Shown here: in pieces, positions 1-64,000 of the stretch
Layout of the letters: every line of letters starts with the position of its first letter
Position numbering within the stretch: position 1 is the stretch's first letter
Notes under the pieces: model-generated
Told to the model about the DNA's origin: nothing
Databases searched by the model: none
What the model saw: the letters and a program-made list of their open reading frames with translations, nothing else
Made by a program: the position numbers and the translations under genes
NCBI GenBank assembly: GCA_965218095.1
Contig: OZ244587.1
Span: 3,328,001 to 3,392,000, forward strand
Length of the DNA: 64,000 nucleotides
Origin: Candidatus Poribacteria bacterium
GTDB taxonomy: Bacteria > Poribacteria > WGA-4E > PCPOR2b
Direction of reading: 5' to 3'

Positions 1-2336
1 TCACTGCACGCGGCGTTTCAAACAGCCTTCGCAAAGCAGCCGGTCATTATTACAGCCCTCACCGGCAGTGGAAAGTCCACAATGGTCCCGCTCTGGTGCG
101 CAGAATTGTCAGAAGTCCCGATCCTGGTTATGGAGCCGCGTCGCATCGCGTGCCGTTCACTTACCCGTTAGCTCTCAAAACTCTGGGGGGACCCGCTAGG
201 AACTTCAGTCGGTTACACAGTGAGGTTTGAGGATGTTAGTTCTGAAGCAACCCGCATCCGATTTGTGACGCCGGGCGTTGCGTTACGCTATGCAGCTAAC
301 GGAGAACTTGACAGGTACGAGACAATCATACTTGACGAATTTCATGAACGTGGGCTGGAATCTGATCTCTTTCTGGCGATTTGTCAAAAAAAGCACGCAG
401 GTGCCCGGCTCGTCGTGATGTCTGCGACAATAGATGCTCCGCGACTCGGTCGATTCATCGGTGGGGAATCGCTATCCGCAGAAGGAAGGGGCTGCCCGGT
501 TGATATGCGTTACCTTGGTGATGTTACTGTCCCTACGTCGTGGCGGTTGGCGGAGCGTGTGGAGCGTGGTGTACATCGAGCGTTGAGAGAAACAGATGGA
601 AACATATTGGTCTTCTTGCCGGGCAAGAAGGAAATTTCCGCGTGTCTGGATCAACTACGCTGTCTGAGAAATGTGGATGTTTTGCCGTTGCACGGCGATC
701 TGCCAACGGCGGAACAGGATCGGGTTTTTGAGGAAACCTCACGCTGTCGCGTCATTTTGGCAACGAATGTCGCCGAAACTTCCGTCACACTGCCGGGCAT
801 AACGGCGGTTGTAGATTCGGGCTTAGTGCGTCAGCGCATCCATCAGGCATAACGGGGTGTTCTGGCGTTATGTTCCATATCGCAAGCCTCGGCTGAACAA
901 CGACGCGGACGGGCGGGAAGGCTGATGCCGGGTGTCTGCTTCCGGCTGTGGGAAGCACACGGACACCTCGAAACGGAGACACCACCTGAGCTCATACGGG
1001 AAGATTTGGCGCAATTTGTGGCGGTTGCCGCAGCGGGATTTTGTCCGCAGGACCTGGAATTTCTTGATGCACCGCCGGCTTTCGCCGTTGAACGCGCCCA
1101 AGAACAATTGAAGCGATGGGGCGTCCTCTCTCAGGAAGAGGTTCTGACGGATTTTGGGCGGAAGCTGTCCTTACTCCCTGTAGACGTTTCCTATGCACGG
1201 TTGCTGGTCAAGGCGCCGTCTGCTATTCGCCGCTTGTGGACCTGATTGCGACACTGGAACATCCTGCACCGTTGTGGCGGAGATTGGATGTGCTTCCATC
1301 GGTTGAGACCGCAGCCATTTCTGAAGCACGACGGAAGGATTTAGTGCGATCTCATTGTGATGCCACCGCGATGATTCTGACGTTGCGGTGCGGCAACCCC
1401 AAACGTCATTATCTTCACGGTGCGGCTGTCGCAGAATGCCGACGAGTTGCTTCTCAACTCCGCTCGCTCTTTGGCTTACCTTCCCTTGACGGAGATCAAG
1501 CGCCTGCTCAACCGGATCGGCCTGCACTGATACGCTATCTGTTGCGGGAATGGTCGGATTGCGCTTACGTCCGACGGCGCAAAGGGGATGCGTGGGGGAA
1601 TAGTCAGGACGAGGTGCTGTTGGATGCCAGTTCACTGATTCGCCCGGAAACAAATGCTGCGTTCATTCTCGAAAGAGAAGGGCTTGCAAAAGGGATGCGG
1701 GTTCAACTCTTGGGGCGTACTGCTCTCCCCTGTACCTTTGCGGATTTATAGGCAGCCGGATTAGGGATGCTGCATTTGAAGGAACCGAAAGTTAGTTGGA
1801 GATGAAGTAATTGGGGAGGTTAGCTTCGTATACGCCGGTCGAGAAATTGGACGCGAACGCCAACCTTTGACCGGTGCGCTGCTCAGAGCGGCTGTCGCAG
1901 ATCTTATCCTTTCAGGAAGGCTCTTCCCGAAGTTGGGAGAGCGCCTGATTGAGCGTATCAACACTTATAATCTCTATGCTGCGATAAAAAGGATATGGTT
2001 GGTGTGGAACCTCGTGCGTGGCTACTTTCACACCTCGCCGATTGGGGCGTCGAGGCTGAACAGGATTGGCTGTTGTTGTCGCCTGATGATTTTTCATTTA
2101 CGCTGATTGATGAAGAAACATTCGCAGAAATCAACAGAAGTTACCCGCAGAGGTTCTCCATGAATGGCGCAAAGTTCCGTGTTGAATATAAACCGCGGGA
2201 ACGGTTGGTTACGCTGAAGTGGGTTAGTGGCGTTCGGCAGCCACTCCTGAGCCCGTGGATGCTGCCCTATTGGGACGGTTGGAAGGTACAAGCTGATATT
2301 CGTGGGCAACTGAGAACGCTGCGTCCTGAGAATTGA
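1..2336 (+). pseudogene. hrpB: HrpB-like DEAH-box RNA helicase, disrupted (5' end outside window)
   Basis: Motifs TGSGKST, EPRRIAC, DEFHER, MSAT, ATNVAETSVT, QRRGRAGR. In-frame stops TAG 169-171, TAA 850-852 and TAG 1749-1751. Frameshifts near 1230, 1770 and 1990. Confidence 0.88.
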
Positions 2337-2778
2337 GCTTGAACTTTCTCAGGGGAATGATTTCACTGACCTGTACTACAAGTTTTCAGCGATTGACGTC
2401 TCGGCGCTCAGAATGAAAACCATGAAACTGCTGCGATTTGAGTCGCGTTAAAGAATTTGCCGGATAGTATGTCATTCAAGAATGAGTCGGTTATTGTCAA
2501 CAAAATTTTTCAGTGGAAAACACGGGTGCTAGATAGAATTTTCCAAAGCGGGTTGAAAACAAAACGCTTGCTTCAATTCTGCATCTGTGCTATACTATTA
2601 CTTCATCTTTCGCTGTTTTGGATCGTGAGTTTTTTAAGGGATGACCCACAAGATCTGATATGAATAGATGCGGATTCGGAAAAAATAAGCGAACGGTGGG
2701 TATCACGGTTTATCATCATAAAATAAGTAAACTCCAAATCGCAACAGTTAGGCGGCAGCCTAAGAATGTCACTGTAAT

Positions 2779-3750
2779 ATGAGGGGGAATTCGTTGAAAA
2801 ACATATACACGGTTGTAATTATGTCATCCGCTCAAGATTCAGTACGCCAATTCTCGGTTGGACATTGGTCCTTGCTGTTCTTATGTCTTTTATTTCTTAT
2901 GACAATCGGTGCCGCTGCCATAGGCGTTGGCTATGGTATCCGCTACAAGACCGAGTTACAAGATGAAATCGCAGCCAACAAACAGCTTGGGAAAAAAGTT
3001 GAAAGGTATGATGAAGAAATGCGGGGCATCCAGAAAGAAATGCGAGATGTCCGTGAAATGGCAGGGACGGTGCGTCATGCTTTAGGCTTTGATCGAGAGA
3101 AAGGTATCATTGGGCAAGGAGGGGACGGTTTCGACGCTGAGGAAGTTAACCATAATGAACAGACAAATTCGATTTCCGAAACCCAACCTGCTATTATGGC
3201 TATCCATACCGATCTCAGCGGTGATTCTCCAATCGCTCGAATTGTCCAGTTAAAAAGCGAGATCGAACCGATCTATAGACACGTAAAAAGCAATATCAAA
3301 GAGGTCAGTGAAAAACCCTTGATTTTGCCGATCGACGTGCCAACCGATAGCGAAACGCCGTTGTACTGGTATTCCTCCCTGTTTGGATGGCGGCCACATC
3401 CGCTAACGAAAAAACGTCACTTTCATCGTGGATTGGACATTTCGACCCGTAAGGGAACCCCGGTGATTGCCACAGCTAATGGTGTTGTTACTCAAGCCGA
3501 GTATGACCGATATCTGGGAAATATGGTTCAGATAACACATCAGTCCACACAGACAAAGACGCTATACGGACACCTGAAAAAGCACGCTGATGGCATTCGT
3601 GTTGGGAAAAAAGTAAAGCGCGGTGAAACTATCGGTTACGTGGGAAATACCGGCAAAAGCACAGGCACTCATTTGCATTACGGCGTCTATACCAAAGGCA
3701 AGTGGCAGAATCCGAAGAACTACATCTTTGATGATTCTCAGGTTCGTTAG
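2779..3750 (+). CDS. M23 family metallopeptidase with N-terminal TM and coiled coil
   Basis: HRGLDIS (HxxxD), YGHL and TGKSTGTHLHY (HxH) motifs. Start may be TTG 2794. Confidence 0.92.
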   Translation: MRGNSLKNIYTVVIMSSAQDSVRQFSVGHWSLLFLCLLFLMTIGAAAIGVGYGIRYKTELQDEIAANKQLGKKVERYDEEMRGIQKEMRDVREMAGTVRHALGFDREKGIIGQGGDGFDAEEVNHNEQTNSISETQPAIMAIHTDLSGDSPIARIVQLKSEIEPIYRHVKSNIKEVSEKPLILPIDVPTDSETPLYWYSSLFGWRPHPLTKKRHFHRGLDISTRKGTPVIATANGVVTQAEYDRYLGNMVQITHQSTQTKTLYGHLKKHADGIRVGKKVKRGETIGYVGNTGKSTGTHLHYGVYTKGKWQNPKNYIFDDSQVR

Positions 3751-4435
3751 ACCATACAAAATTTGAGGCTCCTGAGATTTTCGCAACTTGGTGTGACGCC
3801 AGAACTGGTGAGCGATTGCGCCACAGGCGCGATAAAAATGCTCCGAGACTCAGCCACCAAGCGAGTTGTCGACAATCGGCACGGCTCCTGCGCACTCAAC
3901 GGTGGAACCGCCGAACAGGGTCGGAATTTTGGGATAAAACCTCACAGCGGCGAGTCGGGAACGGAGTCAACAAGAAGATTGGGAGAGACCGCATTGAACT
4001 GAAATTCCCTTCTTTTAGTCACCACAGCGATTTCTTATACGATATTTCTATAATGAATCGGGCATTCCCTTGTTACATCGTATATTACGTTGGGAAAGCC
4101 CGTTTTCTATTTAACGAAGATTTTCACAATTCAAATGTATTTTTAGCAGTGTCAGTTTGCGCGACGATCTTGCTTAAACTTAAACCCATTATCATTCGCA
4201 ACGTCCAATTTTTTATCAATCCGAACCTTCCTTCCAGTGAATCCCATATCGATTATCAAATCACATTGAAATTTCATCAAGTTGAAGGTTATATTGGTGG
4301 ATTCACAGTCTCATTCCACAAATCACGCTTCTTCTTCAAAAAACGATCAATCAGATTCAACCTCACAAGAACGGTGGACACCCTTGTTTTGCGTTTTACG
4401 TTAAAATCCTGGAAACGTAATTGGAGGGTCGGCAT

Positions 4436-5938
4436 ATGAAGAACCCATTTCGGCAGTTTCTGGTTCGTTCTGCATTCGGAATGTTAAAGATAGGCACCAG
4501 GTTGAACTGGGCAATTTGCCTCATTTCCCCATCGTGCCCACACATGAAGTGGGAGCACCGTTTTCTCGTCCTTTCTCTCCTCATCACGGATCTGTGCTCG
4601 GGTGGAATTTCAGCGGAGTGGATAAAGGATACGAATCAAAACATGCCGGTCTGCACTGCAAAGGATGAGCAGCATTTTCCCGACCTGATTTCCGATGGTC
4701 ACGGTGGCATCATCGTTGCTTGGCAAGATGTAAGAAACAAAAATCGGGATGTCTTCGCGCAGCGGGTCAGTGAAGATGGCGAGATGCTTTGGGGGAATGA
4801 TGGCGTTCCTGTTTGTAATCTGACCAGTCCACAAGTCGTGCCTATTGTTGTGACCGACGCACAGGGGGGCGCAAGCATTGTCTTTGGAGATTCTCGTCAC
4901 GGAAACCAGGACATCTACGCGCAGCGGATCGACGCTAAGGGTAAGTTGCTTTGGGATAAAGATAGCATTCCCGTCTGCGTAGAAACTTCGCAGCAGGGCG
5001 ATGTCAAAGCCATTTCCGATGGGCGAGGGGGTATGATCGTCGTGTGGGAAGATTGGCGGAATGAAAATCAAGATATCTATGCCCAACGGATCAGCAGCGA
5101 TGGAAAGCCGGCCTGGAAGGTGAATGGCGTTCCTGTCTATCGAGGGGACGGCGATCAGTATGACCCTTTTTTGACGACAGATGAAAACGGTGGCGCAATC
5201 ATCGTCTGGTGGGACATCAGCACACCGGATTGGAACATCTTCGTTCAACGCATCAATGCCGCGGGAGAACCTGTTTGGGGAACTGAAGGCGTTCCTGTAT
5301 GTACAGCCCTCGGCAATCAAGGCGGTCCATTCATTGTCGCTGATGGTTCAGGCGGTGCGTTTGTTGTCTGGTCGGACTATCGCAACGATCCAAATATCTA
5401 TACCAGCGCAGATCTTTACGCCCAGCGAATCAATTCCGACGGACAACCGTTGTGGAAAAACGACGGAATCAGTATCTGTAACGATCCGTCAAATCAACAG
5501 CAACCAGAGGGCATCAGCGACGGCATGGGCGGGGTGATTGTTGTCTGGTGGGATGATCGCGATATTTTCTCCGACATTTACGCGCAGCGAATCCGTCCGG
5601 ACGGGACCCTGGCGTGGGAGATTAACGGGATCCCAATATGCGTTGCGGGAGGCGTGCAGCGTGAGCCGCGCCTTGTCTCCGACGGTTCACGAGGAGCTGT
5701 TGTCTACTGGATGGATTATCGCGACGATTACGGGGATGTCACCGTTGATGCGATTTATGCCCAACGGATCAACGCAAGCGGCAAATCCCTTTGGGCGTTC
5801 AACGGTATCCCTGTATGCATGGCTGACGGGGCTCAGAGGACGCCGCGTGCGATTTCCAATGGTAACGGTGGTGCTTTTGTTGTTTGGGGTGATCAACGGA
5901 ACGAAGATCCGGACATATATCTCCATCAGATTCCTTGA
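4436..5938 (+). CDS. Secreted repeat (beta-propeller-like) protein
   Basis: About 8 repeats of SDGxGGxIVVWxDxRxxxxDIYAQRIxxxGxxxWxxxGVPVC. Start uncertain (4436 or 4545). Confidence 0.85.
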   Translation: MKNPFRQFLVRSAFGMLKIGTRLNWAICLISPSCPHMKWEHRFLVLSLLITDLCSGGISAEWIKDTNQNMPVCTAKDEQHFPDLISDGHGGIIVAWQDVRNKNRDVFAQRVSEDGEMLWGNDGVPVCNLTSPQVVPIVVTDAQGGASIVFGDSRHGNQDIYAQRIDAKGKLLWDKDSIPVCVETSQQGDVKAISDGRGGMIVVWEDWRNENQDIYAQRISSDGKPAWKVNGVPVYRGDGDQYDPFLTTDENGGAIIVWWDISTPDWNIFVQRINAAGEPVWGTEGVPVCTALGNQGGPFIVADGSGGAFVVWSDYRNDPNIYTSADLYAQRINSDGQPLWKNDGISICNDPSNQQQPEGISDGMGGVIVVWWDDRDIFSDIYAQRIRPDGTLAWEINGIPICVAGGVQREPRLVSDGSRGAVVYWMDYRDDYGDVTVDAIYAQRINASGKSLWAFNGIPVCMADGAQRTPRAISNGNGGAFVVWGDQRNEDPDIYLHQIP

Positions 5939-6065
5939 GCTTCGTGAGAAATTTTTGTGCTGCACAGCTAGGCTTGGTGAACAAAAACTCCACCGCCGAA
6001 GTCGGACGGTAAAATTCTGACCACGAAACCTAGGAGATGGTAAATTTCTGGATTCGTTGATTCGT

Positions 6066-7937
6066 CTATTTTTTGGCACGAAAGACGCCACTGCCGTTGG
6101 TCCCTGCATAGAGCATCTTCCCGGAAGCCACCAATGCTGTGACACTCGGATTTGTCAATCCCGCGTTGACAGACAGCCAAATATTTCCCCCATCCCCAGA
6201 CTGAAAGATTCCACTGCCCAAAGAGCCCGCGTAAAGGGTCGTTCCGGAAGCCACCAAAGATCTGATGTCGGGATTCGTCAATCCTGTGTTAATCGGTGCC
6301 CACGTATCGCCGCCATCCTCAGAACGAAAAACTCCGCTGTCCAAGGTGCCCGCATAGAGCGCCATATCCACAGCCAACAGTGCATAGATGTCTGCCTTTG
6401 TCAACTCCGTTTTGACCCAGGTGTTTCCCCTATCTTCGGAACGAAAGACCCCACCGCCCAGTGTGCTCACATACACTACTTTGCCCAAAACCGCAAAAGA
6501 CGTCACACTAAAACTGATCAACCCGGTGTTGACCCAGGTGTTTTTCTGTTTGTCAAAACGAAAAACACCGCCGTCGGTGCCTGCATAGAGTGTGGTGTCC
6601 AAAACCCACAATGCGTAGATACTAAAATTCGTCAAGCCCATTTCTATCCATATCCGCCCTCTGTCCTCAGAACGAAAGACCCCATTCCCTAGTGTACTTA
6701 CATAGAGCCTCCCGTTTGAAGCGACCAACGAAAAAACATCGGGACTAGCCAAGCCGGTGTTGATCCATGTGTCCCCTCTATCTTTGGAACGAAAAACCCC
6801 GCTGCCCAAAGTGCTCGCATAGAGCATTGTATCATCAATTACCAGAGAGGTGACCTGGGGGGACGTTAAGCCTGTACTGACTTGTGTCCAAGTAGCGCCG
6901 CCATCTTCGGAACGAAAAATTCCACTGCCACTGGTGCCTGCATAGAGCGCGGTGTCCAGAACCAATAATGAGAAAATATTGGTTCTGGACAATCCGGTAT
7001 TGATCGCGTGCCAGGTGTCCTTCTCACTCCCTAATCGAAAAATACCACCGGAGGTCGCCACATAGAGGTTTATATCCAGAAACGAAAACGACCAAATGCT
7101 GAGATTCAGTAATCCCATATTGCGCCAGGTCTCCTGCGCCGCATCGTAGCGAAAAACCCCCTTCATATCACTACCCGCATAGAGCGTCCCCTCAGAAACC
7201 GCCAAAGACATGACATCAACATCTGTCAACCCTGTGTTGCGCCAGGTATTCCCTTCATCGTCCGAGCGATAAACTCCGCCCCCCAAAGTGCCCGCGTAAA
7301 GCGCGGTGTCCCAGATCGATAACGCCAAAACGCTTGTGTGTCTCAATCCCATGTTGACTTGGGTCCAGGTATCTCCTCCATCTTCAGAGCGATAGACCCC
7401 ACCACGCAAAGTGCCTGCGTAGAGCGTCGTGTCCAAAGCAGACAATGCCCTGACGTCGGGACTCATCAATCCCGTGTTGACTTGGGTCCAGGCGTCCCCC
7501 GCATCCACCGACCGAAAAACCCCGCTCGGCGTGCCTGCATAGAGCGTTGCGTCCACGACCAACAGTGCAGTGATATTATGATTCTTCAAGCCTGTGTTGA
7601 TCGGTTTCCAGGTCTGCCCTCCATCCTTGGAACGGAAAACTCCGCCCAGAATGCCGGCATAAAGTGTACCGTTGGCGGTCGCCCGGAGGACGCGGATTTC
7701 ACCGCCGTAGGGACCATTTGTCTGCTCCCATATCAACCCCCTTGCGGAGGAGGATAACGTGCCACGGAGGAAACCGCAACTTTGACAACTGAGTAACGCG
7801 ACTATCAACGCAAAGATATGGACAGCGCGTCCTGCCTGTCGCAGCAAAAAATCGAAGTGTACCATCGTTTTTAGCCTATTTCTACATCTGAATTTTTTGT
7901 GATTTAACCTTGAATTTAGAGCGAACTTCTGTGACAA
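6066..7937 (-). CDS. BNR/Asp-box beta-propeller repeat protein, probably exported
   Basis: About 14 repeats of LYAGTxGxGVFRSxDxGxTWxxxNTGL after a hydrophobic, Cys-containing N-terminal segment. True start may be ~7865. Confidence 0.88.
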   Translation of the reverse strand: MSQKFALNSRLNHKKFRCRNRLKTMVHFDFLLRQAGRAVHIFALIVALLSCQSCGFLRGTLSSSARGLIWEQTNGPYGGEIRVLRATANGTLYAGILGGVFRSKDGGQTWKPINTGLKNHNITALLVVDATLYAGTPSGVFRSVDAGDAWTQVNTGLMSPDVRALSALDTTLYAGTLRGGVYRSEDGGDTWTQVNMGLRHTSVLALSIWDTALYAGTLGGGVYRSDDEGNTWRNTGLTDVDVMSLAVSEGTLYAGSDMKGVFRYDAAQETWRNMGLLNLSIWSFSFLDINLYVATSGGIFRLGSEKDTWHAINTGLSRTNIFSLLVLDTALYAGTSGSGIFRSEDGGATWTQVSTGLTSPQVTSLVIDDTMLYASTLGSGVFRSKDRGDTWINTGLASPDVFSLVASNGRLYVSTLGNGVFRSEDRGRIWIEMGLTNFSIYALWVLDTTLYAGTDGGVFRFDKQKNTWVNTGLISFSVTSFAVLGKVVYVSTLGGGVFRSEDRGNTWVKTELTKADIYALLAVDMALYAGTLDSGVFRSEDGGDTWAPINTGLTNPDIRSLVASGTTLYAGSLGSGIFQSGDGGNIWLSVNAGLTNPSVTALVASGKMLYAGTNGSGVFRAKK

Positions 7938-8003
7938 TACTTACAGTTAAACCACTAATATCCTTGTAAAATAGTGTATTAGTGAGCACGATGGTTTACA
8001 CTT

Positions 8004-8036
8004 TTTTCACCGCCGAGGCGCAGAGAACACAGAGGG
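8004..8036 (+). repeat. Short 9-mer-type tandem repeat (cgccgagg/cgcagagaa/cacagagg)
   Basis: ttttcaccgccgaggcgcagagaacacagaggg resembles the intergenic 'AEAQRTQR'-type repeats. Confidence 0.45.
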
Positions 8037-8209
8037 CGCCCCGAGTCAAGGTGGGCGATTCGTCCGCTTCTGTTCTCGTTTTCCTCGTTTTTTCAACTGT
8101 AAGCCATCACCTTGACCAATACAATCTTTGTAAAATAGGAGTGGATAATCAAGGGGGGTTTCAGGCAAAGATAGCTTTCTAACTCAACGCTGAAAGGAGA
8201 GAAACCACG

Positions 8210-8569
8210 ATGAGACAATTTGGAATCGCAATGCTAGTCGTAGTCTTATTTCTGTTTAGCTGTTCCCAAAAGCAAGACACATCGTCGGCGGGTTTAGCGG
8301 GGATCGCCGTCGCACCGGCGCTGGAAACGATAACGCTTGAAGTCGACGGCATCGCTTGAGGTGGGTGCGTCCATACAGTGCAGTTAGCACTGAAAGAAGT
8401 TCCGGGCGTTTCCTCGGTTCACATGGATATGACTACCAGAAAGGCCGTCGTTCAAGTTGAAAAGGGGAAGGCTACTGAAGATCAACTCGTGGATGCGATC
8501 AGTAACGCAAATGGCATGCACGAATATCGCGCAACTGTTGTTAAGCCAGACCCAAAATTTGGCGATTGA
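8210..8569 (+). CDS. Selenocysteine-containing HMA (CopZ/MerP-like) metal-binding lipoprotein, UGA at 8357-8359
   Basis: RBS aaggag and ATG 8210. Lipoprotein signal (LFSC). LEVDGIA-TGA-GGCVHTVQLALKEVPGV aligns with GMxCxxC. In frame with ORF 8378-8569. Confidence 0.88.
8376..8392 (+). promoter_or_regulatory. Candidate bacterial SECIS hairpin
   Basis: CAGTGC-AGTTA-GCACTG; the loop starts 22 nt after the UGA, with G at loop position 2. Confidence 0.7.
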
Positions 8570-8739
8570 GACCAACTCGTTATTATAAATCCAGCCTATG
8601 CCGAGCCTCTTGTTGAGATACCGGTGTCAACGCATTGGACACTTTAAGTGTAATATATATCTCTTTCGAGTGGGGGTGAGACGCCAGAATCTCAACATTG
8701 ATGTGGTCTACATCAGCAATACTATCGCGGTGGTATTTA

Positions 8740-9663
8740 ACCCAAGTTGCTAGTAATTGAAAATCCATGGGTTTTCCGTTAAAGTAGAGGTAATCCAAAC
8801 CATAATACCTCAAAGGAGAAACCCATGGACATCCAAATTGCAACCATTTTCTATCTCTGTGACAAGCTCTTAGAAGCACTCAACTCAAAACCACACCCAC
8901 AAACGCAGATGTCTGATGCCGAAGTGATGACCACCGGCATCGTCGCTGCGTTGTTCTTCGGGGCAAACTTGCAAACCACTTGTGACTTTCTAAAGACTCA
9001 TGGCTATATACCCAAGATGCTTTCAAAAAGTCGATTCAACCGACGACTTCATCGAATTAAACCGATGTTCACCACATTGTTCAAAATCTTGGGACGAAGC
9101 TATGTGCAACTTAATCAACAGAAAATCTATGCACTGGATACCATACCAATTGCTGTTTGTTCCGCATTCGTCGGTCAAAAATCTACACCGATAAGGCATA
9201 TCGAGGCTATCAAGCGTCCAAACGTCGGTATTTCTATGGCTTGAAAGTTCATCTGCTAGTGACTGCGAGTCGACACCCTGTTGAATTTTTTGTGACCCCA
9301 GCCAGTACAGGGGACGTTGAAGGGTTACAGTGGTTTGACTTCGACTTGCCACCGGGCTATGGTGACAAAGCATACAATAATTATGAGATAGAAGATATTG
9401 TTACATCAGTCGGAGTCGAATTAAAGCCAGTACGCAAGAAGAATTCCAAGCGGCTGTATCCACCATGGGAGACCTACTTGGCTAATTACCATCGTAAGTC
9501 TGTTGAGACGGCTGGCAGTTTGATTAACAAACTGCTTCCACGTTCAATCCATGCAGTAACGCAACACGGATTTGAATTGAAAGTGGTCTTGTTTGTATTG
9601 GCTAGCAGTATCAATCAGCTCTGAGTTCACTCACATATTCGATGAATAGGTCGCAACTTGGGT
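8740..9663 (+). mobile_element. IS982-family insertion sequence (defective)
   Basis: TIRs ACCCAAGTTGC (8740) and GCAACTTGGGT (9663). 6-bp direct repeat TATTTA at 8734-8739 and 9664-9669. Confidence 0.92.
8825..9624 (+). pseudogene. IS982 DDE transposase, frameshifted near 9160
   Basis: MSDAEVMT, SRFNRR, YFYGLKVH, GDKAY and RKSVET motifs split across ORFs 8825-9244 and 9157-9624. Confidence 0.9.
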
Positions 9664-9959
9664 TATTTAAGAAAAAAATGAACCTAGTAGTCGATCTCCG
9701 TTTCACTCACACTCAATTGAATTTTACCATTGAACATGGTCATCGCCGCTCTCTCTGATGCCGAAAGTTGTTGATCTTTTTGGATAGCTAATTTGAAGGA
9801 GGCACTTCGATTAGAGATAATAAGTGACTCTATCAAATCCTCCTTTAGCTGACATAAACCCAGATACCAGTCTGCAACGGAATGAGCCCCAAAATCAATC
9901 AAAACTGATTTTTGATCGGCAAGATTCTCCACACGAATTTCAACAGGTAACTTCAAAAA

Positions 9960-10157
9960 CATCTTCATTTGGACGTTTTGCAATATTTCCCCAGTTTCTG
10001 GATTCAGTTGTTCCAAATGAAGATGGTTATCTTTTAAATCTGCGGGTTTCGCCCTGTATTGCCACTGAACATCTTGACTGCGCTACTTTCCGGGTTCGAC
10101 CTCTACCGGATTTCTCCCCCATTTTTCTCTTGCCAGTGCCCTTGCTTCACGTCCATT
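9960..10157 (-). pseudogene. Orphan polymorphic-toxin C-terminal domain remnant
   Basis: ARALAREKWGRNPVEVEPGK*RSQDVQWQYRAKPADLKDNHLHLEQLNPETGEILQN with TAG 10083-85 and no start codon. Family recalled, not searched. Confidence 0.55.
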
Positions 10158-10158
10158 C

Positions 10159-10611
10159 TCAAGTTTCCGCCCCAGATTTCGCCAACTTATCAACCTCTTT
10201 GAAGAATTTACCGATCGTCATCTTAGATGCTCCACCGATGATTCTCTGTCCCACACGGGCAAGTTTGCCGCCAACCGTCAATTCCCCGTCAAGTGCGACC
10301 GCTGTTTGATCCGTCTCGTTCTCCTCCAGGGTAAAATCACAAGCCCCCTTGAGAAACCCGATTTTGCTTTCACCTTGAACGACCAGGCGATACGCTGAAG
10401 GCGGCTGTTTATTCTCGATTTTCACTGAGCCTGTATACGTTCCTTTAATTGAGGCAATTCCTACCTTAATGGTCGCTTCAAAGGTATCGTCACCAAGCGG
10501 TTTAAGTTCTTCGCAACCGGGGATACATTGTTGTAAGAGTTCAGCCTCCGTAAAATACTCCCATACCTTTTCACGGGGGGCAGGTACTGTGTAATCGCCT
10601 TTGATCTGCAT
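10159..10611 (-). CDS. coxG: CoxG / SRPBCC family protein
   Basis: LQQCIPGCEEL and GGKLARVGQR motifs; downstream of coxM. Confidence 0.9.
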   Translation of the reverse strand: MQIKGDYTVPAPREKVWEYFTEAELLQQCIPGCEELKPLGDDTFEATIKVGIASIKGTYTGSVKIENKQPPSAYRLVVQGESKIGFLKGACDFTLEENETDQTAVALDGELTVGGKLARVGQRIIGGASKMTIGKFFKEVDKLAKSGAET

Positions 10612-10657
10612 TTCTTATTTCCTCATATTGTTAGTAAAGTTTACTTTGTCAAAAAGA

Positions 10658-10830
10658 TTAATCAGTTTTACGGCGATCTTTTCCATAGTGCTTAAATGCC
10701 TCTGCCAGTCTTCTCCAATCGTCCTTGTCCTCGAATATTTCCTTTAGGAAAACCATATCATCAATCTCAACAAACTCGGGCCAGAAAAGCCTGCTATAGA
10801 AGAGCGCATAAAATCCGGATCCTTCTGCGT
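10658..10830 (-). pseudogene. Fragment of a hypothetical (immunity-like) gene
   Basis: Reads YALFYSRLFWPEFVEIDDMVFLKEIFED...; frameshifted; directly downstream of a toxin remnant. Confidence 0.45.
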
Positions 10831-10897
10831 GAAGGAGGTCAGGTCAAAGAAGTTAAATCCCGTTGTATCACGATTTGAGTACATCGTATGAAGTCGT

Positions 10898-11255
10898 TTA
10901 ATCCATGACCTGACCAAAGCGAGCAGAATAGACATTCTCAATCTTGGTACCGGGCATTGTTAGAATGTCGTCTACAATTTTTTGAGCCACTGTGTTGATA
11001 TCGGACTAGCACGTTGGCAGAAATAATTGAACAGTTGGAAGAAACCGAGTTTTTGCCAAAAACTCGGTTTCTAACCCCAACGGTTTCTAAATGGTAAAGG
11101 ACTTCCGCCACGCTGTACTAGCTACCTTTCGGTTGGCCAATTCCCGTGCTTCTGTAAAGCACGTCCCGCCTTAGTTAAGCCTCCACTTCGATCTGCTTGG
11201 TCGATAATGCGGGCACCATCAAATAACGCCCTTATTCAGTCTTTATTCACGATCC
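10898..11255 (-). pseudogene. Polymorphic-toxin C-terminal domain remnant split by a MITE
   Basis: DRSGGLTKAGRALQKHG (motif core 11143-11181) and DINTVAQKIVDDILTMPG..ARFGQVMD (10898-11002) lie on either side of the MITE. Confidence 0.6.
11006..11121. mobile_element. MITE with CTAG ends and internal palindrome GAAACCGAGTTTTTGCCAAAAACTCGGTTTC
   Basis: CTAG at both ends; inverted near-copy at 34264-34368. Confidence 0.8.
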
Positions 11256-11270
11256 AAACCCTAACATGAA

Positions 11271-11318
11271 TAAAACGTAAAACGCAAGGTATCACCTTTT
11301 ACGTTTTACGCATTACGA
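11271..11318. repeat. Heptamer tandem-repeat hairpin (TTACGTT/TTACGCA family)
   Basis: aaaacgtaaaacgc...ttttacgttttacgcattacg immediately after the coxM stop. Confidence 0.75.
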
Positions 11319-11325
11319 TTCCTGA

Positions 11326-12180
11326 TCAAGACGCTGCCTGTTCAATCGCTCGACGGGTGTAGACCTTCGCTAGGTTCTCACGGTACGCCTGACTTGCATG
11401 GATGTCTTCCAAAGCATCTACCCCATCAACAGCTTTCTCAGCCGCTGCGGCGATGTTCTCGGTGGTGAGCGCCTTGCTCGTCAACTCGGATTCGACGCCC
11501 GTTGCGCGATAAGCCACATCGGCGACGCCGGTAATGCTGATGGCAATTTTCTGGCAGGTGTGTCCAGATTTTGTCAGGACAACCGCCACGCCGGTGAGGG
11601 CAAATCCTGATGCCACCTGATGCAGCTTGAGGTATGTTCCTTTCGTGTTAGCATCCGGAATTGGCACATGAATTGCGGTAAGGATCTCTTCGTCTCCGAG
11701 ATCGGTTTCGTACAGCCCCTGAAAGAAATCCGTGGCATTGACAACGCGCTCACCATCAGGGCCAGCAACATGGATTCCAGCATCGAGCGCCAGAATTGTC
11801 GCGGGCCAATCGGCAGCTGGATCGGCGTGCGCCAGACTTCCGCCAATGGTGCCTTTGTTGCGTACTTGTACGTCACCGATTTCACCAGCTGTCTGAGCGA
11901 GGACCGGAACTTTCTGCTGAACCAGACCTGACCCCTCTAGTTCATAGTGGGTGGTCAATGCGCCGATAACCAGTTTTCCATCAGACTCAGAAATTCCTTT
12001 CAAGTCGTTGATATGTCCAATATCGACGATGACCGCTGGTTCAGCCAACCGCAGCTTCATCGTCGGAATCAAGCTATGTCCACCAGCAAGCACCTTTGCA
12101 TCGTCCCCATGTGCCTGTAAGAGCGACAACGCTTCATCGAGTGATGTCGGTGCAAAGTATTCAAAACTCCCCGGGATCAT
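11326..12180 (-). CDS. coxM: CoxM-like FAD-binding medium subunit
   Basis: LAGGHSLIP and VRNKGTIGGSLAHADPAAD; ATG overlaps the coxL stop. Confidence 0.93.
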   Translation of the reverse strand: MIPGSFEYFAPTSLDEALSLLQAHGDDAKVLAGGHSLIPTMKLRLAEPAVIVDIGHINDLKGISESDGKLVIGALTTHYELEGSGLVQQKVPVLAQTAGEIGDVQVRNKGTIGGSLAHADPAADWPATILALDAGIHVAGPDGERVVNATDFFQGLYETDLGDEEILTAIHVPIPDANTKGTYLKLHQVASGFALTGVAVVLTKSGHTCQKIAISITGVADVAYRATGVESELTSKALTTENIAAAAEKAVDGVDALEDIHASQAYRENLAKVYTRRAIEQAAS

Positions 12181-14528
12181 GAGTTGTTCCCTCCTTTCGC
12201 GTCTTGGATCGCCTGCCACACGTGGTTCGGCGTTAGAGGCATATCAATATGCGTAATCCCCAACGGCGATAAGGCATCCACAACCGCATTGACGAGGCAC
12301 GGCGACGAGGCAATCGTTCCGGCTTCACCAACCCCTTTGACCCCCATCGGATTCACAGGAGATGGCGTCACCGTATGGTCCGTTTCAAAGCGGGGCAACT
12401 GCGTCGCCTTGGGAACGGCATAATCCATCAATGAACCGGTCAAAAGTTGCCCGTTTTCATCGTAAACCGCGCCTTCATACAAGGCCTGCCCTAAGCCTTG
12501 TGCAATGCCGCCATGTACCTGTCCGGCGACCAGTAAGGGGTTAATAATATTCCCGCAATCATCAACGGCGACATATCGCTGCATATCGATCTCGCCGGTG
12601 TCGGGGTCAACCTCAACCACTGCGATGTGCGCGCCAAATGGATAGGTGAAGTTCGACGGTTCAAAGAAATGCGTCGCTTCAAGTCCGGGTTCGGTATCCG
12701 GGGGGAGATTCTTGGCGACGTGCGCTTCCAGCGATACCGTTGTGAAATCAACGGCTTGATTCGGCGAACCTTCCACAAAGATCTTTCCATCTTCAAAAAC
12801 GAGGTCATCGGGGTTCGCTTCCATCAAATGCGCCGCGAATTTTGCCATTTTTTCCTTCACCTGACCCGCGGCGATAACCATCGCAGTTCCACCGACAGCC
12901 GTCGCACGGCTACCGAATGTCCCGATGCCGTAAGGCTGCCGTCCCGTGTCGCCATGGATAACCACAACATCGTCAATGTCCACCCCCAACTCATCGGCGA
13001 TAATCTGCGCAAAGCTGGTCTCTTGACCCTGGCCGTGTGGCGAAACGCCGCTCAACACCGTAATTTTTCCAGTCGGCTCGACCCGGACAGTACTACTTTC
13101 CCAACCGCCGGCAGGCATGGCTATTGATGGCCCCATTCCGCAGATTTCGGCATAGGTAGAGATGCCAATTCCCAGGTATCTTCCCTGCTGACGAAGTTCC
13201 GCTTGCTGATTCCGCAACCCATCGTAGTCGACAATTCCCAATGCCTTGTTAAAGCTTTCCTGGTAATTGCCACTGTCGTAGATAATGCCAGTAGGGATTT
13301 CAAGCGGAAATTCTTCTGGCTGCGGGAAGTTCTTAAATCGAATATCCTTCGCATCCATCCCCAGCTCCTGCGCCGCCAGATCTACAATGCGTTCAATGAT
13401 GTAGGTCGCTTCTGGGCGTCCTGCACCACGGTAGGCATCTGTCGCCATCTTATTCGTCAAGACGCCGATCAATTCCAATTTGACATTTGTAATCTTATAG
13501 GCCCCCACAATCATGAGGTTCGTCAATGTGGGAATGAGCGGGGTGAGCAATTGATAGGATGCCCCGAGATTGGCGAGTATTTTCGCGCGAATCCCTGTGA
13601 TTGTCCCATCGTTTTTGACCGCGAGATCAACGTAGTTGACCTGATCTCGCCCATGAATCGTCGTCGTAAAGTTCTCCGTCCGCTTTTCGACCCATTTCAC
13701 AGGTTTACGTAATTGAATCGACAAATGTGAGACAATAACCTCTTCAGGGTAAACGTTCAATTTGCTGCCAAAACCGCCGCCAACTTCCGGGGCGATGACG
13801 CGGACTTTCTGTTCAGGAACGTTGACAGCAAGAGACAACTGAGTTTTGAGAATGTGTGGAACCTGTGTTGATGACCACACGGTTAATGTCCCTTCGCCCG
13901 GAAGGTATTCAGCCAAGACTCCACGTGTCTCCATCGCGTTTGGAATCAGACGCTGGTTCACGAACCGCTGAGAAACAATGTGGTCGGCTTCAGCAAAAGC
14001 CCCATCCACATCTCCCGCCTCTAACGGCATTGTAAAGCCAATATTGTCGCCAAAGTCTTCGTAAATCAGCGGAGAATCCGGCTCCACTGCCTGATCCAGA
14101 TCAACGACAGCAGGTAGTTCTGCATATTCAACTTCAATCAGATCCAGTGCATCTCGGGCGATATACGGATCGATTGCCACAACCGCGGCAACCGGCTCCC
14201 CAACGAAGCGCACTCGTCCCGCCGCTAGCGCGGGGTGATCGGGAGCCTTGAGGTCCGGAATCTCCGCACCGCAGGGAATCCCGCCAACCTTCCCCTCAAG
14301 ATCTTCAGCGGTAACCACAGTAACGACGTCGGGCAGATTCTTCGCGGCTTCTGTATCAATGCTTTTGATCTCTGCGTGCGCATAATCGCTGCGCAGGAAC
14401 GTACAGTGAAGGGTTCCCACCAGCTTAATGTCATCGACATAGTGGGATAACCCTTGAATTAACCTCGGATCTTCGCGCCGTTTAATCGGGGCGCCCATCA
14501 TCCGAGTCGGTGCCGCCATTGTTGCCAT
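12177..14528 (-). CDS. coxL: CoxL-like molybdopterin large subunit (form II / xanthine dehydrogenase family)
   Basis: VGGGFGSK, AYRGAGRPE (not the form I AYxCSFR), GQVHGGIAQG, KGVGEAG. Confidence 0.93.
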   Translation of the reverse strand: MATMAAPTRMMGAPIKRREDPRLIQGLSHYVDDIKLVGTLHCTFLRSDYAHAEIKSIDTEAAKNLPDVVTVVTAEDLEGKVGGIPCGAEIPDLKAPDHPALAAGRVRFVGEPVAAVVAIDPYIARDALDLIEVEYAELPAVVDLDQAVEPDSPLIYEDFGDNIGFTMPLEAGDVDGAFAEADHIVSQRFVNQRLIPNAMETRGVLAEYLPGEGTLTVWSSTQVPHILKTQLSLAVNVPEQKVRVIAPEVGGGFGSKLNVYPEEVIVSHLSIQLRKPVKWVEKRTENFTTTIHGRDQVNYVDLAVKNDGTITGIRAKILANLGASYQLLTPLIPTLTNLMIVGAYKITNVKLELIGVLTNKMATDAYRGAGRPEATYIIERIVDLAAQELGMDAKDIRFKNFPQPEEFPLEIPTGIIYDSGNYQESFNKALGIVDYDGLRNQQAELRQQGRYLGIGISTYAEICGMGPSIAMPAGGWESSTVRVEPTGKITVLSGVSPHGQGQETSFAQIIADELGVDIDDVVVIHGDTGRQPYGIGTFGSRATAVGGTAMVIAAGQVKEKMAKFAAHLMEANPDDLVFEDGKIFVEGSPNQAVDFTTVSLEAHVAKNLPPDTEPGLEATHFFEPSNFTYPFGAHIAVVEVDPDTGEIDMQRYVAVDDCGNIINPLLVAGQVHGGIAQGLGQALYEGAVYDENGQLLTGSLMDYAVPKATQLPRFETDHTVTPSPVNPMGVKGVGEAGTIASSPCLVNAVVDALSPLGITHIDMPLTPNHVWQAIQDAKGGNNS

Positions 14529-14590
14529 AATTAAGGTTCCTCCTTATTTGCATGATAAGGGTTCAAAGATTCAGAGATACGGTTCAGAAT

Positions 14591-15167
14591 TCAAGATTCA
14601 GGTACGTATTCACGGAGCCATGTTTCCCAGTCATCACCATCGTCAATGCCATAAACCGCTTGCGATTCACGGGTAGTGCGATTATTAGCTTTTGTCTGTG
14701 GGAAACCGGCTTGATGGCTCTCCGCGACGCTTTGTGTGTAGCGATACAGGTCTCTTCCGGGTTGTTCGTACTCACGGAGGAAGTATTCACCACGCGCCTG
14801 GGCCAACGAACCTGTATCTGTGAGCAGTTCTATGTGTTCCTTCGTCTCATCGCAAGAAGCAATAGAGTAGGTCAGGAAACGGAGATAGTCTCCCTTGTAG
14901 AACCATCGCCCGTAGCCTTCAACGAAGTTGGAAACAATCGCCAGAAACTGCGCTTTTCGGCTGTCATTCTGAGACTTTGCGAAGAATCTCAGCGTCAGAG
15001 ATCCTTCACTTCGTTCCGGATGACAGTCACCGCTAAAAGCGCAATTTTACCCGACGCCGGGTATACATTTCAAACTTGGGCAACTCCTCAAGGGTCATTC
15101 GATGAACTTCTACCGCCAGCCGATGGGCCGACTGATATACGCCTATCGTTTTGTAACCCTTTGCCAT
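14591..15167 (-). pseudogene. Four-helix-bundle protein (23S rRNA-IVP/TIGR02436-like), frameshifted and MITE-interrupted
   Basis: RBS ggagg, MAKGYK..AHRLAVEVHRMTLEELPKFEMY [insert] IVSNFVEGYGRWFYKGDYLRFLTYSIASCDETKEH. Confidence 0.8.
14945..15049. repeat. Palindromic MITE/REP-like element (GTCATTCTGAG...GATCCTTCACTTCGTTCCGGATGAC)
   Basis: Inverted arms ctgcgctttt..ctgtcattc and gatgacag..aaaagcgca. Confidence 0.7.
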
Positions 15168-15220
15168 GAAACTATCCTCCCTTCATCCTTGCATCTTGTA
15201 TCTTGCATCCTGCATCTTTG

Positions 15221-15694
15221 TTATCCTTGCAATTGTTCAGCGGCATATTGAACCGCATCGACGATGTGCTGATAACCTGTACAGCGGCAGAGATTCCCTT
15301 CCAACCCGTGCCGAATCTCATCTTCCGTCGGGTTGGGATTCCGCTGTAGCAACTGATGCGCAGCCATAATCATCCCCGGTGTGCAGAAACCACACTGCAA
15401 TCCATGACGCTCCCAGAACCCCTCCTGGATTGGGTGGAGTTCTTCGCCCTGCGCCAAGCCTTCAATGGTTGTGATTTCTGTGCCATCCGCCTGAACTGCC
15501 AGCATCGTACACGATTTGACAGCCTGTCCATCAATCATAAGTGTACAGGCGCCACACAAGCTGGTTTCGCAGCCGACGTGTGAGCCGGTCAAACCGACGA
15601 CATCCCGAATGTAGTGAATCAAAAGCATCCGCGGCTCAACTTCATGCGTGTGCACCTGTCCATTGATTGTCGTATGAATGACTTTCTTAGCCAA
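15221..15694 (-). CDS. coxS: CoxS-like (2Fe-2S) small subunit
   Basis: [27 protein letters not shown]; TTG start with GGAGG RBS. Confidence 0.95.
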
Positions 15695-16028
15695 GTGTAT
15701 TACCTCCCTATAGACATCTCGCCCCTAACGGGGCGGAAGAAAACCTTACTTTTCCTGAAGTTAAATGGCATTATATCAGAACCGGGTTTTTACTGCAACA
15801 AAAAAAACTGTGGGCTGTGACTTGACAGTTTCACCCGCCTGTCGTATAGTAGAGCGAGCAGCACCATTTTCGATCTATCGGGCCTCTACCAGTGAAAAAC
15901 GTCTATTTTTCAAAAAATTCGCTCGGATGAAAGTTTTTTGACATGAGCGGTGTCATACAGGATGCAAGATTCAGGGTGGAAGTGCTGAATTCTTGAATCC
16001 TAAATCTCTTAATCACCGGAGCCAAACC

Positions 16029-17888
16029 GTGCGTACGGAAGATGGATATCTCATTGATAAATGCCTCAACGGCGAACCGGAAGCGTTTGGCTTGCTGGTT
16101 GATACATACAAATCCAGCCTCTATGCGTTGGCGTATGCCAGAGTGCGGAACCTCCACGACGTGGAAGACATCACCCAAGAGGCGTTTATCAAAGCGTACA
16201 AGAACCTTCGTACCTTGAAACGCGGGGACAGCTTTAAGGCGTGGCTCTATTCGATTACGTCGAATCTGTGCAAGAACTTTTTGCGCTCGAAATCTCGGCG
16301 TCCGGACGACGAATTTATCGACAATCCGGGCGTAGATGTCGCGGAACCGACGGTGGTGGATGACGCGCTTGATGACCCAATGCACGAAATGCTCCATGAA
16401 TCCTTAGCGGCGCTGCCGGCGATGTATCGAGAAGTCTTGACGCTCCACTATCTGGGCGGCATGAAAAGTCGAGAGATTGCCCAGTTTCTTGGAACATCGA
16501 AGAACACGATCGATACCCGCCTGAGACGCGCCAAATCATATCTAAAAGAGGAGATGCTTACCATGATGAGTACAACGTTTGAACAATACCGCTTACAACC
16601 GAGTTTCACTTTCCGCATTATGGAAATGATCAAAGAGACGAAGATCCAGTCTGCCCCACACAAGACGACTCTCCCCTGGGGACTTTCAATCGCAGCAGGA
16701 CTGGTTGCTATTTTTATCAGTTTCACCGTTCCCTTCAGCCCACTTTTCCCTATTGGGACGCTGATTGGTTCAGCGCTTCCCACTCAAACGCAGGTCGCGG
16801 AGTTTGGCGAGATCCCTGTTGATACCATAGAAATTACGGAGATTACTGTCCTTTCCACTAAAAAAGGGGATAGAGATTTCGGACAGAAGCCCAGGCCCAA
16901 TCCGATAAGCGCCTTCGCTCCTGCGAGACAAGAGGGGAAGTGGAGAGGGAGAGCTCGTATGCGAACTAAAAGATGGATGTTGGCTGCCACTGTTGTGAAC
17001 GGGAAGATTTATGCCATCGGCGGGTTTGGGCCTACTAGGTTTAACGCAAAGACTCTCCCAACGGTGGAGGAGTATGACCCCGTAGCGGATAAATGGACAA
17101 AGAAAGCGGACATGCCAACCCCAAGATATGTTCTGTCGGCGAGTAGCGTGAACGGGAAGATTTATGCCATCGGCGGGTGGGCGGGACGTGCGAAGGGCAC
17201 TCGTTCAACAGTGGAGGAATATGACCCAGTAACAGATACATGGACCCAGAAAGCGGACATGCCAACCTGGAGATCCTCCCTTTCCACCAGTGTGGTGAAT
17301 GGGAAGATTTATGCCATTGGCGGAGGGGAACCTGGTAAAGTATTTTCGACCGTGGAGATGTACGATCCTGTGACGGACAAATGGACCCAGAAAGCTGATA
17401 TGCTGACCGCAAGATCGGGTTTGTCCACAGACGTGGTGAATGGAAAGATTTATGCCATTGGCGGGAGTGATTCTGTTGAGGATTTTCCGACCGTGGAGAT
17501 GTACGATCCGGCGACAGATATGTGGGTGAAGAAAGCGGACATGCCAACCCCTAGATCCGATTTCGCTACAGGCGTGGCAAGGGGAGGGATTCATGCCATT
17601 GGTGGTACGGCAATGATCAGACGCGGTGAACTGGGTATATGGGAAACCATTTCAAAAGTTGAAGTGTATCAGCCGGCAAGGGACAGATGGACAAAGGAGG
17701 TCGACATGCGGGTGCCACGCGGCTATATTGCCGCCGGTACGGTCAATGGAAAGATTTATGTCATCGGCGGCACGTCAGTACGCCCTGGCCTGCCGCTTGC
17801 AAAAGTGGAAGAATTTGACACCGGATTCGCCGTCAACCCCGCAGGAAAACTCGCCACATTGTGGGGGCAAATCAAATCCGCGCGCTAG
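16029..17888 (+). CDS. ECF sigma factor - TM - Kelch propeller fusion
   Basis: DITQEAFIKAY/FKAWLYSI (sigma2), EIAQFLGTSKNTIDTRLRRA (sigma4), one TM, 6 Kelch repeats (VNGKIYAIGG..YDP..W), C-terminal AVNPAGKLATLWGQIK. Start GTG 16029 or TTG 15993. Confidence 0.9.
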   Translation: MRTEDGYLIDKCLNGEPEAFGLLVDTYKSSLYALAYARVRNLHDVEDITQEAFIKAYKNLRTLKRGDSFKAWLYSITSNLCKNFLRSKSRRPDDEFIDNPGVDVAEPTVVDDALDDPMHEMLHESLAALPAMYREVLTLHYLGGMKSREIAQFLGTSKNTIDTRLRRAKSYLKEEMLTMMSTTFEQYRLQPSFTFRIMEMIKETKIQSAPHKTTLPWGLSIAAGLVAIFISFTVPFSPLFPIGTLIGSALPTQTQVAEFGEIPVDTIEITEITVLSTKKGDRDFGQKPRPNPISAFAPARQEGKWRGRARMRTKRWMLAATVVNGKIYAIGGFGPTRFNAKTLPTVEEYDPVADKWTKKADMPTPRYVLSASSVNGKIYAIGGWAGRAKGTRSTVEEYDPVTDTWTQKADMPTWRSSLSTSVVNGKIYAIGGGEPGKVFSTVEMYDPVTDKWTQKADMLTARSGLSTDVVNGKIYAIGGSDSVEDFPTVEMYDPATDMWVKKADMPTPRSDFATGVARGGIHAIGGTAMIRRGELGIWETISKVEVYQPARDRWTKEVDMRVPRGYIAAGTVNGKIYVIGGTSVRPGLPLAKVEEFDTGFAVNPAGKLATLWGQIKSAR

Positions 17889-17921
17889 AACAAACCCACT
17901 TTCTCACCTCCTTCCCTTTCC

Positions 17922-17962
17922 AAAGCCTCGTGTGACTTCGGTTACATGGGGCTTTTTATTTT
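17922..17962 (+). terminator. Intrinsic terminator
   Basis: AAAGCCTCGTGTGAC-TTCG-GTTACATGGGGCTTT followed by a T-rich tract. Confidence 0.8.
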
Positions 17963-18276
17963 ATGCGCCCCCGTGCGAATCCAAAGCTGGCTTTAACTCA
18001 GTAAACGCAGATTATTCAAAATCAATTCGCTGCTGGATGACATTTTTGAGCCACTCTTCCGCGCTGGACATCTTATGCAACTGAGCGAGAAAAGCGGGTT
18101 GCGTGGCTAACTCATTGGGAAAGGGAATATAGCATACACCATATCTTTTGTCTAGAAAGTGATTTGCCTTTCAGGGGTATCCAGTTTTCGGGCCTAATCA
18201 GCAAAACGTTCGGTCTTTGAGGCGCCATTGGTCAATCTCCATTCATGGGACGATAAGGGTTGATAAAGGTTATAGC

Positions 18277-19488
18277 TCAGGCCGCCAAAATTCGCTCGTA
18301 TACGCTTATGTGTTCGCCCTCCTTCTCCTCCGAATCGACCAGTTTGAGCCATACCGCCTGATCCTTTCTGTCGCCGCTGAGTTGCTGGACGTCGCCCGCA
18401 TTCTCCGGATGGACGCCACTCCAGATCACTTCCCCATCTTGCAGGTAGATGAACACGCCAGCGTAATGCTCCACTAGCCGGTCCCGATTATCCCGAAAAA
18501 ACAGCCCCTGTTGGCATGCGGTTCGACGCAGATTGGCGATTTTTTCATTGGGGTCCATCTCTGCGGAGTCAAACTCCGCCAGGGGCGGCTTTAGCCCACC
18601 CATGTCAAAATCGATCTCGTCCAAATCCACTGTACCAAAACCGTGCTCCGCAGCCACCGCGATGGGACTGCGATCGCGACGGTAGGGCGGGTGTGGCCAG
18701 TCGAGGCGAGGGGCGGTACCCATCAGATAGGTCCCGCAAGCATCGGTGGCAATGACATGATCGCCGGCAACTAACGCATCACAGATGCGTCCCTCCCCGC
18801 CCCACTCCCGTTTTGATTGACCCGTCAAGCCGTCGATGATGTTAAGGCAGGGCTGGGTGATTAAACCGAGGTCGGGTAGCACGTAGGAGAGCCGAATAGC
18901 ATGATGAAAGTAGGTCCGAACCCGGCCGTGGGGTGGTATGGGTGGTAAACCAAAAAGGTTCTTGAGACATAACGTGATGCCCATAAAGGCATGGTTTTTC
19001 ATCTTGGCGATGGAGACAAAGGCGTCGGCCTCGCCAAGGGCAGCAGAAAGCTGGTATTCAGAGAACATCAAGCCGCCGCCGGGAACCTTGTACCGCTCGA
19101 AGGGCGGATCGCCGGCTTCGACATAAGGGATATCAAACTCCTCGAAGATTGGGCCGGTATTAAAATCGTCCCCAGGACGCTGACCAGCAGGTACCATGCT
19201 GGTATCGATAACAAAAATATGTGCGTCGGTGCGCTCCTGCAAGAGACGCAACGATGCACACAGCACATCCTCATCCACCAGTTCTTGGCGCCGCCCGCCA
19301 ATGCGACGGATGTTATCGGTACGCATCTGCATGTTTACCTTGATACCGATTTTGCGGGCTTTTTCTATCTTTTCCCAGGATCGGGTTAGGGGGGTGGTAA
19401 TCGCCTTGAGCTTTTCGTAGATTTCCTCCTGGGATGCCTTGTGACTGCATGGAATGGCACGGACTTTGTAGGCTTTTTCTTGAATCAT
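18277..19488 (-). CDS. DUF362 domain protein
   Basis: IGIKVN, KMKNHAFMGITLCLKNLFG, NIIDGL; RBS ggagg. Confidence 0.85.
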   Translation of the reverse strand: MIQEKAYKVRAIPCSHKASQEEIYEKLKAITTPLTRSWEKIEKARKIGIKVNMQMRTDNIRRIGGRRQELVDEDVLCASLRLLQERTDAHIFVIDTSMVPAGQRPGDDFNTGPIFEEFDIPYVEAGDPPFERYKVPGGGLMFSEYQLSAALGEADAFVSIAKMKNHAFMGITLCLKNLFGLPPIPPHGRVRTYFHHAIRLSYVLPDLGLITQPCLNIIDGLTGQSKREWGGEGRICDALVAGDHVIATDACGTYLMGTAPRLDWPHPPYRRDRSPIAVAAEHGFGTVDLDEIDFDMGGLKPPLAEFDSAEMDPNEKIANLRRTACQQGLFFRDNRDRLVEHYAGVFIYLQDGEVIWSGVHPENAGDVQQLSGDRKDQAVWLKLVDSEEKEGEHISVYERILAA

Positions 19489-19927
19489 GCTGAAAACCTC
19501 CTTCGATTGCGGATTGTTGCGATTCAGCGTCACGAATGAATTCGAAGGCATTCTCGTAGCGTATTTCGTAAACGGTTTTATTCGCCATTTTCAGGAATTG
19601 CCTGTCAAAACTCTATACACATGCTGTGTAAGTTGTCAAGGAATACTATTTAGAAGATTGCGCGAGGGCTAAGGATTATGGTAAAATGAAATGTGCATCA
19701 ATTGGGTTTATTGTTGCATTCGCACCCTGGCCCGGGCTTTCTCCCTCCTTGATATAGTTGGCGTCAGCAGGTATTATAGCATAGGACTTTATTCCTTTGA
19801 AAGCAAAATGGCATCAAACTGTAGTGGTCAGGAAGATGGCAGACAATTTGCGGCTTGGATTTACCGAGCAAAAGTGTCGATTGACCATTACAAAAATGGT
19901 ATCAAGCTCAGAATTTGAGGAATTACG

Positions 19928-20926
19928 ATGGCACAAACCGAAATAGCGACGAAAGGCACACAGGTTGTTGTCAGACTAGACAACAGCGTCGGAACAGACG
20001 TTTTTGAGATTCGCCATCCGGGCAGGGGGGAAGTGCTTGTTGAAACGGTGCGCACGCTGATTAGCGCAGGAACGGAACTCGGCACGCAAGCGCAGCAGCG
20101 GACACACAATCTCACCCTCGGTTATTCTAATACTGGACGGATTATCGGCCTGGGTGAAGGAGTTGAAGGCTACGAAATTGGGGACCGTGTGCTGTGCCTG
20201 GGGCGTCATGCAAGCCACGTAACGGTTTCCGCTGCGCCACAATCGCTGGCGAAGCTGCCCGACAGCGTCTCCTTTGAGGATGGCGCTTTTGGCGTACTCG
20301 GGAGTGTCTCGATGCACGGCGTCCGAAAAGCGCGGATTGAACTTGGGGAATTCGCAGCGATTACGGGGATGGGCCTCGTCGGTCAATTGGCGCTGCAACT
20401 TTCGGCGCAAACAGGCTGCGACTTGCTCATCGCAATTGATCTGAGCGATCGACGTTTGGGGCTCGCAAAGGCTGTGGGAGCGACCCACGTCCTGAACCCA
20501 GGCTGCTGCGATCTCCGTTCTGAAGTTGAAAGAATCACCGAAGGTCGTGGGTTGGACGTAATCATCGAAGCATCGGGGTATCCTGAACTCCTGCCAATTG
20601 CGTTTGATATGGCACGAATCGGTGGACGTATCATGGCGTTGGGTTCGATCTGGCATCGCAAGGTCGAGATAGATTTCATGGATTTCCATTTGAAGGAACT
20701 GGTGCTCGTCGGCTGCCATCAGCCGAAATGCCCAACAGTTGCGACGCCTGCCTTTCCGTGGACGCAGCAGTACAACCGTCGCCAGATTCTGAAGATGATT
20801 GAACGTGGTGGACTCAACGTGAGTCGTTTAATCACCCACCGTCTGCCTTACACAGAAGCGGGTGAAGCCTATCGGCTGCTGCGTGATGAACGCGATAAAT
20901 CGCTGGGAGCCATGTTGATATGGTAG
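19928..20926 (+). CDS. Zn-binding alcohol dehydrogenase / MDR family
   Basis: LISAGTE, GYSNTG, GMGLVG, ITHRLP. Confidence 0.88.
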   Translation: MAQTEIATKGTQVVVRLDNSVGTDVFEIRHPGRGEVLVETVRTLISAGTELGTQAQQRTHNLTLGYSNTGRIIGLGEGVEGYEIGDRVLCLGRHASHVTVSAAPQSLAKLPDSVSFEDGAFGVLGSVSMHGVRKARIELGEFAAITGMGLVGQLALQLSAQTGCDLLIAIDLSDRRLGLAKAVGATHVLNPGCCDLRSEVERITEGRGLDVIIEASGYPELLPIAFDMARIGGRIMALGSIWHRKVEIDFMDFHLKELVLVGCHQPKCPTVATPAFPWTQQYNRRQILKMIERGGLNVSRLITHRLPYTEAGEAYRLLRDERDKSLGAMLIW

Positions 20927-20933
20927 GAGTACA

Positions 20934-21128
20934 ATGAACAGACGCATTGTCGGTTACGATTTTGCACGGTCGCTCGCGGTGTTGGGAATGGTGGTCGTGA
21001 ATTTTAAGGTCGTCATGGGTGCTGAAAAAGCTGGATCTCATTATAAAAATCCGGGGAGCCGGAGTTCGTGGGATCTTTACGCCTATAACCTTGTGGAAAA
21101 AAGAGAGTTCCGGATAACAACAGATTGA
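20934..21128 (+). pseudogene. N-terminal fragment of a DUF418/DUF1624-like membrane protein
   Basis: RIVGYDFARSLAVLGMVVVNF, then unrelated sequence. Confidence 0.65.
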
Positions 21129-21283
21129 ATGGAATTACAACATGGACGTTCAGATTGTGGACGTCGTTGGATTCGCTGCCTTTCGGTGTATCTACGATTG
21201 TTCGCTTGCCCAAGTGCTTTGGAAGCTGTCACGAAATTTGCAAAGTACACTTCTCAATTTTCTTAAACAGGAGGAAATAAAAC

Positions 21284-22222
21284 TTGAGGAAATACGTTGA
21301 GGTGCTCATCGCGCTAGTCTGCATCATCGGTTATCTGAGGTGTACTCAGGATAAAACGCAGCTTGGTTGGCAGAAGATCGAATCGGGAACAGAGGCGCAC
21401 TTATACGGTGTCCACTTCGTTGACGCCAAACACGGTTGGGCGGTCGGCGCAGACGGTGTGGTTTTAGTCACAGAAGATGGTGGTTTGAAATGGAAGGTGC
21501 AATCACCGAAAAAAGCCATTTCCAAGAATGCACTCAATAAGGTCCACTTCTCTACCCCAACCCACGGTTGGTCAGTCAGTCTCAGGGGACGCATCCACTA
21601 TACAGGAAGCGGCGGCAAATCGTGGACAGAGCAACAGGGTCACACGCAGAGCGGATTACTTGACCTCTATTTTACAAGTCCAACAGAAGGCTGGGCAGTC
21701 GGTGGGAGTGGCATCATCCTCCACACGGATAATGGTGGTGGTTTGTGGAGTCGCCAAGATGCGCCGTCGGCCGGTCACTTGTGGGCTGTTCACTTCGCTG
21801 ACGCGAAGAACGGTTGGGTTGTCGGCAGGGAGGGGAAGATTCTTCACACTGAAAACGGCGGCAAATTCTGGCGTGAACAGCGGAGCAATACCGATCAACC
21901 GCTGCTGGACGTTTATTTCGTTGACCCACAGAACGGCTGGGCTGTTGGGACAAACGGGCAGGTCTTACATACAACGGATGGTGGTGCAAACTGGAGACGG
22001 CAGAAAAGTAACACACAGAAGACCTTGCGTGGCGTTGCATTCCCAGGCGCCGAGCAGGGCTGGGCAATCGGCGAAGATGGATTAATCTTGCATACAACCG
22101 ACGGTGGGCAAACGTGGATGCCCCAACCGAGTGGATCAGAAGAACACCTTCTGGACATCTGTCTGTATAAAGATCGCAGTTGGATCGTTGGGGCAAAAGG
22201 CACAATTCTACGTCTCGGTTAG
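21284..22222 (+). CDS. YCF48-related beta-propeller, exported
   Basis: 7 repeats of LxxVxFxxxxxGWAVGxxGxILHTxDGGxxW. Confidence 0.9.
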   Translation: MRKYVEVLIALVCIIGYLRCTQDKTQLGWQKIESGTEAHLYGVHFVDAKHGWAVGADGVVLVTEDGGLKWKVQSPKKAISKNALNKVHFSTPTHGWSVSLRGRIHYTGSGGKSWTEQQGHTQSGLLDLYFTSPTEGWAVGGSGIILHTDNGGGLWSRQDAPSAGHLWAVHFADAKNGWVVGREGKILHTENGGKFWREQRSNTDQPLLDVYFVDPQNGWAVGTNGQVLHTTDGGANWRRQKSNTQKTLRGVAFPGAEQGWAIGEDGLILHTTDGGQTWMPQPSGSEEHLLDICLYKDRSWIVGAKGTILRLG

Positions 22223-22383
22223 TTTTCCAAAACCGGTCAGAAAAAGCCGCCACTTTGAAGTTTTTGAGCCTTACCGGAGACAAATATAGCGTATGGCGGG
22301 GTACGGAGTTTGCCCGATATGGTGCAATTCCGATATCTAGGAACTGACCAGAATGTGCTAAAAATGTAATCGAAATTGCATTT

Positions 22384-22429
22384 GGCGTCATTCTGGCTGC
22401 ACCGTAGGCGTCATTCTGGCTGCACCGTA
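22384..22429. repeat. Perfect 23-bp tandem duplication
   Basis: ggcgtcattctggctgcaccgta x2. Confidence 0.9.
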
Positions 22430-22676
22430 ATAGATGAATAATGAGCTTCTTCTTTTGCACAGAATGCGGCATAGAAGTTGCTTTAGCTTCAGCCGTATCC
22501 AATTGACCGGAGAAGCTCTCGAAGCCCTGTGATAAAATTGGCAGGCGTTATCGTCGTACTTGACGGGCTCTGGGTTGGGTGCCCCTTCGTGATTGTCAAA
22601 AGCTAAAAAGGGGAAAGCGTCACGAAACGCCGTTACGCATTACGTTTTACGCATCACGCATGAGGAGGTATATGAT

Positions 22677-23231
22677 ATGTGTTGGAGACAGATTCGCGTG
22701 TTAAGTCTGATCCTCTGTTTTCTGGTAGTTTTGGGCTGTTCAGACGACGACGGTGACGAGATAATAGAGATTGATGAGCCAACAGTTGACAATACAACAC
22801 CCCCCGATGCAAATGAAGATTCTTCGTTACCGCTCGCGCCCAACTTTACGTTACCAGATACAGAGCTTGAGGAGGTCAGCCTCTCAGACTACGAAGGCAA
22901 GGTCGTCCTTTTAGATTTTTGGGCGACGTATTGTAAACCGTGCGAAGAGGAGATTCCGCTTTTCGTCGAACTCTATGATGAGTATCGGGGGCAAGGGTTT
23001 GAGATGATTGGTATCTCCCTGGATGATGGGCTGGACGTCGTCGATCCCTTTATTCAGAGACTGGGCGTCAACTACACCATTTTACTGGCAGTCCCTGGAC
23101 TTGTTCAGAAATATAACATACCTGGGCTACCTGCTGCGTTCCTTATTAATCGTAGGGGAAGAATTGTGAAAGTATTCGATGGCGAACAAGAAAAAGCAAC
23201 CTATGAAAGTGAGTTGAAGAAATGGCTATAA
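22677..23231 (+). CDS. TlpA/ResA-like thiol-disulfide reductase lipoprotein
   Basis: Lipobox VLGC; APNFTL, LDFWATYCKPC, GLP; RBS gaggagg. Confidence 0.9.
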   Translation: MCWRQIRVLSLILCFLVVLGCSDDDGDEIIEIDEPTVDNTTPPDANEDSSLPLAPNFTLPDTELEEVSLSDYEGKVVLLDFWATYCKPCEEEIPLFVELYDEYRGQGFEMIGISLDDGLDVVDPFIQRLGVNYTILLAVPGLVQKYNIPGLPAAFLINRRGRIVKVFDGEQEKATYESELKKWL

Positions 23232-24415
23232 GGAATAAACCGATTTATCAAGCTTTGGCACTGATCTTCCTGGGAGCTGCGCTGATTGTGTGGTCCGGTT
23301 GTGGCAGTGACGATAATCCTATAGTAACAGAAGATACACTAGACGACGATTCGACCCCTACAATCGATGATCCGACTCCCGTAGTCTTGACCGGTAGCCT
23401 GAAAGGGCAAGTGGAAACCATTGAAGGCGTACCGATTAACATCCAGGTCCTGCAAAATGGCAAAGTGATCGCCTCCACCCAAACCAATGCCGATGGAAAT
23501 TACCAAATCGATAGCGTTGAACCGGGAACTTACACCGTTCAAATCACAGCGAAAGGCTATCGAGCCGCCGACCTGACCGTACAAGTTATCGCTGATCAGG
23601 TTAAGCCACTTGATAAGGTGGCGCTTGAGGCATTAGAAATTCCTGTTTCTCACATTCGAGGACGCTTATCAGACCAAGCGACGAAGAAACCCCTTGACCG
23701 GGTTCGTGTTCAACTTATCGATGACGCGGGCAATATCCGTGAGGCGCTGACAAAGGCAACAGGCGTCTTTGAATTTGAAAATGTCCCCGCAAATCAGCCA
23801 TTCACCGTACTGATCGATCACGATGGATACGAGCAGCAGGAAATTAAAATCGATCCAGTCCCGGCCGCTGAAGCCGCAAAGATCACAAACGAACTTGTGC
23901 CAGTTCAGCAAGGGGAACAACCCCCGGTCGGTGAGGGTCTGGCAATCGGCGCGAAAGCGCCAGATTTTCGTCTGCCCGATGGGGATGGGAAGATTCACGC
24001 CCTCGCCGATTATGCGGTGGAAAAAAAGATTGTGCTGGTGTTTTATCGAGGGATCTGGTGACCGCATTGCATCAATCAACTCGGAGAGTTGCAGAAAAAC
24101 TATAAAAGGATTCGAGCAGAAGGGGCGGAAGTTATCGCGATTAGTTCGGATACACAGGCGGAGACGAGACGGACTATTGAGAAGGTCGAAAGGCGCTTTG
24201 GTGCCGAAATACGGTTTCCTGTGCTTTCCGATGCGGAGACACAGACCATCGCCGCCTATAATGTAACCGATCCCCTCAATCACCGGCTTGCACGTCCGGT
24301 GACCTACATCATCAATGAGAGCGGGACGATTCGGTGGAAGTTCCTTGATGTGCGGGTCGGCAATCGGATAGCGCCCGACAAGGTTATTGATAAGTTGAAA
24401 AAATTTAATAAGTAA
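23222..24415 (+). CDS. Selenoprotein: lipoprotein with two carboxypeptidase-regulatory-like domains plus an AhpC/TSA (Prx-like) domain, UGA at 24059-24061
   Basis: ORFs 23222-24061 and 24089-24415 are in frame and read VLVFYRGIW-TGA-PHCINQLGELQ (UxxC). Lipobox WSGC. 397 aa in total. Confidence 0.9.
24077..24091 (+). promoter_or_regulatory. Candidate bacterial SECIS hairpin
   Basis: CAACTC-GGA-GAGTTG; G-initiated loop 21 nt after the UGA. Confidence 0.7.
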
Positions 24416-24431
24416 AGGTGACAAACGAGCT

Positions 24432-24653
24432 TTGCTCGCCACTTTCAAATGTCCAATCTTCCATGTAGAGATGTATGAAAATTTCCGTATTGCCGCATTG
24501 GATATTGATCTTCTTAAAGTTGCAGCGAACATTGGTGGTAACTTGGAAATGCACGATAAACTGATTGTAGCGACCGCGCTTTATTTTGATGCGCCTCTGA
24601 TTACCAGGGACGGAAAAATCACTCAAAGTGAAATCGTAAGCACTGTTTGGTAG
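24432..24653 (+). pseudogene. C-terminal half of a PIN/VapC domain
   Basis: EMHDKLIVATALYFDAPLITRDGKI; N-terminal half absent. Confidence 0.75.
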
Positions 24654-24673
24654 CGTTAGAATTAACCAATCCA

Positions 24674-25855
24674 ATGGCAAGAACAACATCTTCAGTTAAT
24701 CAACCCGTATCAGATCCAATTGTGGAACAAATTCGAGCGGATTGCGATCAGATTTCACACATCAAAGCAACCGAGCCCCGATCGGTGAGTCGGCGGCGTT
24801 TTTTGCGTCAAACATCGCAAGGCGTGATTGGGGCGGGATTTGCCCTGGGGAGCCTATACTCAGCGACAAACAACGCTTTCGCTCAATTGGGTACGCCGCG
24901 CGGCACACTTCCAGAAGATCAGCTTCAAGATCAAGGGACGCCCGTGGTCGAAGCCACAAGTGAAAAGGCCTGGGAGGGTGATATACTCAATGAGCAGGTC
25001 GTCAGTGAGATGATCGATCGCGCGATAATGAAACTGACGGGACTCGACTCGGCGAAGGAGGCGTGGAAGGATTTTGTCCTGCCCAACGACATTGTCGGGA
25101 TTAAGATAAATCCCATCGGTGGGAAGCTGTTGAGTACGCATCGAATCATCGTCGATAAGATCGTCGATGGATTATACGGGGCGGGCGTCCTCAAAAATCA
25201 GATCATCATCTGGGATCGGTTTGAATCCCACCTGATTAACGCAGGTTACGAGATTAATCAAAGCGATCAAGGGGTGCGTTGCTTCGCATCGGACAGTCAA
25301 GGCGTTGGCTACGACGACGAAGTTTACTATGAAACCGAAAAGGATGTCGAGGTGCGCCGTGAGAACGAGAGCATCAGATCTCAATATACGAAGATACTCA
25401 CTCAAGAGGTGACGGCGATCATCAACGTTCCGGTGATGAAACATCACGGGATCACCGGCGTTAGCGGATGCCTGAAAAACCTTGCCTTTGGCAGCGTCGA
25501 TAACACCCGCCGCTTCCACTCAAATCCCCTGAATTGCAATCCTGCTATTGGCGACATTTTCGCGCACGCTATCCTGAAAGATAAAGTTGCTCTGAATGTC
25601 GTTGATGGGTTGCTCGCTTCGTTTGATGGTGGCCCCACATATGACCCCGATGGGGTGTGGAAGTATGGCGGCATCCTCATGAGTGTGGATCCAGTGGTGT
25701 TGGATCAGATCATTCTTCAAACGATTGAAGAGAAACGGAAGGAGCTCAAATTAGGGTCAATCACTCGATTGGAGAAATATATCCGCTCATCGTTCCAGCT
25801 AGGACTTGGCACGAATAACCTCGACGAAATCGATTATCGAGAAGTGAAGGTGTAG
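24674..25855 (+). CDS. Tat-exported DUF362 domain protein
   Basis: SRRRFLRQ twin-arginine motif; VGIKINP, NVPVMKHH, SGCLKNLAFG. Start uncertain. Confidence 0.85.
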   Translation: MARTTSSVNQPVSDPIVEQIRADCDQISHIKATEPRSVSRRRFLRQTSQGVIGAGFALGSLYSATNNAFAQLGTPRGTLPEDQLQDQGTPVVEATSEKAWEGDILNEQVVSEMIDRAIMKLTGLDSAKEAWKDFVLPNDIVGIKINPIGGKLLSTHRIIVDKIVDGLYGAGVLKNQIIIWDRFESHLINAGYEINQSDQGVRCFASDSQGVGYDDEVYYETEKDVEVRRENESIRSQYTKILTQEVTAIINVPVMKHHGITGVSGCLKNLAFGSVDNTRRFHSNPLNCNPAIGDIFAHAILKDKVALNVVDGLLASFDGGPTYDPDGVWKYGGILMSVDPVVLDQIILQTIEEKRKELKLGSITRLEKYIRSSFQLGLGTNNLDEIDYREVKV

Positions 25856-26047
25856 AAGGATGGAAGAAAAGTGAAGTCGATGGAAGAATGGAAGGAAGGG
25901 AAGAAAGGAAGGATGGAGGGATTCATTTCACATTTTACGTTTCACAGCTCCGTTCCGAGAGTCCGAGAATCGGAGTCTGTTACGCGAGACTAGGCTCTGC
26001 CCCGATCTATTGGGGTTTCACGCATCACGCAAGAGGAGGTCAGCCTC

Positions 26048-26287
26048 ATGAAGAGATTTTGGTTGGGCTGCATAGTTTTGGGGATACTTTTGGCATTAAT
26101 CAGTTTTTCCGGCTGCGTTACCACTTTTACACCGAGTGGACAACTTCAGCTTGGACTGTCTGCGTCGGCAAATGAAACGGCTGAAGTGCTTACGGACTTT
26201 GAAGCCAGCGAAGATAGAGCCATCGCGGGCGACGTCACCAAAAAGGCGGGCAGCAGTTGCGCGGGTGGCGTCTGCACAATCTACTAA
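26048..26287 (+). CDS. Small lipoprotein with C-terminal CAGGVC motif
   Basis: RBS gaggagg; signal peptide with lipobox FSGC; ends KKAGSSCAGGVCTIY. Confidence 0.75.
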   Translation: MKRFWLGCIVLGILLALISFSGCVTTFTPSGQLQLGLSASANETAEVLTDFEASEDRAIAGDVTKKAGSSCAGGVCTIY

Positions 26288-26294
26288 CAAGTGA

Positions 26295-26745
26295 TCTAAC
26301 TTTCGGCTTGCCCCCCCCCGGCCCCCCAATTCCCCGATGGATCGGGGCAGGCTTCAGGAATTTTGGCGATTCTCCCTTGCCCCCAAGGTTTCAGGGGCGG
26401 ATAGGCAATGCAAAACGCTCGGTGATGAACTCACCGAGCTACAGAACGGTGCCCGATAAAATCGGGCTAGAACCGAATCCGAGGTCTGATTCATCGGACG
26501 CCGCCTTGTAGCCTCCGATGGATCGGAGCAGAGCCTGCCCTCACGTAGCGGGGCTCTGCGATTTATCGCGGGGCGCCAATGCCCGTCATCACTCGTTTTT
26601 CCAACAAGGTGTCCGCCCCTGAACCCCCAAGGTTGGGGGATTAAGAAGGGCTGGGCAATTTACCAAAGTCAAACTAAAATTACCGATTCTAATTCATTGG
26701 GGCACGGTACGCTGCAAATTCGTTTTGCGGGCTGTGCCCCTATTT
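26295..26745. repeat. Nested MITE/REP-like palindromes
   Basis: ttcaggggcgga/tccgcccctgaa arms; several CCGAT-N2/3-ATCGG palindromes; ggggcac..gtgcccc. Confidence 0.7.
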
Positions 26746-26765
26746 CGTGAACAAGGAGAGCGCAA

Positions 26766-27989
26766 TTGCAACGACAGTCTCATCAATTACGACTCAAATC
26801 CCTCCTCTGGATCTACGCCATACTCTTTTTGTTGGTGAATGCGCCAATCACACCCGCCCAGCTCCAACGCCAATATGGTCGGGAGTTATTTCAACAGGAG
26901 GCGGAAGAACCAGCAGCCTTTGAATCTGATCTGACAATCGATTATCAGGCGAGCAACGTCTTTAATGATCACGTCGAATTTGGACTGAGTATTGATCCGA
27001 GTACAAGCAGCCTTGCCGGACGTGAAGACCCTCAACTTCAAGGCGTAATCAATCTTGCTGGCGTCAACTTTCAGGGAACTTTACCCCTTGGGAGACATTT
27101 CGGACTCAAGCTGCAATACTATCCGCAATTTGAAAATTATATCGGTGAAGATGGTCAACTCAACGAATTCGATGCGTTCACAGATCTCTTTTTGACAGAA
27201 CTCAGTTTTCGGCCAACGCTTCAACTGCCTGCCTTGACCGTATCACACCAGCTTCAGCGATTAGATCGGAAAGACGATGCTTTCGACAGCCTTCAACGTC
27301 AAATCGGTGTCCGCTTCGGCAGGCTAGTGGAGTATAATCTGCGCCTCCTGCGTTTCGATGACGATCAGACGCGGCGTGAAGATTTTCTACTCGTTGGCGC
27401 GACGAGCCACCAGGGACGCGCCCGGATACAGTTGGGGGTTCTAAAGAACGTGTTGGGGAAGTTGGAGTATTCAATCGAGCGGGAGAACTATAAGGATAAC
27501 CTGAATAACCTTGTGCTGGGTATCGCTGGGATAGAGCCGGAAGAATCTCGAACTGATGTGCGAAACTTTGCATCTGCGAAACTGATTGAAATCCCCACCA
27601 GTCGGCTTGTCTTGCAGCAGGAATTCAATCTGTTTCTAAACAGTTCAAATGTCGATTTCTATGACTTTTCCACGATTGAGGCGGCGGTCGGTACGTTTTA
27701 CAAAATCAACGGTGAGAGTTGGGCGCGTCTGCGGTTATCACGTTTGGATATAATTTTCGATGGACGCCGGGTGCGAGGTGTAGACGGCTTTGTTGATGCA
27801 AACGCGAAGAAGCGAAAGGATAATCAGTTCGGCTTAAAATTCCGGCTTAACTGGCAGTTCCGCAATTTCCTGACACTTTTTGCGGATTATCAACTCACGA
27901 CAAACGACACCAATGAAGAGAATGAAATCTTTGACTTTTTGAATTACACCAACAACATTGCGTCGCTGACTATCCAGGCGACCTATTAG
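26766..27989 (+). CDS. Putative outer-membrane beta-barrel protein
   Basis: Signal peptide, alternating amphipathic strands, C-terminal LTIQATY. Confidence 0.7.
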   Translation: MQRQSHQLRLKSLLWIYAILFLLVNAPITPAQLQRQYGRELFQQEAEEPAAFESDLTIDYQASNVFNDHVEFGLSIDPSTSSLAGREDPQLQGVINLAGVNFQGTLPLGRHFGLKLQYYPQFENYIGEDGQLNEFDAFTDLFLTELSFRPTLQLPALTVSHQLQRLDRKDDAFDSLQRQIGVRFGRLVEYNLRLLRFDDDQTRREDFLLVGATSHQGRARIQLGVLKNVLGKLEYSIERENYKDNLNNLVLGIAGIEPEESRTDVRNFASAKLIEIPTSRLVLQQEFNLFLNSSNVDFYDFSTIEAAVGTFYKINGESWARLRLSRLDIIFDGRRVRGVDGFVDANAKKRKDNQFGLKFRLNWQFRNFLTLFADYQLTTNDTNEENEIFDFLNYTNNIASLTIQATY

Positions 27990-28082
27990 AGCACGTCAGT
28001 CTCATTGAATAGGAAAATGTTGTCCTTTACGGAGAATACTTCATCGACCAAAACATTGACGAATTTTGAGGAAGGCAGGTAA

Positions 28083-28955
28083 ATGACGGACTTCACTACA
28101 ACCCTTAGCCAGATTAAGACACTGCTGGGAATCGCTGTTTTGCTGATTCTCTGGTGTTTAGAAACTTGGCTGCCTTTATTCGGAGCGCACCGGATGAATC
28201 GTCTGAGGCACGCCGGACGGAATCTAGCGATTACAGGATTCAACACCGTGACCGTTGGGCTGATGTTTTCCAGCCTCATTGCGGTGGTTGCCACTTGGAG
28301 CGGAAACCAAAAAGCCGGATTACTGCACCTTTTAGGCTGGCCTCTTTGGATAGAAACGCCGATCGCGATTCTTTTGTTTGATGGCTGGATGTATCTCTGG
28401 CACCGCGCTAACCACGTCATTCCGTTCCTCTGGCGATTTCATCGCATGCACCATACCGACTATGAAATGGATGTCACGACCGCAACACGATTTCACACCG
28501 GTGAACTCATCCTCTCGTCAGTCTTGAGACTGGTGCTCATTCCACTGTTGGGCCTCAATCTGTGGCAGGTCGTTCTGTATGAGGTGATTCTGCTGCCGGT
28601 GATCCAATTCCATCACAGCAATGTCAACTTGCCAGAAAGGTGGGATCGGTGTCTGAGGGCGCTGATCGTTTCTCCCAACATGCACCGGGTTCACCACTCG
28701 TGTTTTCAACCGGAAACGGACTCTAACTTTTCGAGTATCTTTTCGGTTTGGGATCGATTGGCGCACACGTTTCGCTGGCGGGAGGACGCGAGGACAATCG
28801 AGTTGGGATTGTCCGAGTTTGGCGACTCGCAATGGCAAACAATTTGGGGCATGCTGAAAACTCCCTTTCTGACACCGAAGAAGATAGTCAATAGACAGAA
28901 CGGGTTACCGTTCACGACACAGAGCAACCCCTTATCTCATGAGGAGAAATTGTAA
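28083..28955 (+). CDS. Sterol desaturase / fatty acid hydroxylase family
   Basis: His boxes YLWHRANH, FHRMHH, FHHSN, HRVHH. Confidence 0.92.
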   Translation: MTDFTTTLSQIKTLLGIAVLLILWCLETWLPLFGAHRMNRLRHAGRNLAITGFNTVTVGLMFSSLIAVVATWSGNQKAGLLHLLGWPLWIETPIAILLFDGWMYLWHRANHVIPFLWRFHRMHHTDYEMDVTTATRFHTGELILSSVLRLVLIPLLGLNLWQVVLYEVILLPVIQFHHSNVNLPERWDRCLRALIVSPNMHRVHHSCFQPETDSNFSSIFSVWDRLAHTFRWREDARTIELGLSEFGDSQWQTIWGMLKTPFLTPKKIVNRQNGLPFTTQSNPLSHEEKL

Positions 28956-29482
28956 TGGCAGATGAAATTTCTCAAGTAGAGGGGAGGTTGCAACCCCACT
29001 CTACCTTACCAGAACGTATCTCCAACTGTCCAGAAACCCGCTCCGCTCGATGGCGACGGTGGGACTTCTGGTGTTTGGGGACAGGCAGCCTGACCGGGTT
29101 TCTTTTTCTTCGTCCCTGTTTGTCCCTAGAAGCGCTTCAGCAATCTATTGGCAGGGAGAAGGAAAGGGCTCTCTCACAAATCTCAGCTTGGCTTCATCCC
29201 CACTGCTCATTTTTACGTGGATAGAACAACTTTACAACTTGCCTGCTCATGTCATTGCCATTCATTATAGCATACCCTGAAAATACGGGGAATAGAAAAA
29301 TGATAGTTGAGCATAACTACGCAACCGTTCTAATGCCGGGCAGAGCGTGGAAATAAGCAGTGAAAATTTACGAAACTTCAACGGGATAGATACGTTGAGT
29401 TTGGTGAGAGAAGTTCTCAAAACTCCTTGTCAACCAAGTATTGTACAATTGATGAAAATTACCTAGGCGCCAAGCCGCTCGA

Positions 29483-31828
29483 TTATTGATGCGGCTTGGC
29501 TTTTTTCTTTTTTGGTTTGATAATTTGTTCACGCGCCCATTCGCACCGTTCAATCCAATCCTCCGCGCTGTGAATCACCCCAAGGGGCAATGTGTTATCT
29601 GCGGCAATCCGGTGAAACTTCTCAATGGCTTGGTCATATTGTCCGAGCCGATACGAATTGACCCCGATGAGCCTCGTATTTTCAAGGAGCAAGAGTTGGT
29701 GCGGCAGCCCGAAAGCAACCGCTTTCAGCAGATAATGATTTGATGAGGCGTAGGCTTGATCAAAATGGAGTTGTCGTCCAATTAGATAGTACGCCGGCCC
29801 CCACGTTGGCGCCGCGTTGATGACCTCATGGAGCAATGTCATTCTGAGTCGGCTTGATGATTGGCCGATGAGCACCTGCTTGATTTTATCCTCTACATCG
29901 GCAAAGTCGAGCGCCAGCGTTGCTAGCTTGATCTGGACTTCCCGGTCGAGGGCATCAGATGGGTGAAGGGCAAAGACCTCTTGATAGCGTGAACGGGCGC
30001 CCTCATGCTCTCTCTGCTGCCAATAGACATTCCCCTCCACATTTTTCGCTTCTGCGATCTGCCTCACGCTTGCTTTGGGGTGCGCGATGATTCTCGCTGC
30101 CCACTCTAATGTTGAAAGATAATCTCCCATCTGATAATGCGTATACATTAGCCCATGCAGGTAGCGCGGATTATCGGGGTTAAATTGGTAGATCTGTTCA
30201 AATAAGTGGCTCCCAGCGCTGAAATTCGATCGGCGATACGCCCTCCACGCCTTTGCAGAAAGTTCAGCGATTTCATGGGCGCACGGTTTCTGGAAGATGC
30301 TTGGGCGTTTGAAACGGTGCTCCGCAATCGCCAGATCGACTGCCGGCAGAGAGACCGTATCCAGAAATGCCTCCCATTCTTGAACCAGCGCGGCCAGGGG
30401 TTTGCCGTAAACCTTCTCGAAATTTCCCTTTGGAAAGACACGCTTGAATTTCTCGATTCCATAAGTATCGACGAGGAAGCGCACAAAAGAACCCGCCAAC
30501 GTATAGCTCCGCGATGAGGCTTGTGTCCAGAAACCGAGCCCCATGATCCGCTGCATCCTTGGGGCAATCCGTAACTGCCGCATCGCCTGACTCCATTGAT
30601 GCGCTGTGAGCTTGCCTTCATCCCACTCTGCAGCAACAGCGAGCCCCTCATGCAGTCCGAGTTTGAGGCTCACTTTCAAGATCGGATGCCAATCCGTCGT
30701 CAATGCATGTGCTAACTCATGTTTCATGACCGGATGGGGGAAGTCCTCGTCATTAATGTGGAAGCCGTATCCAAGCGGGTCTTCAATCGATGTGCCTCGC
30801 GCTCCGATTAGCCGTTTTTTCTGTTCAGGAGATGTGTAGATATAGGATCTAACCTTCTTCGTTGGCTGGATTTGGAAGTAATGGATTAACTGCGCATAGC
30901 GGAACTCATGATCTTGCGCAATCCACTCAATCTCCCGTTCAACCCGCGAGCCCTTCTCGTAGTAAATTTTGAAATGCTCCGTCTCCTTCAACCCACCCAG
31001 TTTTTTCTCAATATACCCCCGTGTCGGACGCAAACCCAGATCTCCGCGACACAGATAGATCAGCGCGAATACCATCACCAGCGCAATGAGACGAATTCGA
31101 TGGTTTAGATCGTCAAAACGCGGCTTGAATCGACAAAGCTTCTGCCAATGGAGCATCAGTGTGAGTCGGGTATGCCTGCCAACCTCCAGTGTGTTGATCG
31201 CAAGCGACAGGAAGATCCACGCCAATAGCAATGTCGTTCCGCGTGCGATGAGCAGTATACCGGATATCACGATGCGTTCGTCATAAATGGGACCCGGGAA
31301 ATAACCGAAGGTCGAGTGATAGCCAAAGACCGGTGGGTGAAAGATGAGGTTGTAGGCAAGTGCCAGAAGCGTGACGAAGATGTAGGCAAGATAAGTGAGG
31401 TAAGCCGTCCAACGTCTCTTCAACCATAATCCGAAGAACACGCCTGCGGCGGTTGCATAGGCGCAACTGACCACCGGCAGAAGGAGGAAGAAAGCGAAAC
31501 CTTCCAAGAAATCGCAGTTTTTGACACGAAATGCGTTCAGCAGGATAATGATCAGGGGCAAGACCAGCAGTGTCAAGCCGTCCCCAAATACTCGCCAGAA
31601 CAGCGCCATGACGACCTGAGAGGCAGCGCCTCTGACAGCTTGTGTGCGACATCTGAGGTGTTGCACACCCGTTACGGCGATATGGGCCCCCGCAAATGAA
31701 ATACCGATAGCGAAGACCGTGCAGAATTCAAATGCCAGGAGGTTAAACAGTGGAAGATTTGCTAAAACCAACGCAAGGAGCGTAAACGCTATGAACCAGA
31801 TCCAGTAGGAGAAGGATTTGAAGGTCAT
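29483..31828 (-). CDS. Multi-TM membrane protein with HExxH gluzincin-like peptidase domain and TPRs
   Basis: N-terminal TMs; KHELAH..LHEGLA; C-terminal TPR-like helices. Confidence 0.8.
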   Translation of the reverse strand: MTFKSFSYWIWFIAFTLLALVLANLPLFNLLAFEFCTVFAIGISFAGAHIAVTGVQHLRCRTQAVRGAASQVVMALFWRVFGDGLTLLVLPLIIILLNAFRVKNCDFLEGFAFFLLLPVVSCAYATAAGVFFGLWLKRRWTAYLTYLAYIFVTLLALAYNLIFHPPVFGYHSTFGYFPGPIYDERIVISGILLIARGTTLLLAWIFLSLAINTLEVGRHTRLTLMLHWQKLCRFKPRFDDLNHRIRLIALVMVFALIYLCRGDLGLRPTRGYIEKKLGGLKETEHFKIYYEKGSRVEREIEWIAQDHEFRYAQLIHYFQIQPTKKVRSYIYTSPEQKKRLIGARGTSIEDPLGYGFHINDEDFPHPVMKHELAHALTTDWHPILKVSLKLGLHEGLAVAAEWDEGKLTAHQWSQAMRQLRIAPRMQRIMGLGFWTQASSRSYTLAGSFVRFLVDTYGIEKFKRVFPKGNFEKVYGKPLAALVQEWEAFLDTVSLPAVDLAIAEHRFKRPSIFQKPCAHEIAELSAKAWRAYRRSNFSAGSHLFEQIYQFNPDNPRYLHGLMYTHYQMGDYLSTLEWAARIIAHPKASVRQIAEAKNVEGNVYWQQREHEGARSRYQEVFALHPSDALDREVQIKLATLALDFADVEDKIKQVLIGQSSSRLRMTLLHEVINAAPTWGPAYYLIGRQLHFDQAYASSNHYLLKAVAFGLPHQLLLLENTRLIGVNSYRLGQYDQAIEKFHRIAADNTLPLGVIHSAEDWIERCEWAREQIIKPKKKKAKPHQ

Positions 31829-32023
31829 AAAATATAAACATTAGAAAGCAGAAAAACGAAAGATTAAGCCGATTGACAAGTTAGCATGTGAAACGCCAAA
31901 TCCATGGATAAGATATTTACGTTTCACGTATCAAGCCTCACACAAGCATTGATTCATTTTGCATAGTGTGGGGAAAATAAAACCCCAATAATTCACTTGA
32001 CTTGACAATAGAGTTATGGAATA

Positions 32024-32227
32024 ATGCAATTTATCGGGGTTCGCAGACTTGTAGGTAATAGTCAGAAGGAGATTGCCAATAAGTATCGCGATCTGCTCAT
32101 TGAACTTTACGGTGAGGAACAGGGGCGCAAAATCCAGTATGCCGAAGCGTTTGAAGCGTGTGGTTACGGGGTGCCGTTGATGGAAGAAAACAAACGGGTG
32201 ATTTTCCCATTTTTCCCAGAGTTATAA
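32024..32227 (+). pseudogene. C-terminal remnant of a PIG-L family deacetylase-like gene
   Basis: ANKYRDLLIELYGEEQGRKIQYAEAFEACGYG...FPF resembles recalled PIG-L C-termini. Confidence 0.45.
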
Positions 32228-32237
32228 GGAGTGAAGC

Positions 32238-32504
32238 ATGCCAACGGAAGAAGCTAGTGCCCGAACGCTGATGATGGTTGTCGGTGTCATCGGAATTATT
32301 TTTACAATTGTGATGGTCATCCTTTTCTTCAACGCAGCCCCCGCCCGCTCTGACATTCCAGAGCACCGGACTTACACGAATCCCGATGCCTGTCTGAAGT
32401 GCCATTTTCGTGGGACCGAGCAATCTCCAACCATGCCGCATCTCAAGGTGGGTGCCTGCAATCTCTGCCATCGGTTAGGCAAAGATAAAAAGCGTAAAAT
32501 ATAA
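32238..32504 (+). CDS. Small membrane-anchored diheme c-type cytochrome
   Basis: TM helix, then IPEH..CLKCH..MPH..CNLCH; RBS aaggag. Confidence 0.85.
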   Translation: MPTEEASARTLMMVVGVIGIIFTIVMVILFFNAAPARSDIPEHRTYTNPDACLKCHFRGTEQSPTMPHLKVGACNLCHRLGKDKKRKI

Positions 32505-32543
32505 AAAATCTGAAAACTCCGCAGAACGAGACTCTGTTGATTT

Positions 32544-33068
32544 CTATCGTCCGACCTCCCACGCCAGATGCTGCAATTCTGGTCCAATCAGTTTTTCCCA
32601 CGCCAACTGCACCGCAGCCGTTGATCCGGGCGTAGAGATCACCACCTTCCCGCGATATACGCCGGCGGTGGCGCGGGATAACATCGCTGCTGCACCTACC
32701 TGATCATAGCTAAACATGCGAAAGAGTTCGCCAAAGCCCGGCAGGGTCTTCTCCAGTGCACGGTTCAACACGTCAAAGGTCGTATCGCGTGGGGCGATAC
32801 CGGTGCCGCCGTTAAAGATAATTACGCGAGCGTCGCCTGCTGCGAGTTCGTCCAGCACAACGCTCACCTGATCCGGTTCGTCTTTGATGATGCGATACGC
32901 CACGACTTTATGGCTGTCTGCCGCCAATTGTTCGCGGAGGTAAGCTGCATTCTTATCTGTTTCCGGTGTGCGCGTGTCGCTAACGGTGACAATTGCTACA
33001 GGCACAGGTCCACCTTCCGTAGCCATCTCTCTGTGCTGCTCGGTGCTTGTCGAAGTTTTTTCCGCCAT
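32544..33068 (-). CDS. moaB: MoaB/MogA molybdenum cofactor biosynthesis protein
   Basis: [30 protein letters not shown]. Confidence 0.92.
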
Positions 33069-33212
33069 ATTTTTCCTCCTCTATAATCAAAAGCCATTAA
33101 TTCTACAATGTCACATTAAACGTTAGATTCAGTTGTAGCCCAACTTTCTAAGTTGGCAGAGATCGTGCGGAACCAAGATAGAATCTTGGTCTACAGAGGC
33201 AGTGTTGTCGCG

Positions 33213-34190
33213 TTAGCCAAGTGCTGCCGTGATGAGGCGGTACAGCTTCGGAACGGTGCGATCAAAATCCCCCGAGATATGATAGCTCTCGCCGCCATCT
33301 TTCACGGTACGCACGAGGATCGTTTTCTTGGGACGATGGTAGTAGTGGGCGTCCGTCGGACTCCCTTCGTCACGAAAATGGGGAAAGTCGATCAGATCAA
33401 AGTTCGCTGTCGTGAAATGCCGAATCTCCTCACCGCGTTGTGCGGCGATGTTTCGCGCCATTGACAGGCTCTTGAGATAGACCTCCGGCCCCATCACCGC
33501 CGACCCTAAGTTCAGAAACACGCCCCCCTCTAATTTGGAGATGCTGTGGGCGAAGCGCAGGAAATCCTCGCCGGTCGTGTAACCCATCGCCGCATAATCC
33601 GCGGCGGGGTGCTGATCGATGATGTCGTAGCCGATGCCTTTATGAACGGTCATTGGAACACCCAAACGATACCCCGCCGCAAACATGCTGATCTTCCGGT
33701 GTAGAAATCTGATGCTACACTCCCCTTCTTGAATTAACCTGCCAATTGCTTCGCCGAAGCCGATCTTGTCGTAATAGCCGCGAATGATTGCTTCGTTGAT
33801 GTAATGCCCGGTCTCCTCCCAATTGCCGAACTTCCCATCCCGGATATACCGCTCCACATCCTCCAGTGTTGCGCCGATCAGGGCGAGTTCAAAATCGTGG
33901 ATGGCGCCCGCGCCGTTTGTCGCCAAGTGGGTGAGGACGCAGCGTTCCATCAGATCAATGATATAGCGCGAATTCCCCCGCCGTAGGACGTGCGCCCCCA
34001 TCAGCCAGATGACCTGCTTCCCTTCCCGATGGGCCTGGACTATCCGATCCGCCACTATCTGCAGATCTCTGTTCTGATATGGTGGCGTCTCCGCATCCAG
34101 CGGATAGATATCCGCGACGGTCATTTTATGCTCACGTTGGGCTAATGGTAGAATCTTTAACTGTGTTCGATCTAATTTTGGATAAGCCAC
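33213..34190 (-). CDS. Conserved protein (deoxyhypusine-synthase-like fold family)
   Basis: MGAHV, ATNGAGAIHDFELAL, NLGSAVMGPEVYLK. Confidence 0.7.
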   Translation of the reverse strand: MAYPKLDRTQLKILPLAQREHKMTVADIYPLDAETPPYQNRDLQIVADRIVQAHREGKQVIWLMGAHVLRRGNSRYIIDLMERCVLTHLATNGAGAIHDFELALIGATLEDVERYIRDGKFGNWEETGHYINEAIIRGYYDKIGFGEAIGRLIQEGECSIRFLHRKISMFAAGYRLGVPMTVHKGIGYDIIDQHPAADYAAMGYTTGEDFLRFAHSISKLEGGVFLNLGSAVMGPEVYLKSLSMARNIAAQRGEEIRHFTTANFDLIDFPHFRDEGSPTDAHYYHRPKKTILVRTVKDGGESYHISGDFDRTVPKLYRLITAALG

Positions 34191-34263
34191 AACTCATAAG
34201 TCTCCCTGATTTGATGTTTTCTGATTATACCAGAGAGCATGAAACGCTGCAACCGTGAAATGG

Positions 34264-34368
34264 CTAGTGCAGCGTGGCGGAAGTCCTTTACCAGTTCCGA
34301 GTTTTTGCCAAAAACTCGGTTTCTCCTCACTGACCAACCGGTTAATGATTTCTGCCGACGTGTACTAG
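34264..34368. mobile_element. MITE, inverted copy of the 11006-11121 family
   Basis: ctagtgcagcgtggcggaagtcctttacca...gagtttttgccaaaaactcggtttc...ctgccgacgtgtactag. Confidence 0.8.
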
Positions 34369-34479
34369 GTTTATGCTCCAGCCTTTGGAAGGTTGAGCGA
34401 CGGATTACCTGGGCGGCGATTTGACGAATCTTATTTCCCCAAAAGAAAAAACCCTCCGAAGGTTTAATCTGCTCATTTA

Positions 34480-35442
34480 TTACGAAAACACAGAGTAAGG
34501 TAGCAGTTCGCCCTTCAGCCCGGCAAGCAGGTTTTCAGCCGCCATCGTTGCCATCCGCGTGCGGGTCTGGAAGGTTGAACTGCCAAGATGTGGGAAGATG
34601 AGAGCGTTATCAAGCGTCAGCAATGGATCGTCCGTCGGGAGGGGCTCCGGGTCTGTCACATCAAGCGCGGTGCCTGCGATTTCTCCGGTCTTCAATGCCT
34701 CGTACAGCGCCACCGGATCTACCACCGGTCCCCGCGCGATATTCACGAGAATCGCCGTGGACTTCATCTTTTGCAATTCTGCCTTGCCAATCAGATGATG
34801 GGTTTCCGGCGTCATCGGGACATGCAGGGTCACAAAGTCGGATTCTTCAAGCAAGCGATCAAAGGTGGCATATTCAACCCCCAACTCCGCCTCCCAGTCT
34901 TCGCGGCGATTTCGCTTGTAATACAAGACCCGCATATCAAATCCCAACGCCCTTTTGGCGACCTCATAACCGATTCGGCCCATACCGATAATGCCGATTG
35001 TTGCGTGATGCACGTCGTATCCATGGAAGCTGTTTGGATCATAGTATGTCCACTGCTTCGCTTGAACGTAGTTACTGGCAGGGATGAGGTGTCGCGCTGC
35101 CGCAAGGAGTTGTGCGAAGGTTGTATCTGCGGTGGTTTCGCTCAACACGCCGGGCGTGTTTCCAACCTCGATGCCTCTCGCCTTTGCAGCGTTTGCGTCA
35201 ACGTGATTGTACCCAACGCCGACGACGGCAATTACCTTGAGATTTGGGGCGCTGGCGATCATCGCCGCTGTCACTGGCTCGTGACTGTAAGTGACCAGCC
35301 CATCAAGCCCCGACATCTTCTCCGCAATCGGGGGCAGAATCGCGCTCGTATACCACATATCGACTTCGCACTTGGCTTCAATCATTTCTAACGCTTTTTC
35401 TGGAATGGGACGGGTAATAAAGACTTTCGGCTTCAATGGCAA
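34480..35442 (-). CDS. D-glycerate dehydrogenase / glyoxylate reductase (D-2-hydroxyacid DH)
   Basis: NTPGVL, GIIGMGRIG, NIARGPVVD, LDVTDPEP, PHLGS. Confidence 0.93.
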   Translation of the reverse strand: MPLKPKVFITRPIPEKALEMIEAKCEVDMWYTSAILPPIAEKMSGLDGLVTYSHEPVTAAMIASAPNLKVIAVVGVGYNHVDANAAKARGIEVGNTPGVLSETTADTTFAQLLAAARHLIPASNYVQAKQWTYYDPNSFHGYDVHHATIGIIGMGRIGYEVAKRALGFDMRVLYYKRNRREDWEAELGVEYATFDRLLEESDFVTLHVPMTPETHHLIGKAELQKMKSTAILVNIARGPVVDPVALYEALKTGEIAGTALDVTDPEPLPTDDPLLTLDNALIFPHLGSSTFQTRTRMATMAAENLLAGLKGELLPYSVFS

Positions 35443-35490
35443 TACCTCCTAATGCGTGATGCGCAATGCGTAAAACCTAGCTGTAAGGGA

Positions 35491-35518
35491 TTGACAATAC
35501 AAAGGAAGCAGTTATAAT
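35491..35518 (+). promoter_or_regulatory. Consensus sigma70 promoter
   Basis: TTGACA-N16-TATAAT; a second extended -10 TGGTATAAT lies at 35651-35659. Confidence 0.65.
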
Positions 35519-35816
35519 ACCGTTTCTGAATAAAAATGCAGCATTAGAGTGGAAGGAAGGGAAGAACGGAAGGAAAGGAAGGCGGGTTTTCTTCCCTTCT
35601 TCCCTTCTCTCCATTCCTTCCAGAGGTTATGCTTGATTATCAATCGGCAATGGTATAATATAGGCAACCCTCGCCCACTATTCATTTGAGGATATTATAA
35701 TGCATGAGGGGGCGTATTCTCAAGAGGTTTCTGTCTTCGACTTCACTCAAGGGAGGGTGGGATACTTACTGCACACCCTACCCGCTGACGAATAGTCAGT
35801 CCAAGAGAGAATCACA

Positions 35817-36030
35817 TTGAGTCAAAAAGTCAACCGACAGAACACCCCACCCCAACCCCCACAACCACAGATCCGTTGGCGTGTAATCTGGTTGGGTCTG
35901 GGACTCATCCTTTTCAACAACTACTGACTTTTCAACAACTACTGAGTTTTCGCGATGTTGCGTTGGGAAGAAGGCCTCCCAACGACTATGTCGCTCTTCT
36001 TCAACGTGATTTTCATCTTGACGGTTTGGC
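35817..36030 (+). pseudogene. N-terminal remnant of a membrane protein (DUF6785-like) with an 18-bp duplication
   Basis: IRWRVIWLGLGLILFNNY*LFNNY*VFAM..TTMSLFFNVIFIL; cttttcaacaactactga x2 at 35910-35945. Confidence 0.6.
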
Positions 36031-36203
36031 TTGAGAGCGTTTCATCGTGGCCAGAAGTTTCGCAACACTTCAGCGCGGACAGCGTTGATGTTGCCTTCCT
36101 CACACCAGTCTGACCGCTGTGCAATCAATCCATCGGGTTGATCCAACGCGCAATCGAGGCGGTCGAAATCTCAACCGTGAAGAATCGTGTGGAAGCATGT
36201 TAG
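36031..36203 (+). pseudogene. Remnant of a GrdB/PrdB-like (glycine/proline reductase B-like) selenoprotein
   Basis: PEVSQHFSADSVDVAFLTPV-TGA(36111)-PLCNQSIGLIQRAIEAVEISTV; hairpin ATCAATCC-ATC-GGGTTGAT at 36124-36142. Confidence 0.75.
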
Positions 36204-36552
36204 GAGAGGGAAAACAAGGAATTCATCATTAGTTCATCAGTTCAGGAGTAACATTTTACGTTTACGAACCACGCATCGCAGCCTGTTGCTGCTTGATTTC
36301 TCTGGCTCGCGGGTCTCCGCTCGTCGTCGTCGCTTTTTCTTGCGCTTTATATGGGGATGGGTTATAATACCAATTCTGATAAAGAGTCAAGTATTGTTGA
36401 AACGAGGGAGCAGGCGAGCCGGCAAGCAGAAGAAGAAAGTGAGCAGGTGTGAAAGTGGGCAAAAGCAGAAGAAGCAACTTCCTGTCTTTGTTTTTTCTCA
36501 CTTTCTCCTCCTCTCACTTTCTCATTGTCTCTGCGCTTTCTGTCCGAATCAT

Positions 36553-36581
36553 GCGACAAAATTATTCAGAAACGGTATAAT
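36553..36581 (+). promoter_or_regulatory. Putative sigma70 promoter of the rex-hem-ccm operon
   Basis: GCGACA-N17-TATAAT, 35 nt before the rex ATG. Confidence 0.55.
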
Positions 36582-36616
36582 GTACCGAATTTCCATACAG
36601 TTTGTGGTCAGGTCAA

Positions 36617-37270
36617 ATGTCCTCGAATGCTGCGTCTATTCTGAACCATGAATATATCTCCGAAGCCACGATTAATCGACTTTCTCTGTACTCCCGGCTT
36701 TTAGGGACGCTTGAACTCGAAGGGGTCACTGTTGTCTCTTCAAAGGATTTATCAGGACACACCGATTTCACAGCGACTCAAATCCGAAGGGACTTAGCCT
36801 GTTTTGGGCAATTCGGGAAGCGGGGGATTGGTTATGAGGTTGCTGCGCTCAAGCGAGCCGTTGACAAAATTCTCGGCGTCCATGTTCCCCGGAAGGTTGC
36901 ACTCATTGGCGTTGGCAACTTGGGCAGTGCCTTATTGGGGTATCGCGTACTCCGGGAACACAATTTTGAGATTGTCGCGGCATTCGATAGTGATTCGGAA
37001 AAATGGGATCGAGTCATCAATAATGTCGTTGTCCGAAACATTGAGCAACTTCCCGAAACAGTACAATCCCAGCAGATTAAAATTGGCATTATCGCCGTGC
37101 CTCTCCATGCTGCTCAGAGCGCACTAGACTGCCTCGTCTCGGCAGGAGTCAAAGCGATTCTTAACTTTGCCCCGGCTCGTCTGACCGTTCCTCGTCATAT
37201 TAAACTGAGGAATGTCGATTTATCTATAGAGCTTGAGGGGCTTTCTTACTTTTTGCAGCATGAATCGTAA
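36617..37270 (+). CDS. rex: Redox-sensing transcriptional repressor Rex
   Basis: ATINRLSLY, QIRRDLACFGQFGKRGIGY, GVGNLG, ILNFAP. Confidence 0.96.
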   Translation: MSSNAASILNHEYISEATINRLSLYSRLLGTLELEGVTVVSSKDLSGHTDFTATQIRRDLACFGQFGKRGIGYEVAALKRAVDKILGVHVPRKVALIGVGNLGSALLGYRVLREHNFEIVAAFDSDSEKWDRVINNVVVRNIEQLPETVQSQQIKIGIIAVPLHAAQSALDCLVSAGVKAILNFAPARLTVPRHIKLRNVDLSIELEGLSYFLQHES

Positions 37271-37344
37271 CAGAGATTGCATCTTGTATTTCGTATGCTT
37301 ACCTTATGGTCTCCTGAATGACTGAACCAGTGAGAGAAACGGAT

Positions 37345-38322
37345 ATGAGTCACTTTCCTATCTATCGACCTAGACGACTTCGCGCCAACGAAAACCTGCG
37401 GCGCCTTGTTCGAGAGACGCAGCTTTTCGTTGATGACTTAATCTACCCGATGTTTGTCGTTCACGGGGTTGATGTCGCACATGAAATTCCATCAATGCCG
37501 GGGTGCTACCAATATTCGGTCGATCGGCTTGTCAGAGAGGCGAAAGCGCTCGCCTCCCTTCGCATTCCGGGGACAATCCTATTCGGTATCCCGCAAGCCA
37601 AAGACCCGGTCGGCTCAGAAGCTTATGATGACGACGGCATCATTCAGCAGGCTGTGCGAGCAATCAAGGATGCCGTCCCCGAATTCCTCGTGATGACTGA
37701 TGTTTGTCTCTGCGAATATACAGACCATGGGCATTGCGGTGTCATTCATGAGGGGGAGGTGCTGAACGACCCGACGTTGGAGTTGTTGGTCAAAGAAAGC
37801 TTGTCGCATGCCTGCGCCGGCGCAGACGTCATCGCTCCGTCCGACATGATGGATGGACGGGTCGGCGCTATCCGAAAGGCGTTGGACGAAAACGGATACG
37901 ATCAAACCCCCATCATGGCGTATTCCGCAAAATATGCGTCCGCGTTTTACGGTCCCTTCCGGGAGGCGGCAGAATCCGCCCCGCAGTTTGGCGATAGACG
38001 CGCGTATCAGATGGACCCACCGAATGTGGAGGAAGCGTTGCGGGAGGTTGCTCTAGACATTGAGGAAGGCGCGGATATTCTCATGGTCAAGCCTGCGCTG
38101 TCCTATCTTGACGTAGTCTGTCGGGTGAAAGCGCGTTTTCAGGTGCCTATCGCTGCGTATAACGTGAGCGGGGAGTACGCGATGATCAAAGCCGCTGGAC
38201 AAAACGGTTGGATTGACGAAAAGCGGGTTGCACTTGAGGCGCTGACTAGCATCAAGCGTGCGGGGGCGGATATAATCTTGACCTATTTTGCGAAATCGGT
38301 TGTCGAGTGGCTTGAAGAATGA
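37345..38322 (+). CDS. hemB: Porphobilinogen synthase
   Basis: [32 protein letters not shown]. Confidence 0.97.
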
Positions 38323-38325
38323 CAA

Positions 38326-38445
38326 ATGACTCAAGATGAAATGGTCAACCAAAACCTAGACCTCCTTTCGGATTTTATAAACGATACCTTTGAACAGCCT
38401 GATATCCTGGAGGGCAGCCCACTAGACGCGACGCTCAGACAATGA
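38326..38445 (+). pseudogene. Fragment of a small hypothetical (antitoxin-like) gene
   Basis: MTQDEMVNQNLDLLSDFINDTFEQPDILE..., truncated. Confidence 0.4.
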
Positions 38446-38539
38446 CGAGCTCCCGTTGGTACTCGGTACCAGAGCTGACACTGAGGATTAGGTTTTCAGA
38501 GTCCAAGATATGTACACCTGATTTTGAGGAGATTATTCG

Positions 38540-39046
38540 ATGTCAAACGAAGTCAGAGAAGAAAGGGAATCGGTTGAAGGCATGTCGATTCCAGCCTACT
38601 TTGATCGGTATGTGACCAGTGAATTCCGTGCGTTGGAGAAGCAAATTGACGCATTTAAGGAAGATTTCAATCACCGGTTTGAATCCGTGAATCAACGCTT
38701 TGAGGCAACAGACCGACACTTTGAGAAGATAGATCGTCGTTTTGAAGTTGTAGAATAGCGGCTGGACGCGATAGAACAGCATCTAACCAAATTGCAAGAA
38801 GAGATGAACCTCCGATTTGAAATGGTTGATCAGCGATTTGAAGCTATCGAGCGGCGGTTCATTGATCTGGAAAAAAACTGGGATGCACGTTACAATAACC
38901 TTCAGCACAATATGGATTTAAGATTTGCTGACATGAATCAACGGCTGGATCGGCTGGAAGGAACTTTGAAGAGGGGCTTTGGATTATTCGCTCCTGTCAT
39001 TATAGGAATTTTGGCAATCCTCGTTAAACAGTTTTTGGGGGCATAA
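38540..39046 (+). pseudogene. Heptad-repeat coiled-coil protein with C-terminal TM (DUF1640-like); internal TAG 38756-58
   Basis: RFExxxx heptads continue in frame across the TAG. Confidence 0.75.
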
Positions 39047-39170
39047 CAGATTAGCAGCTAATACGATTGAGTTACAACGGAAAACACAGCGTCTCGCAGT
39101 CCTGTTGTGGGATGGCTCACAGACAGTTGATAAAAAATGAAGTATCTTTCAAGTCAAGAGGTGAGACACC

Positions 39171-40454
39171 TTGAACAACGCCAAATCCTTAGCAGCATGG
39201 CAAAAATCACAGCAATTTATTCCCGGTGGCGTTAATAGCCCAGTAAGAAACTTTAATAAGGTTGGCGGTAGCCCCCTTTTTATCCGGCGTGGCAAGGGAT
39301 CGAGGGTCTATGACATTGATGGCAATGAATATATTGATTATTTGGCATCATGGGGCCCGTTAATTTTAGGGCATGCACCTCCAAGCATTATTGAGGCAAT
39401 TCGAGGTGCAGCCGAGAACGGCACTAGTTTCGGGGCGGCAACGGCGTTAGAAACTGAACTTGCCGAACTAATTGTCAACGCCTGCCAGTCGATCGAGATT
39501 GTTCGATTGGTCAACTCTGGCACGGAAGCCACGATGAGCGCAATCCGTGTGGCGCGCGGGTACACCGGGCGTGATAAGGTCATCAAAATGGCGGGCTGCT
39601 ATCACGGGCACGCTGACTCACTTCTCGCCGAAGCGGGGTCCGGGGTTGCAACCTTCAGCGTTCCTGAGTGTATTGGCATTCCAGCCGATTTTACACGGCA
39701 CACCCTTGTTGTACCGTTCAATGATACTGATGCCGTGCGGCGTGTGATTGAAGCCAATCCTGACCAGATCGCATGTCTGATTCTTGAACCGATTGCGGGC
39801 AATATGGGAGTAATTCCGCCGCGTGATGGCTACCTCCAAGAATTGCGCGAGATTACCGCCGAACACGGCATTCTTCTCATTTTCGATGAAGTAATTACCG
39901 GATTTCGCGTGGCGTATGGCGGGGCACAGTCCCTCTATGGAGTTACACCCGATATGACCTGCCTTGGCAAGATCATTGGTGGAGGGATGCCAGTCGGTGC
40001 GTACGGAGGAAAAAAAGAGATTATGGAAAGCGTCGCTCCACTCGGCGACGTCTACCAAGCAGGGACGCTATCGGGCAATCCCCTTGCGGTGTCTGCTGGA
40101 ATCGCAATGCTGGAAACACTTTCCGAACCTGATGTCTATGATCGGCTTGAGGTTCGTGCTGCTGCCCTTGCAGAGGGACTCCAACAAGCTACCAAACGCC
40201 ACGGAATCAACGCTTGGCACAGCCGAGTCGGTTCAATGTTAATGTTCTATTTCACAAGTGAAACGGTCACCGATTACGAAGGCGTGCAGACCGCGGACAC
40301 CGAACGCTACGCGCCTTATTTCTGGGGCTTGCTTGAGAAAGGGGTTTATGTCGCCCCATCTCAGTTCGAGACCGGCTTTGTTTCACTAGCGCACTCTGAG
40401 GCAGATATAGACCAGACAATCGAGGCAGCCGATGAAGTGCTATCAAGACTTTAA
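39171..40454 (+). CDS. hemL: Glutamate-1-semialdehyde 2,1-aminomutase
   Basis: PGGVNSPVR, NSGTEATM, DEVITGFR, GKIIGGG. Confidence 0.97.
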   Translation: MNNAKSLAAWQKSQQFIPGGVNSPVRNFNKVGGSPLFIRRGKGSRVYDIDGNEYIDYLASWGPLILGHAPPSIIEAIRGAAENGTSFGAATALETELAELIVNACQSIEIVRLVNSGTEATMSAIRVARGYTGRDKVIKMAGCYHGHADSLLAEAGSGVATFSVPECIGIPADFTRHTLVVPFNDTDAVRRVIEANPDQIACLILEPIAGNMGVIPPRDGYLQELREITAEHGILLIFDEVITGFRVAYGGAQSLYGVTPDMTCLGKIIGGGMPVGAYGGKKEIMESVAPLGDVYQAGTLSGNPLAVSAGIAMLETLSEPDVYDRLEVRAAALAEGLQQATKRHGINAWHSRVGSMLMFYFTSETVTDYEGVQTADTERYAPYFWGLLEKGVYVAPSQFETGFVSLAHSEADIDQTIEAADEVLSRL

Positions 40455-40517
40455 TGTAGGAAAGGGAGAATAAACGGAGAAACAAGAAGGAGGACAACGT
40501 TTCACGTTTCACATCCG

Positions 40518-41510
40518 ATGTCAACACAAAGCCTTAACGAAATTTGCCATCTTATTACAGATGATCTGCAAGCTGTCGAAAAAAAACTCAGTGAGAAAAC
40601 CACGAGTCATTACGATTTCGTTGATCTTGCTGTCCAGCATGTGGTCGAGGGGGGTGGGAAGCGGCTGCGCCCAATCCTACTGTTGCTCTCCGCGAAAGCG
40701 TGCGGATATCAAGGCGAGGATGCCCATACGCTTGCAGCAACTGTCGAACTGATCCATGTTGCATCACTCGTTCACGATGATGTCCTTGATGAAGCTCCTA
40801 TCCGGCGAGGACGTGAAACGTTGCACTCTAAATGGGGCAACAAAGTGGCGGTGCTCGTTGGGGATTATCTCCATGCCCGCGTTCTCTCGGTGCTTGTCGC
40901 CCGGCGTGCCGATGACCCCGCGATGGCACTTCTCTCCGACGCGACGCATGCGATGTGTGAAGGGGAAGTCATCCATGCCTATAAAAATGGGGATTTCAAT
41001 ATTTCGCAGGATGACTATCTAAAAATCATTGAACTAAAAACAGGAAAACTTATCACCGCCTCATGTGCGATGGGAGCGATACTTGGAATTGGAACGCAAG
41101 ATACGCAAATCGTCCAAGCCTTAACGGAATATGGAGAAGCGGTCGGCGCAGCATTTCAGATTATCGATGACCTCCTCGACCTCGTGGCGGATGGAGAAAA
41201 GTTGGGGAAGCAACCGTTCAGCGATTTGCGTGATGGGAAACTGACGTTTCCGATGATCTATACACGCGAAATCTGCACAACCGAAGAAAGAACAGAACTC
41301 GAACGGGTTTTTAGCTTAGAAATGGACGAGACTGGGGCAATCGAATGGATTGAAACTTTACTTGAACGCTATCAGATCCAGACACACTGCCGTGGGGTTG
41401 CTCAAGAATATGCGGACCGTGCGAAATCTGGTTTGAACGTGTTGCCCAAAACGCCTGCAAGAGATGCCCTTGTACAGCTTACGGACTACGGCGTATCGAG
41501 GGATTGGTGA
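40518..41510 (+). CDS. Polyprenyl diphosphate synthase (IspB/HepT-like)
   Basis: GGKRLRP, LVHDDVLD..RRG, FQIIDD. Confidence 0.93.
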   Translation: MSTQSLNEICHLITDDLQAVEKKLSEKTTSHYDFVDLAVQHVVEGGGKRLRPILLLLSAKACGYQGEDAHTLAATVELIHVASLVHDDVLDEAPIRRGRETLHSKWGNKVAVLVGDYLHARVLSVLVARRADDPAMALLSDATHAMCEGEVIHAYKNGDFNISQDDYLKIIELKTGKLITASCAMGAILGIGTQDTQIVQALTEYGEAVGAAFQIIDDLLDLVADGEKLGKQPFSDLRDGKLTFPMIYTREICTTEERTELERVFSLEMDETGAIEWIETLLERYQIQTHCRGVAQEYADRAKSGLNVLPKTPARDALVQLTDYGVSRDW

Positions 41511-41585
41511 CGAATAAAGCACGAGGTTTAGCAAGCTGGTCCGTCAGGACCTCAACACTTATCAATCCAGTTTTACGTTTTGACT

Positions 41586-42758
41586 ATGTTCTATCCAGCG
41601 TATCTGAACCTCCAAAATCGTAAGTGCCTCGTTGTAGGCACGGGGCTTGTCGCCGAACGAAAAGTGCTCTCTCTGCTCCGCAGCGGCGGAGATGTAACGT
41701 TAATCAGCCCCGAAGCAACGCAGAACAATGCTGACTTGGCACGAAGCAATCAGATAATCTGGCATAAACGCCAGTTTCAGCCCGGCGATACGGAAGGGAT
41801 GTTCCTTGTCTGTGCGGCAACCGACCTGCCGGAAATCAACACGCAAGTCTTTAAGGAGGCACACGAAGTATACGGGATCAACCTTGTCAACGTGGTTGAT
41901 GTGATTCCTGAATGCACCTTCGCAGCGGCGTCCGTGATTACGCACGAAGACCTGACGATCAGCATCTCCACAAGCGGTAAAAGCCCAGGATTGTCCAGAC
42001 GCATCCGAGAATATCTCGAAGCAAAGTTCGGCGCGGCATCTCTTTACGATGAATCGTCTGAGGCAAATTTCACCCCGTCTCTTAAAGACCACGGTCTTCC
42101 GTACCCGGTCTATTTTTTATTGGAGAATCGTCATTGTGTCGTGATCAGTGATTCGGAGAAGATGCGGGAACCCCTCGCGCAAAGATTAGACCTACTGCTG
42201 CGTTGTGGTGCATCTATTGACCACATTGCCCTGACCCCTGACAATCTGGAACGCGTGTCAGGCGCCTTTCTTGTGTTAGTTGACGATTTTGAGTCCGAAG
42301 ATTCTGACTTCGCCGCCCTCGGTCAGCGTCAATTGATTGAATTCATCAACGCTCCAGAGCTTGGAACATTTACCACGCCGTTTCTGGTAAGAGATGGCGA
42401 GCTGATTATCAGCATTTCCGCCAATCATATTCAGGAGACTGACGCAGGCGTAGCCGGAGGATGTAGAATCGAATTTGTACAAACCCAGCTTGCCCATCAG
42501 TTTGAAAATAACGGTTATGGGGAGTTTATCGATTTTCTCGGTTCGCTACGACCTACAGTAATGGAATCTATCCCAACTCAGAAAGGTCGCCAGCGATACT
42601 TCGATCACCTCATCGATCAGATCCCTGGACATGAAGGACAGAAGTGCTGCTTAGGCTTTGAAGACCCTAACTGTGCGGTCGGATGCACTTTCAATATGAT
42701 TCGGAGCGGGCAAACCGACGCTGCTTGTCAATATGCCCTTCAACGGATCAGCGGATAA
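41586..42758 (+). CDS. Precorrin-2 dehydrogenase/sirohydrochlorin ferrochelatase (SirC/CysG N-terminal), internally duplicated
   Basis: YPAYLNL..VVGTGLVAERK, NVVD..CTF, ISTSGKSP; second degenerate copy from YPVYFLLENRHCVV. Confidence 0.85.
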   Translation: MFYPAYLNLQNRKCLVVGTGLVAERKVLSLLRSGGDVTLISPEATQNNADLARSNQIIWHKRQFQPGDTEGMFLVCAATDLPEINTQVFKEAHEVYGINLVNVVDVIPECTFAAASVITHEDLTISISTSGKSPGLSRRIREYLEAKFGAASLYDESSEANFTPSLKDHGLPYPVYFLLENRHCVVISDSEKMREPLAQRLDLLLRCGASIDHIALTPDNLERVSGAFLVLVDDFESEDSDFAALGQRQLIEFINAPELGTFTTPFLVRDGELIISISANHIQETDAGVAGGCRIEFVQTQLAHQFENNGYGEFIDFLGSLRPTVMESIPTQKGRQRYFDHLIDQIPGHEGQKCCLGFEDPNCAVGCTFNMIRSGQTDAACQYALQRISG

Positions 42759-42796
42759 ATTTTTGAACAAATGCGCTTCTTACATTTAATATCTCA

Positions 42797-43612
42797 ATGA
42801 ATTCACTATTTTTTCACACGCTTTTGCTGGTCTATTTGGCGGGGTGTATACTTCACATTCTTTTCCTCACAACAGGGAATCGAATGGTCGCAAAATTCGC
42901 CTACTGGCTGACGACAGGAGGATTTGTGCTGCACTCGGTCTTTATCCTCCTGCGCTGGCGGTATGCGGGACACCTGATGGCGCATTGGTATGACTCAACC
43001 TCCTTCCTAGCGTGGGCGATTATCTTGATTTACCTATGCATCGCACACCTAACCCACCTCCGCACGATCGGGGTTTTTGTTGTTCCCGCTGCGTTTATAG
43101 CCACCTTAGTCGCTTACACGCTACAAACTCAGGAAAATACTGCGATTCCCGCACATCTGCAAAACTACTGGCTCATTGCCCATTCTTCCGTTATTTTTCT
43201 ATCTTATGCCGCATTCATCGCTGCCTTTGGATTTGGACTGATGTACCTAATTGAAGAAAAGAAAATTCGTGAGAAACAGCACACGCTCATCTACAATCTC
43301 CTGCCCGCGCTTGGACGCTCTGACGAACTCGGTCACAAGTGCATCCTCGTTGGCGTGATCTTGATGACGATGGGCATTCTCATTGGGGTACTTTGGACGC
43401 AGTATGTTAAAGAAGTCAAATGGACATGGATCGATTCAAAGGTTATCTTCACAATCGCCACATGGCTTATCTATGTGTTACAACTCGGCATCCGCCAAGT
43501 TCTCGGCTGGCGCGGACGCAAAACCGCCTATTCCGCAATCATCGGTCTTACCGCCGTGTTGTTTACCTATGTAGGCGTTAATCTCTTTTTACCTAGCATA
43601 CACGCATTCTAA
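42797..43612 (+). CDS. ccsA: CcsA/HemX-like heme-handling membrane protein
   Basis: 8 TMs; WLIAH, W..DSK, GWRGRK, SIHAF. Confidence 0.85.
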   Translation: MNSLFFHTLLLVYLAGCILHILFLTTGNRMVAKFAYWLTTGGFVLHSVFILLRWRYAGHLMAHWYDSTSFLAWAIILIYLCIAHLTHLRTIGVFVVPAAFIATLVAYTLQTQENTAIPAHLQNYWLIAHSSVIFLSYAAFIAAFGFGLMYLIEEKKIREKQHTLIYNLLPALGRSDELGHKCILVGVILMTMGILIGVLWTQYVKEVKWTWIDSKVIFTIATWLIYVLQLGIRQVLGWRGRKTAYSAIIGLTAVLFTYVGVNLFLPSIHAF

Positions 43613-43616
43613 GCAG

Positions 43617-44939
43617 ATGAACCCAATTGTCATTGTCGGTACTAGTCATCATATTGCACCGCTCGATTTTCGAGAACGGTTGTCGTTTTCTGAAGGCCAG
43701 CTTGCAGAGGCTTTCCAACTTTTAAGGGAACATCCCGATGTTCGGGAAGCCACGATTCTTTCGACTTGTAACCGTGTCGAAGTCTGTGCTGTGACCCACG
43801 GCAAAAACGGTTGTGCCGTTCTCTCCGATTTCCTTTCAGATTACCATCAAATCGAGTCGCAACAACTCAACAAGTTTACATATAGTCATCAAAATCTTGA
43901 TGCCATTCGTCATATCTTCAATGTAACTGCAAGCCTCGATTCCATGATTATCGGCGAACCACAGATTCTCGGTCAGGTGAAAGAGGCGTACGCTCAATCA
44001 CTCTCTGCTGGAACAACCGGCGATATTCTGAACCGCCTATTTGCCAAAGCGATAAGCGTCGGAAAACGAGTTCGCACCGAAACCAATATTGCCTCTGGTG
44101 CAGTATCCATCAGTTACGCAGCAGTTGAACTTGCCAAGAAAATCTTTCAAAGTCTGGAAGATAAAACGGTTGCCATTATCGGTGCCGGCGAGATGAGTGA
44201 ATTAACGGCGCAGCACCTTGTGAAGAACAACGTTTCCAAGGTCATCGTAGCGAACCGAACATATCAGCGTGCAGTCAACATCGCCAAAAGATTTAACGGG
44301 ATTCCCCTGACGTACGACACTGACCTGAGTTTCCTCGTTGAAGCAGACATCGTGATCAGCTCGACCGACGCACCGCATTATCTGATCCACCGGGATTCAC
44401 TTGCCGAAATTATGAAACAGCGGAAGCATCGCTATATGTTCCTGATCGACATCGCTGTGCCTCGTGATATCGACCCTGAAGTGAGCAAAGTAGATAATGC
44501 CTTCCTGTATAACATTGATGACCTTGAGACGGTGGTTGCCTCCAACCTCAAAGACCGACAACAGGAAGCGGAGATTGCAGCACAGATTGTCAAAGAAGAA
44601 GTTGCAAAATTTCAGTCACAGTTGCAAATCTTTCAAGTCAACCCAACGATCAAGGCACTCCATCAGCAGTTTCAGCAGGTTGCTTCAAAAGAGTTGGGAA
44701 TCTATCTTGACAAAGCGAATCTGACCCCTAAACAGCAAAAGATGGTTGAAGCTATGACGCAATCAATTATCAAAAAATTGTTGCATCAACCGACGAAAAA
44801 TTTGCGTCAGGTCGCTTTGGATCCCGATCTTACCGAGGCAGTCAATGATACCGATGGCGAGCATGTGCAGTATGTCCGCGTGCTGAAGGAATTGTTTGGT
44901 TTGGAAAAGGTGGCAAATGCGAAAGATACAGAAGATTAA
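43617..44939 (+). CDS. hemA: Glutamyl-tRNA reductase
   Basis: STCNRVE, SLDSMIIGEPQILGQVK, GAGEM, DIAVPRD. Confidence 0.97.
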   Translation: MNPIVIVGTSHHIAPLDFRERLSFSEGQLAEAFQLLREHPDVREATILSTCNRVEVCAVTHGKNGCAVLSDFLSDYHQIESQQLNKFTYSHQNLDAIRHIFNVTASLDSMIIGEPQILGQVKEAYAQSLSAGTTGDILNRLFAKAISVGKRVRTETNIASGAVSISYAAVELAKKIFQSLEDKTVAIIGAGEMSELTAQHLVKNNVSKVIVANRTYQRAVNIAKRFNGIPLTYDTDLSFLVEADIVISSTDAPHYLIHRDSLAEIMKQRKHRYMFLIDIAVPRDIDPEVSKVDNAFLYNIDDLETVVASNLKDRQQEAEIAAQIVKEEVAKFQSQLQIFQVNPTIKALHQQFQQVASKELGIYLDKANLTPKQQKMVEAMTQSIIKKLLHQPTKNLRQVALDPDLTEAVNDTDGEHVQYVRVLKELFGLEKVANAKDTED

Positions 44940-44945
44940 AAAGAT

Positions 44946-45785
44946 ATGATACGGACGGATGTAATTGACCTGATTTTCAAAATCGCCGGATCGGAAAATG
45001 CTTTCGATATTCTGGAAGGAAAATTTGCAGAAATCACGAAGAGCGAGTTGAGTTCAAGTCTGTTAGGATGTGGAGTTATCCCTGAGTTATTGGAACACGA
45101 TTCATCAGAAGAAAAGCTGTGGGCCAAATACTGTGACATCCTATTAGCGCAAACATGGACCTATTTGTCTATTCCTGCCGAAGTTTTAAGGGCAAGAGGT
45201 GACTCTGCTGACGTTTTCGGGAGAACTCATAACTACAGCATTGTTGGTGATGCCAAAGCATTCCGCCTGAGTTGTACAGCGAAAAATCAGAAGGACTTTA
45301 AGGTGCAAGCACTGAATGATTGGCGTAAAAGTAATACATACGCTTGTCTTGTATCACCACTTTATCAATATCCTCAGCGAGGAAGCCAAATTTACGAGCA
45401 AGCAATTGAGCGAAATGTCACGCTGTTATCGTATACCCATCTCAAATTTCTACTTGATTACGCTAATGGACAAAATTTCGATTCCCTTTGGCAGATAGGT
45501 AGTGAGCTACCAAGGAGCAAAAACGCCCAACAGTATTGGGAAGCGATTGATAAAACAGCGCGCGAAATCGCTGGTGAAAGCGAGGAAACACTCAACAGTT
45601 ATAAGCAGAGGACAATTGATAAAATTAAACAACTCGGTAAAGAGGGCATTGATTACTGGGAGACAAGAATAGCTGCTTATAAGAAATTGTCTCAAGAAGA
45701 AGCAGTAGCAAAACTGATTAAGGCAGAAAAAGTTGAAGCTAAGATCTGGACAATAAAAAAGGCGATTGACATTCTTCAATCGTAA
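44946..45785 (+). CDS. HindIII-family type II restriction endonuclease
   Basis: IPE..EHDSSEEKL, RGDSADV, DAKAFRLS.TAKNQKDFKV. Confidence 0.88.
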   Translation: MIRTDVIDLIFKIAGSENAFDILEGKFAEITKSELSSSLLGCGVIPELLEHDSSEEKLWAKYCDILLAQTWTYLSIPAEVLRARGDSADVFGRTHNYSIVGDAKAFRLSCTAKNQKDFKVQALNDWRKSNTYACLVSPLYQYPQRGSQIYEQAIERNVTLLSYTHLKFLLDYANGQNFDSLWQIGSELPRSKNAQQYWEAIDKTAREIAGESEETLNSYKQRTIDKIKQLGKEGIDYWETRIAAYKKLSQEEAVAKLIKAEKVEAKIWTIKKAIDILQS

Positions 45786-45793
45786 AAAACCTG

Positions 45794-46720
45794 ATGGACA
45801 CACTGCTTGATAAAATTATCCGAGGCGATTGTATAGATTGGCTCCCCAAAATTCCACCAGAATCCGTTCACCTCTTCCTCTCGGATATACCCTACGGTAT
45901 AGGATTGGACGATTGGGATGTTCTACACAATAACACAAATTCCGCTTATCTCGGTCAGTCCCCGGCACAACATGGCAAAAGTGGTTTCAAAAGGAGGGGA
46001 AAACCGATTCGGGGATGGAATGCCGCCGACAGGAACATTGTCAGAGATTATCAAAAATGGTGTGACCAGTGGGCGCAACTCGCTTACCCTATCATGAAAA
46101 AAGGGGCAAGCTTATTTGTGTTTGGCGCACGTCGAACGATTCACAGAGCGATTGTCGCGCTTGAGGATGCCGGTTTTCTGCTTCGTGATATTCTGATTTG
46201 GAAAAAGGATTCTGCCCACCACCGGAGCCAGCGTCTGGAAATCGTCCTAGACAGAAGGGGAGAAGAAAAATTAGCAGAAAAGTGGAAGGGCTGGCGGATA
46301 GGCAATTTAGCACCGATCTACGAACCGATTGCATGGCTGTTTAAGCCGTATGACCACACAATCACTGACAATATCATCGAAAACGAAGTTGGAGGGATGA
46401 ACGTCGCCGAATGTCTGATCAACGGCAAAAGTCCTACCAATGTGTTAGAGATTGACTTTCGCGCCAATGAAACACGGGTACATGAAGCGCAAAAACCCGT
46501 TGCTCTAATGGAATACCTCATCAGACTCACAACGCTCGATAATCAGGTTGTATTGGATCCCTTTATCGGCAGTGGGACAACCGCAATCGCATGTCGCAGT
46601 TTGAACCGAAGATTTATCGGTTTCGAGATTAACGAGTCCTATTATCAGAATGCCCTCCACCGGTTGGAAACCGAAACGCGGCAATTGCGGTTTCTACGCG
46701 AGTCGACTGGGTGCGATTGA
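45794..46720 (+). CDS. M.HindIII-like N6-adenine DNA methyltransferase (beta class)
   Basis: SDIPYG, WDVLHNNTNSA, FKRRGKP, HEAQKP, LDPFIGSGTT. Confidence 0.9.
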   Translation: MDTLLDKIIRGDCIDWLPKIPPESVHLFLSDIPYGIGLDDWDVLHNNTNSAYLGQSPAQHGKSGFKRRGKPIRGWNAADRNIVRDYQKWCDQWAQLAYPIMKKGASLFVFGARRTIHRAIVALEDAGFLLRDILIWKKDSAHHRSQRLEIVLDRRGEEKLAEKWKGWRIGNLAPIYEPIAWLFKPYDHTITDNIIENEVGGMNVAECLINGKSPTNVLEIDFRANETRVHEAQKPVALMEYLIRLTTLDNQVVLDPFIGSGTTAIACRSLNRRFIGFEINESYYQNALHRLETETRQLRFLRESTGCD

Positions 46721-46747
46721 ACGGTCAGGAGATTCGTTGGAGTCCAC

Positions 46748-47689
46748 ATGAAGCAAACTATCACCATCGGTACACGCGGCAGCCAACTTGCCCTCTGGCA
46801 GGCAGACTATGTGAGAAAGCGTCTGCATCATCACTTTCCCGACCGCTTGATTGAACGCAAGGTCATCAAAACAACGGGGGACAAAATTCGAGACCGTTCC
46901 CTCGTCGGACTCGGCAAAGGGGTCTTTACAAAGGAGATCGAAATCGCACTTTTGGACGGCACAATCGATCTCGCTGTCCACAGCATGAAAGACCTGCCGA
47001 CAGATCTGCCCGACGGGCTTTGTATCGCCGCTATCCCTGTACGTGAAGATCCCCGCGATGTGCTGGTCACCCAATCTGGACTGCTCCTCAATCAACTCCC
47101 AAAAGGAGCGAAAATTGGAACGACAAGCCCACGTCGAAAATCTCAGTTTCTACACTTACGTTCTGATTTGCAGGTTGTGGATGTCCGCGGAAATCTTGAT
47201 ACGCGCCTTCGTAAACTGCATGAAACAGAACTTGATGGAATTATCCTTGCTGCGGCGGGTATTAAACGGCTGATCGGTGAAGAAATCATTACGGAGTATT
47301 TTGAGGCAGATCGGCTGGTTCCCGCTGCCGGGCAAGGGGCATTGGGGGTAGAAGTGCGCGAAGATGACCTTGAAATCAAGACATTGTTAGACGCAATTAA
47401 CGATAGCTCTAGCGAAACTGAGGTGCTTGTGGAAAGGGCTGTGTTGCAAGAATTGGGCGGTGGGTGTCAAGTTCCGATTGGCGTAAACGCACGGCTGAGG
47501 GACGATAGGCTTCATCTAATTGCCACCGTTTGCAGCCCCGACGGAAAGCATCGCATCCTTGAGCGGCTATCGAGTTGCTTTGAATCCCGATCTTATCGGG
47601 GCGATTCGGTGTGTGCTCAAGAGTTGGGGGTCAACCTTGTGACAAAGCTGATTCAGAGTGGCGCGAGCAAACTTCAAAGTAAAACGTGA
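46748..47689 (+). CDS. hemC: Hydroxymethylbilane synthase
   Basis: IGTRGSQLALWQ, KGVFTKE, VHSMKD, GGGCQVP. Confidence 0.97.
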   Translation: MKQTITIGTRGSQLALWQADYVRKRLHHHFPDRLIERKVIKTTGDKIRDRSLVGLGKGVFTKEIEIALLDGTIDLAVHSMKDLPTDLPDGLCIAAIPVREDPRDVLVTQSGLLLNQLPKGAKIGTTSPRRKSQFLHLRSDLQVVDVRGNLDTRLRKLHETELDGIILAAAGIKRLIGEEIITEYFEADRLVPAAGQGALGVEVREDDLEIKTLLDAINDSSSETEVLVERAVLQELGGGCQVPIGVNARLRDDRLHLIATVCSPDGKHRILERLSSCFESRSYRGDSVCAQELGVNLVTKLIQSGASKLQSKT

Positions 47690-47745
47690 AACGTAAAAAG
47701 ATCTTACGTTTTACGCATTACGTTTTACGCATTACGCATTACGTA
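47681..47745. repeat. Heptamer tandem repeat/hairpin (6 x TTACGYW)
   Basis: TTACGTT TTACGCA TTACGTT TTACGCA TTACGCA TTACGTA (47704-47745), preceded by the inverted cgtgaaacgtaa. Confidence 0.9.
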
Positions 47746-47756
47746 AAGCATGAATC

Positions 47757-49277
47757 ATGTCTGCCAAATGTGGTAAAGTCTACCTTGTTGGGGCAGGTCC
47801 GGGCGATCAGAAACTGATTACGCTCAAAGGGATTGAATGCCTCCAACGTGCGGATGTCGTAATCTATGACCTGCTTGTCAACGTCAAACTTCTTGAACAT
47901 TGCCCGTCGCAGACCGAAAAGATCTACGGGGGGAAGATGCCGGGCGAGCAGAAAGAACGTCAAGTCGAGCTCAACGCTCTGATGATTCAGTACGCGAAAG
48001 CTGGAAAAACGGTAGTCCGGCTGAAAGGCGGCGATCCATTCGTCTTCGGGCGTGGCGGCGAGGAGGCGTTGGCGCTTTCAGAAGCGGGGATTGAATTCGA
48101 GATTGTTCCCGGCATCACTGCTGCGATTGCAGCGCCGGCGTATGCAGGCATCCCCATCACGCACCGGGGATACGCCTCGTCTGTCGCGTTTGTCACGGGA
48201 CACTCGGCGTCGCTCGCCCCCGATTCACCGATTGGCTGGGAATGGTTGGCGACGGCGGTTGATACGCTCGTGGTCTACATGGGCGTCGGACATCTTCGCC
48301 AGATTGCAGAACGCTTAATCGCGCATGGGCGTCAACCCGAAACGCCGGTGGCGCTTGTCCATTGGGGAACAACGCCGCAGCAGAAAACCCTTGAAGGGAC
48401 GCTCGTAGACATCGCCGAAAAAGCGGATGCGGCTGATTTTCGTAATCCGGCGGTGATCGTGGTTGGTGAAGTGAACGCTTTGCGCGACCGGCTGCGCTGG
48501 TTTGACCGAAAGCCCCTTTTCTGTCGCCGAATCATTGTCACTCGCGCACGGGCCCAAGCCAGCGACTTCGCCGAACACCTCGAATCTTGCGGCGCCGAAG
48601 TGATCCAATTCCCGACGATTGAAACCCGGCCGATTACCGACAACTCTACATTAGATGAAGCCATTGCTCGGCTTGCGACGTACAATTGGGTTATCTTTAC
48701 CAGCGTCAATGCGGTAGAGTATTTCTACCGCCGTTTGCGAGAAAACGGCAAAGATGCTCGATCACTTGGAAATGCTCAGATCTGCGCGGTCGGCCCAAAA
48801 ACTGTCACGACGTTAGAACAGATCGGGCTGTGTGCGGATTATGTTCCGTCGCAATCCCGCGGCGCAATTATCGCGGCTGAATTGGAAGATGTGGAAAGGC
48901 AAAAGATCCTGCTCCCTCGCGCCAAGATCGCCGTCGAAGATTTGCCTAATAGCTTGCGCGAAAGGGGCGCGATTGTTGACGCCATCCCGATTTATGATAC
49001 CGTCAGAGCGGATACGGAAAAATGTGAGGAAATCGAAGCCGCCTTGGTAGACGGGCGGATTGACATGGTGACATTTACAAGTTCATCAACCGTCACCAAC
49101 TTTCTGGAGATGTTCGATCCACACCCGCCTGCTGTCTTGCTCGACAAGGTTCACATTGCGGTCATTGGGCCATCAACCGCCGCAACTGCGAGAACGCATG
49201 GATTGACGGTAGACATGGTTGCGAAGAAGGCATCCGTAGAAGCGCTCGCGGAAGAAATTGTCAAGTTCTATACATGA
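47757..49277 (+). CDS. cobA: Uroporphyrinogen-III C-methyltransferase / uroporphyrinogen-III synthase fusion (CobA-HemD)
   Basis: LVGAGPGD, RLKGGDPFVFGRGGEE; VTRARAQ, FTSVNAV, FTSSSTV. Confidence 0.95.
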   Translation: MSAKCGKVYLVGAGPGDQKLITLKGIECLQRADVVIYDLLVNVKLLEHCPSQTEKIYGGKMPGEQKERQVELNALMIQYAKAGKTVVRLKGGDPFVFGRGGEEALALSEAGIEFEIVPGITAAIAAPAYAGIPITHRGYASSVAFVTGHSASLAPDSPIGWEWLATAVDTLVVYMGVGHLRQIAERLIAHGRQPETPVALVHWGTTPQQKTLEGTLVDIAEKADAADFRNPAVIVVGEVNALRDRLRWFDRKPLFCRRIIVTRARAQASDFAEHLESCGAEVIQFPTIETRPITDNSTLDEAIARLATYNWVIFTSVNAVEYFYRRLRENGKDARSLGNAQICAVGPKTVTTLEQIGLCADYVPSQSRGAIIAAELEDVERQKILLPRAKIAVEDLPNSLRERGAIVDAIPIYDTVRADTEKCEEIEAALVDGRIDMVTFTSSSTVTNFLEMFDPHPPAVLLDKVHIAVIGPSTAATARTHGLTVDMVAKKASVEALAEEIVKFYT

Positions 49278-49291
49278 AAGGAGAAGCAAAC

Positions 49292-49738
49292 ATGAATCGG
49301 AAAAGAGTCAAAATCATTATTGCGAGTCTTATCTTATCTGCTGCAATGACGTTCCTGTTCGTCGCAGGAGTGAAGAACACAAGTATGCGGCACTTCACGC
49401 CCAATGCGCTCATTGCACACGCGCAAGAGGTTGACAATAAGGGCATCCAAGTAGATGGGTTGATTTCGGAAGGTACAACCCAATGGGACCCAACAAAGTT
49501 TCAACTCACCTTTGCGGTGCGAGATCAAGAAGGCACAGCAAAAGTCAACGTCCTCTATGCAAATAGACTCAGACCTGACAACTTCAAAGATGGTGGAAAC
49601 GTCTTTGTTCAAGGGAAATATAACGCAGCGGAAAATCTCATCGTTGCCTCCAAACTCCAAACGAAGTGCGCGTCGAAATATGAGGCGGCTGAAAGGGCTA
49701 CAGCGCAAGCTAGTGGGGCAAGTGAACGCGATTATTAG
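49292..49738 (+). CDS. ccmE: Cytochrome c maturation heme chaperone CcmE (Cys-type)
   Basis: N-terminal TM, PDNFKDG, TKCASKY (CxxxY). Confidence 0.92.
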   Translation: MNRKRVKIIIASLILSAAMTFLFVAGVKNTSMRHFTPNALIAHAQEVDNKGIQVDGLISEGTTQWDPTKFQLTFAVRDQEGTAKVNVLYANRLRPDNFKDGGNVFVQGKYNAAENLIVASKLQTKCASKYEAAERATAQASGASERDY

Positions 49739-49774
49739 CCATCTCGAATGACAAACGGTAGGAATAGATAAACT

Positions 49775-51793
49775 ATGGCAGAATTGGGGCAAGCGGCAAT
49801 ATATCTTTCAGTTTTTTCCTGTCTGTGGGCAATGGCGATGCTCTGGATGGGATTGCGTCATAAAAACTACAACGCAGTCCTCAGCGGACGCAACAGCGTC
49901 GTCGGGACGTTCGCTTTAATAACGCTTGCAGCCGGCGCATTGATCTATAGCTTTGTGACAAACGACTTCTCAATGAAATACGTCGTCGAGGTATCGAGCT
50001 ATGATCAGCCACTGTTGTACAAGGTTACGGCGTTGTGGGGACGGATGTCCGGATCCCTGCTGTTCTGGCTTTGGCTCGTGACACTTTTCGGGGCACTGGT
50101 TGTATGGACAAACCGACGTGCAAGCGACCATCTCGCCGATTATGCACTCATTCCGATCTCAATCGTGCAGCTCTTTTTCATCATTCTCGTGACTGGTCTA
50201 GTCGAAGGCGTCTATAATCCACTGGAGCGGTTTCCGAATGGCATGGTTGCCCGAGACGGTGCCGGAATGAATCCGCTGCTGCAAACACCAAGCATGGTTT
50301 TTCATCCTCCATCGCTTTATGTTGGCTTCGTCAGCCTAACCGTGCCGTTTGCCTTTGCCATTGGTGCCCTTGCCGCTGGAAAGATGGGCAGCGAGTGGAT
50401 TATCCGATCTCGACGATGGATGATGGCATCCTGGCTGGTGTTGACACTCGGCATCATGCTCGGTGGAAATTGGGCGTATCGTGAGCTCGGGTGGGGCGGC
50501 TATTGGGCATGGGATCCGGTCGAAAACGCCTCGTTCATGCCGTGGCTGCTTGGGACCGCCTACCTCCATTCGGTGATAATCCAAGAGAAGCGGAATATGC
50601 TCAAACTCTGGAATATCATCCTGATCACCCTGGCGTTTGAGTTTACGCTGTTGGGAACCTTCATCACCCGTAGCGGGATTATCTCTTCTGTGCACGCATT
50701 CGCGCAATCAGACATTGGGCACTACTTCCTCAGCTTTATCATTCTCTCTGGGCTTGGTGTTGCCTTTCTTATCCATTATCGCTGGAATGACCTGAAAAGC
50801 CCCAATCGACTCGAATCTCTCCTTTCTCGTGAAAGCGCATTCCTCCTAAACAACTGGATGCTTGTGGGGCTGACACTGATTATTCTTTGGGGAACGCTGT
50901 GGCCAATTATCACGGAAGGGGTTACCGGAGCGAAAGTTGCCGTGCCGGAGTCATTCTTCAATCAGGTGGTCATTATTCCCGGACTGCTTCTCTTGTTGTT
51001 GACAGGGGTTGGGCCCATCACCTCATGGAAAAAGTTGACGCCGAGTAATTTCAGACGGATGTTCGCCAAACCGATTGTTTTCGGTGTAGTCGGTGGCATA
51101 CTCACATGGGTATATCTTGCTTTGAAAGGACACGCTGCACCGATCTACTCCGTGCTTTGCGTCTTCGCTAGCGTATTCGTCTTTGCAGCTATCTCTGACG
51201 AATTCTATCGCGGATCAAAATTGAGAGCCAAACGGGGTGAAACTTCCTTCCTTGATGGACTCATTCGGCTCATTCAACGCAACAAACGTCGATACGGCGG
51301 CTACATCGTCCATATCGGTATCGTGATTGTATACATTGGAATTCTGGGGTCTAAAGGCTATTTCCTGTTGGAATCGAAGGGGCTACGACTTGAGGAATCA
51401 ATGGAGGTCGGCAAATACACACTCACGATGCAGGATGCGTTTCAGGAGGAACACCCCAATTTCTCGCTCGGTGGGGTTATCTTAGCTGTTGAAAGGGAGG
51501 GGAAGTCGATAGGGACGATGCGTCCGGCACGTGGATTCTACCACAAAGCGGGACAGGGGGAACAGGATACAATCGAGTCAGCGATACGCCATTTCGGATT
51601 AAACGACCTCTATATTGCATTAGGGCCCCTCCCTGAAAACGTGCCTGCCTATGTGCAATCGGGCGGAATCGTTTCTGTTCAAGTTTACCATAACCCGCTT
51701 GTTAATGTTGTCTGGCTTGGCGTTGCCGTCATGATGATTGGTGGGCTTGTCGCTCTCCTTGAGAAAAGTGAAGTGAATAAAAATGAAGCGTGA
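49775..51793 (+). CDS. ccmF: Heme lyase CcmF
   Basis: GMNPLLQ, HPP, WAYRELGWGGYWAWDPVENAS, SVHAF. Confidence 0.97.
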   Translation: MAELGQAAIYLSVFSCLWAMAMLWMGLRHKNYNAVLSGRNSVVGTFALITLAAGALIYSFVTNDFSMKYVVEVSSYDQPLLYKVTALWGRMSGSLLFWLWLVTLFGALVVWTNRRASDHLADYALIPISIVQLFFIILVTGLVEGVYNPLERFPNGMVARDGAGMNPLLQTPSMVFHPPSLYVGFVSLTVPFAFAIGALAAGKMGSEWIIRSRRWMMASWLVLTLGIMLGGNWAYRELGWGGYWAWDPVENASFMPWLLGTAYLHSVIIQEKRNMLKLWNIILITLAFEFTLLGTFITRSGIISSVHAFAQSDIGHYFLSFIILSGLGVAFLIHYRWNDLKSPNRLESLLSRESAFLLNNWMLVGLTLIILWGTLWPIITEGVTGAKVAVPESFFNQVVIIPGLLLLLLTGVGPITSWKKLTPSNFRRMFAKPIVFGVVGGILTWVYLALKGHAAPIYSVLCVFASVFVFAAISDEFYRGSKLRAKRGETSFLDGLIRLIQRNKRRYGGYIVHIGIVIVYIGILGSKGYFLLESKGLRLEESMEVGKYTLTMQDAFQEEHPNFSLGGVILAVEREGKSIGTMRPARGFYHKAGQGEQDTIESAIRHFGLNDLYIALGPLPENVPAYVQSGGIVSVQVYHNPLVNVVWLGVAVMMIGGLVALLEKSEVNKNEA

Positions 51794-51857
51794 AATGTAA
51801 AACGTAATGCGTAAAATGATTCGTCGATTTGCGAATTCACGCAGAAGGGTGATTCCA

Positions 51858-52364
51858 TTGAAAAGCCTCTACACAATTCTCTTGGTCTTATTGCTCATCA
51901 GTTTCCCAATCTTAGTTACATACGCCCAAGAGCAGGGCATCACAACGCCTCCATCGCTCGAATCAAAGTTAGAGGAACTAACGACAAGTGTATACTGTCA
52001 CTGCGGCTGCACGCGAGAGATTATTCAACAATGTGTCTGTGGAACTGCCCAACAGATTGAAAGCGAATTTCGCAATCGCCTCATCGCCGGATGGACAGTT
52101 GAACAGATTCGAGATAACTATATTGCAACGCATGGCACACAGTATTCCGCGCTCATGCCCGTCGAAGGGTTTAATATCGTCGCTTATGCTATGCCTGCCG
52201 TTATCATCGTGCTGCTCGGCGTTATCGTCTTTCTTGTGCTTAGGTCAAAGTGCAGAGCGGAGTTGGCGGAGCCGCCCGTTTCAACAGAGCCACAGCCGTC
52301 AGCATCGGCAGATCAATACGAACAAATTGAGGAAGAACTTGAGCGTTACAAGCAGCGAAGGTAG
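51858..52364 (+). CDS. ccmH: CcmH-like protein
   Basis: Signal peptide, YCHCGC..CVCG, EQIRDNYIATHG, TM; follows ccmF. Confidence 0.8.
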   Translation: MKSLYTILLVLLLISFPILVTYAQEQGITTPPSLESKLEELTTSVYCHCGCTREIIQQCVCGTAQQIESEFRNRLIAGWTVEQIRDNYIATHGTQYSALMPVEGFNIVAYAMPAVIIVLLGVIVFLVLRSKCRAELAEPPVSTEPQPSASADQYEQIEEELERYKQRR

Positions 52365-52665
52365 CCATTATGGAGGGTTAATGAAAATCTACGATTTTCA
52401 TCAACTCTAACCCAAGTTGCCACCTTGATCAGAAAAGGCACAGAAACTAAGTTTTTAGATGAATAGATACGAGTTCGGTGGAAACGCCAAGGATTTGCTC
52501 AGCATCTGGGTTGGTAGCGGACAAAACGAGCAAAAACGGCTTAATTTTTCCGCCAGAATCCGCTTAAAAGCCATGCCACGACTACACGCATGGCACTGGA
52601 CAAAACAGCGGACAAAATCACGAAGAACGAAGGATACAGTTGACAGATTCGAGCAGTAAAGAAAC

Positions 52666-53250
52666 ATGGTGCAATTTCTCGTAGATGATACTCGGCTTAC
52701 ATGGGTGACGGATGTCAAACCGTTGATACTTTTCGTATTCTTGCTAATTACCTGTCTTGGCTGCGGGGATGACTCGGTGATTCAATACCCCGGCGCACCC
52801 GTTATCACTATCGAAAAAACCGCTTTTGACGGATGGGAGGCGGTTGAGTCTCCCGTCTTGCCACGGAGGGTCAATAATTGGGATAACTGGCTGGAAAAGG
52901 AAGCACCACATCTCCACTATCGACTCAAAGCAGAAGAACTCCTACCTTATGACATTGAAGTTGAGCTCTCTTTTAAGCTGACATATTATTCCGACCACCT
53001 GATGGAGCAGCATGGGGGAGCGAGGGATTTTATGTATCAGCAGCGGTATGATATGAAGGCAGACAGACTGACTTATGAAGATAGTCTGGCAATGTACTCT
53101 ATCTTTCATCATACACACACATCGTCTGAAGACGAAATAATCATTAGAAGGATCAGGAATATAGTTATAGAGATTCTCCCTTGGACTGGTACAGGGTCTG
53201 AACCTTACAATGTCGGATCCCCTTCACGAATTGAGATAAAGCGAAAATAA
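52666..53250 (+). CDS. Hypothetical lipoprotein (cassette cargo)
   Basis: Hydrophobic stretch plus lipobox CLGC-GDD; 194-aa ORF; start uncertain. Confidence 0.65.
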   Translation: MVQFLVDDTRLTWVTDVKPLILFVFLLITCLGCGDDSVIQYPGAPVITIEKTAFDGWEAVESPVLPRRVNNWDNWLEKEAPHLHYRLKAEELLPYDIEVELSFKLTYYSDHLMEQHGGARDFMYQQRYDMKADRLTYEDSLAMYSIFHHTHTSSEDEIIIRRIRNIVIEILPWTGTGSEPYNVGSPSRIEIKRK

Positions 53251-53343
53251 AGTAGTGGTTCGTAGTAGCGCAATTCATTGCGCGTTCTTTGATCTGTTCA
53301 GCGGATCGAAAACCGACACCTAAAACTCGGTTTCTTAAATAGG

Positions 53344-53488
53344 TAGGTTCTGTTGACATTTGACAGATTGAATCAATCCCCCGATGCACCTTGAGGCGAT
53401 TTAGGACAACCGCTCGGGGTTTTGGCGGGTAGCGCGATGATTACAGCGTTTCCCAAATTCGTGACAGCGAAATGTCAACACGCCCTAG
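53344..53488. mobile_element. Nested MITE with TAG ends
   Basis: Inverted repeat TAGG...TGTTGACATTT / AAATGTCAACA...CCTA(G). Confidence 0.7.
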
Positions 53489-53559
53489 CAACTTGGGTTA
53501 AACTCTACTTGATTTCGCAGGATAGGTGGGCAAAACAGGACAGGTTAGGAGTTTAACTT

Positions 53560-53898
53560 ATGTTTTTTGTGTTTCTATGGATTTTACTACTCGGACTTCC
53601 CCTTTTGGTCTATCTGGGTTTACCACTTTGGTCTCAACCCCGCATATCTCCAGAAATAGAGCCCGTCGAGGCGCGTATGCGAACGCTATTCCTCGAGCGT
53701 GAACGCAGCTATTCGGCGCTTGTAGACCTTGAGGAAGATTACGAAACAGGCAAGCTATCCCAAGGAGATTATCAAACCCTACGAGGGCAACTGCTGCAAG
53801 AAACAGCAGCGGTGTTGGCGCAGATCGAAACGTTTGGCATGGCATCCGTTGAAGAAGAGATCGAGAGATATAGGCAAGAGAGACAACCGCGGAGTTAA
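53560..53898 (+). CDS. CcmI/CycH N-terminal-like membrane protein
   Basis: TM followed by LVDLEEDYETGKLSQGDYQTLR. Confidence 0.75.
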   Translation: MFFVFLWILLLGLPLLVYLGLPLWSQPRISPEIEPVEARMRTLFLERERSYSALVDLEEDYETGKLSQGDYQTLRGQLLQETAAVLAQIETFGMASVEEEIERYRQERQPRS

Positions 53899-53906
53899 GA
53901 TAAAAT

Positions 53907-55211
53907 ATGCACAACAACCGGAAAGCCGGAAAACCAGAAAACAAAATTTTATTACGTTTCACGTTTTACGTTTTACGCTTTACGCTTACCCTTTTAATCT
54001 GTCTTCCTTCCGCTTTCGGACAAGGTGAGGCTGGCAAAATCGAAGGGCAAGTTATTGACAAGCAGAAGGGGCTACCGCTTACACAACAGCGAATCCTCCT
54101 ACAGATCCGCTGGGAAGGCGAAGATGTCCAGCAACGTGAGACGGTAACAGACAACAGTGGGTCTTATACCTTCGATAATCTCTCAACGGCTTTCGATGTG
54201 CACTATGTGATTTCAACCACTTACGAAGGGGAGGAATATGTCGAAAAAGACCTTGTCTTGTCAGAGTGGGTATCAGAAATCAAGGCCAATATTGAGATTG
54301 GTGGCTTTACCGATGACCCATCGCAGGTGAAGATTCGGCAGCATACGATTGTCATTTCACCGCCGCCGGCAGATCACGCCCCAGATCAAGCCGTTTCGGT
54401 GATGGAGATTATTCAGGTCGAAAATACCAGTGATCTGGCGTTTAAAACATCAATAGGGGTTCAACCGGCAGGTGTGCATTTCAACTTGCCAAATGGTTAC
54501 GAGAACCTTCAGCTTGATCAGAGCTCCAAACAAGATCTCGGGGCAACTGCAAACCGGTTAATCGCCAACCAACCGTTAGCTCCGGGAACGCATAACGTCG
54601 GATATTCTTATTTGATACACATTGTTGATTCGGATTTAGCCCTCTCCCGAAAGCTGACATTTGATACAGACCAACTCTATGTATTCATTGCGCAAGGGAT
54701 GCCATTAAAGCCACAATCACGAATCTTAGGAGCTGGCCGTCAGGAAGACATCCACGGCATGGTATACACCATTTATGCAACCGACCCTGCCAAGCCGCTA
54801 TCAACGGGGCAAACTGTAGACCTAAGCATTAAGGTTGCCTCCGTTGCTCCGGCTCCTCAAGGTGGTACGGCTGGACAACCGTCTGACCCAAAGATGATTG
54901 CGCTGATCGCAATCGCCGCGGCACTTGCAGGCGGTTTTTTGGTTGCGGCGATTTTCAAAATCCGAACCCCCACGCCGAAGCCGTCTGACGGCTCCCAAAG
55001 ATCTCAAGCGGCTCCCGATGCCAGTTGGCTCCGTAAGCTGGATGCCGCCGACATTGAGCGGACGCGGATTGCCCGGCTTGAGATGGTTACTCGTTTGGAG
55101 GAATTGTACGAGAAGCACGAAATCTCCGAGCGGGTTTATAAGCGGTTGCGGAAAGAGCAGGCAGATCGGCTCGCGGCTGTCCTTGAGCGAATGAATAGAA
55201 AAGGAGAATGA
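53907..55211 (+). CDS. Ccm-associated exported protein (carboxypeptidase-regulatory-like domain, C-terminal TM and SHOCT-like tail)
   Basis: Signal peptide; IEGQVID..TDNSGSYTF; TM; LEELYEKHEISERVYKRLR. Confidence 0.75.
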   Translation: MHNNRKAGKPENKILLRFTFYVLRFTLTLLICLPSAFGQGEAGKIEGQVIDKQKGLPLTQQRILLQIRWEGEDVQQRETVTDNSGSYTFDNLSTAFDVHYVISTTYEGEEYVEKDLVLSEWVSEIKANIEIGGFTDDPSQVKIRQHTIVISPPPADHAPDQAVSVMEIIQVENTSDLAFKTSIGVQPAGVHFNLPNGYENLQLDQSSKQDLGATANRLIANQPLAPGTHNVGYSYLIHIVDSDLALSRKLTFDTDQLYVFIAQGMPLKPQSRILGAGRQEDIHGMVYTIYATDPAKPLSTGQTVDLSIKVASVAPAPQGGTAGQPSDPKMIALIAIAAALAGGFLVAAIFKIRTPTPKPSDGSQRSQAAPDASWLRKLDAADIERTRIARLEMVTRLEELYEKHEISERVYKRLRKEQADRLAAVLERMNRKGE

Positions 55212-55214
55212 ACC

Positions 55215-55862
55215 ATGAATCCTGAAGAAATCCGCAATCTGGAAGATGAATCCCTATCTATCGCGGCTATCGAAAGCATTGGTTCGATGACCGAAGATGA
55301 GTTCGTAGAGTGGTGCGATGAAGATATTCGTGCCGAATATGTTTACGGAAAGGTTATTATTATGTCGCCAGAATCGGTGTGAGATGGAGAACTACGATGG
55401 TCTGTTGGAACAGTCCTCAAAATCTTTGTAGAGCATCACGATCTCGGGCAGGTTTTTGGTCCAAATCTCCAAATCCGTCTGCAACTGCGATTAAGACGAA
55501 TTCCAGATCTCATGTTTATATCCCGTGAACGTCTTCACCTGCTTCAGGAAGCACACCTTGAGGGGCCTCCGGATCTGGCGATGGAGATTGTTTCGCCCGA
55601 TAGCTAGGAAAGAGACGAGCGAGACAAATATCAAGAGTACGAGACGTTTGGTATACGCGAATACTGGATAGTTGCACCGTTGGCGAAACGGATTGATGTC
55701 TATCGCTTGTCCGATCAGGGTAAATGTGAACCGCTGCTGCCCGACGCATCTGGCGTCTACCACTCTGCTATAATCCCCGGCTTTTTCGTAAACCTCCAAT
55801 GGCTTTGGCGGCAGCCTCCACCCAAAACGCGCGATATTTTGCGCGAGTTGGGCATCTCATAA
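55215..55862 (+). pseudogene. Uma2 (DUF820) endonuclease, two in-frame stops
   Basis: MTEDEF..EYVYG, PDLMFI, PDLAMEIVSP, GIREYWIV; TGA 55380-82 and TAG 55605-07. Confidence 0.88.
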
Positions 55863-55899
55863 CCGTAATTTCCGAATAACGTAAGATGGGAGGTTCTTC

Positions 55900-55938
55900 T
55901 TACGCACTACGCACTACGCACTACGCATTACGTTTTAC
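55900..55938. repeat. Heptamer tandem repeat
   Basis: TTACGCA CTACGCA CTACGCA CTACGCA TTACGTT TTAC. Confidence 0.85.
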
Positions 55939-55953
55939 CAATAAGAGATTCTG

Positions 55954-56670
55954 ATGCTCCTCCAAGCCTCCCAAATCACGAAACGCTTTGGCCATCGAAT
56001 GGTGTTGAACGGGCTCGAGCTCAATGTCCAGTCTGGCGAAGTTGTTGCGATTTTTGGGCCAAACGGTGCTGGCAAAACGACCCTCATTCAGATCCTTTCA
56101 ACATTAATCAAACCCACATCTGGCAGGCTTCAAATTGGAGGTATTGACGCCCTTTCGGATGCACTGCGTGTCCGTCCATCATTGGGGGTGGTCGTTCACG
56201 AACCGCTCGCTTACCTCGAGTTGAGCCCTTATGAGAACCTGAAATTTTTCGGACGACTCTACGGGCTTGATGGGTTAGAGCAGCGGATCGCAGACCTCCT
56301 TGCCGATGTTCAACTCACCCCATTCGCTCACGAACCTGTCAAGATCTTCTCTCGCGGCATGACCCAACGATTCATGCTTGCCAAGGCATTGATTCATGAC
56401 CCGATGCTACTGCTCTTTGACGAACCGTTTTCGGGACTCGACCTCGCTGCGAAGCAATTTGTGTTAAAGCGGATCGATCAAGAGCGTGCTTGCGGCAAAG
56501 GAATTATCCTCACGACGCACGATACGGAATTGGGCTACCATGCAGGCTCACACTTCCACTTCCTATTGAATGGTCGAATTGAAACGGTCGCTGAAAAGGG
56601 GGAGATTGGATTGGAAGAATTGTCTCGTCGGTATGAGGATCGGTTGAAAAGACAGACACGTAAGGCGTGA
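55954..56670 (+). CDS. ccmA: Heme exporter ATP-binding protein CcmA
   Basis: GPNGAGKTT, FSRGMTQR, LFDEPF; operon context. Confidence 0.9.
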   Translation: MLLQASQITKRFGHRMVLNGLELNVQSGEVVAIFGPNGAGKTTLIQILSTLIKPTSGRLQIGGIDALSDALRVRPSLGVVVHEPLAYLELSPYENLKFFGRLYGLDGLEQRIADLLADVQLTPFAHEPVKIFSRGMTQRFMLAKALIHDPMLLLFDEPFSGLDLAAKQFVLKRIDQERACGKGIILTTHDTELGYHAGSHFHFLLNGRIETVAEKGEIGLEELSRRYEDRLKRQTRKA

Positions 56671-56752
56671 AACGTAAAATCTTCTTACGTTTTACGACCG
56701 CTTTGATCCGCAAAGGTGCGTCGTTAACGCTAAAGAGGGGAGTCCATTTTAA

Positions 56753-57472
56753 TTGATGGAAGTATGCTATAAAATCGGCTGGCTCATCCGGAAAGACCTC
56801 GCGCTCCAATTCCGCACGAAGGATACGCTTGCTTTAATTTTCGTGTTCAGTGTGTTAGTCGTGCTGATCTTCTGCTTCGCGTTCGGACCGATTTTCCCCG
56901 AAAAATTGGAGGAACGTGGGAAATTGGCTGCCAGCGTGTTATGGACAACGTTTTTGTTTGCGGGCATCATCACGCTGAACAGGTCTTTCGATATTGAACG
57001 CGCAAACGGTGCACTGCACGGACTGAGATTGACAGGGGTGGATGCGAGCCACTTTTACCTTTCAAAAGTCGTCAGTATCTTCGTTTTTCTCGCACTGCTG
57101 GAGGTAATTGTTACACCGATTTCGCTTCAATTCTTGGATGTCCTCAGTGTTTTACCTGTCGCGTTGCAAAAACAACTCCCCTGGCTCCTGCTAAAACTCA
57201 TCGGCGTGCTCGCGATTGGAACGCTCGGTTTCTGTGCGGTGGGTGTCATTGTCTCCGGCATCTCTACCAGCACGCATGGAAAGGAAAGTCTGCTCTCGGT
57301 GATCCTACTGCCGCTGACCTTCCCGGTAGTCATAGCGGGAGCAAAATGCACCGTTTCTCTGCTGACAACAGGTGGGCTTGGGGGCAGCTTCTGGATTTCA
57401 ATTTTAGTTGTCTACGGCCTTGTATTTCTAGCGAGCTCATATCTCCTCTTTGAGTTTGTCATTGAAGGGTGA
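56753..57472 (+). CDS. ccmB: Heme exporter permease CcmB
   Basis: KDLALQFR, LNRSFDIE, LLSVILLPL. Confidence 0.92.
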   Translation: MMEVCYKIGWLIRKDLALQFRTKDTLALIFVFSVLVVLIFCFAFGPIFPEKLEERGKLAASVLWTTFLFAGIITLNRSFDIERANGALHGLRLTGVDASHFYLSKVVSIFVFLALLEVIVTPISLQFLDVLSVLPVALQKQLPWLLLKLIGVLAIGTLGFCAVGVIVSGISTSTHGKESLLSVILLPLTFPVVIAGAKCTVSLLTTGGLGGSFWISILVVYGLVFLASSYLLFEFVIEG

Positions 57473-57513
57473 GCTCTCTCAGAAAGTCCAGTTCACAAGA
57501 GGAAAGAGAAAAA

Positions 57514-58182
57514 ATGACACGCACTCAACTGATTGGAATGCTTTCAGCAATCTTCTTATTTGTTGCCATCTACTTCGTTTTCAGCTTCGCCGAGATTGAG
57601 ATGACGATGCTAGAAGTTCAGAAAATCTTCTACTTCCATGTTTCTTCGGCGTTCACCGTATTCCTCGCTTTTGGCGTGACCTGCCTGTTCAGCATCCTCT
57701 ACCTAATCAAGCGCAAGGACAAACACGATATGATTGCTCTCGCCTCAACGGAAATCGGGGTTGTTTTCGGCATTGTCGTGTTTACCACAGGCCCCATTTG
57801 GGCGAGATCTGCTTGGAATACTTGGTGGAATTGGGAACCGAGATTGACAAGCGCGTTGATCCTTTGGCTAACATACATCGGTTACCTTATCCTGAGGTCT
57901 GCCTTGGCGGAGGAAAAAAAACGGGTTTACTCCGCAGTCTTGGGAATCATCGGCTTCCTGAATGTGCCCATCGTTTACTTTTCGGTCGAGCTCTGGCAGG
58001 GTGGCTTGCACCCCGGCACGGGCACCAAGATGAACCTTCCGGCTACCATGCAAATTGCGTGGCTGATTTCATGGCTTGCGCTGACCCTCCTCTACCTATT
58101 CTTGCTGATGTTGCGGTATCGCGCTGAACAGATGAAGTTAGAATTAGAAACGATTCAATACCAACAGATGGGTGAATCGTAA
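57514..58182 (+). CDS. ccmC: Heme exporter CcmC
   Basis: QKIFYFHV, TGPIWARSAWNTWWNWEPRLTS, NVPIVYFSV..LHP. Confidence 0.93.
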   Translation: MTRTQLIGMLSAIFLFVAIYFVFSFAEIEMTMLEVQKIFYFHVSSAFTVFLAFGVTCLFSILYLIKRKDKHDMIALASTEIGVVFGIVVFTTGPIWARSAWNTWWNWEPRLTSALILWLTYIGYLILRSALAEEKKRVYSAVLGIIGFLNVPIVYFSVELWQGGLHPGTGTKMNLPATMQIAWLISWLALTLLYLFLLMLRYRAEQMKLELETIQYQQMGES

Positions 58183-58191
58183 AACGCAAAC

Positions 58192-58217
58192 CGTTCGGAT
58201 GAGCTCACGCCGAAGCC
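58192..58217. repeat. REP-like palindrome (second copy at 58751-58778)
   Basis: cgttcggatgagctcacgccgaagcc versus cgtttcggctgagctcaacgtcgaagcc. Confidence 0.65.
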
Positions 58218-58238
58218 TCCTATCTCTGGAAAAATTCA

Positions 58239-58589
58239 ATGCACAAAGGTTTATGGATAGCTGTTCTTGCTATTTTCGCGCTCTTTTTCGGGTTATTTAT
58301 CCTGAGCCAAATTCCGGTCACCATCACACAGGACGAGGTCTTCGCTGCCGTCAGTGATGCCATTGCCGAAACGAAAGTTCAAGTGGACGAGGCAGAAGTT
58401 GAACAAGTTGTGAGCAAAGCATTAGAAAAATTGGAGGCTCGGCAAAAAAGGCGGTTGCGGTTTCTCGTATCCGCTTACTTTTTGCTCTGGCTGATCTTTC
58501 TGCTCTACGCGCTACGACTGGCGCGAACTCAAGATCAACTGCGCAAGCGACTTGAGCAATTACAAGGCGGTTCACCGCAGAAGAAATAA
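58239..58589 (+). CDS. ccmD: CcmD-like protein with an N-terminal TM extension
   Basis: C-terminal FLVSAYFLLWLIFLLYALRLARTQDQLRKRLEQL; follows ccmC. Confidence 0.7.
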   Translation: MHKGLWIAVLAIFALFFGLFILSQIPVTITQDEVFAAVSDAIAETKVQVDEAEVEQVVSKALEKLEARQKRRLRFLVSAYFLLWLIFLLYALRLARTQDQLRKRLEQLQGGSPQKK

Positions 58590-58616
58590 GCATTATTTAC
58601 CCGACGAGAAGGAAAT

Positions 58617-59078
58617 ATGGAAATTCGTGCAGCAAAAGCACATGAACGCGAAAAATGGCGAAAATACCCGAAGCTGCTGGAAGCCATGGAAAAAAAGGGG
58701 ACTTCGACATAACACCCAAGTAGCGGATTCAGAGGGGATTGGAAGCTAATCGTTTCGGCTGAGCTCAACGTCGAAGCCGAAAACTATTTGGTGGTGGCAT
58801 CGGCAATCATAAAGACGGAATAGATGCCCTCAACAGGATACGAGGCGGAGGGATTGCATGAGTGCACGAATCTTTCCTTTTATCGGTTCGCCTCTCCCCC
58901 TACGATCTCGATTGATGCCTATCACTTTGCGATTGCTCGTGCGGACGGAATCAATTCCTTTGTTACCCTCGATCAAGGCTTCGGCGTCATCGATACCCTC
59001 AATCTCTACACCTGTGATCTGGCTCTCCTCCAAAATCAAACGACTGCCACAGAAATCCTACCCTCTAATCAGACGTGA
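58617..59078 (+). pseudogene. Decayed PIN-domain gene
   Basis: IDAYHFAIARADGINSFVTLDQGF; fragmented upstream. Confidence 0.55.
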
Positions 59079-59157
59079 ATTTGTCATTTACGCTTCACGC
59101 AACACATAACACACACGATACCAAAGATTGAACCCCATTTGAACGGAGCAGAAGTCT

Positions 59158-60227
59158 ATGGCAATTCCCACGATTCACGTTGGCTGCACGCATTTCGCTC
59201 ATGGACGGCTACAGGCGCTGATTAACTGCAAAGGATTGGCCCCGTCGCTGGTGTGGATATAAACCTCGAAGCGGCCCAAGAGAGCGTGAAGTCCCTGGAA
59301 GGCGACATCCCCGCGGGACTCGCCGACCGCATTTACAGGACGATTACGGAGGCGCGTGAGAAGCATCACGCAGAGGTCTGCCTCATCTACGCCTCGACGA
59401 CGGCGCACGCGAAACTGGTCGTTGAGAGTCTCAATCTCGGCATGCACACGTTTTGCGTCAAGCCGATTGCCACGACGCAAGCCGAATTCCAGGAAATTAT
59501 TGGCGCCCACAAGGCACACCCCGATCTGATGCTCGTGCAGGGGCAGAACAAACGGTGGAATCCCGCTGCTGCCAAAATGCGCGAATGGCTTCGCGAGGAG
59601 AATGGCATCGGTGACATGCTCAGCGGCGAATGTCGCTTCTGGATTCGCCAGAACCTTTGGCGGGGCACGGATTCACGGCAGCCAGATGCTTTCGTGGAGA
59701 GACTTTTCTTCCACTCAGCGACCAGTCATCAACTCGATTAACTGGTTGCTGCGAAAAGGCTTCCAAAATATGTGACGGCTCGCGTGCATACACGCCAGGA
59801 CCCTGACCTTGGTCAGACGGGCGTCTGGGGAACGGCTGGGGGGCAAGCACTGTGGGAATACCCCAATGGTGCTTCCTTCTGCTACATGGGGACTCGCGCT
59901 GGTCACACGAACCCCTTCGGCTGGAGTGGGTACTGGACATTCCACGGTGAAAAAGGCGACCTTCGACGTGATGCCGGACACCTTCAACTTCTCTGCAAGG
60001 GCAAGTGCATCGAAGATCTTCAGCTTCAAGACCTTCACCCGGGACTTATCGAAGATGACCGTCTTCAGTTTGACGCTTTTGCAGAAGCCATTTCGACGGG
60101 GAAAGACCGGGAGTGGATGCAGGAAACGACGCTCGACACATGGATTGTCATGGAAGCCTGCAACGAGTCGGCACGGACGGTTGAGCGTGTGGATGTCGAA
60201 GCCTTCCATGCGAAGATGATGGAGTAA
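59158..60227 (+). pseudogene. Gfo/Idh/MocA oxidoreductase, frameshift ~59243 and TAA 59739-41
   Basis: MAIPTIHVG, HTFCVKPIA, QNKRWNP, SHQLD*LV. Confidence 0.8.
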
Positions 60228-60286
60228 CAAACGAACCTGCTTCTTAACGAAGCAAAATCCTTATTCATCGTGGAGAAGTAAACTGA

Positions 60287-61101
60287 ATGTCTACCGTAAA
60301 CCGTTTTGCACATCCAGAGCCCCCATTTCCGGTTGGAGTGGAGTATTACCGCGCTCCCACACCAAAACCCGATTATTGGGACAAAGACTTCGCCCGGTTG
60401 CGCGCTGCCGGTTTTCGGGTTGTGCGCAGTTTTACCTATTGGAATTGGATGGAGCCGCAGCCGGGCGTCTACGAACTGGATGATTTTGATTATCTGTTCG
60501 ATTTAGCCGAAAAGCATAGGGTGTCCGTTTGGCTCGACATTGTGCTGGGGACGCATGGTGCGTGCCCGGAGTGGTTAACCCGTGAGCATCCGGACATGCG
60601 GATTGTGAATTACCATGGCCAACGAGCTGAGTCCTGTGCAGGCTCAGCTAGGCCAGTTACAGTCATCACGCTGTGTGGTTACGCGGTGTTAGCGCTACGC
60701 GGCGACACGCGGGCAATAGCGTCTTTAGCGCCACGGTAGCGATTCAAACTGCCGACAAATGCTTTACATGGTTTGGCTTCACGCTGTCAGCCGGATTTGG
60801 GGATGTCGGACAGCCGGATTTAGTGCTTGGGCTGACGGAGGAGTTGGGCGTACGGCCACGGGTATCAGTCGAAGGAGACCGTGTGGCGTCAATGGCACGG
60901 CGCTCACGCCGTGGTGGATGGCTTCTGTTTGTGTTCAACGTTGAGCGACAAAAAGCGCACGTCACGTTACGACCGAGATGGCAAATTGGCCGCGCTTATG
61001 ATCTGTTGGCTCAATGCGACGTACCGATAAAAGACAATACATTTCAGCTTGTCATCGAGCCGTGGGAGGTCGCGGTCATCCATTGTATGGAGGGCGCATG
61101 A
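60287..61101 (+). pseudogene. GH42 beta-galactosidase with a large internal deletion
   Basis: GVEYYR..WDKDF..WNWMEPQPGVY..PEWL N-terminus; C-terminal LLFVFN..PWEV; the middle is missing. Confidence 0.75.
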
Positions 61102-63008
61102 ACAGATCAGAACCCAGGTATGGAATCGTTATATTTAAGGACGTGATGGTTCCCATGCGCGATGGGGTCCGGCTGGCGACCGACATCTATCGGCCGGCCC
61201 TCGACAGCGAGTTGGTAGCCGGCGCATTCCCCACCATTCTGGGACGCACCTCATATGACAAGAACAGCCCGCAGATGTGGGTCGAGCCGGTGGCTGAGTT
61301 CTTTACCCGGCGCGGATACGTGACGGTCATCCAGGACTTGCGAGGTCGCCATCGTTCCGAAGGCACAGGGCAATACTTTCACACAGCCAACGTCAATGAG
61401 GGGCACGACGGCTACGACACAGTAGAGTGGATCGCCGCCCAACCCTGGTCAAGTGGGCGTGTGGGGACGGTGGGGAGTTCGCACGGCGCCATTGTCCAGA
61501 GCGTGATGGCGCTGTACCGTCCGCCGCACCTGACAGCGATGTGGCAGGATGTGGGCCCGACCAACATTTACGCCCACGAAGCCCGCGAAGGCGGTGCGAT
61601 GGCGCTGCACATGTTCGGCGCGCTGTTTCTGCACGCTCACGACGCCCAGGAGATTCGGGGTGACCCTGTGGCGAAGGACTCAATTGCGCGAGCGATGGAG
61701 TGTATGCGGGAACTGGTCTTTTCGACGCCGTTCAAGCCGGGACATACGCCGCTGGCAGTCACGCCCAACCTTGAAAAGACCCTGTTCAACTACTACTATC
61801 GTGGCGAGTACGATGAATTCTGGGGGCAAGATTGCTGCGACCAAGAGCGTTACTTCGATCGACACGCCGATGCGCCTTCGGTCTTTAGCGGCGGCTGGTA
61901 CGATCCCTTTTCAGTTGCCACGACGAACTACTTTGCGACGATGTGCAAGCAGAACAAGACTCCCCAACGGCTGGTGATGGGGCCCTGGAATCACGGCGGC
62001 ATGCGTGGCGGAGGGGCCTCATACGTGGGCGATGTGGACTTCGGGCCGGACGCCGCGTGGGGCGACCGGATATACAATGAGGAGCGGCTCTGCTGGTTTG
62101 ATCGTTGGCTGAAGGACGTGCCAAATAGGCTGGAGGAAGACCCACCGGTACGAATCTTTGTGATGGGTGGAGGCGACGGCCGACGCAACCGCGAAGGGCA
62201 TTTGAACCACGGCGGCGTGTGGAGGTCAGAAAAGGAGTGGCCGCTTGCCCGCACAAAGTACACTGCCTACTATCTCCACACCAGTGGATGCCTAAGCCCG
62301 GATATGCCGAGAGAGAATGACCCGTCGGCCCGTTTCCTCCACGATCCGGCCAATCCGGTGCCGACTATCGCCGCAAACGTCACGGGGTTCTACGAGCTGG
62401 TAGCGTTGGGGGAGGGGATGGCACCCCAGTACACGTCTCCCAGAGCGAGGATGCGTAGTATCGTTATGGATGGCGCGGCTCACCAGAAGGAAGAGCCCGG
62501 CATGGTCGGGGCTAAACCGCCGTATCTCCCCCTTGCGGCAAGACCCGATGTCCTCGTGTTTCAGATGTCCCCGCTAGATCAGGACATGGAGGTGACGGGG
62601 ACCATCGTGGTGAAGCTGTGGATTTCGTCTTCGGCGGTGGATACTGACTTCACGGCGAAGCTAATTGATGTCTATCCTCCAAACGAGGATTATCCCGCTG
62701 GCTACCACATGAACCTCGTTGATTCTATTATCCGTACCCGCTATCGAAACGGCTGGGAGCAGGCGAAGTTGATGGAGCCGGGAGAGGTTTATCAAGTCCA
62801 GATCGCCCTGCCACCGACCTGTAATATTTTCAAAACAGGGCACCGGATTCGGGTGGATATATCGAGCAGCAACTTTCCGCGCTTCGACATCAACCCAAAC
62901 ACCGGCGAGCCGATGGGTCGACATACGGATACCGTCGTGGCGCATAATACGGTGTACCTGGACCGCGACCGCCCTTCGCACATTGTGTTGCCTATCATTC
63001 CCCGGTGA
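61098..63008 (+). CDS. CocE/NonD family hydrolase
   Basis: PMRDGVRLATDIYRP, QDLRGR..SEG, GSSHG, GWYD, GPWNH, SSSNFPRF. Confidence 0.93.
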   Translation: MNRSEPRYGIVIFKDVMVPMRDGVRLATDIYRPALDSELVAGAFPTILGRTSYDKNSPQMWVEPVAEFFTRRGYVTVIQDLRGRHRSEGTGQYFHTANVNEGHDGYDTVEWIAAQPWSSGRVGTVGSSHGAIVQSVMALYRPPHLTAMWQDVGPTNIYAHEAREGGAMALHMFGALFLHAHDAQEIRGDPVAKDSIARAMECMRELVFSTPFKPGHTPLAVTPNLEKTLFNYYYRGEYDEFWGQDCCDQERYFDRHADAPSVFSGGWYDPFSVATTNYFATMCKQNKTPQRLVMGPWNHGGMRGGGASYVGDVDFGPDAAWGDRIYNEERLCWFDRWLKDVPNRLEEDPPVRIFVMGGGDGRRNREGHLNHGGVWRSEKEWPLARTKYTAYYLHTSGCLSPDMPRENDPSARFLHDPANPVPTIAANVTGFYELVALGEGMAPQYTSPRARMRSIVMDGAAHQKEEPGMVGAKPPYLPLAARPDVLVFQMSPLDQDMEVTGTIVVKLWISSSAVDTDFTAKLIDVYPPNEDYPAGYHMNLVDSIIRTRYRNGWEQAKLMEPGEVYQVQIALPPTCNIFKTGHRIRVDISSSNFPRFDINPNTGEPMGRHTDTVVAHNTVYLDRDRPSHIVLPIIPR

Positions 63009-63092
63009 ACGGAAAATGGAGTTATGCCCCCTGAAATCATAAGTGGTGTGAAAGGCTGATAGTATCAACATTTCATGAAATTGGAGCTTCGT

Positions 63093-64000
63093 ATGCAAAC
63101 AGTACGTGTGGCAACTTTTGATAGTCCCGGAACCAAGCCCAAGATCCAAACCGTTCCCCGGCCGAACGTCCCTGACAAGGCAGCACTCATCCAAATCGGC
63201 GCGTGTGGGGTGTGCGGTACCGACCTGCATATCCTCAAGGGTCACTGGCCCAAGCCCTTGCCCTGGCCCTTTACGCTTGGCCATGAATTGGCTGGCATTA
63301 TCGTTGAAAAAGGTCCCGCCTTGGAAGTAGACTTTATGGGCAAGCCATTGACTGTTGGAAGCAAGGTCATGCTGCCGCCGCTGATGCCGTGCGGGGAATG
63401 CTACTATTGCGTGCACTACCCGGAGCACGCCAATCGCTGCCTCAACCCGACCTACTATGGCCGGTACCTGCCCTTTGACAAGCCGCCGCACCTCTGGGGT
63501 GGATGGGCGGAGATGGTCTATGTTGATTTAGACATGTTGCCAGCCACAAAGATCTACCGTTTGCCGGACGACATGTCATTGGCGCTGGGAGCGCTGACTG
63601 AGCCGTTAGCCTGCTGTATCCGGGCCCTCAACCGCGCCGCGTCGGTCAACGGCTTCCGATTCGGGGACACCGTGGTCATCCAGGGCTCGGGTCCCATAGG
63701 CGTGCTGATGATCGCCGCCGCGAGGGAGATGGGAGCGGGGTGTGTGATCGTGGTGGGGGTGCCCGAAGATCCAAGACTTGCCCTCTGCCGCGAATTCGGC
63801 GCGGAGGCCACCGTATCGCTTGAAACCCACACGACGCCGCAGGAACGAATCGACGCCATCTGTGAGATTGTCGGCGGATTCGGCGCCGATCTTGTGGTCG
63901 ATTGCAGCGGCCATCCATCAGCAGGACCAGAGGGCGTCGAAATGCTTCGGGACGGCGGGACTTATGTGGAGATGGGACAGTTCACGGATGCGGGTGCCAT
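63093..64000 (+). CDS. Zn-dependent alcohol dehydrogenase (runs off window)
   Basis: CGVCGTDLH, GHE, CGECYYC, GSGPIG. Confidence 0.92.
   Translation, partial: MQTVRVATFDSPGTKPKIQTVPRPNVPDKAALIQIGACGVCGTDLHILKGHWPKPLPWPFTLGHELAGIIVEKGPALEVDFMGKPLTVGSKVMLPPLMPCGECYYCVHYPEHANRCLNPTYYGRYLPFDKPPHLWGGWAEMVYVDLDMLPATKIYRLPDDMSLALGALTEPLACCIRALNRAASVNGFRFGDTVVIQGSGPIGVLMIAAAREMGAGCVIVVGVPEDPRLALCREFGAEATVSLETHTTPQERIDAICEIVGGFGADLVVDCSGHPSAGPEGVEMLRDGGTYVEMGQFTDAGA

Follow-up and report, generated by a model that had tools for sequence, protein, structure and literature searches.

A candidate envelope module of Poribacteria comprising redoxins, a cysteine-tailed mini-lipoprotein and an outer-membrane barrel

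Known systems and the layout of the locus

TlpA-type reductases hold cysteine pairs outside the cytoplasm in the reduced state needed for cofactor insertion, as TlpA does with ScoI/CoxB (copper) and CcmG/ResA in haem attachment. Lipoproteins also pair with barrels at the outer membrane: Slam (type XI) systems with surface lipoproteins, RcsF threaded through OmpA/C/F, and LptE in LptD. DUF3570 is likewise an outer-membrane barrel. Excerpts of Meheust et al. (2021, eLife, PMC8238504) describe DsbD-linked, flavinylation-associated clusters of ApbE, DUF3570, a thioredoxin-like protein and DUF4266, in which a small protein that is secreted and has conserved C-terminal cysteines is proposed to cycle its redox state. 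A TlpA/DUF4266/DUF3570 neighbourhood is mentioned in an excerpt of a preprint (bioRxiv 10.1101/2023.06.07.544157), and the two excerpts bear out the claim of an earlier, sequence-only reading that such loci exist in other bacteria.

We compared these systems with a locus at positions 21284-28955 of a 64,000-nucleotide stretch of a Poribacteria genome (hereafter the window). The sequence-only reading had proposed an envelope redox system here, and every gene it named was found on the + strand where it had been placed:

21284..22222, + strand: YCF48-like (PSII_BNR) beta-propeller (PF14870, 147.3 bits); signal peptide with Cys
22593..23231, + strand: TlpA/ResA-like thiol:disulfide oxidoreductase lipoprotein (AhpC-TSA 84.8 bits, Redoxin 70.7 bits)
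23222..24415, + strand: selenocysteine (Sec)-containing AhpC/TSA-fold redoxin lipoprotein (AhpC-TSA 111.1 bits); two CarboxypepD_reg-like stretches
24059..24092, + strand: UGA (Sec) codon at 24059-24061 and SECIS-like hairpin at 24076-24092
24647..25855, + strand: Tat-exported DUF362 protein (PF04015, 72.3 bits), of a LarA-clan fold family
26048..26287, + strand: mini-lipoprotein of 79 aa with lipobox S-G-C and C-terminal CAGGVCTIY
26766..27989, + strand: outer-membrane beta-barrel of 407 aa, unnamed family (AlphaFold2 model)
28083..28955, + strand: FA_hydroxylase / sterol desaturase family membrane protein (PF04116, 91.2 bits)

Packing of the genes is loose. Successive intergenic gaps measure 370, -10, 231, 192, 478 and 93 bases; the intergenic DNA includes a PIN-domain fragment and inserted repeats, and the 478-base gap separating mini-lipoprotein from barrel is full of short dispersed repeats with matches at 34 further sites in the genome. 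Contig pieces from RNA libraries (4 runs of one sponge metatranscriptome study) lie on every core gene, with one piece covering the TGA (23884-24116) and pieces from 3 runs crossing the spacer at 26349-26703; these contigs are shallow (depth 2-7) and may include DNA.

Redoxins, mini-lipoprotein and barrel

The first redoxin has a lipobox L-G-C and the motif W-A-T-Y-C-K-P-C, whose C-x-x-C is present in 17/17 TlpA-type genes of related loci; the true start of the gene is likely 22677. As in TlpA-ScoI/CoxB and CcmG/ResA, a membrane-tethered thioredoxin-fold W-C-x-x-C reductase stands beside a Cys-pair-dependent protein. The presumed substrate, however, is the tail of a 56-residue lipoprotein together with an outer-membrane barrel rather than a copper chaperone or apocytochrome, and the NCBIfam models are matched only below their cut-offs (TlpA, 56.7 versus 230 bits; ResA, 114.3 versus 170 bits).

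The gene for the second redoxin overlaps the first by 10 bases and encodes two CarboxypepD_reg-like beta-sandwich stretches followed by a redoxin domain. Its single in-frame TGA gives F-Y-R-G-I-W-U-P-H-C, and a TGA occupies the same site in 28/28 related redoxin domains. The hairpin downstream has the stem CAACUC/GAGUUG and a triloop that begins with G; in 27 sequences pairing holds for 94.7% of cells, both sides have changed in 4 of the 7 pairs, and none of 500 shuffles matched the covariation score. The genome also encodes tRNA-Sec (76.6 bits), SelB (353.7 bits) and SelA (605.7 bits). The second redoxin is thus a real selenoprotein, and the selenium use claimed from the sequence holds. None of the NCBIfam selenoprotein models reaches its cut-off for this protein. 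It shares with the Prx-like/SelL-related U-x-x-C selenoproteins (NF040769, NF041054 and NF040737) the AhpC/TSA fold, Sec as the first residue of a C-x-x-C-type motif, and a bacterial SECIS-like hairpin close downstream of the Sec codon. Unlike them, the Poribacteria family scores far below the cut-offs (38.8 versus 120, 24.3 versus 300 and 36.2 versus 270, respectively), is a lipoprotein whose two CarboxypepD_reg-like domains are N-terminal, and can form tandem arrays, with as many as three genes in family f2.

Between its lipobox and its tail the mini-lipoprotein is acidic in the middle. The C-terminal tail is invariant, reading C-A-G-G-V-C-T-I-Y in the window and C-[AV]-x-G-x-C-x-I-[YF] in 10/10 sequences examined. 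The mature protein has about 56 residues, with three cysteines that are the lipid anchor and the tail pair, and it matches nothing in Pfam or NCBIfam. The barrel, which has no match in these databases either, carries a Sec signal peptide and ends in L-T-I-Q-A-T-Y. The AlphaFold2 model (pLDDT 78.5) is a 16-strand beta-barrel and nothing else, with no N-terminal TPR or POTRA domain. Conservation among 12 aligned Poribacteria barrels is highest in the motif N-x-H-[IV]-E-[FLY]-G-L-S-[IV]-D-P-x-T-S, which extends from the end of strand 1 into the first loop. Because 10 of the 12 mature barrels, including that of the window, contain no Cys, and the mini-lipoprotein has just its anchor Cys and the tail pair, this pair is the only plausible thiol substrate among the non-redoxin core proteins of the module.

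The module resembles the known TlpA/DUF4266/DUF3570-type envelope redox system but is outside it; the analogy drawn in the sequence-only reading holds as architecture. Going by the excerpts of PMC8238504, both have an exported thioredoxin-like protein, an envelope protein of ~400-420 aa, a small secreted protein with C-terminal Cys, and DsbD as presumed electron source. In contrast to those clusters, none of the 12 barrels matches DUF3570 (PF12094) at E<=10 or contains the flavin-attachment motif [ST]GA[ST], the tail is C-x4-C-x-I-[YF] rather than C-x-C, one or more redoxins contain Sec, and genes for a Tat-DUF362 and a YCF48-like protein are frequent companions.

Linkage across Poribacteria

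At least one thioredoxin-fold gene directly upstream of the mini-lipoprotein, together with the 16-strand barrel, forms the constant core. Such a redoxin gene lies upstream on the same strand in 25 of 26 mini-lipoprotein loci; the sole exception (L041), on a contig of 4.8 kb, has an ankyrin gene upstream instead. Two types of core redoxin occur, the TlpA type with C-x-x-C and the AhpC/TSA-fold selenoprotein with U-x-x-C (in the window both are lipoproteins), and they are interchangeable between loci. Genus g5 has the TlpA type only, one locus (L062) has two TlpA-type genes, g1, g3, g4, f3 and f4 have TlpA and selenoredoxin together, and family f2 has one to three selenoredoxins and no TlpA. 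In one genus, then, the selenoredoxin can be dispensed with, leaving TlpA alone.

The barrel gene adjoins the mini-lipoprotein gene in 14 of the 26 loci (f1, f4, f5 and L041) and is unlinked from it in 12. Where it is not adjacent, it lies downstream of a ThiG-like ORF, in one locus (L029) with Pfam-confirmed DAO/ThiS/ThiG. Presence and absence of the two agree closely: the same 40 of 41 related genomes carry both. Across the phylum, 142 of 151 sampled genomes have the mini-lipoprotein, and the remaining 9 yield no barrel match (8 genomes) or a 23-bit partial one (1 genome). Two genomes, G026 (f3) and G050 (f2), lack mini-lipoprotein, barrel and full-length cluster-type selenoredoxin; generic Prx-like paralogues remain, as does DUF362 with no redoxin near it.

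Redoxin(s), mini-lipoprotein and barrel stay linked through at least four gene orders in five families, in agreement with the co-occurrence that the sequence-only reading expected. All genomes compared belong to one phylum, so the linkage is partly inherited; the several rearranged gene orders that keep it speak for selection without amounting to an independent statistical test.

DUF362 and the YCF48-like propeller are frequent, separable partners of the module. The DUF362 protein, which probably starts at 24674, has an RRRFL twin-arginine signal (TIGR01409, 16.8 bits versus a cut-off of 16.7), and its RR motif is kept in 16/16 orthologues. The gene lies between the redoxins and the mini-lipoprotein in families f1-f3 and away from the module in f4, where 2 of 4 loci have a YCF48-like gene next to the DUF362 orthologue. 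Of the 6 other f1 loci, 5 have a YCF48-like gene upstream of TlpA; the window protein scores 160.8 bits against the NCBIfam Ycf48 equivalog, below the cut-off of 326. DUF362 sits amid the module in f1-f3 yet outlives the loss of the core, which counts against the explanation we favour below. The FA_hydroxylase gene was found by tblastn in 0 of 40 other loci and is a local neighbour only. Of the interpretation offered from the sequence, then, the core linkage, the selenium and the architectural analogy stand, whereas the hydroxylase and a fixed membership of DUF362 and the YCF48-like protein do not.

A possible thiol/selenol relay and its alternatives

We tentatively propose, at a probability of about 0.45, that the locus is a Poribacteria-specific envelope module in which redoxins, a Cys-tailed mini-lipoprotein and a dedicated barrel form a thiol/selenol relay that would keep the tail cysteines reduced, so that the tail can work in the barrel. 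Reducing power would reach the periplasm through the single DsbD-type membrane protein of the genome (one DsbD_TM gene at 1.90 Mb, 171.9 bits, 1.4 Mb from the module and with no specific link to it) and would be handed on to the TlpA-type and/or Sec redoxins. These would hold the tail cysteines of the mini-lipoprotein (Cys-x4-Cys) in the reduced state, or recycle them. From its anchor in the outer membrane the mini-lipoprotein would put its tail into or onto the barrel, and there the reduced thiol pair may be redox-active or may bind a ligand (metal or cofactor). The DUF362 protein and the YCF48-like propeller would be accessory partners, able to work without the core.

A barrel-peptide complex, in line with the docking that the sequence-only reading had suggested, was weakly predicted, with an ipSAE of 0.60 (runs 0.60, 0.63 and 0.58) against 0.02 for the best of 3 controls. 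Of 157 solved complexes 116 reach the pass mark, as do 2 of 215 mismatched pairs; values of 0.60 or less were found for just 18 of the 157 and for both passing mismatches. The runs have at least 61% of contacts in common and a partner pLDDT of at least 58. This weak pass, which consists of scores and no returned interface, lends weak support to a barrel-tail pairing. As with Slam, RcsF-OmpA/C/F and LptE-LptD, a small lipoprotein has its gene next to that of a dedicated or partner barrel, which it is predicted to bind; unlike the partners of those systems, it is far smaller and its conserved part is a Cys-pair tail.

An unlikely alternative is that unrelated functions lie side by side: the TlpA-type and Sec redoxins would be a periplasmic peroxide/disulfide-stress pair (peroxiredoxin and reductant), and mini-lipoprotein and barrel a separate pair with a structural or transport role, sharing no more than regulation with the redoxins. 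Proteins of the AhpC/TSA fold can be peroxidases without a protein substrate, AhpC/TSA is the top-scoring family for both redoxins, NCBIfam models of thiol peroxidases and PrxU are matched weakly and below their cut-offs, many more UGA-containing Prx-like paralogues occur elsewhere in Poribacteria genomes, and the barrel is unlinked in nearly half of the loci. Against this, the active site is of the thioredoxin type, W-[CU]-x-x-C (the peroxidatic motif is P-x-x-x-T-x-x-C), the two non-redoxin proteins examined, mini-lipoprotein and barrel, have between them a single conserved Cys pair, that of the tail, the redoxin stays beside the mini-lipoprotein through the rearrangements, and G026 and G050 lack the cluster-type selenoredoxin together with mini-lipoprotein and barrel while generic paralogues stay.

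It is improbable, too, that the barrel works as a translocator like those of Slam/type XI or two-partner secretion and would carry the mini-lipoprotein or its tail to the surface, the redoxins keeping the cysteines reduced until export and the pair oxidising outside. Among the best structural matches in VIA are two TpsB transporters, CdiB (Z 19.3, rmsd 4.0, 283 aligned) and FhaC (Z 18.9), and the exopolysaccharide exporters PelB, BcsC and PgaA (Z 18.4-18.6), but ordinary porins (Z 18.3-18.5) tie with them at Z ~18-19. A substrate gene next to the barrel gene is typical of Slam systems and is seen in the 14 adjacent loci. SlipAM is weakly matched by distant sequence relatives of the barrel (e.g., P0166, 33.4 bits), but by 0 of the 12 barrels of the family at E<=10, and the mature chain lacks the TPR or POTRA domain.

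That the genes are mere neighbours inherited within one phylum seems very improbable. The evidence all comes from related genomes, and in the window gaps of 192-478 bases, the PIN-domain fragment and repeats separate the genes. Linkage nevertheless persists through rearrangement, mini-lipoprotein and barrel are present or missing jointly, and in relatives the genes nearly abut, with DUF362 beginning 3 bases after the redoxin (L024) and the barrel start 2 bases past the mini-lipoprotein stop codon (L041). That the locus is a far-diverged form of the flavinylated ApbE/DUF3570/DUF4266/thioredoxin-like system, as the architecture excerpted above might suggest, is scarcely credible and largely refuted, since the mini-lipoprotein has no PF14086 match, the one-contig genome has no ApbE or DUF3570 match and its DUF4266 yield is one 14-bit match across stop codons, and the barrels lack the Pfam family and the flavinylation motif.

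Sponge-associated Poribacteria keep a set of genes in which a tiny lipoprotein with a two-Cys tail is joined by its own barrel and by exported Cys/Se reductases.

A block of exported redox genes

We recovered, on the + strand between 21284 and 28955, every gene that the sequence-only reading had assembled into a candidate envelope redox system. The host genome is a single contig of 6.35 Mb (93.87% complete), and every protein homologue of the window that bears a name is labelled Candidatus Poribacteria. The block is loosely spaced, the two redoxin genes overlap by 10 bases, and a convergent gene closes it.

Genes of the block (window coordinates, strand, product)
21284-22222, +, YCF48-like propeller (PSII_BNR, 147.3 bits)
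22593-23231 (probable start 22677), +, TlpA/ResA-like redoxin with the motif W-A-T-Y-C-K-P-C and the lipobox L-G-C
23222-24415, +, second redoxin: two CarboxypepD_reg-like stretches and an AhpC/TSA domain, with an in-frame TGA at 24059-24061
24647-25855, +, DUF362 protein with an RRRFL signal (72.3 bits)
26048-26287, +, 79-aa lipoprotein ending CAGGVCTIY (the mini-lipoprotein)
26766-27989, +, 407-aa protein without a family match (the barrel)
28083-28955, +, protein with an FA_hydroxylase family match
29483-31828, -, TPR/peptidase-like protein

The first redoxin combines a thioredoxin fold, a W-C-x-x-C motif and a lipobox, and scores above the Pfam cut-offs for both AhpC-TSA (84.8 bits) and Redoxin (70.7 bits). 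It falls below the NCBIfam equivalog cut-offs for ResA and TlpA, so we assign it to the TlpA/ResA type at the family level only. The DUF362 protein matches PF04015 well above its cut-off of 24 bits and carries a Tat signal (TIGR01409, 16.8 versus a cut-off of 16.7) whose arginine pair is kept in 16 of 16 orthologues. DUF362 and the LarA N-terminal domain are placed in the same Pfam clan, CL0471 (PMC11770544). A sequence search for a solved DUF362 relative found none, and AlphaFold2, given a 12-row alignment, modelled the protein poorly (pLDDT 48.6). The propeller gene matches only the PSII_BNR fold family in Pfam and falls short of the NCBIfam Ycf48/HCF136 equivalog (160.8 bits versus a cut-off of 326).

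Several further features of the window were recorded. A second DUF362 paralogue (18277-19551, -; 77.4 bits) has a C-terminal extension of ~100 residues, lacks a signal peptide and is 25% identical to the Tat-exported copy. Between the second redoxin and DUF362 genes, a 73-aa ORF (24432-24653, +) has a weak likeness to the C terminus of PIN domains (PF01850, E 0.014; PF10130, E 0.01) and is probably a toxin-gene remnant; in one relative locus (L024), the two flanking genes are only 3 bases apart. The 478-base gap before the barrel gene contains a spacer (26290-26760) of short GC-rich palindromic repeat units, which recur at 34 other genomic sites with 72-100% identity; in relatives, this stretch is ~90 bases long. 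Outside the block, ECF sigma-factor regions 2 and 4 and a Kelch-repeat propeller are fused in a single 631-aa ORF (15993-17888, +), and a HindIII-like restriction endonuclease (242 bits) with an N6/N4 DNA methylase (44946-46720, +) lies within a row of haem-biosynthesis genes, flanked by those for glutamyl-tRNA reductase and porphobilinogen deaminase.

Selenocysteine in the second redoxin

When its TGA is read as selenocysteine (Sec, U), the active site of the second redoxin becomes F-Y-R-G-I-W-U-P-H-C. The domain matches AhpC/TSA (PF00578, 111.1 bits), and W-U-P-H-C is a thioredoxin-type motif; in peroxiredoxins, the peroxidatic Cys lies in the context P-x-x-x-T-x-x-C. Among the relatives' fetched loci, TGA occupies the same site in 28 of 28 AhpC/TSA domains of this selenoredoxin type, a count that takes in two or three tandem paralogues per locus from the Poribacteria family f2, and C-x-x-C is present in all 17 TlpA-type genes.

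A hairpin (CAACUC-GNN-GAGUUG) lies 17 bases after the UGA. Across 27 aligned sequences, 94.7% of cells are paired and four of the seven pairs are altered on both sides (11 cells); sliding the partner columns lowers pairing to 14-46%, and none of 500 shuffles reached the covariation score, although these statistics are not to be read as probabilities because the stem lies within coding sequence and the sequences are related. The stem encodes Q-L-G-E-L-Q, or Q-L-V-Q-L-L in family f4, and is retained where the encoded protein differs. The genome also holds the decoding machinery, all above cut-offs: tRNA-Sec (76.6 bits), SelB (353.7 bits; its gene is directly upstream of tRNA-Sec) and SelA (605.7 bits). 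A conserved UGA at a redox-active site, a SECIS-like hairpin and Sec machinery together identify the second redoxin as a selenoprotein, and the use of selenium proposed from sequence holds. Curated models did not recognize it: an Rfam search of 18000-32000 at E<=1 gave no match, hence no curated SECIS family, and no curated NCBIfam selenoprotein model matched the protein at its cut-off.

Selenoredoxin genes are multiplied in some relatives. Three f2 loci (L047, L048, and L050) lack a TlpA-type gene; directly upstream of DUF362 and the mini-lipoprotein, they carry a tandem triplet of AhpC/TSA-fold genes, all with an in-frame TGA (sites include W-U-P-F-C, L-U-P-I-C, and G-U-T-L-C). In four genomes (G026, G029, G050, and G058), several more short Prx-like genes with one in-frame TGA each are scattered outside the module. 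This suggests that Poribacteria are a selenoredoxin-rich phylum.

A phylum-wide module and its two unnamed families

We compared loci fetched around the barrel (20), the mini-lipoprotein (12) and the f4 DUF362 gene (4), four more loci, and two further contigs from public collections. There are four main gene orders.

Main gene orders among the fetched loci
Family f1 (the window's own): YCF48-like, TlpA, selenoredoxin, DUF362, mini-lipoprotein, barrel
Genome G002 and families f3 and f2: redoxins, DUF362, mini-lipoprotein; barrel elsewhere
Family f4: selenoredoxin, TlpA, mini-lipoprotein, barrel
Family f5 (locus L062): two TlpA-type genes, mini-lipoprotein, barrel

Within the second order, G002 and f3 combine TlpA with a single selenoredoxin, and f2 has no TlpA and one to three selenoredoxins; the barrel gene in this order lies downstream of a ThiG-like ORF (DAO/ThiS/ThiG by Pfam in L029). 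In f4, a DUF362 orthologue (57-60% identical) is found elsewhere in four of five genomes and adjoins a YCF48-like lipoprotein gene in two of four loci. In genus g5 of f1, the selenoredoxin has been lost or reduced to a 62-aa remnant: it is missing in L025, a ~3-kb insertion takes its place in L022, and the remnant is in L040. These three loci retain TlpA, DUF362, mini-lipoprotein and barrel, with a gap between the last two of ~1.4 kb in L022 and L025 and ~350 bases in L040. On the contig of a distant MAG (L041), the mini-lipoprotein has an ankyrin gene ahead of it, and 2 bases separate its stop codon from the barrel start. One genome holds the set of selenoredoxin, TlpA, mini-lipoprotein and barrel twice; in the second set (L054; G036:C410:24000-42000), a TAA and a TGA break the barrel frame, so that it looks like a decaying duplicate.

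The co-occurrence expected of a true system is present for the core. Of 26 mini-lipoprotein loci, 25 have an adjoining redoxin and 14 an adjoining barrel; the barrel and mini-lipoprotein profiles match the same 40 of 41 genomes, the remaining one (G026) being without both, though as the genomes are kin these cases are not independent trials. In a sample of the phylum, the mini-lipoprotein is present in 142 of 151 genomes. Of the nine genomes without it, eight were negative for the barrel as well and one had a partial match of 23 bits, in a search whose positive control (G044) scored 204.8 bits. Module losses have occurred in two different families: G026 (f3) and G050 (f2) keep a DUF362 orthologue (65% and 56% identity, respectively) with no redoxin nearby, and a full-length selenoredoxin of the cluster type was not found in either (best matches 50.7 bits and a 139-bit domain-only paralogue, versus 244 and 369 in controls). 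G050 is a one-contig genome, and its congener G058 has the full set. The sterol desaturase-family gene, which had been counted as a member, drops out: an FA hydroxylase is present in none of 40 other loci.

The mini-lipoprotein is unmatched in Pfam and NCBIfam, and the ESM Atlas gave no usable match. Conservation among nine aligned members is confined to the lipobox G-C, a single Phe within an acidic middle region and the C-A-x-G-x-C-x-I-[YF] tail, after which comes the stop; a tenth, from another order, ends C-V-G-G-V-C-V-I-F, so that C-[AV]-x-G-x-C-x-I-[YF] describes all ten. The mature protein therefore has three cysteines, i.e., the lipid anchor and a tail pair (C71 and C76). A profile search of 5.8 billion proteins returned 140 at E<=0.01, and the source, where named, is Poribacteria. 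We set aside a reading of the last four residues, C-T-I-Y, as a eukaryote-type CaaX box, the protein being a Sec-exported lipoprotein; the retention of the tail in L041, apparently not sponge-derived, also speaks against it.

The barrel is predicted to have 16 strands (AlphaFold2, 12-row alignment; pLDDT 78.5, pTM 0.74). The best Foldseek match of the model is OccD2 (E 1.9e-8, TM 0.43-0.47), and VIA-align Z scores are tied among CdiB (19.3), FhaC (18.9), PelB (18.6), a porin (18.5), BcsC (18.5), and PgaA (18.4). Both sets of matches are generic 16-18-strand barrels only, and neither points to a specific family. Slam/SlipAM (PF04575) matched none of 12 barrels at E<=10, with weak matches only in distant relatives outside the family. 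BBP2_2 (PF10082) matched three of the 12, all below the cut-off (best E 0.0035), and scored 51.2 bits on the distant protein P0169. ESM Atlas matches were unnamed clusters and generic porin families only. The family is small (50 proteins at E<=0.001 in a profile search of 1.84 billion representatives), and its distant relatives match BBP2_2, OMP_b-brl or SlipAM. Ten of the 12 members have no Cys in the mature barrel. The most conserved stretch in the 12 aligned Poribacteria barrels, N-x-H-[IV]-E-[FLY]-G-L-S-[IV]-D-P-x-T-S, starts at the end of strand 1 and extends into a loop of low confidence (residues 72-85); H69, E71, S75, and D77 are invariant.

We also searched more widely for barrel relatives. 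A profile scan with a three-row alignment (A3) found two loci only, both in Poribacteria MAGs, and a sister-family alignment (A7) found none in metagenomes. A second metagenome scan, with protein P0151 as the query, found one locus (L063), in which a distant barrel relative (L063:2576-3867; hhalign against the barrel alignment A1, probability 88.9%, E 2.4e-6, 198 columns) overlaps at its start a 62-aa lipoprotein ending K-C-A-S-C-R-Q. Neither protein has a Pfam match, and no redoxin lies nearby. This single case is consistent with barrels and Cys-tailed mini-lipoproteins having been paired earlier and more broadly, and we treat it only as a lead.

Docking of the mini-lipoprotein tail on the barrel had been proposed. 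ESMFold2 predicted a complex between barrel residues 50-407 and mature mini-lipoprotein residues 23-79 with a score of 0.60 (runs of 0.60, 0.63, and 0.58; best control, 0.02); the runs shared at least 61% of contacts and had a partner pLDDT of at least 58, with no interface itself reported. Of 157 solved complexes, 116 attained the mark used, as did 2 of 215 mismatches, and scores of 0.60 or below comprised only 18 of the 157 solved complexes plus both mismatches that passed. The scoring grades the predicted complex as weakly supported, and because adjacency and matching presence already make the prior high, it adds modestly to them.

Short RNA-library contigs map to the genes for TlpA, selenoredoxin, DUF362, mini-lipoprotein, barrel and hydroxylase. 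They come from four libraries of one sponge metatranscriptome study and have a depth of 2-7; DNA carry-over is possible, and strand, transcript ends and co-transcription are unreadable from them. One piece crosses the TGA (23884-24116), pieces cross the spacer (26349-26703) in three runs, one bridges the barrel end and the hydroxylase start (27926-28218), and the highest depth (7.47) is on the mini-lipoprotein; uncovered bins, e.g., 21000-21860 and 27314-27600, carry no information.

An analogue of the DUF3570/DUF4266 systems

The sequence-only reading had likened the block to TlpA/DUF4266/DUF3570 loci. Clusters of ApbE, DUF3570, a thioredoxin-like protein, and DUF4266, often with DsbD, have been described (Meheust et al., 2021; PMC8238504); there, ApbE flavinylates two conserved [S/T]GA[S/T] motifs of DUF3570, and DUF4266 has a C-terminal C-x-C motif. 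The architecture is shared, i.e., a redoxin beside a small Cys-tailed secreted protein and an envelope protein of ~400 aa. Membership, as judged by Pfam models, is not: DUF3570 (PF12094) matched none of 12 barrels at E<=10 and nothing in a six-frame search of the whole genome at E<=1, the [ST]GA[ST] motif is absent from all 12 barrels, and the mini-lipoprotein is unmatched by DUF4266 (PF14086) at E<=10. The best DUF4266 match in the genome (14 bits, E 0.73) lies elsewhere and runs across stop codons. A search of the one-contig genome for ApbE (PF02424) found nothing at E<=0.001, whereas 8 of 14 control genomes scored above the cut-off in the same search. It follows that the module is an architectural analogue and not a member. 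Its tail, C-[AV]-x-G-x-C-x-I-[YF], differs from C-x-C, and it uses selenium in place of ApbE and flavin. Literature on DUF4266/DUF3570, on selenocysteine in Poribacteria, and on TlpA with a small lipoprotein, in sources that cover few subscription journals, yielded no paper on the module.

Taken as a whole, the original interpretation stands for the core linkage and selenium use and fails for the hydroxylase. Computation shows the export signals, the decoding of Sec, the linkage of the genes and their joint presence or absence, along with a weakly supported predicted complex. We conclude that the module is real and phylum-wide and is made of two unnamed families plus a lipoprotein selenoredoxin family. 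The tail pair is the only conserved Cys pair in the two non-redoxin proteins examined, mini-lipoprotein and barrel. That TlpA-type and Sec-type redoxins replace one another between lineages speaks for a common substrate. The genome has one DsbD_TM gene, at 1.90 Mb. In our tentative core reading, to which we give a probability of about 0.45, DsbD would feed the TlpA-type and/or Sec redoxins, these would reduce the tail Cys pair, and the tail, placed in or on the cysteine-free barrel, would act as an element that is redox-active or binds a ligand. Candidate physiological roles are the handling of metals or cofactors, the export of electrons and a redox-gated plug. A bolder version, a haem-free and flavin-free electron route from a Sec/Cys redoxin lipoprotein through a Cys-x4-Cys tail threaded into the barrel to thiol chemistry at or beyond the outer membrane, strikes us as rather unlikely. 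In that version, the DUF3570/DUF4266 system could be another branch of the wider pairing for which L063 is a lead.

Two unnamed protein families emerge from this analysis, the Cys-tailed mini-lipoprotein and its barrel of 16 strands, both near-universal in a phylum of uncultivated sponge symbionts and tied to exported thiol and selenol reductases. The bacterial selenoproteins gain a family of lipoprotein selenoredoxins in which up to three Sec genes stand in tandem. The module also provides a second, sequence-unrelated example of an architecture first seen in the DUF3570/DUF4266 system, and the contrast between a flavin/ApbE system and a selenium-using module may help decide what logic the two share.

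Follow-up and report, generated by a model that had tools for sequence, protein, structure and literature searches.

A UGA-containing gene of Candidatus Poribacteria predicted to encode an anchored and stalked Prx-like selenoprotein

In the window, i.e., the whole 64-kb stretch of DNA analysed, two open reading frames form a single gene of 397 codons interrupted by one UGA. This codon is almost certainly decoded as selenocysteine (Sec), judging from the comparison of related sequences. Its predicted product is a lipid-anchored selenol/thiol-disulfide reductase of the cell envelope, which would be held off the membrane by two beta-sandwich spacers; the probability of this reading as a whole is put at roughly 0.6. 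The features of the region are listed below in window coordinates.

22677..23231, + strand: TlpA/ResA-like CxxC (CKPC) predicted lipoprotein, upstream, overlapping the start of the Sec gene by 10 nt
23222..24415, + strand: full Sec gene, 397 aa, TGA as Sec (U280), TAA stop at 24413-15
23222..23302, + strand: predicted lipoprotein signal peptide (1-26) and lipobox Cys27; model helix 9-25, conserved C27
23303..23383, + strand: acidic Pro/Thr-rich tether, predicted disordered (28-54); pLDDT <50 over 24-50
23393..23629, + strand: beta-sandwich repeat 1 (~58-136), CarboxypepD_reg/prealbumin-like (PF13620, model)
23645..23899, + strand: beta-sandwich repeat 2 (~142-226), Cys-free (PF13620, alignment, model)
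23930..24412, + strand: AhpC/TSA (Prx-like) redoxin with R276, U280, C283, R358 and P359 (PF00578, invariant columns, fold)
24059..24061, + strand: Sec codon TGA; TGA in 75/75 related sites, opposite Cys in 80 Cys homologues
24077..24091, + strand: bacterial SECIS hairpin, 6-bp stem and GGA loop, within codons Q-L-G-E-L
24647..25855, + strand: DUF362 protein with twin-arginine signal (PF04015; TIGR01409 at cut-off), a frequent neighbour

Predicted protein and redox chemistry

The frames 23222-24061 (279 aa) and 24089-24415 (108 aa) share one reading frame, and the TGA at 24059-61, in the context FYRGIW-U-PHC, is the only one between the ATG at 23222 and the TAA. The two frames are joined as the original prediction had it. 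The start is backed by orthologues opening with MAI.. or an equivalent. The two beta-sandwich domains and the AhpC/TSA domain of that prediction were likewise recovered by Pfam, with PF13620 matching in two stretches (E 4e-24) and PF00578 at residues 242-372 (E 4e-32, 111 bits against a cut-off of 26). The AlphaFold2 model, built on a 23-sequence alignment with Sec as Cys (pLDDT 84.9), agrees: the helix of the signal is followed by a tether of low confidence, by both beta-sandwiches and by a thioredoxin fold. With its low pTM (0.53), the model does not fix how the domains are oriented.

The lipobox Cys27 is nearly invariant in the 23 aligned proteins. It follows a basic N-region and a hydrophobic helix, and the residue at -3 is Trp, which is non-canonical. 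Judging from the conserved Cys behind the helix, the protein is probably an exported lipoprotein, and the lipid anchor proposed earlier is predicted on the same ground. The protein holds three Cys/Sec residues in total (the lipobox, U280 and C283), the repeats being free of Cys. The number of repeats is 0, 1, 2 or 3 across orthologues and tandem paralogues, and the one-repeat orthologues keep repeat 2, which lies beside the catalytic domain. The tether is far longer in certain paralogues, some of which have gained long Pro/Asp-rich tethers. The same repeat recurs dozens of times in giant proteins, with up to 44 stretches in a protein of 6305 aa; the two giant repeat proteins scanned are PF13620 arrays. 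The top fold match of the stalk was the multi-repeat surface protein 6fwv (rmsd 24 Å), which is a likeness at the domain level only. The simplest reading of the stalk repeats is that of a spacer; alternatively, they may act as a binding element.

The redox motif is U280-P-H-C283 (UxxC), and C283 is invariant in the aligned proteins. In the alignment with the host's own BCP and AhpE-like proteins, R276 falls at the Pro, U280 at the Thr and C283 at the peroxidatic Cys of the peroxiredoxin motif, and P359 occupies the position of the catalytic Arg, as in TlpA. The canonical PxxxT/SxxC motif with its catalytic Arg is thus replaced by RxxxUxxC with Pro at the Arg position. R358, one residue before the peroxiredoxin arginine position, is invariant in 23/23 aligned proteins; among the 80 Cys homologues an Arg of this type was found in just 2 of the 44 in which the motif pattern matched. 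No NCBIfam redoxin model reached its cut-off, and the Prx models all scored far below theirs. The named selenoprotein redoxin models gave 38.8 against 120 for the SelL-related NF040769, 36.2 against 270 for PrxU (NF040737) and 24.3 against 300 for WAxxUGC (NF041054). TIGR00385, used as the TlpA/ResA/DsbE test, gave 21.3 against 123. The fold search placed peroxiredoxins (Bcp4, AhpE) above TlpA/ResA proteins, with an rmsd of 2.1-2.3 Å. The best sequence matches in PDB were ResA proteins, the top ResA chain itself reading CPHC, which inflates the score. A close relative of the domain, the database protein P0262 (E 8e-47), has a predicted lipoprotein leader and an active site devoid of both Cys and Sec; it is possibly a non-catalytic derivative.

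Since the peroxiredoxin triad is missing, the domain most likely reduces envelope disulfides or oxidised thiols, and a reductase is somewhat favoured over a peroxidase. The domain fits the PRX-like2 type, i.e., CxxC proteins lacking the triad. However, in the accessible text of PMC3514251 PRX-like proteins are inferred not to be protein disulfide oxidoreductases, their mechanism being unclear, which counts against the disulfide-reductase reading.

In the proposed sequence of events, SelB would bind the hairpin and tRNA-Sec would read the UGA, after which the protein would be exported and lipidated at Cys27. The U280 selenolate would then attack a substrate disulfide or an oxidised cysteine, and C283 would resolve the intermediate into an Se-S ring. 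This ring could be re-reduced with electrons supplied by the membrane domain of DsbD, probably via the adjacent CxxC TlpA where it is present. The tether and the 0-3 repeats would set the reach and take no part in the chemistry.

The enzyme might instead be mainly peroxide-reducing, with the selenolate reducing H2O2 or lipid hydroperoxides directly in the absence of the Prx triad and TlpA recycling it. Selenols react fast with peroxides, the fold is of the peroxiredoxin type (rmsd ~2 Å to BCP/AhpE), and the invariant Arg358 next to the peroxiredoxin arginine position, so rare in the Cys homologues, could be counted in the same direction. Nevertheless, Pro, Thr and Arg of the triad are each replaced, and the host genome already encodes a separate TxxU selenoperoxiredoxin of the BCP type with a predicted signal peptide. 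A peroxidase is for these reasons considered rather unlikely.

Neighbouring genes and candidate partners

Overlaps between the TlpA gene and the Sec gene recur in the three relatives inspected. The original prediction had the Sec gene translationally coupled to a CxxC TlpA; the 10-nt overlap was found, and the coupling as such is suggested by this overlap only. TlpA adjoins the stalked gene in 29/35 relatives, lying upstream in 24 and downstream in 5. At E 1e-30, none of the six family f2 genomes yielded a TlpA; these genomes do have the stalked gene. Four genomes of genus g5 retain TlpA and DUF362 without it. The link with TlpA is common and not obligatory. One DsbD_TM gene (a 630-aa frame) is present elsewhere in the host genome. 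By analogy with envelope redox relays, electrons are supposed to pass from DsbD to TlpA and on to the Sec enzyme. That TlpA is the direct electron donor is a tentative suggestion, given slightly less than even odds. In several relatives, as in the window (21284-22222, + strand), a Ycf48-like beta-propeller gene lies upstream of TlpA.

DUF362 offers another role for the enzyme, which might serve specifically to mature or reactivate this Tat-exported protein, with the repeats as a docking arm. In 29/35 relatives that have the stalked gene, a DUF362 gene follows downstream at no more than 2.5 kb, and all six genomes of the TlpA-less family f2 are among them. It is, however, adjacent in 0/5 genomes of family f4 and not in G001, and it was found in 40/41 genomes, those lacking the stalked gene among them. 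Furthermore, paralogues occur elsewhere without DUF362, and the variable repeat count suits a spacer better than an interface. Such a dedicated factor is thus improbable, and the envelope reductase on a spacer is retained as the preferred reading. DUF362 itself gave no sequence match in PDB. Between the Sec gene and DUF362 (24471-24653, + strand), a 60-codon ORF resembles the C-terminal half of a PIN domain with weak Pfam hits below cut-off, and is likely a remnant. In family f2 (L088, L089), a tandem trio of Sec paralogues with 2, 2 and 0-1 repeats stands just upstream of DUF362, and these arrays have no TlpA neighbour.

Decoding of the UGA codon and the SECIS hairpin

The host genome contains selA, selB, selC and selD, all above cut-off; selB is directly followed by the 94-nt tRNA-Sec (selC), and selD carries an in-frame TGA of its own at the CGU site. 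Among 75 distinct related sites matching the motif, the codon is TGA in 75 and Cys in none. The motif required xxC plus Gln or a stop six codons on, and broken copies were counted. The sites were drawn from 30 loci of 41 genomes, 30 phylum-wide matches and 14 chosen regions, the locus search having used a query with Cys at the TGA site; the genomes behind them are kin, and the counts are not independent trials. The original prediction had named two observations that would speak against Sec, an absent sel machinery and homologues that all read TGC without a conserved hairpin. Instead, the machinery is complete and the homologues read TGA with the hairpin conserved.

The hairpin expected by the original prediction consists of CAACTC (24077-82), GGA (24083-85) and GAGTTG (24086-91), with its loop 21 nt from the UGA. 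In the accessible text of PMC13188914, the bacterial SECIS consensus includes a loop of 3-9 nt, an upper stem of 4-16 bp, a distance of 16-37 nt from the UGA, G in the first two loop positions and an energy of -7.5 kcal/mol or lower. The geometry here, with the 3-nt loop GGA, 6 bp and 21 nt, lies within these ranges; the energy of short pieces of this gene does not reach the threshold. A 31-nt piece of this gene folds at -4.8 kcal/mol, and 11/200 shuffles were equally good. Short pieces gave -4.8 to -7.0 kcal/mol, the value varying with the piece folded. Three longer pieces, reaching 44-82 nt from the UGA, did not contain the hairpin in their minimum-energy fold and were no better than shuffles. 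Many orthologues reach -9.2 kcal/mol through an added seventh pair.

Conservation of the hairpin is much stronger than its energy in this gene. The 6-bp stem and the G-led loop 21 nt downstream are kept at 75/75 related sites. All six pairs with the G-led loop were found in 54/54 genes, against a mean of 2.3 and a maximum of 8 under synonymous recoding (2000 rounds with the same amino acids and the background codons of the gene's own family). Leu at +10 is TTG in 54/54 genes as compared with 20% elsewhere. Covariation on 31 aligned sites was equalled in 1/500 shuffles and was higher than in any of the six slid controls. When the distant family f4 is counted, compensatory pairs occur at 3/6 stem positions; this family swaps whole pairs (e.g., CAGTTG-GTA-CAACTG) at the cost of an amino-acid change. 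Only 1/80 metagenomic Cys homologues has the stem with G. The same hairpin was found at 8/4602 open-flanked TGA sites of the host genome, two of the eight belonging to the Sec redoxin family. Support for the SECIS is thus far beyond chance across the relatives, weak in the single gene, and comparative in kind. Together with the sel genes and the invariant TGA, it bears out the recoding proposed originally.

Gene callers treat the TGA as a stop, and some termination at UGA is expected under low selenium. Nonetheless, if the TGA were a true stop or a nonsense mutation, the gene would be reduced to a stalk protein of 279 aa and a detached fragment of 108 aa, and the thioredoxin fold would be cut at its nucleophile. 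Such a stop is hardly credible with TGA in 75/75 sites, covariation in the hairpin and a downstream half that is still intact. It is just as hard to credit that the UGA is read as another residue, through a changed code or the ordinary-sized 75-nt tRNA with a TCA anticodon (G000:C1:4577829-4577903, - strand), which stands in a tRNA cluster and is distinct from the 94-nt tRNA-Sec: the site aligns with the catalytic Cys, and a SECIS and the full sel machinery are present. Genome-wide reassignment of UGA was rejected, since TGA is the commonest stop of the host genome, ending 536/1373 frames of >=400 codons, and the next stop codon follows at a median of 15 codons.

Short near-identical contigs of depth 2-5 occur in four runs of one sponge metatranscriptome study. 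One of them spans 24034-24184, with no change listed at the TGA; it extends just 25 nt to the left of the TGA and may be DNA. Scans for promoters and terminators gave chance level only.

Other TGA-containing genes were seen in the host genome. A second intact paralogue at ~4556622-4558025, + strand (G000:C1; L086:4623-6026), has 468 aa, three beta-sandwich repeats, a UIFC site and a hairpin with a compensatory pair. A third copy at ~4602478-4602930, - strand (G000:C1; L087), is broken: after its UPPC site a TAG interrupts the hairpin, and more stops follow. At G000:C1:4427671 (+), 3538764 (+), 6294430 (-), 2061718 (+) and 5448321 (-) lie other thioredoxin-fold genes whose redox site has an in-frame TGA, with the motifs WUPNT, YUPKD, TRGU and YTUSPF, and the Sec-type SelD; the first two are devoid of a resolving Cys.

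Relation to known selenoproteins and distribution

The catalytic family itself has long been catalogued. A Prx-like thiol:disulfide oxidoreductase selenoprotein with PF00578 and UxxC/UxxU (WP_010940744.1) is tabulated in the accessible parts of PMC13188914 and PMC9312934. 'Prx-like 1', with 225 Sec and 2,740 Cys sequences, is given as one of the commonest ocean selenoproteins in the accessible text of the ocean metagenome survey PMC2398784, which also lists its fusions to PP2C phosphatase, Secretin_N and unknown Cys-bearing domains. The present protein, matched by domain and motif, resembles the catalogued UxxC form in PF00578, the in-frame UGA and the downstream SECIS. Unlike in that form, the domain stands at the C-terminal end, behind a predicted lipoprotein signal, a tether and the PF13620 repeats, and this stalked layout is not among the fusions given in the accessible text of PMC2398784. 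By motif it is also likened to PRX-like2 (CDD cd02970), sharing FYRGxW-C/U-PxC and a CxxC-type site without the Prx triad, as far as the accessible text of PMC3514251 describes that group. The 80 metagenomic Cys homologues with RGxWCPxC are 27-37% identical to the domain; unlike the present protein, they carry the beta-sandwich repeat in 0/80 cases, and most have no Arg before the Pro.

With TlpA/ResA/CcmG (PDB 1st9, 3c71) the protein shares a predicted membrane anchor, a CxxC-type site and Pro at the cis-Pro position, whereas NF002854 gave 60.7 bits against a cut-off of 170, the fold is nearer to Prx, Sec comes first in the motif, and there are spacer repeats. It resembles BCP/PrxQ and AhpE (PDB 3hjp, 1xvw) in fold, with TM 0.86-0.88 over the target and the rmsd given above, and differs from them in having neither PxxxTxxC nor Arg at the catalytic position. 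The words carboxypeptidase and lipoprotein do not occur in the main text of the two reviews (PMC13188914, PMC9312934). No paper pairing a selenoprotein with a carboxypeptidase regulatory domain was found, and the stalked layout appears undescribed in the openly accessible literature searched on selenoproteins and Poribacteria; a paper found there on selenoproteins of Poribacteria deals with hydrogenases. The original prediction had considered the architecture as a whole undescribed. This appears to hold for the anchored, stalked, Sec-only layout of variable length and does not hold for the catalytic family and its recoding signal, which are known. Neither a new recoding mechanism nor a new fold is demonstrated.

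The named homologues belong to Candidatus Poribacteria. The profile matches 145/151 genomes of the phylum at E 1e-25, with 1-6 matches per genome, stalk-less paralogues included; these comprise all genomes of families f1-f5 and 0/6 genomes of f6-f9. By hand count, the stalked gene is present in 35/40 relatives, one copy being broken and one lying at a contig edge. At G020:C2:3547872-3549209, an orthologue with intact neighbours has apparently been disrupted, either by several stops or by a frameshift.

That annotation pipelines would split the gene proved correct: of the 117 database homologues that contain the beta-sandwich part, 114 stop at the UGA site, three earlier, and none is read through. 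The deposited name of one is 'carboxypeptidase regulatory-like domain-containing protein'. The present reading corrects a lineage-wide error, by which these genes were deposited as truncated proteins of that name or as hypothetical proteins, and which hides an envelope redox enzyme of most genomes in the order. A stalked Cys form was found neither among the database homologues nor among the metagenome Cys homologues (Cys codons only were matched, and 80/583 hits were retained). Rescanning 147 of the 150 best cluster representatives gave none either, those with the repeat and the start of the redoxin all stopping at the UGA site. A weak search of longer redoxin-domain proteins gave 12 matches and no full-length stalked Cys form. 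A word-based, insensitive scan of 185,579 named genomes returned only three weak matches, to the repeat part alone.

An exported, Sec-only layout of variable length is hereby added to a common selenoprotein family, with TlpA and DUF362 as candidate partners. With 0-3 spacer repeats plus tethers and up to several paralogues per genome, it may be speculated that Poribacteria possess a Sec-only envelope redox family of adjustable reach with its own Arg-before-cis-Pro variant, the longer forms being surface-displayed and acting on external substrates. This suggestion is considered unlikely. If it were true, the surface substrates could be, e.g., host-derived oxidants or disulfide-bonded matrix proteins, and selenium would serve the sponge symbiosis directly. 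A reversed layout is seen in genus g5 (L084:3346-4797, L085:3202-4644), where the same Sec redoxin domain is N-terminal, bears the same hairpin and is fused to a C-terminal stretch of ~300 residues whose domains match poorly.
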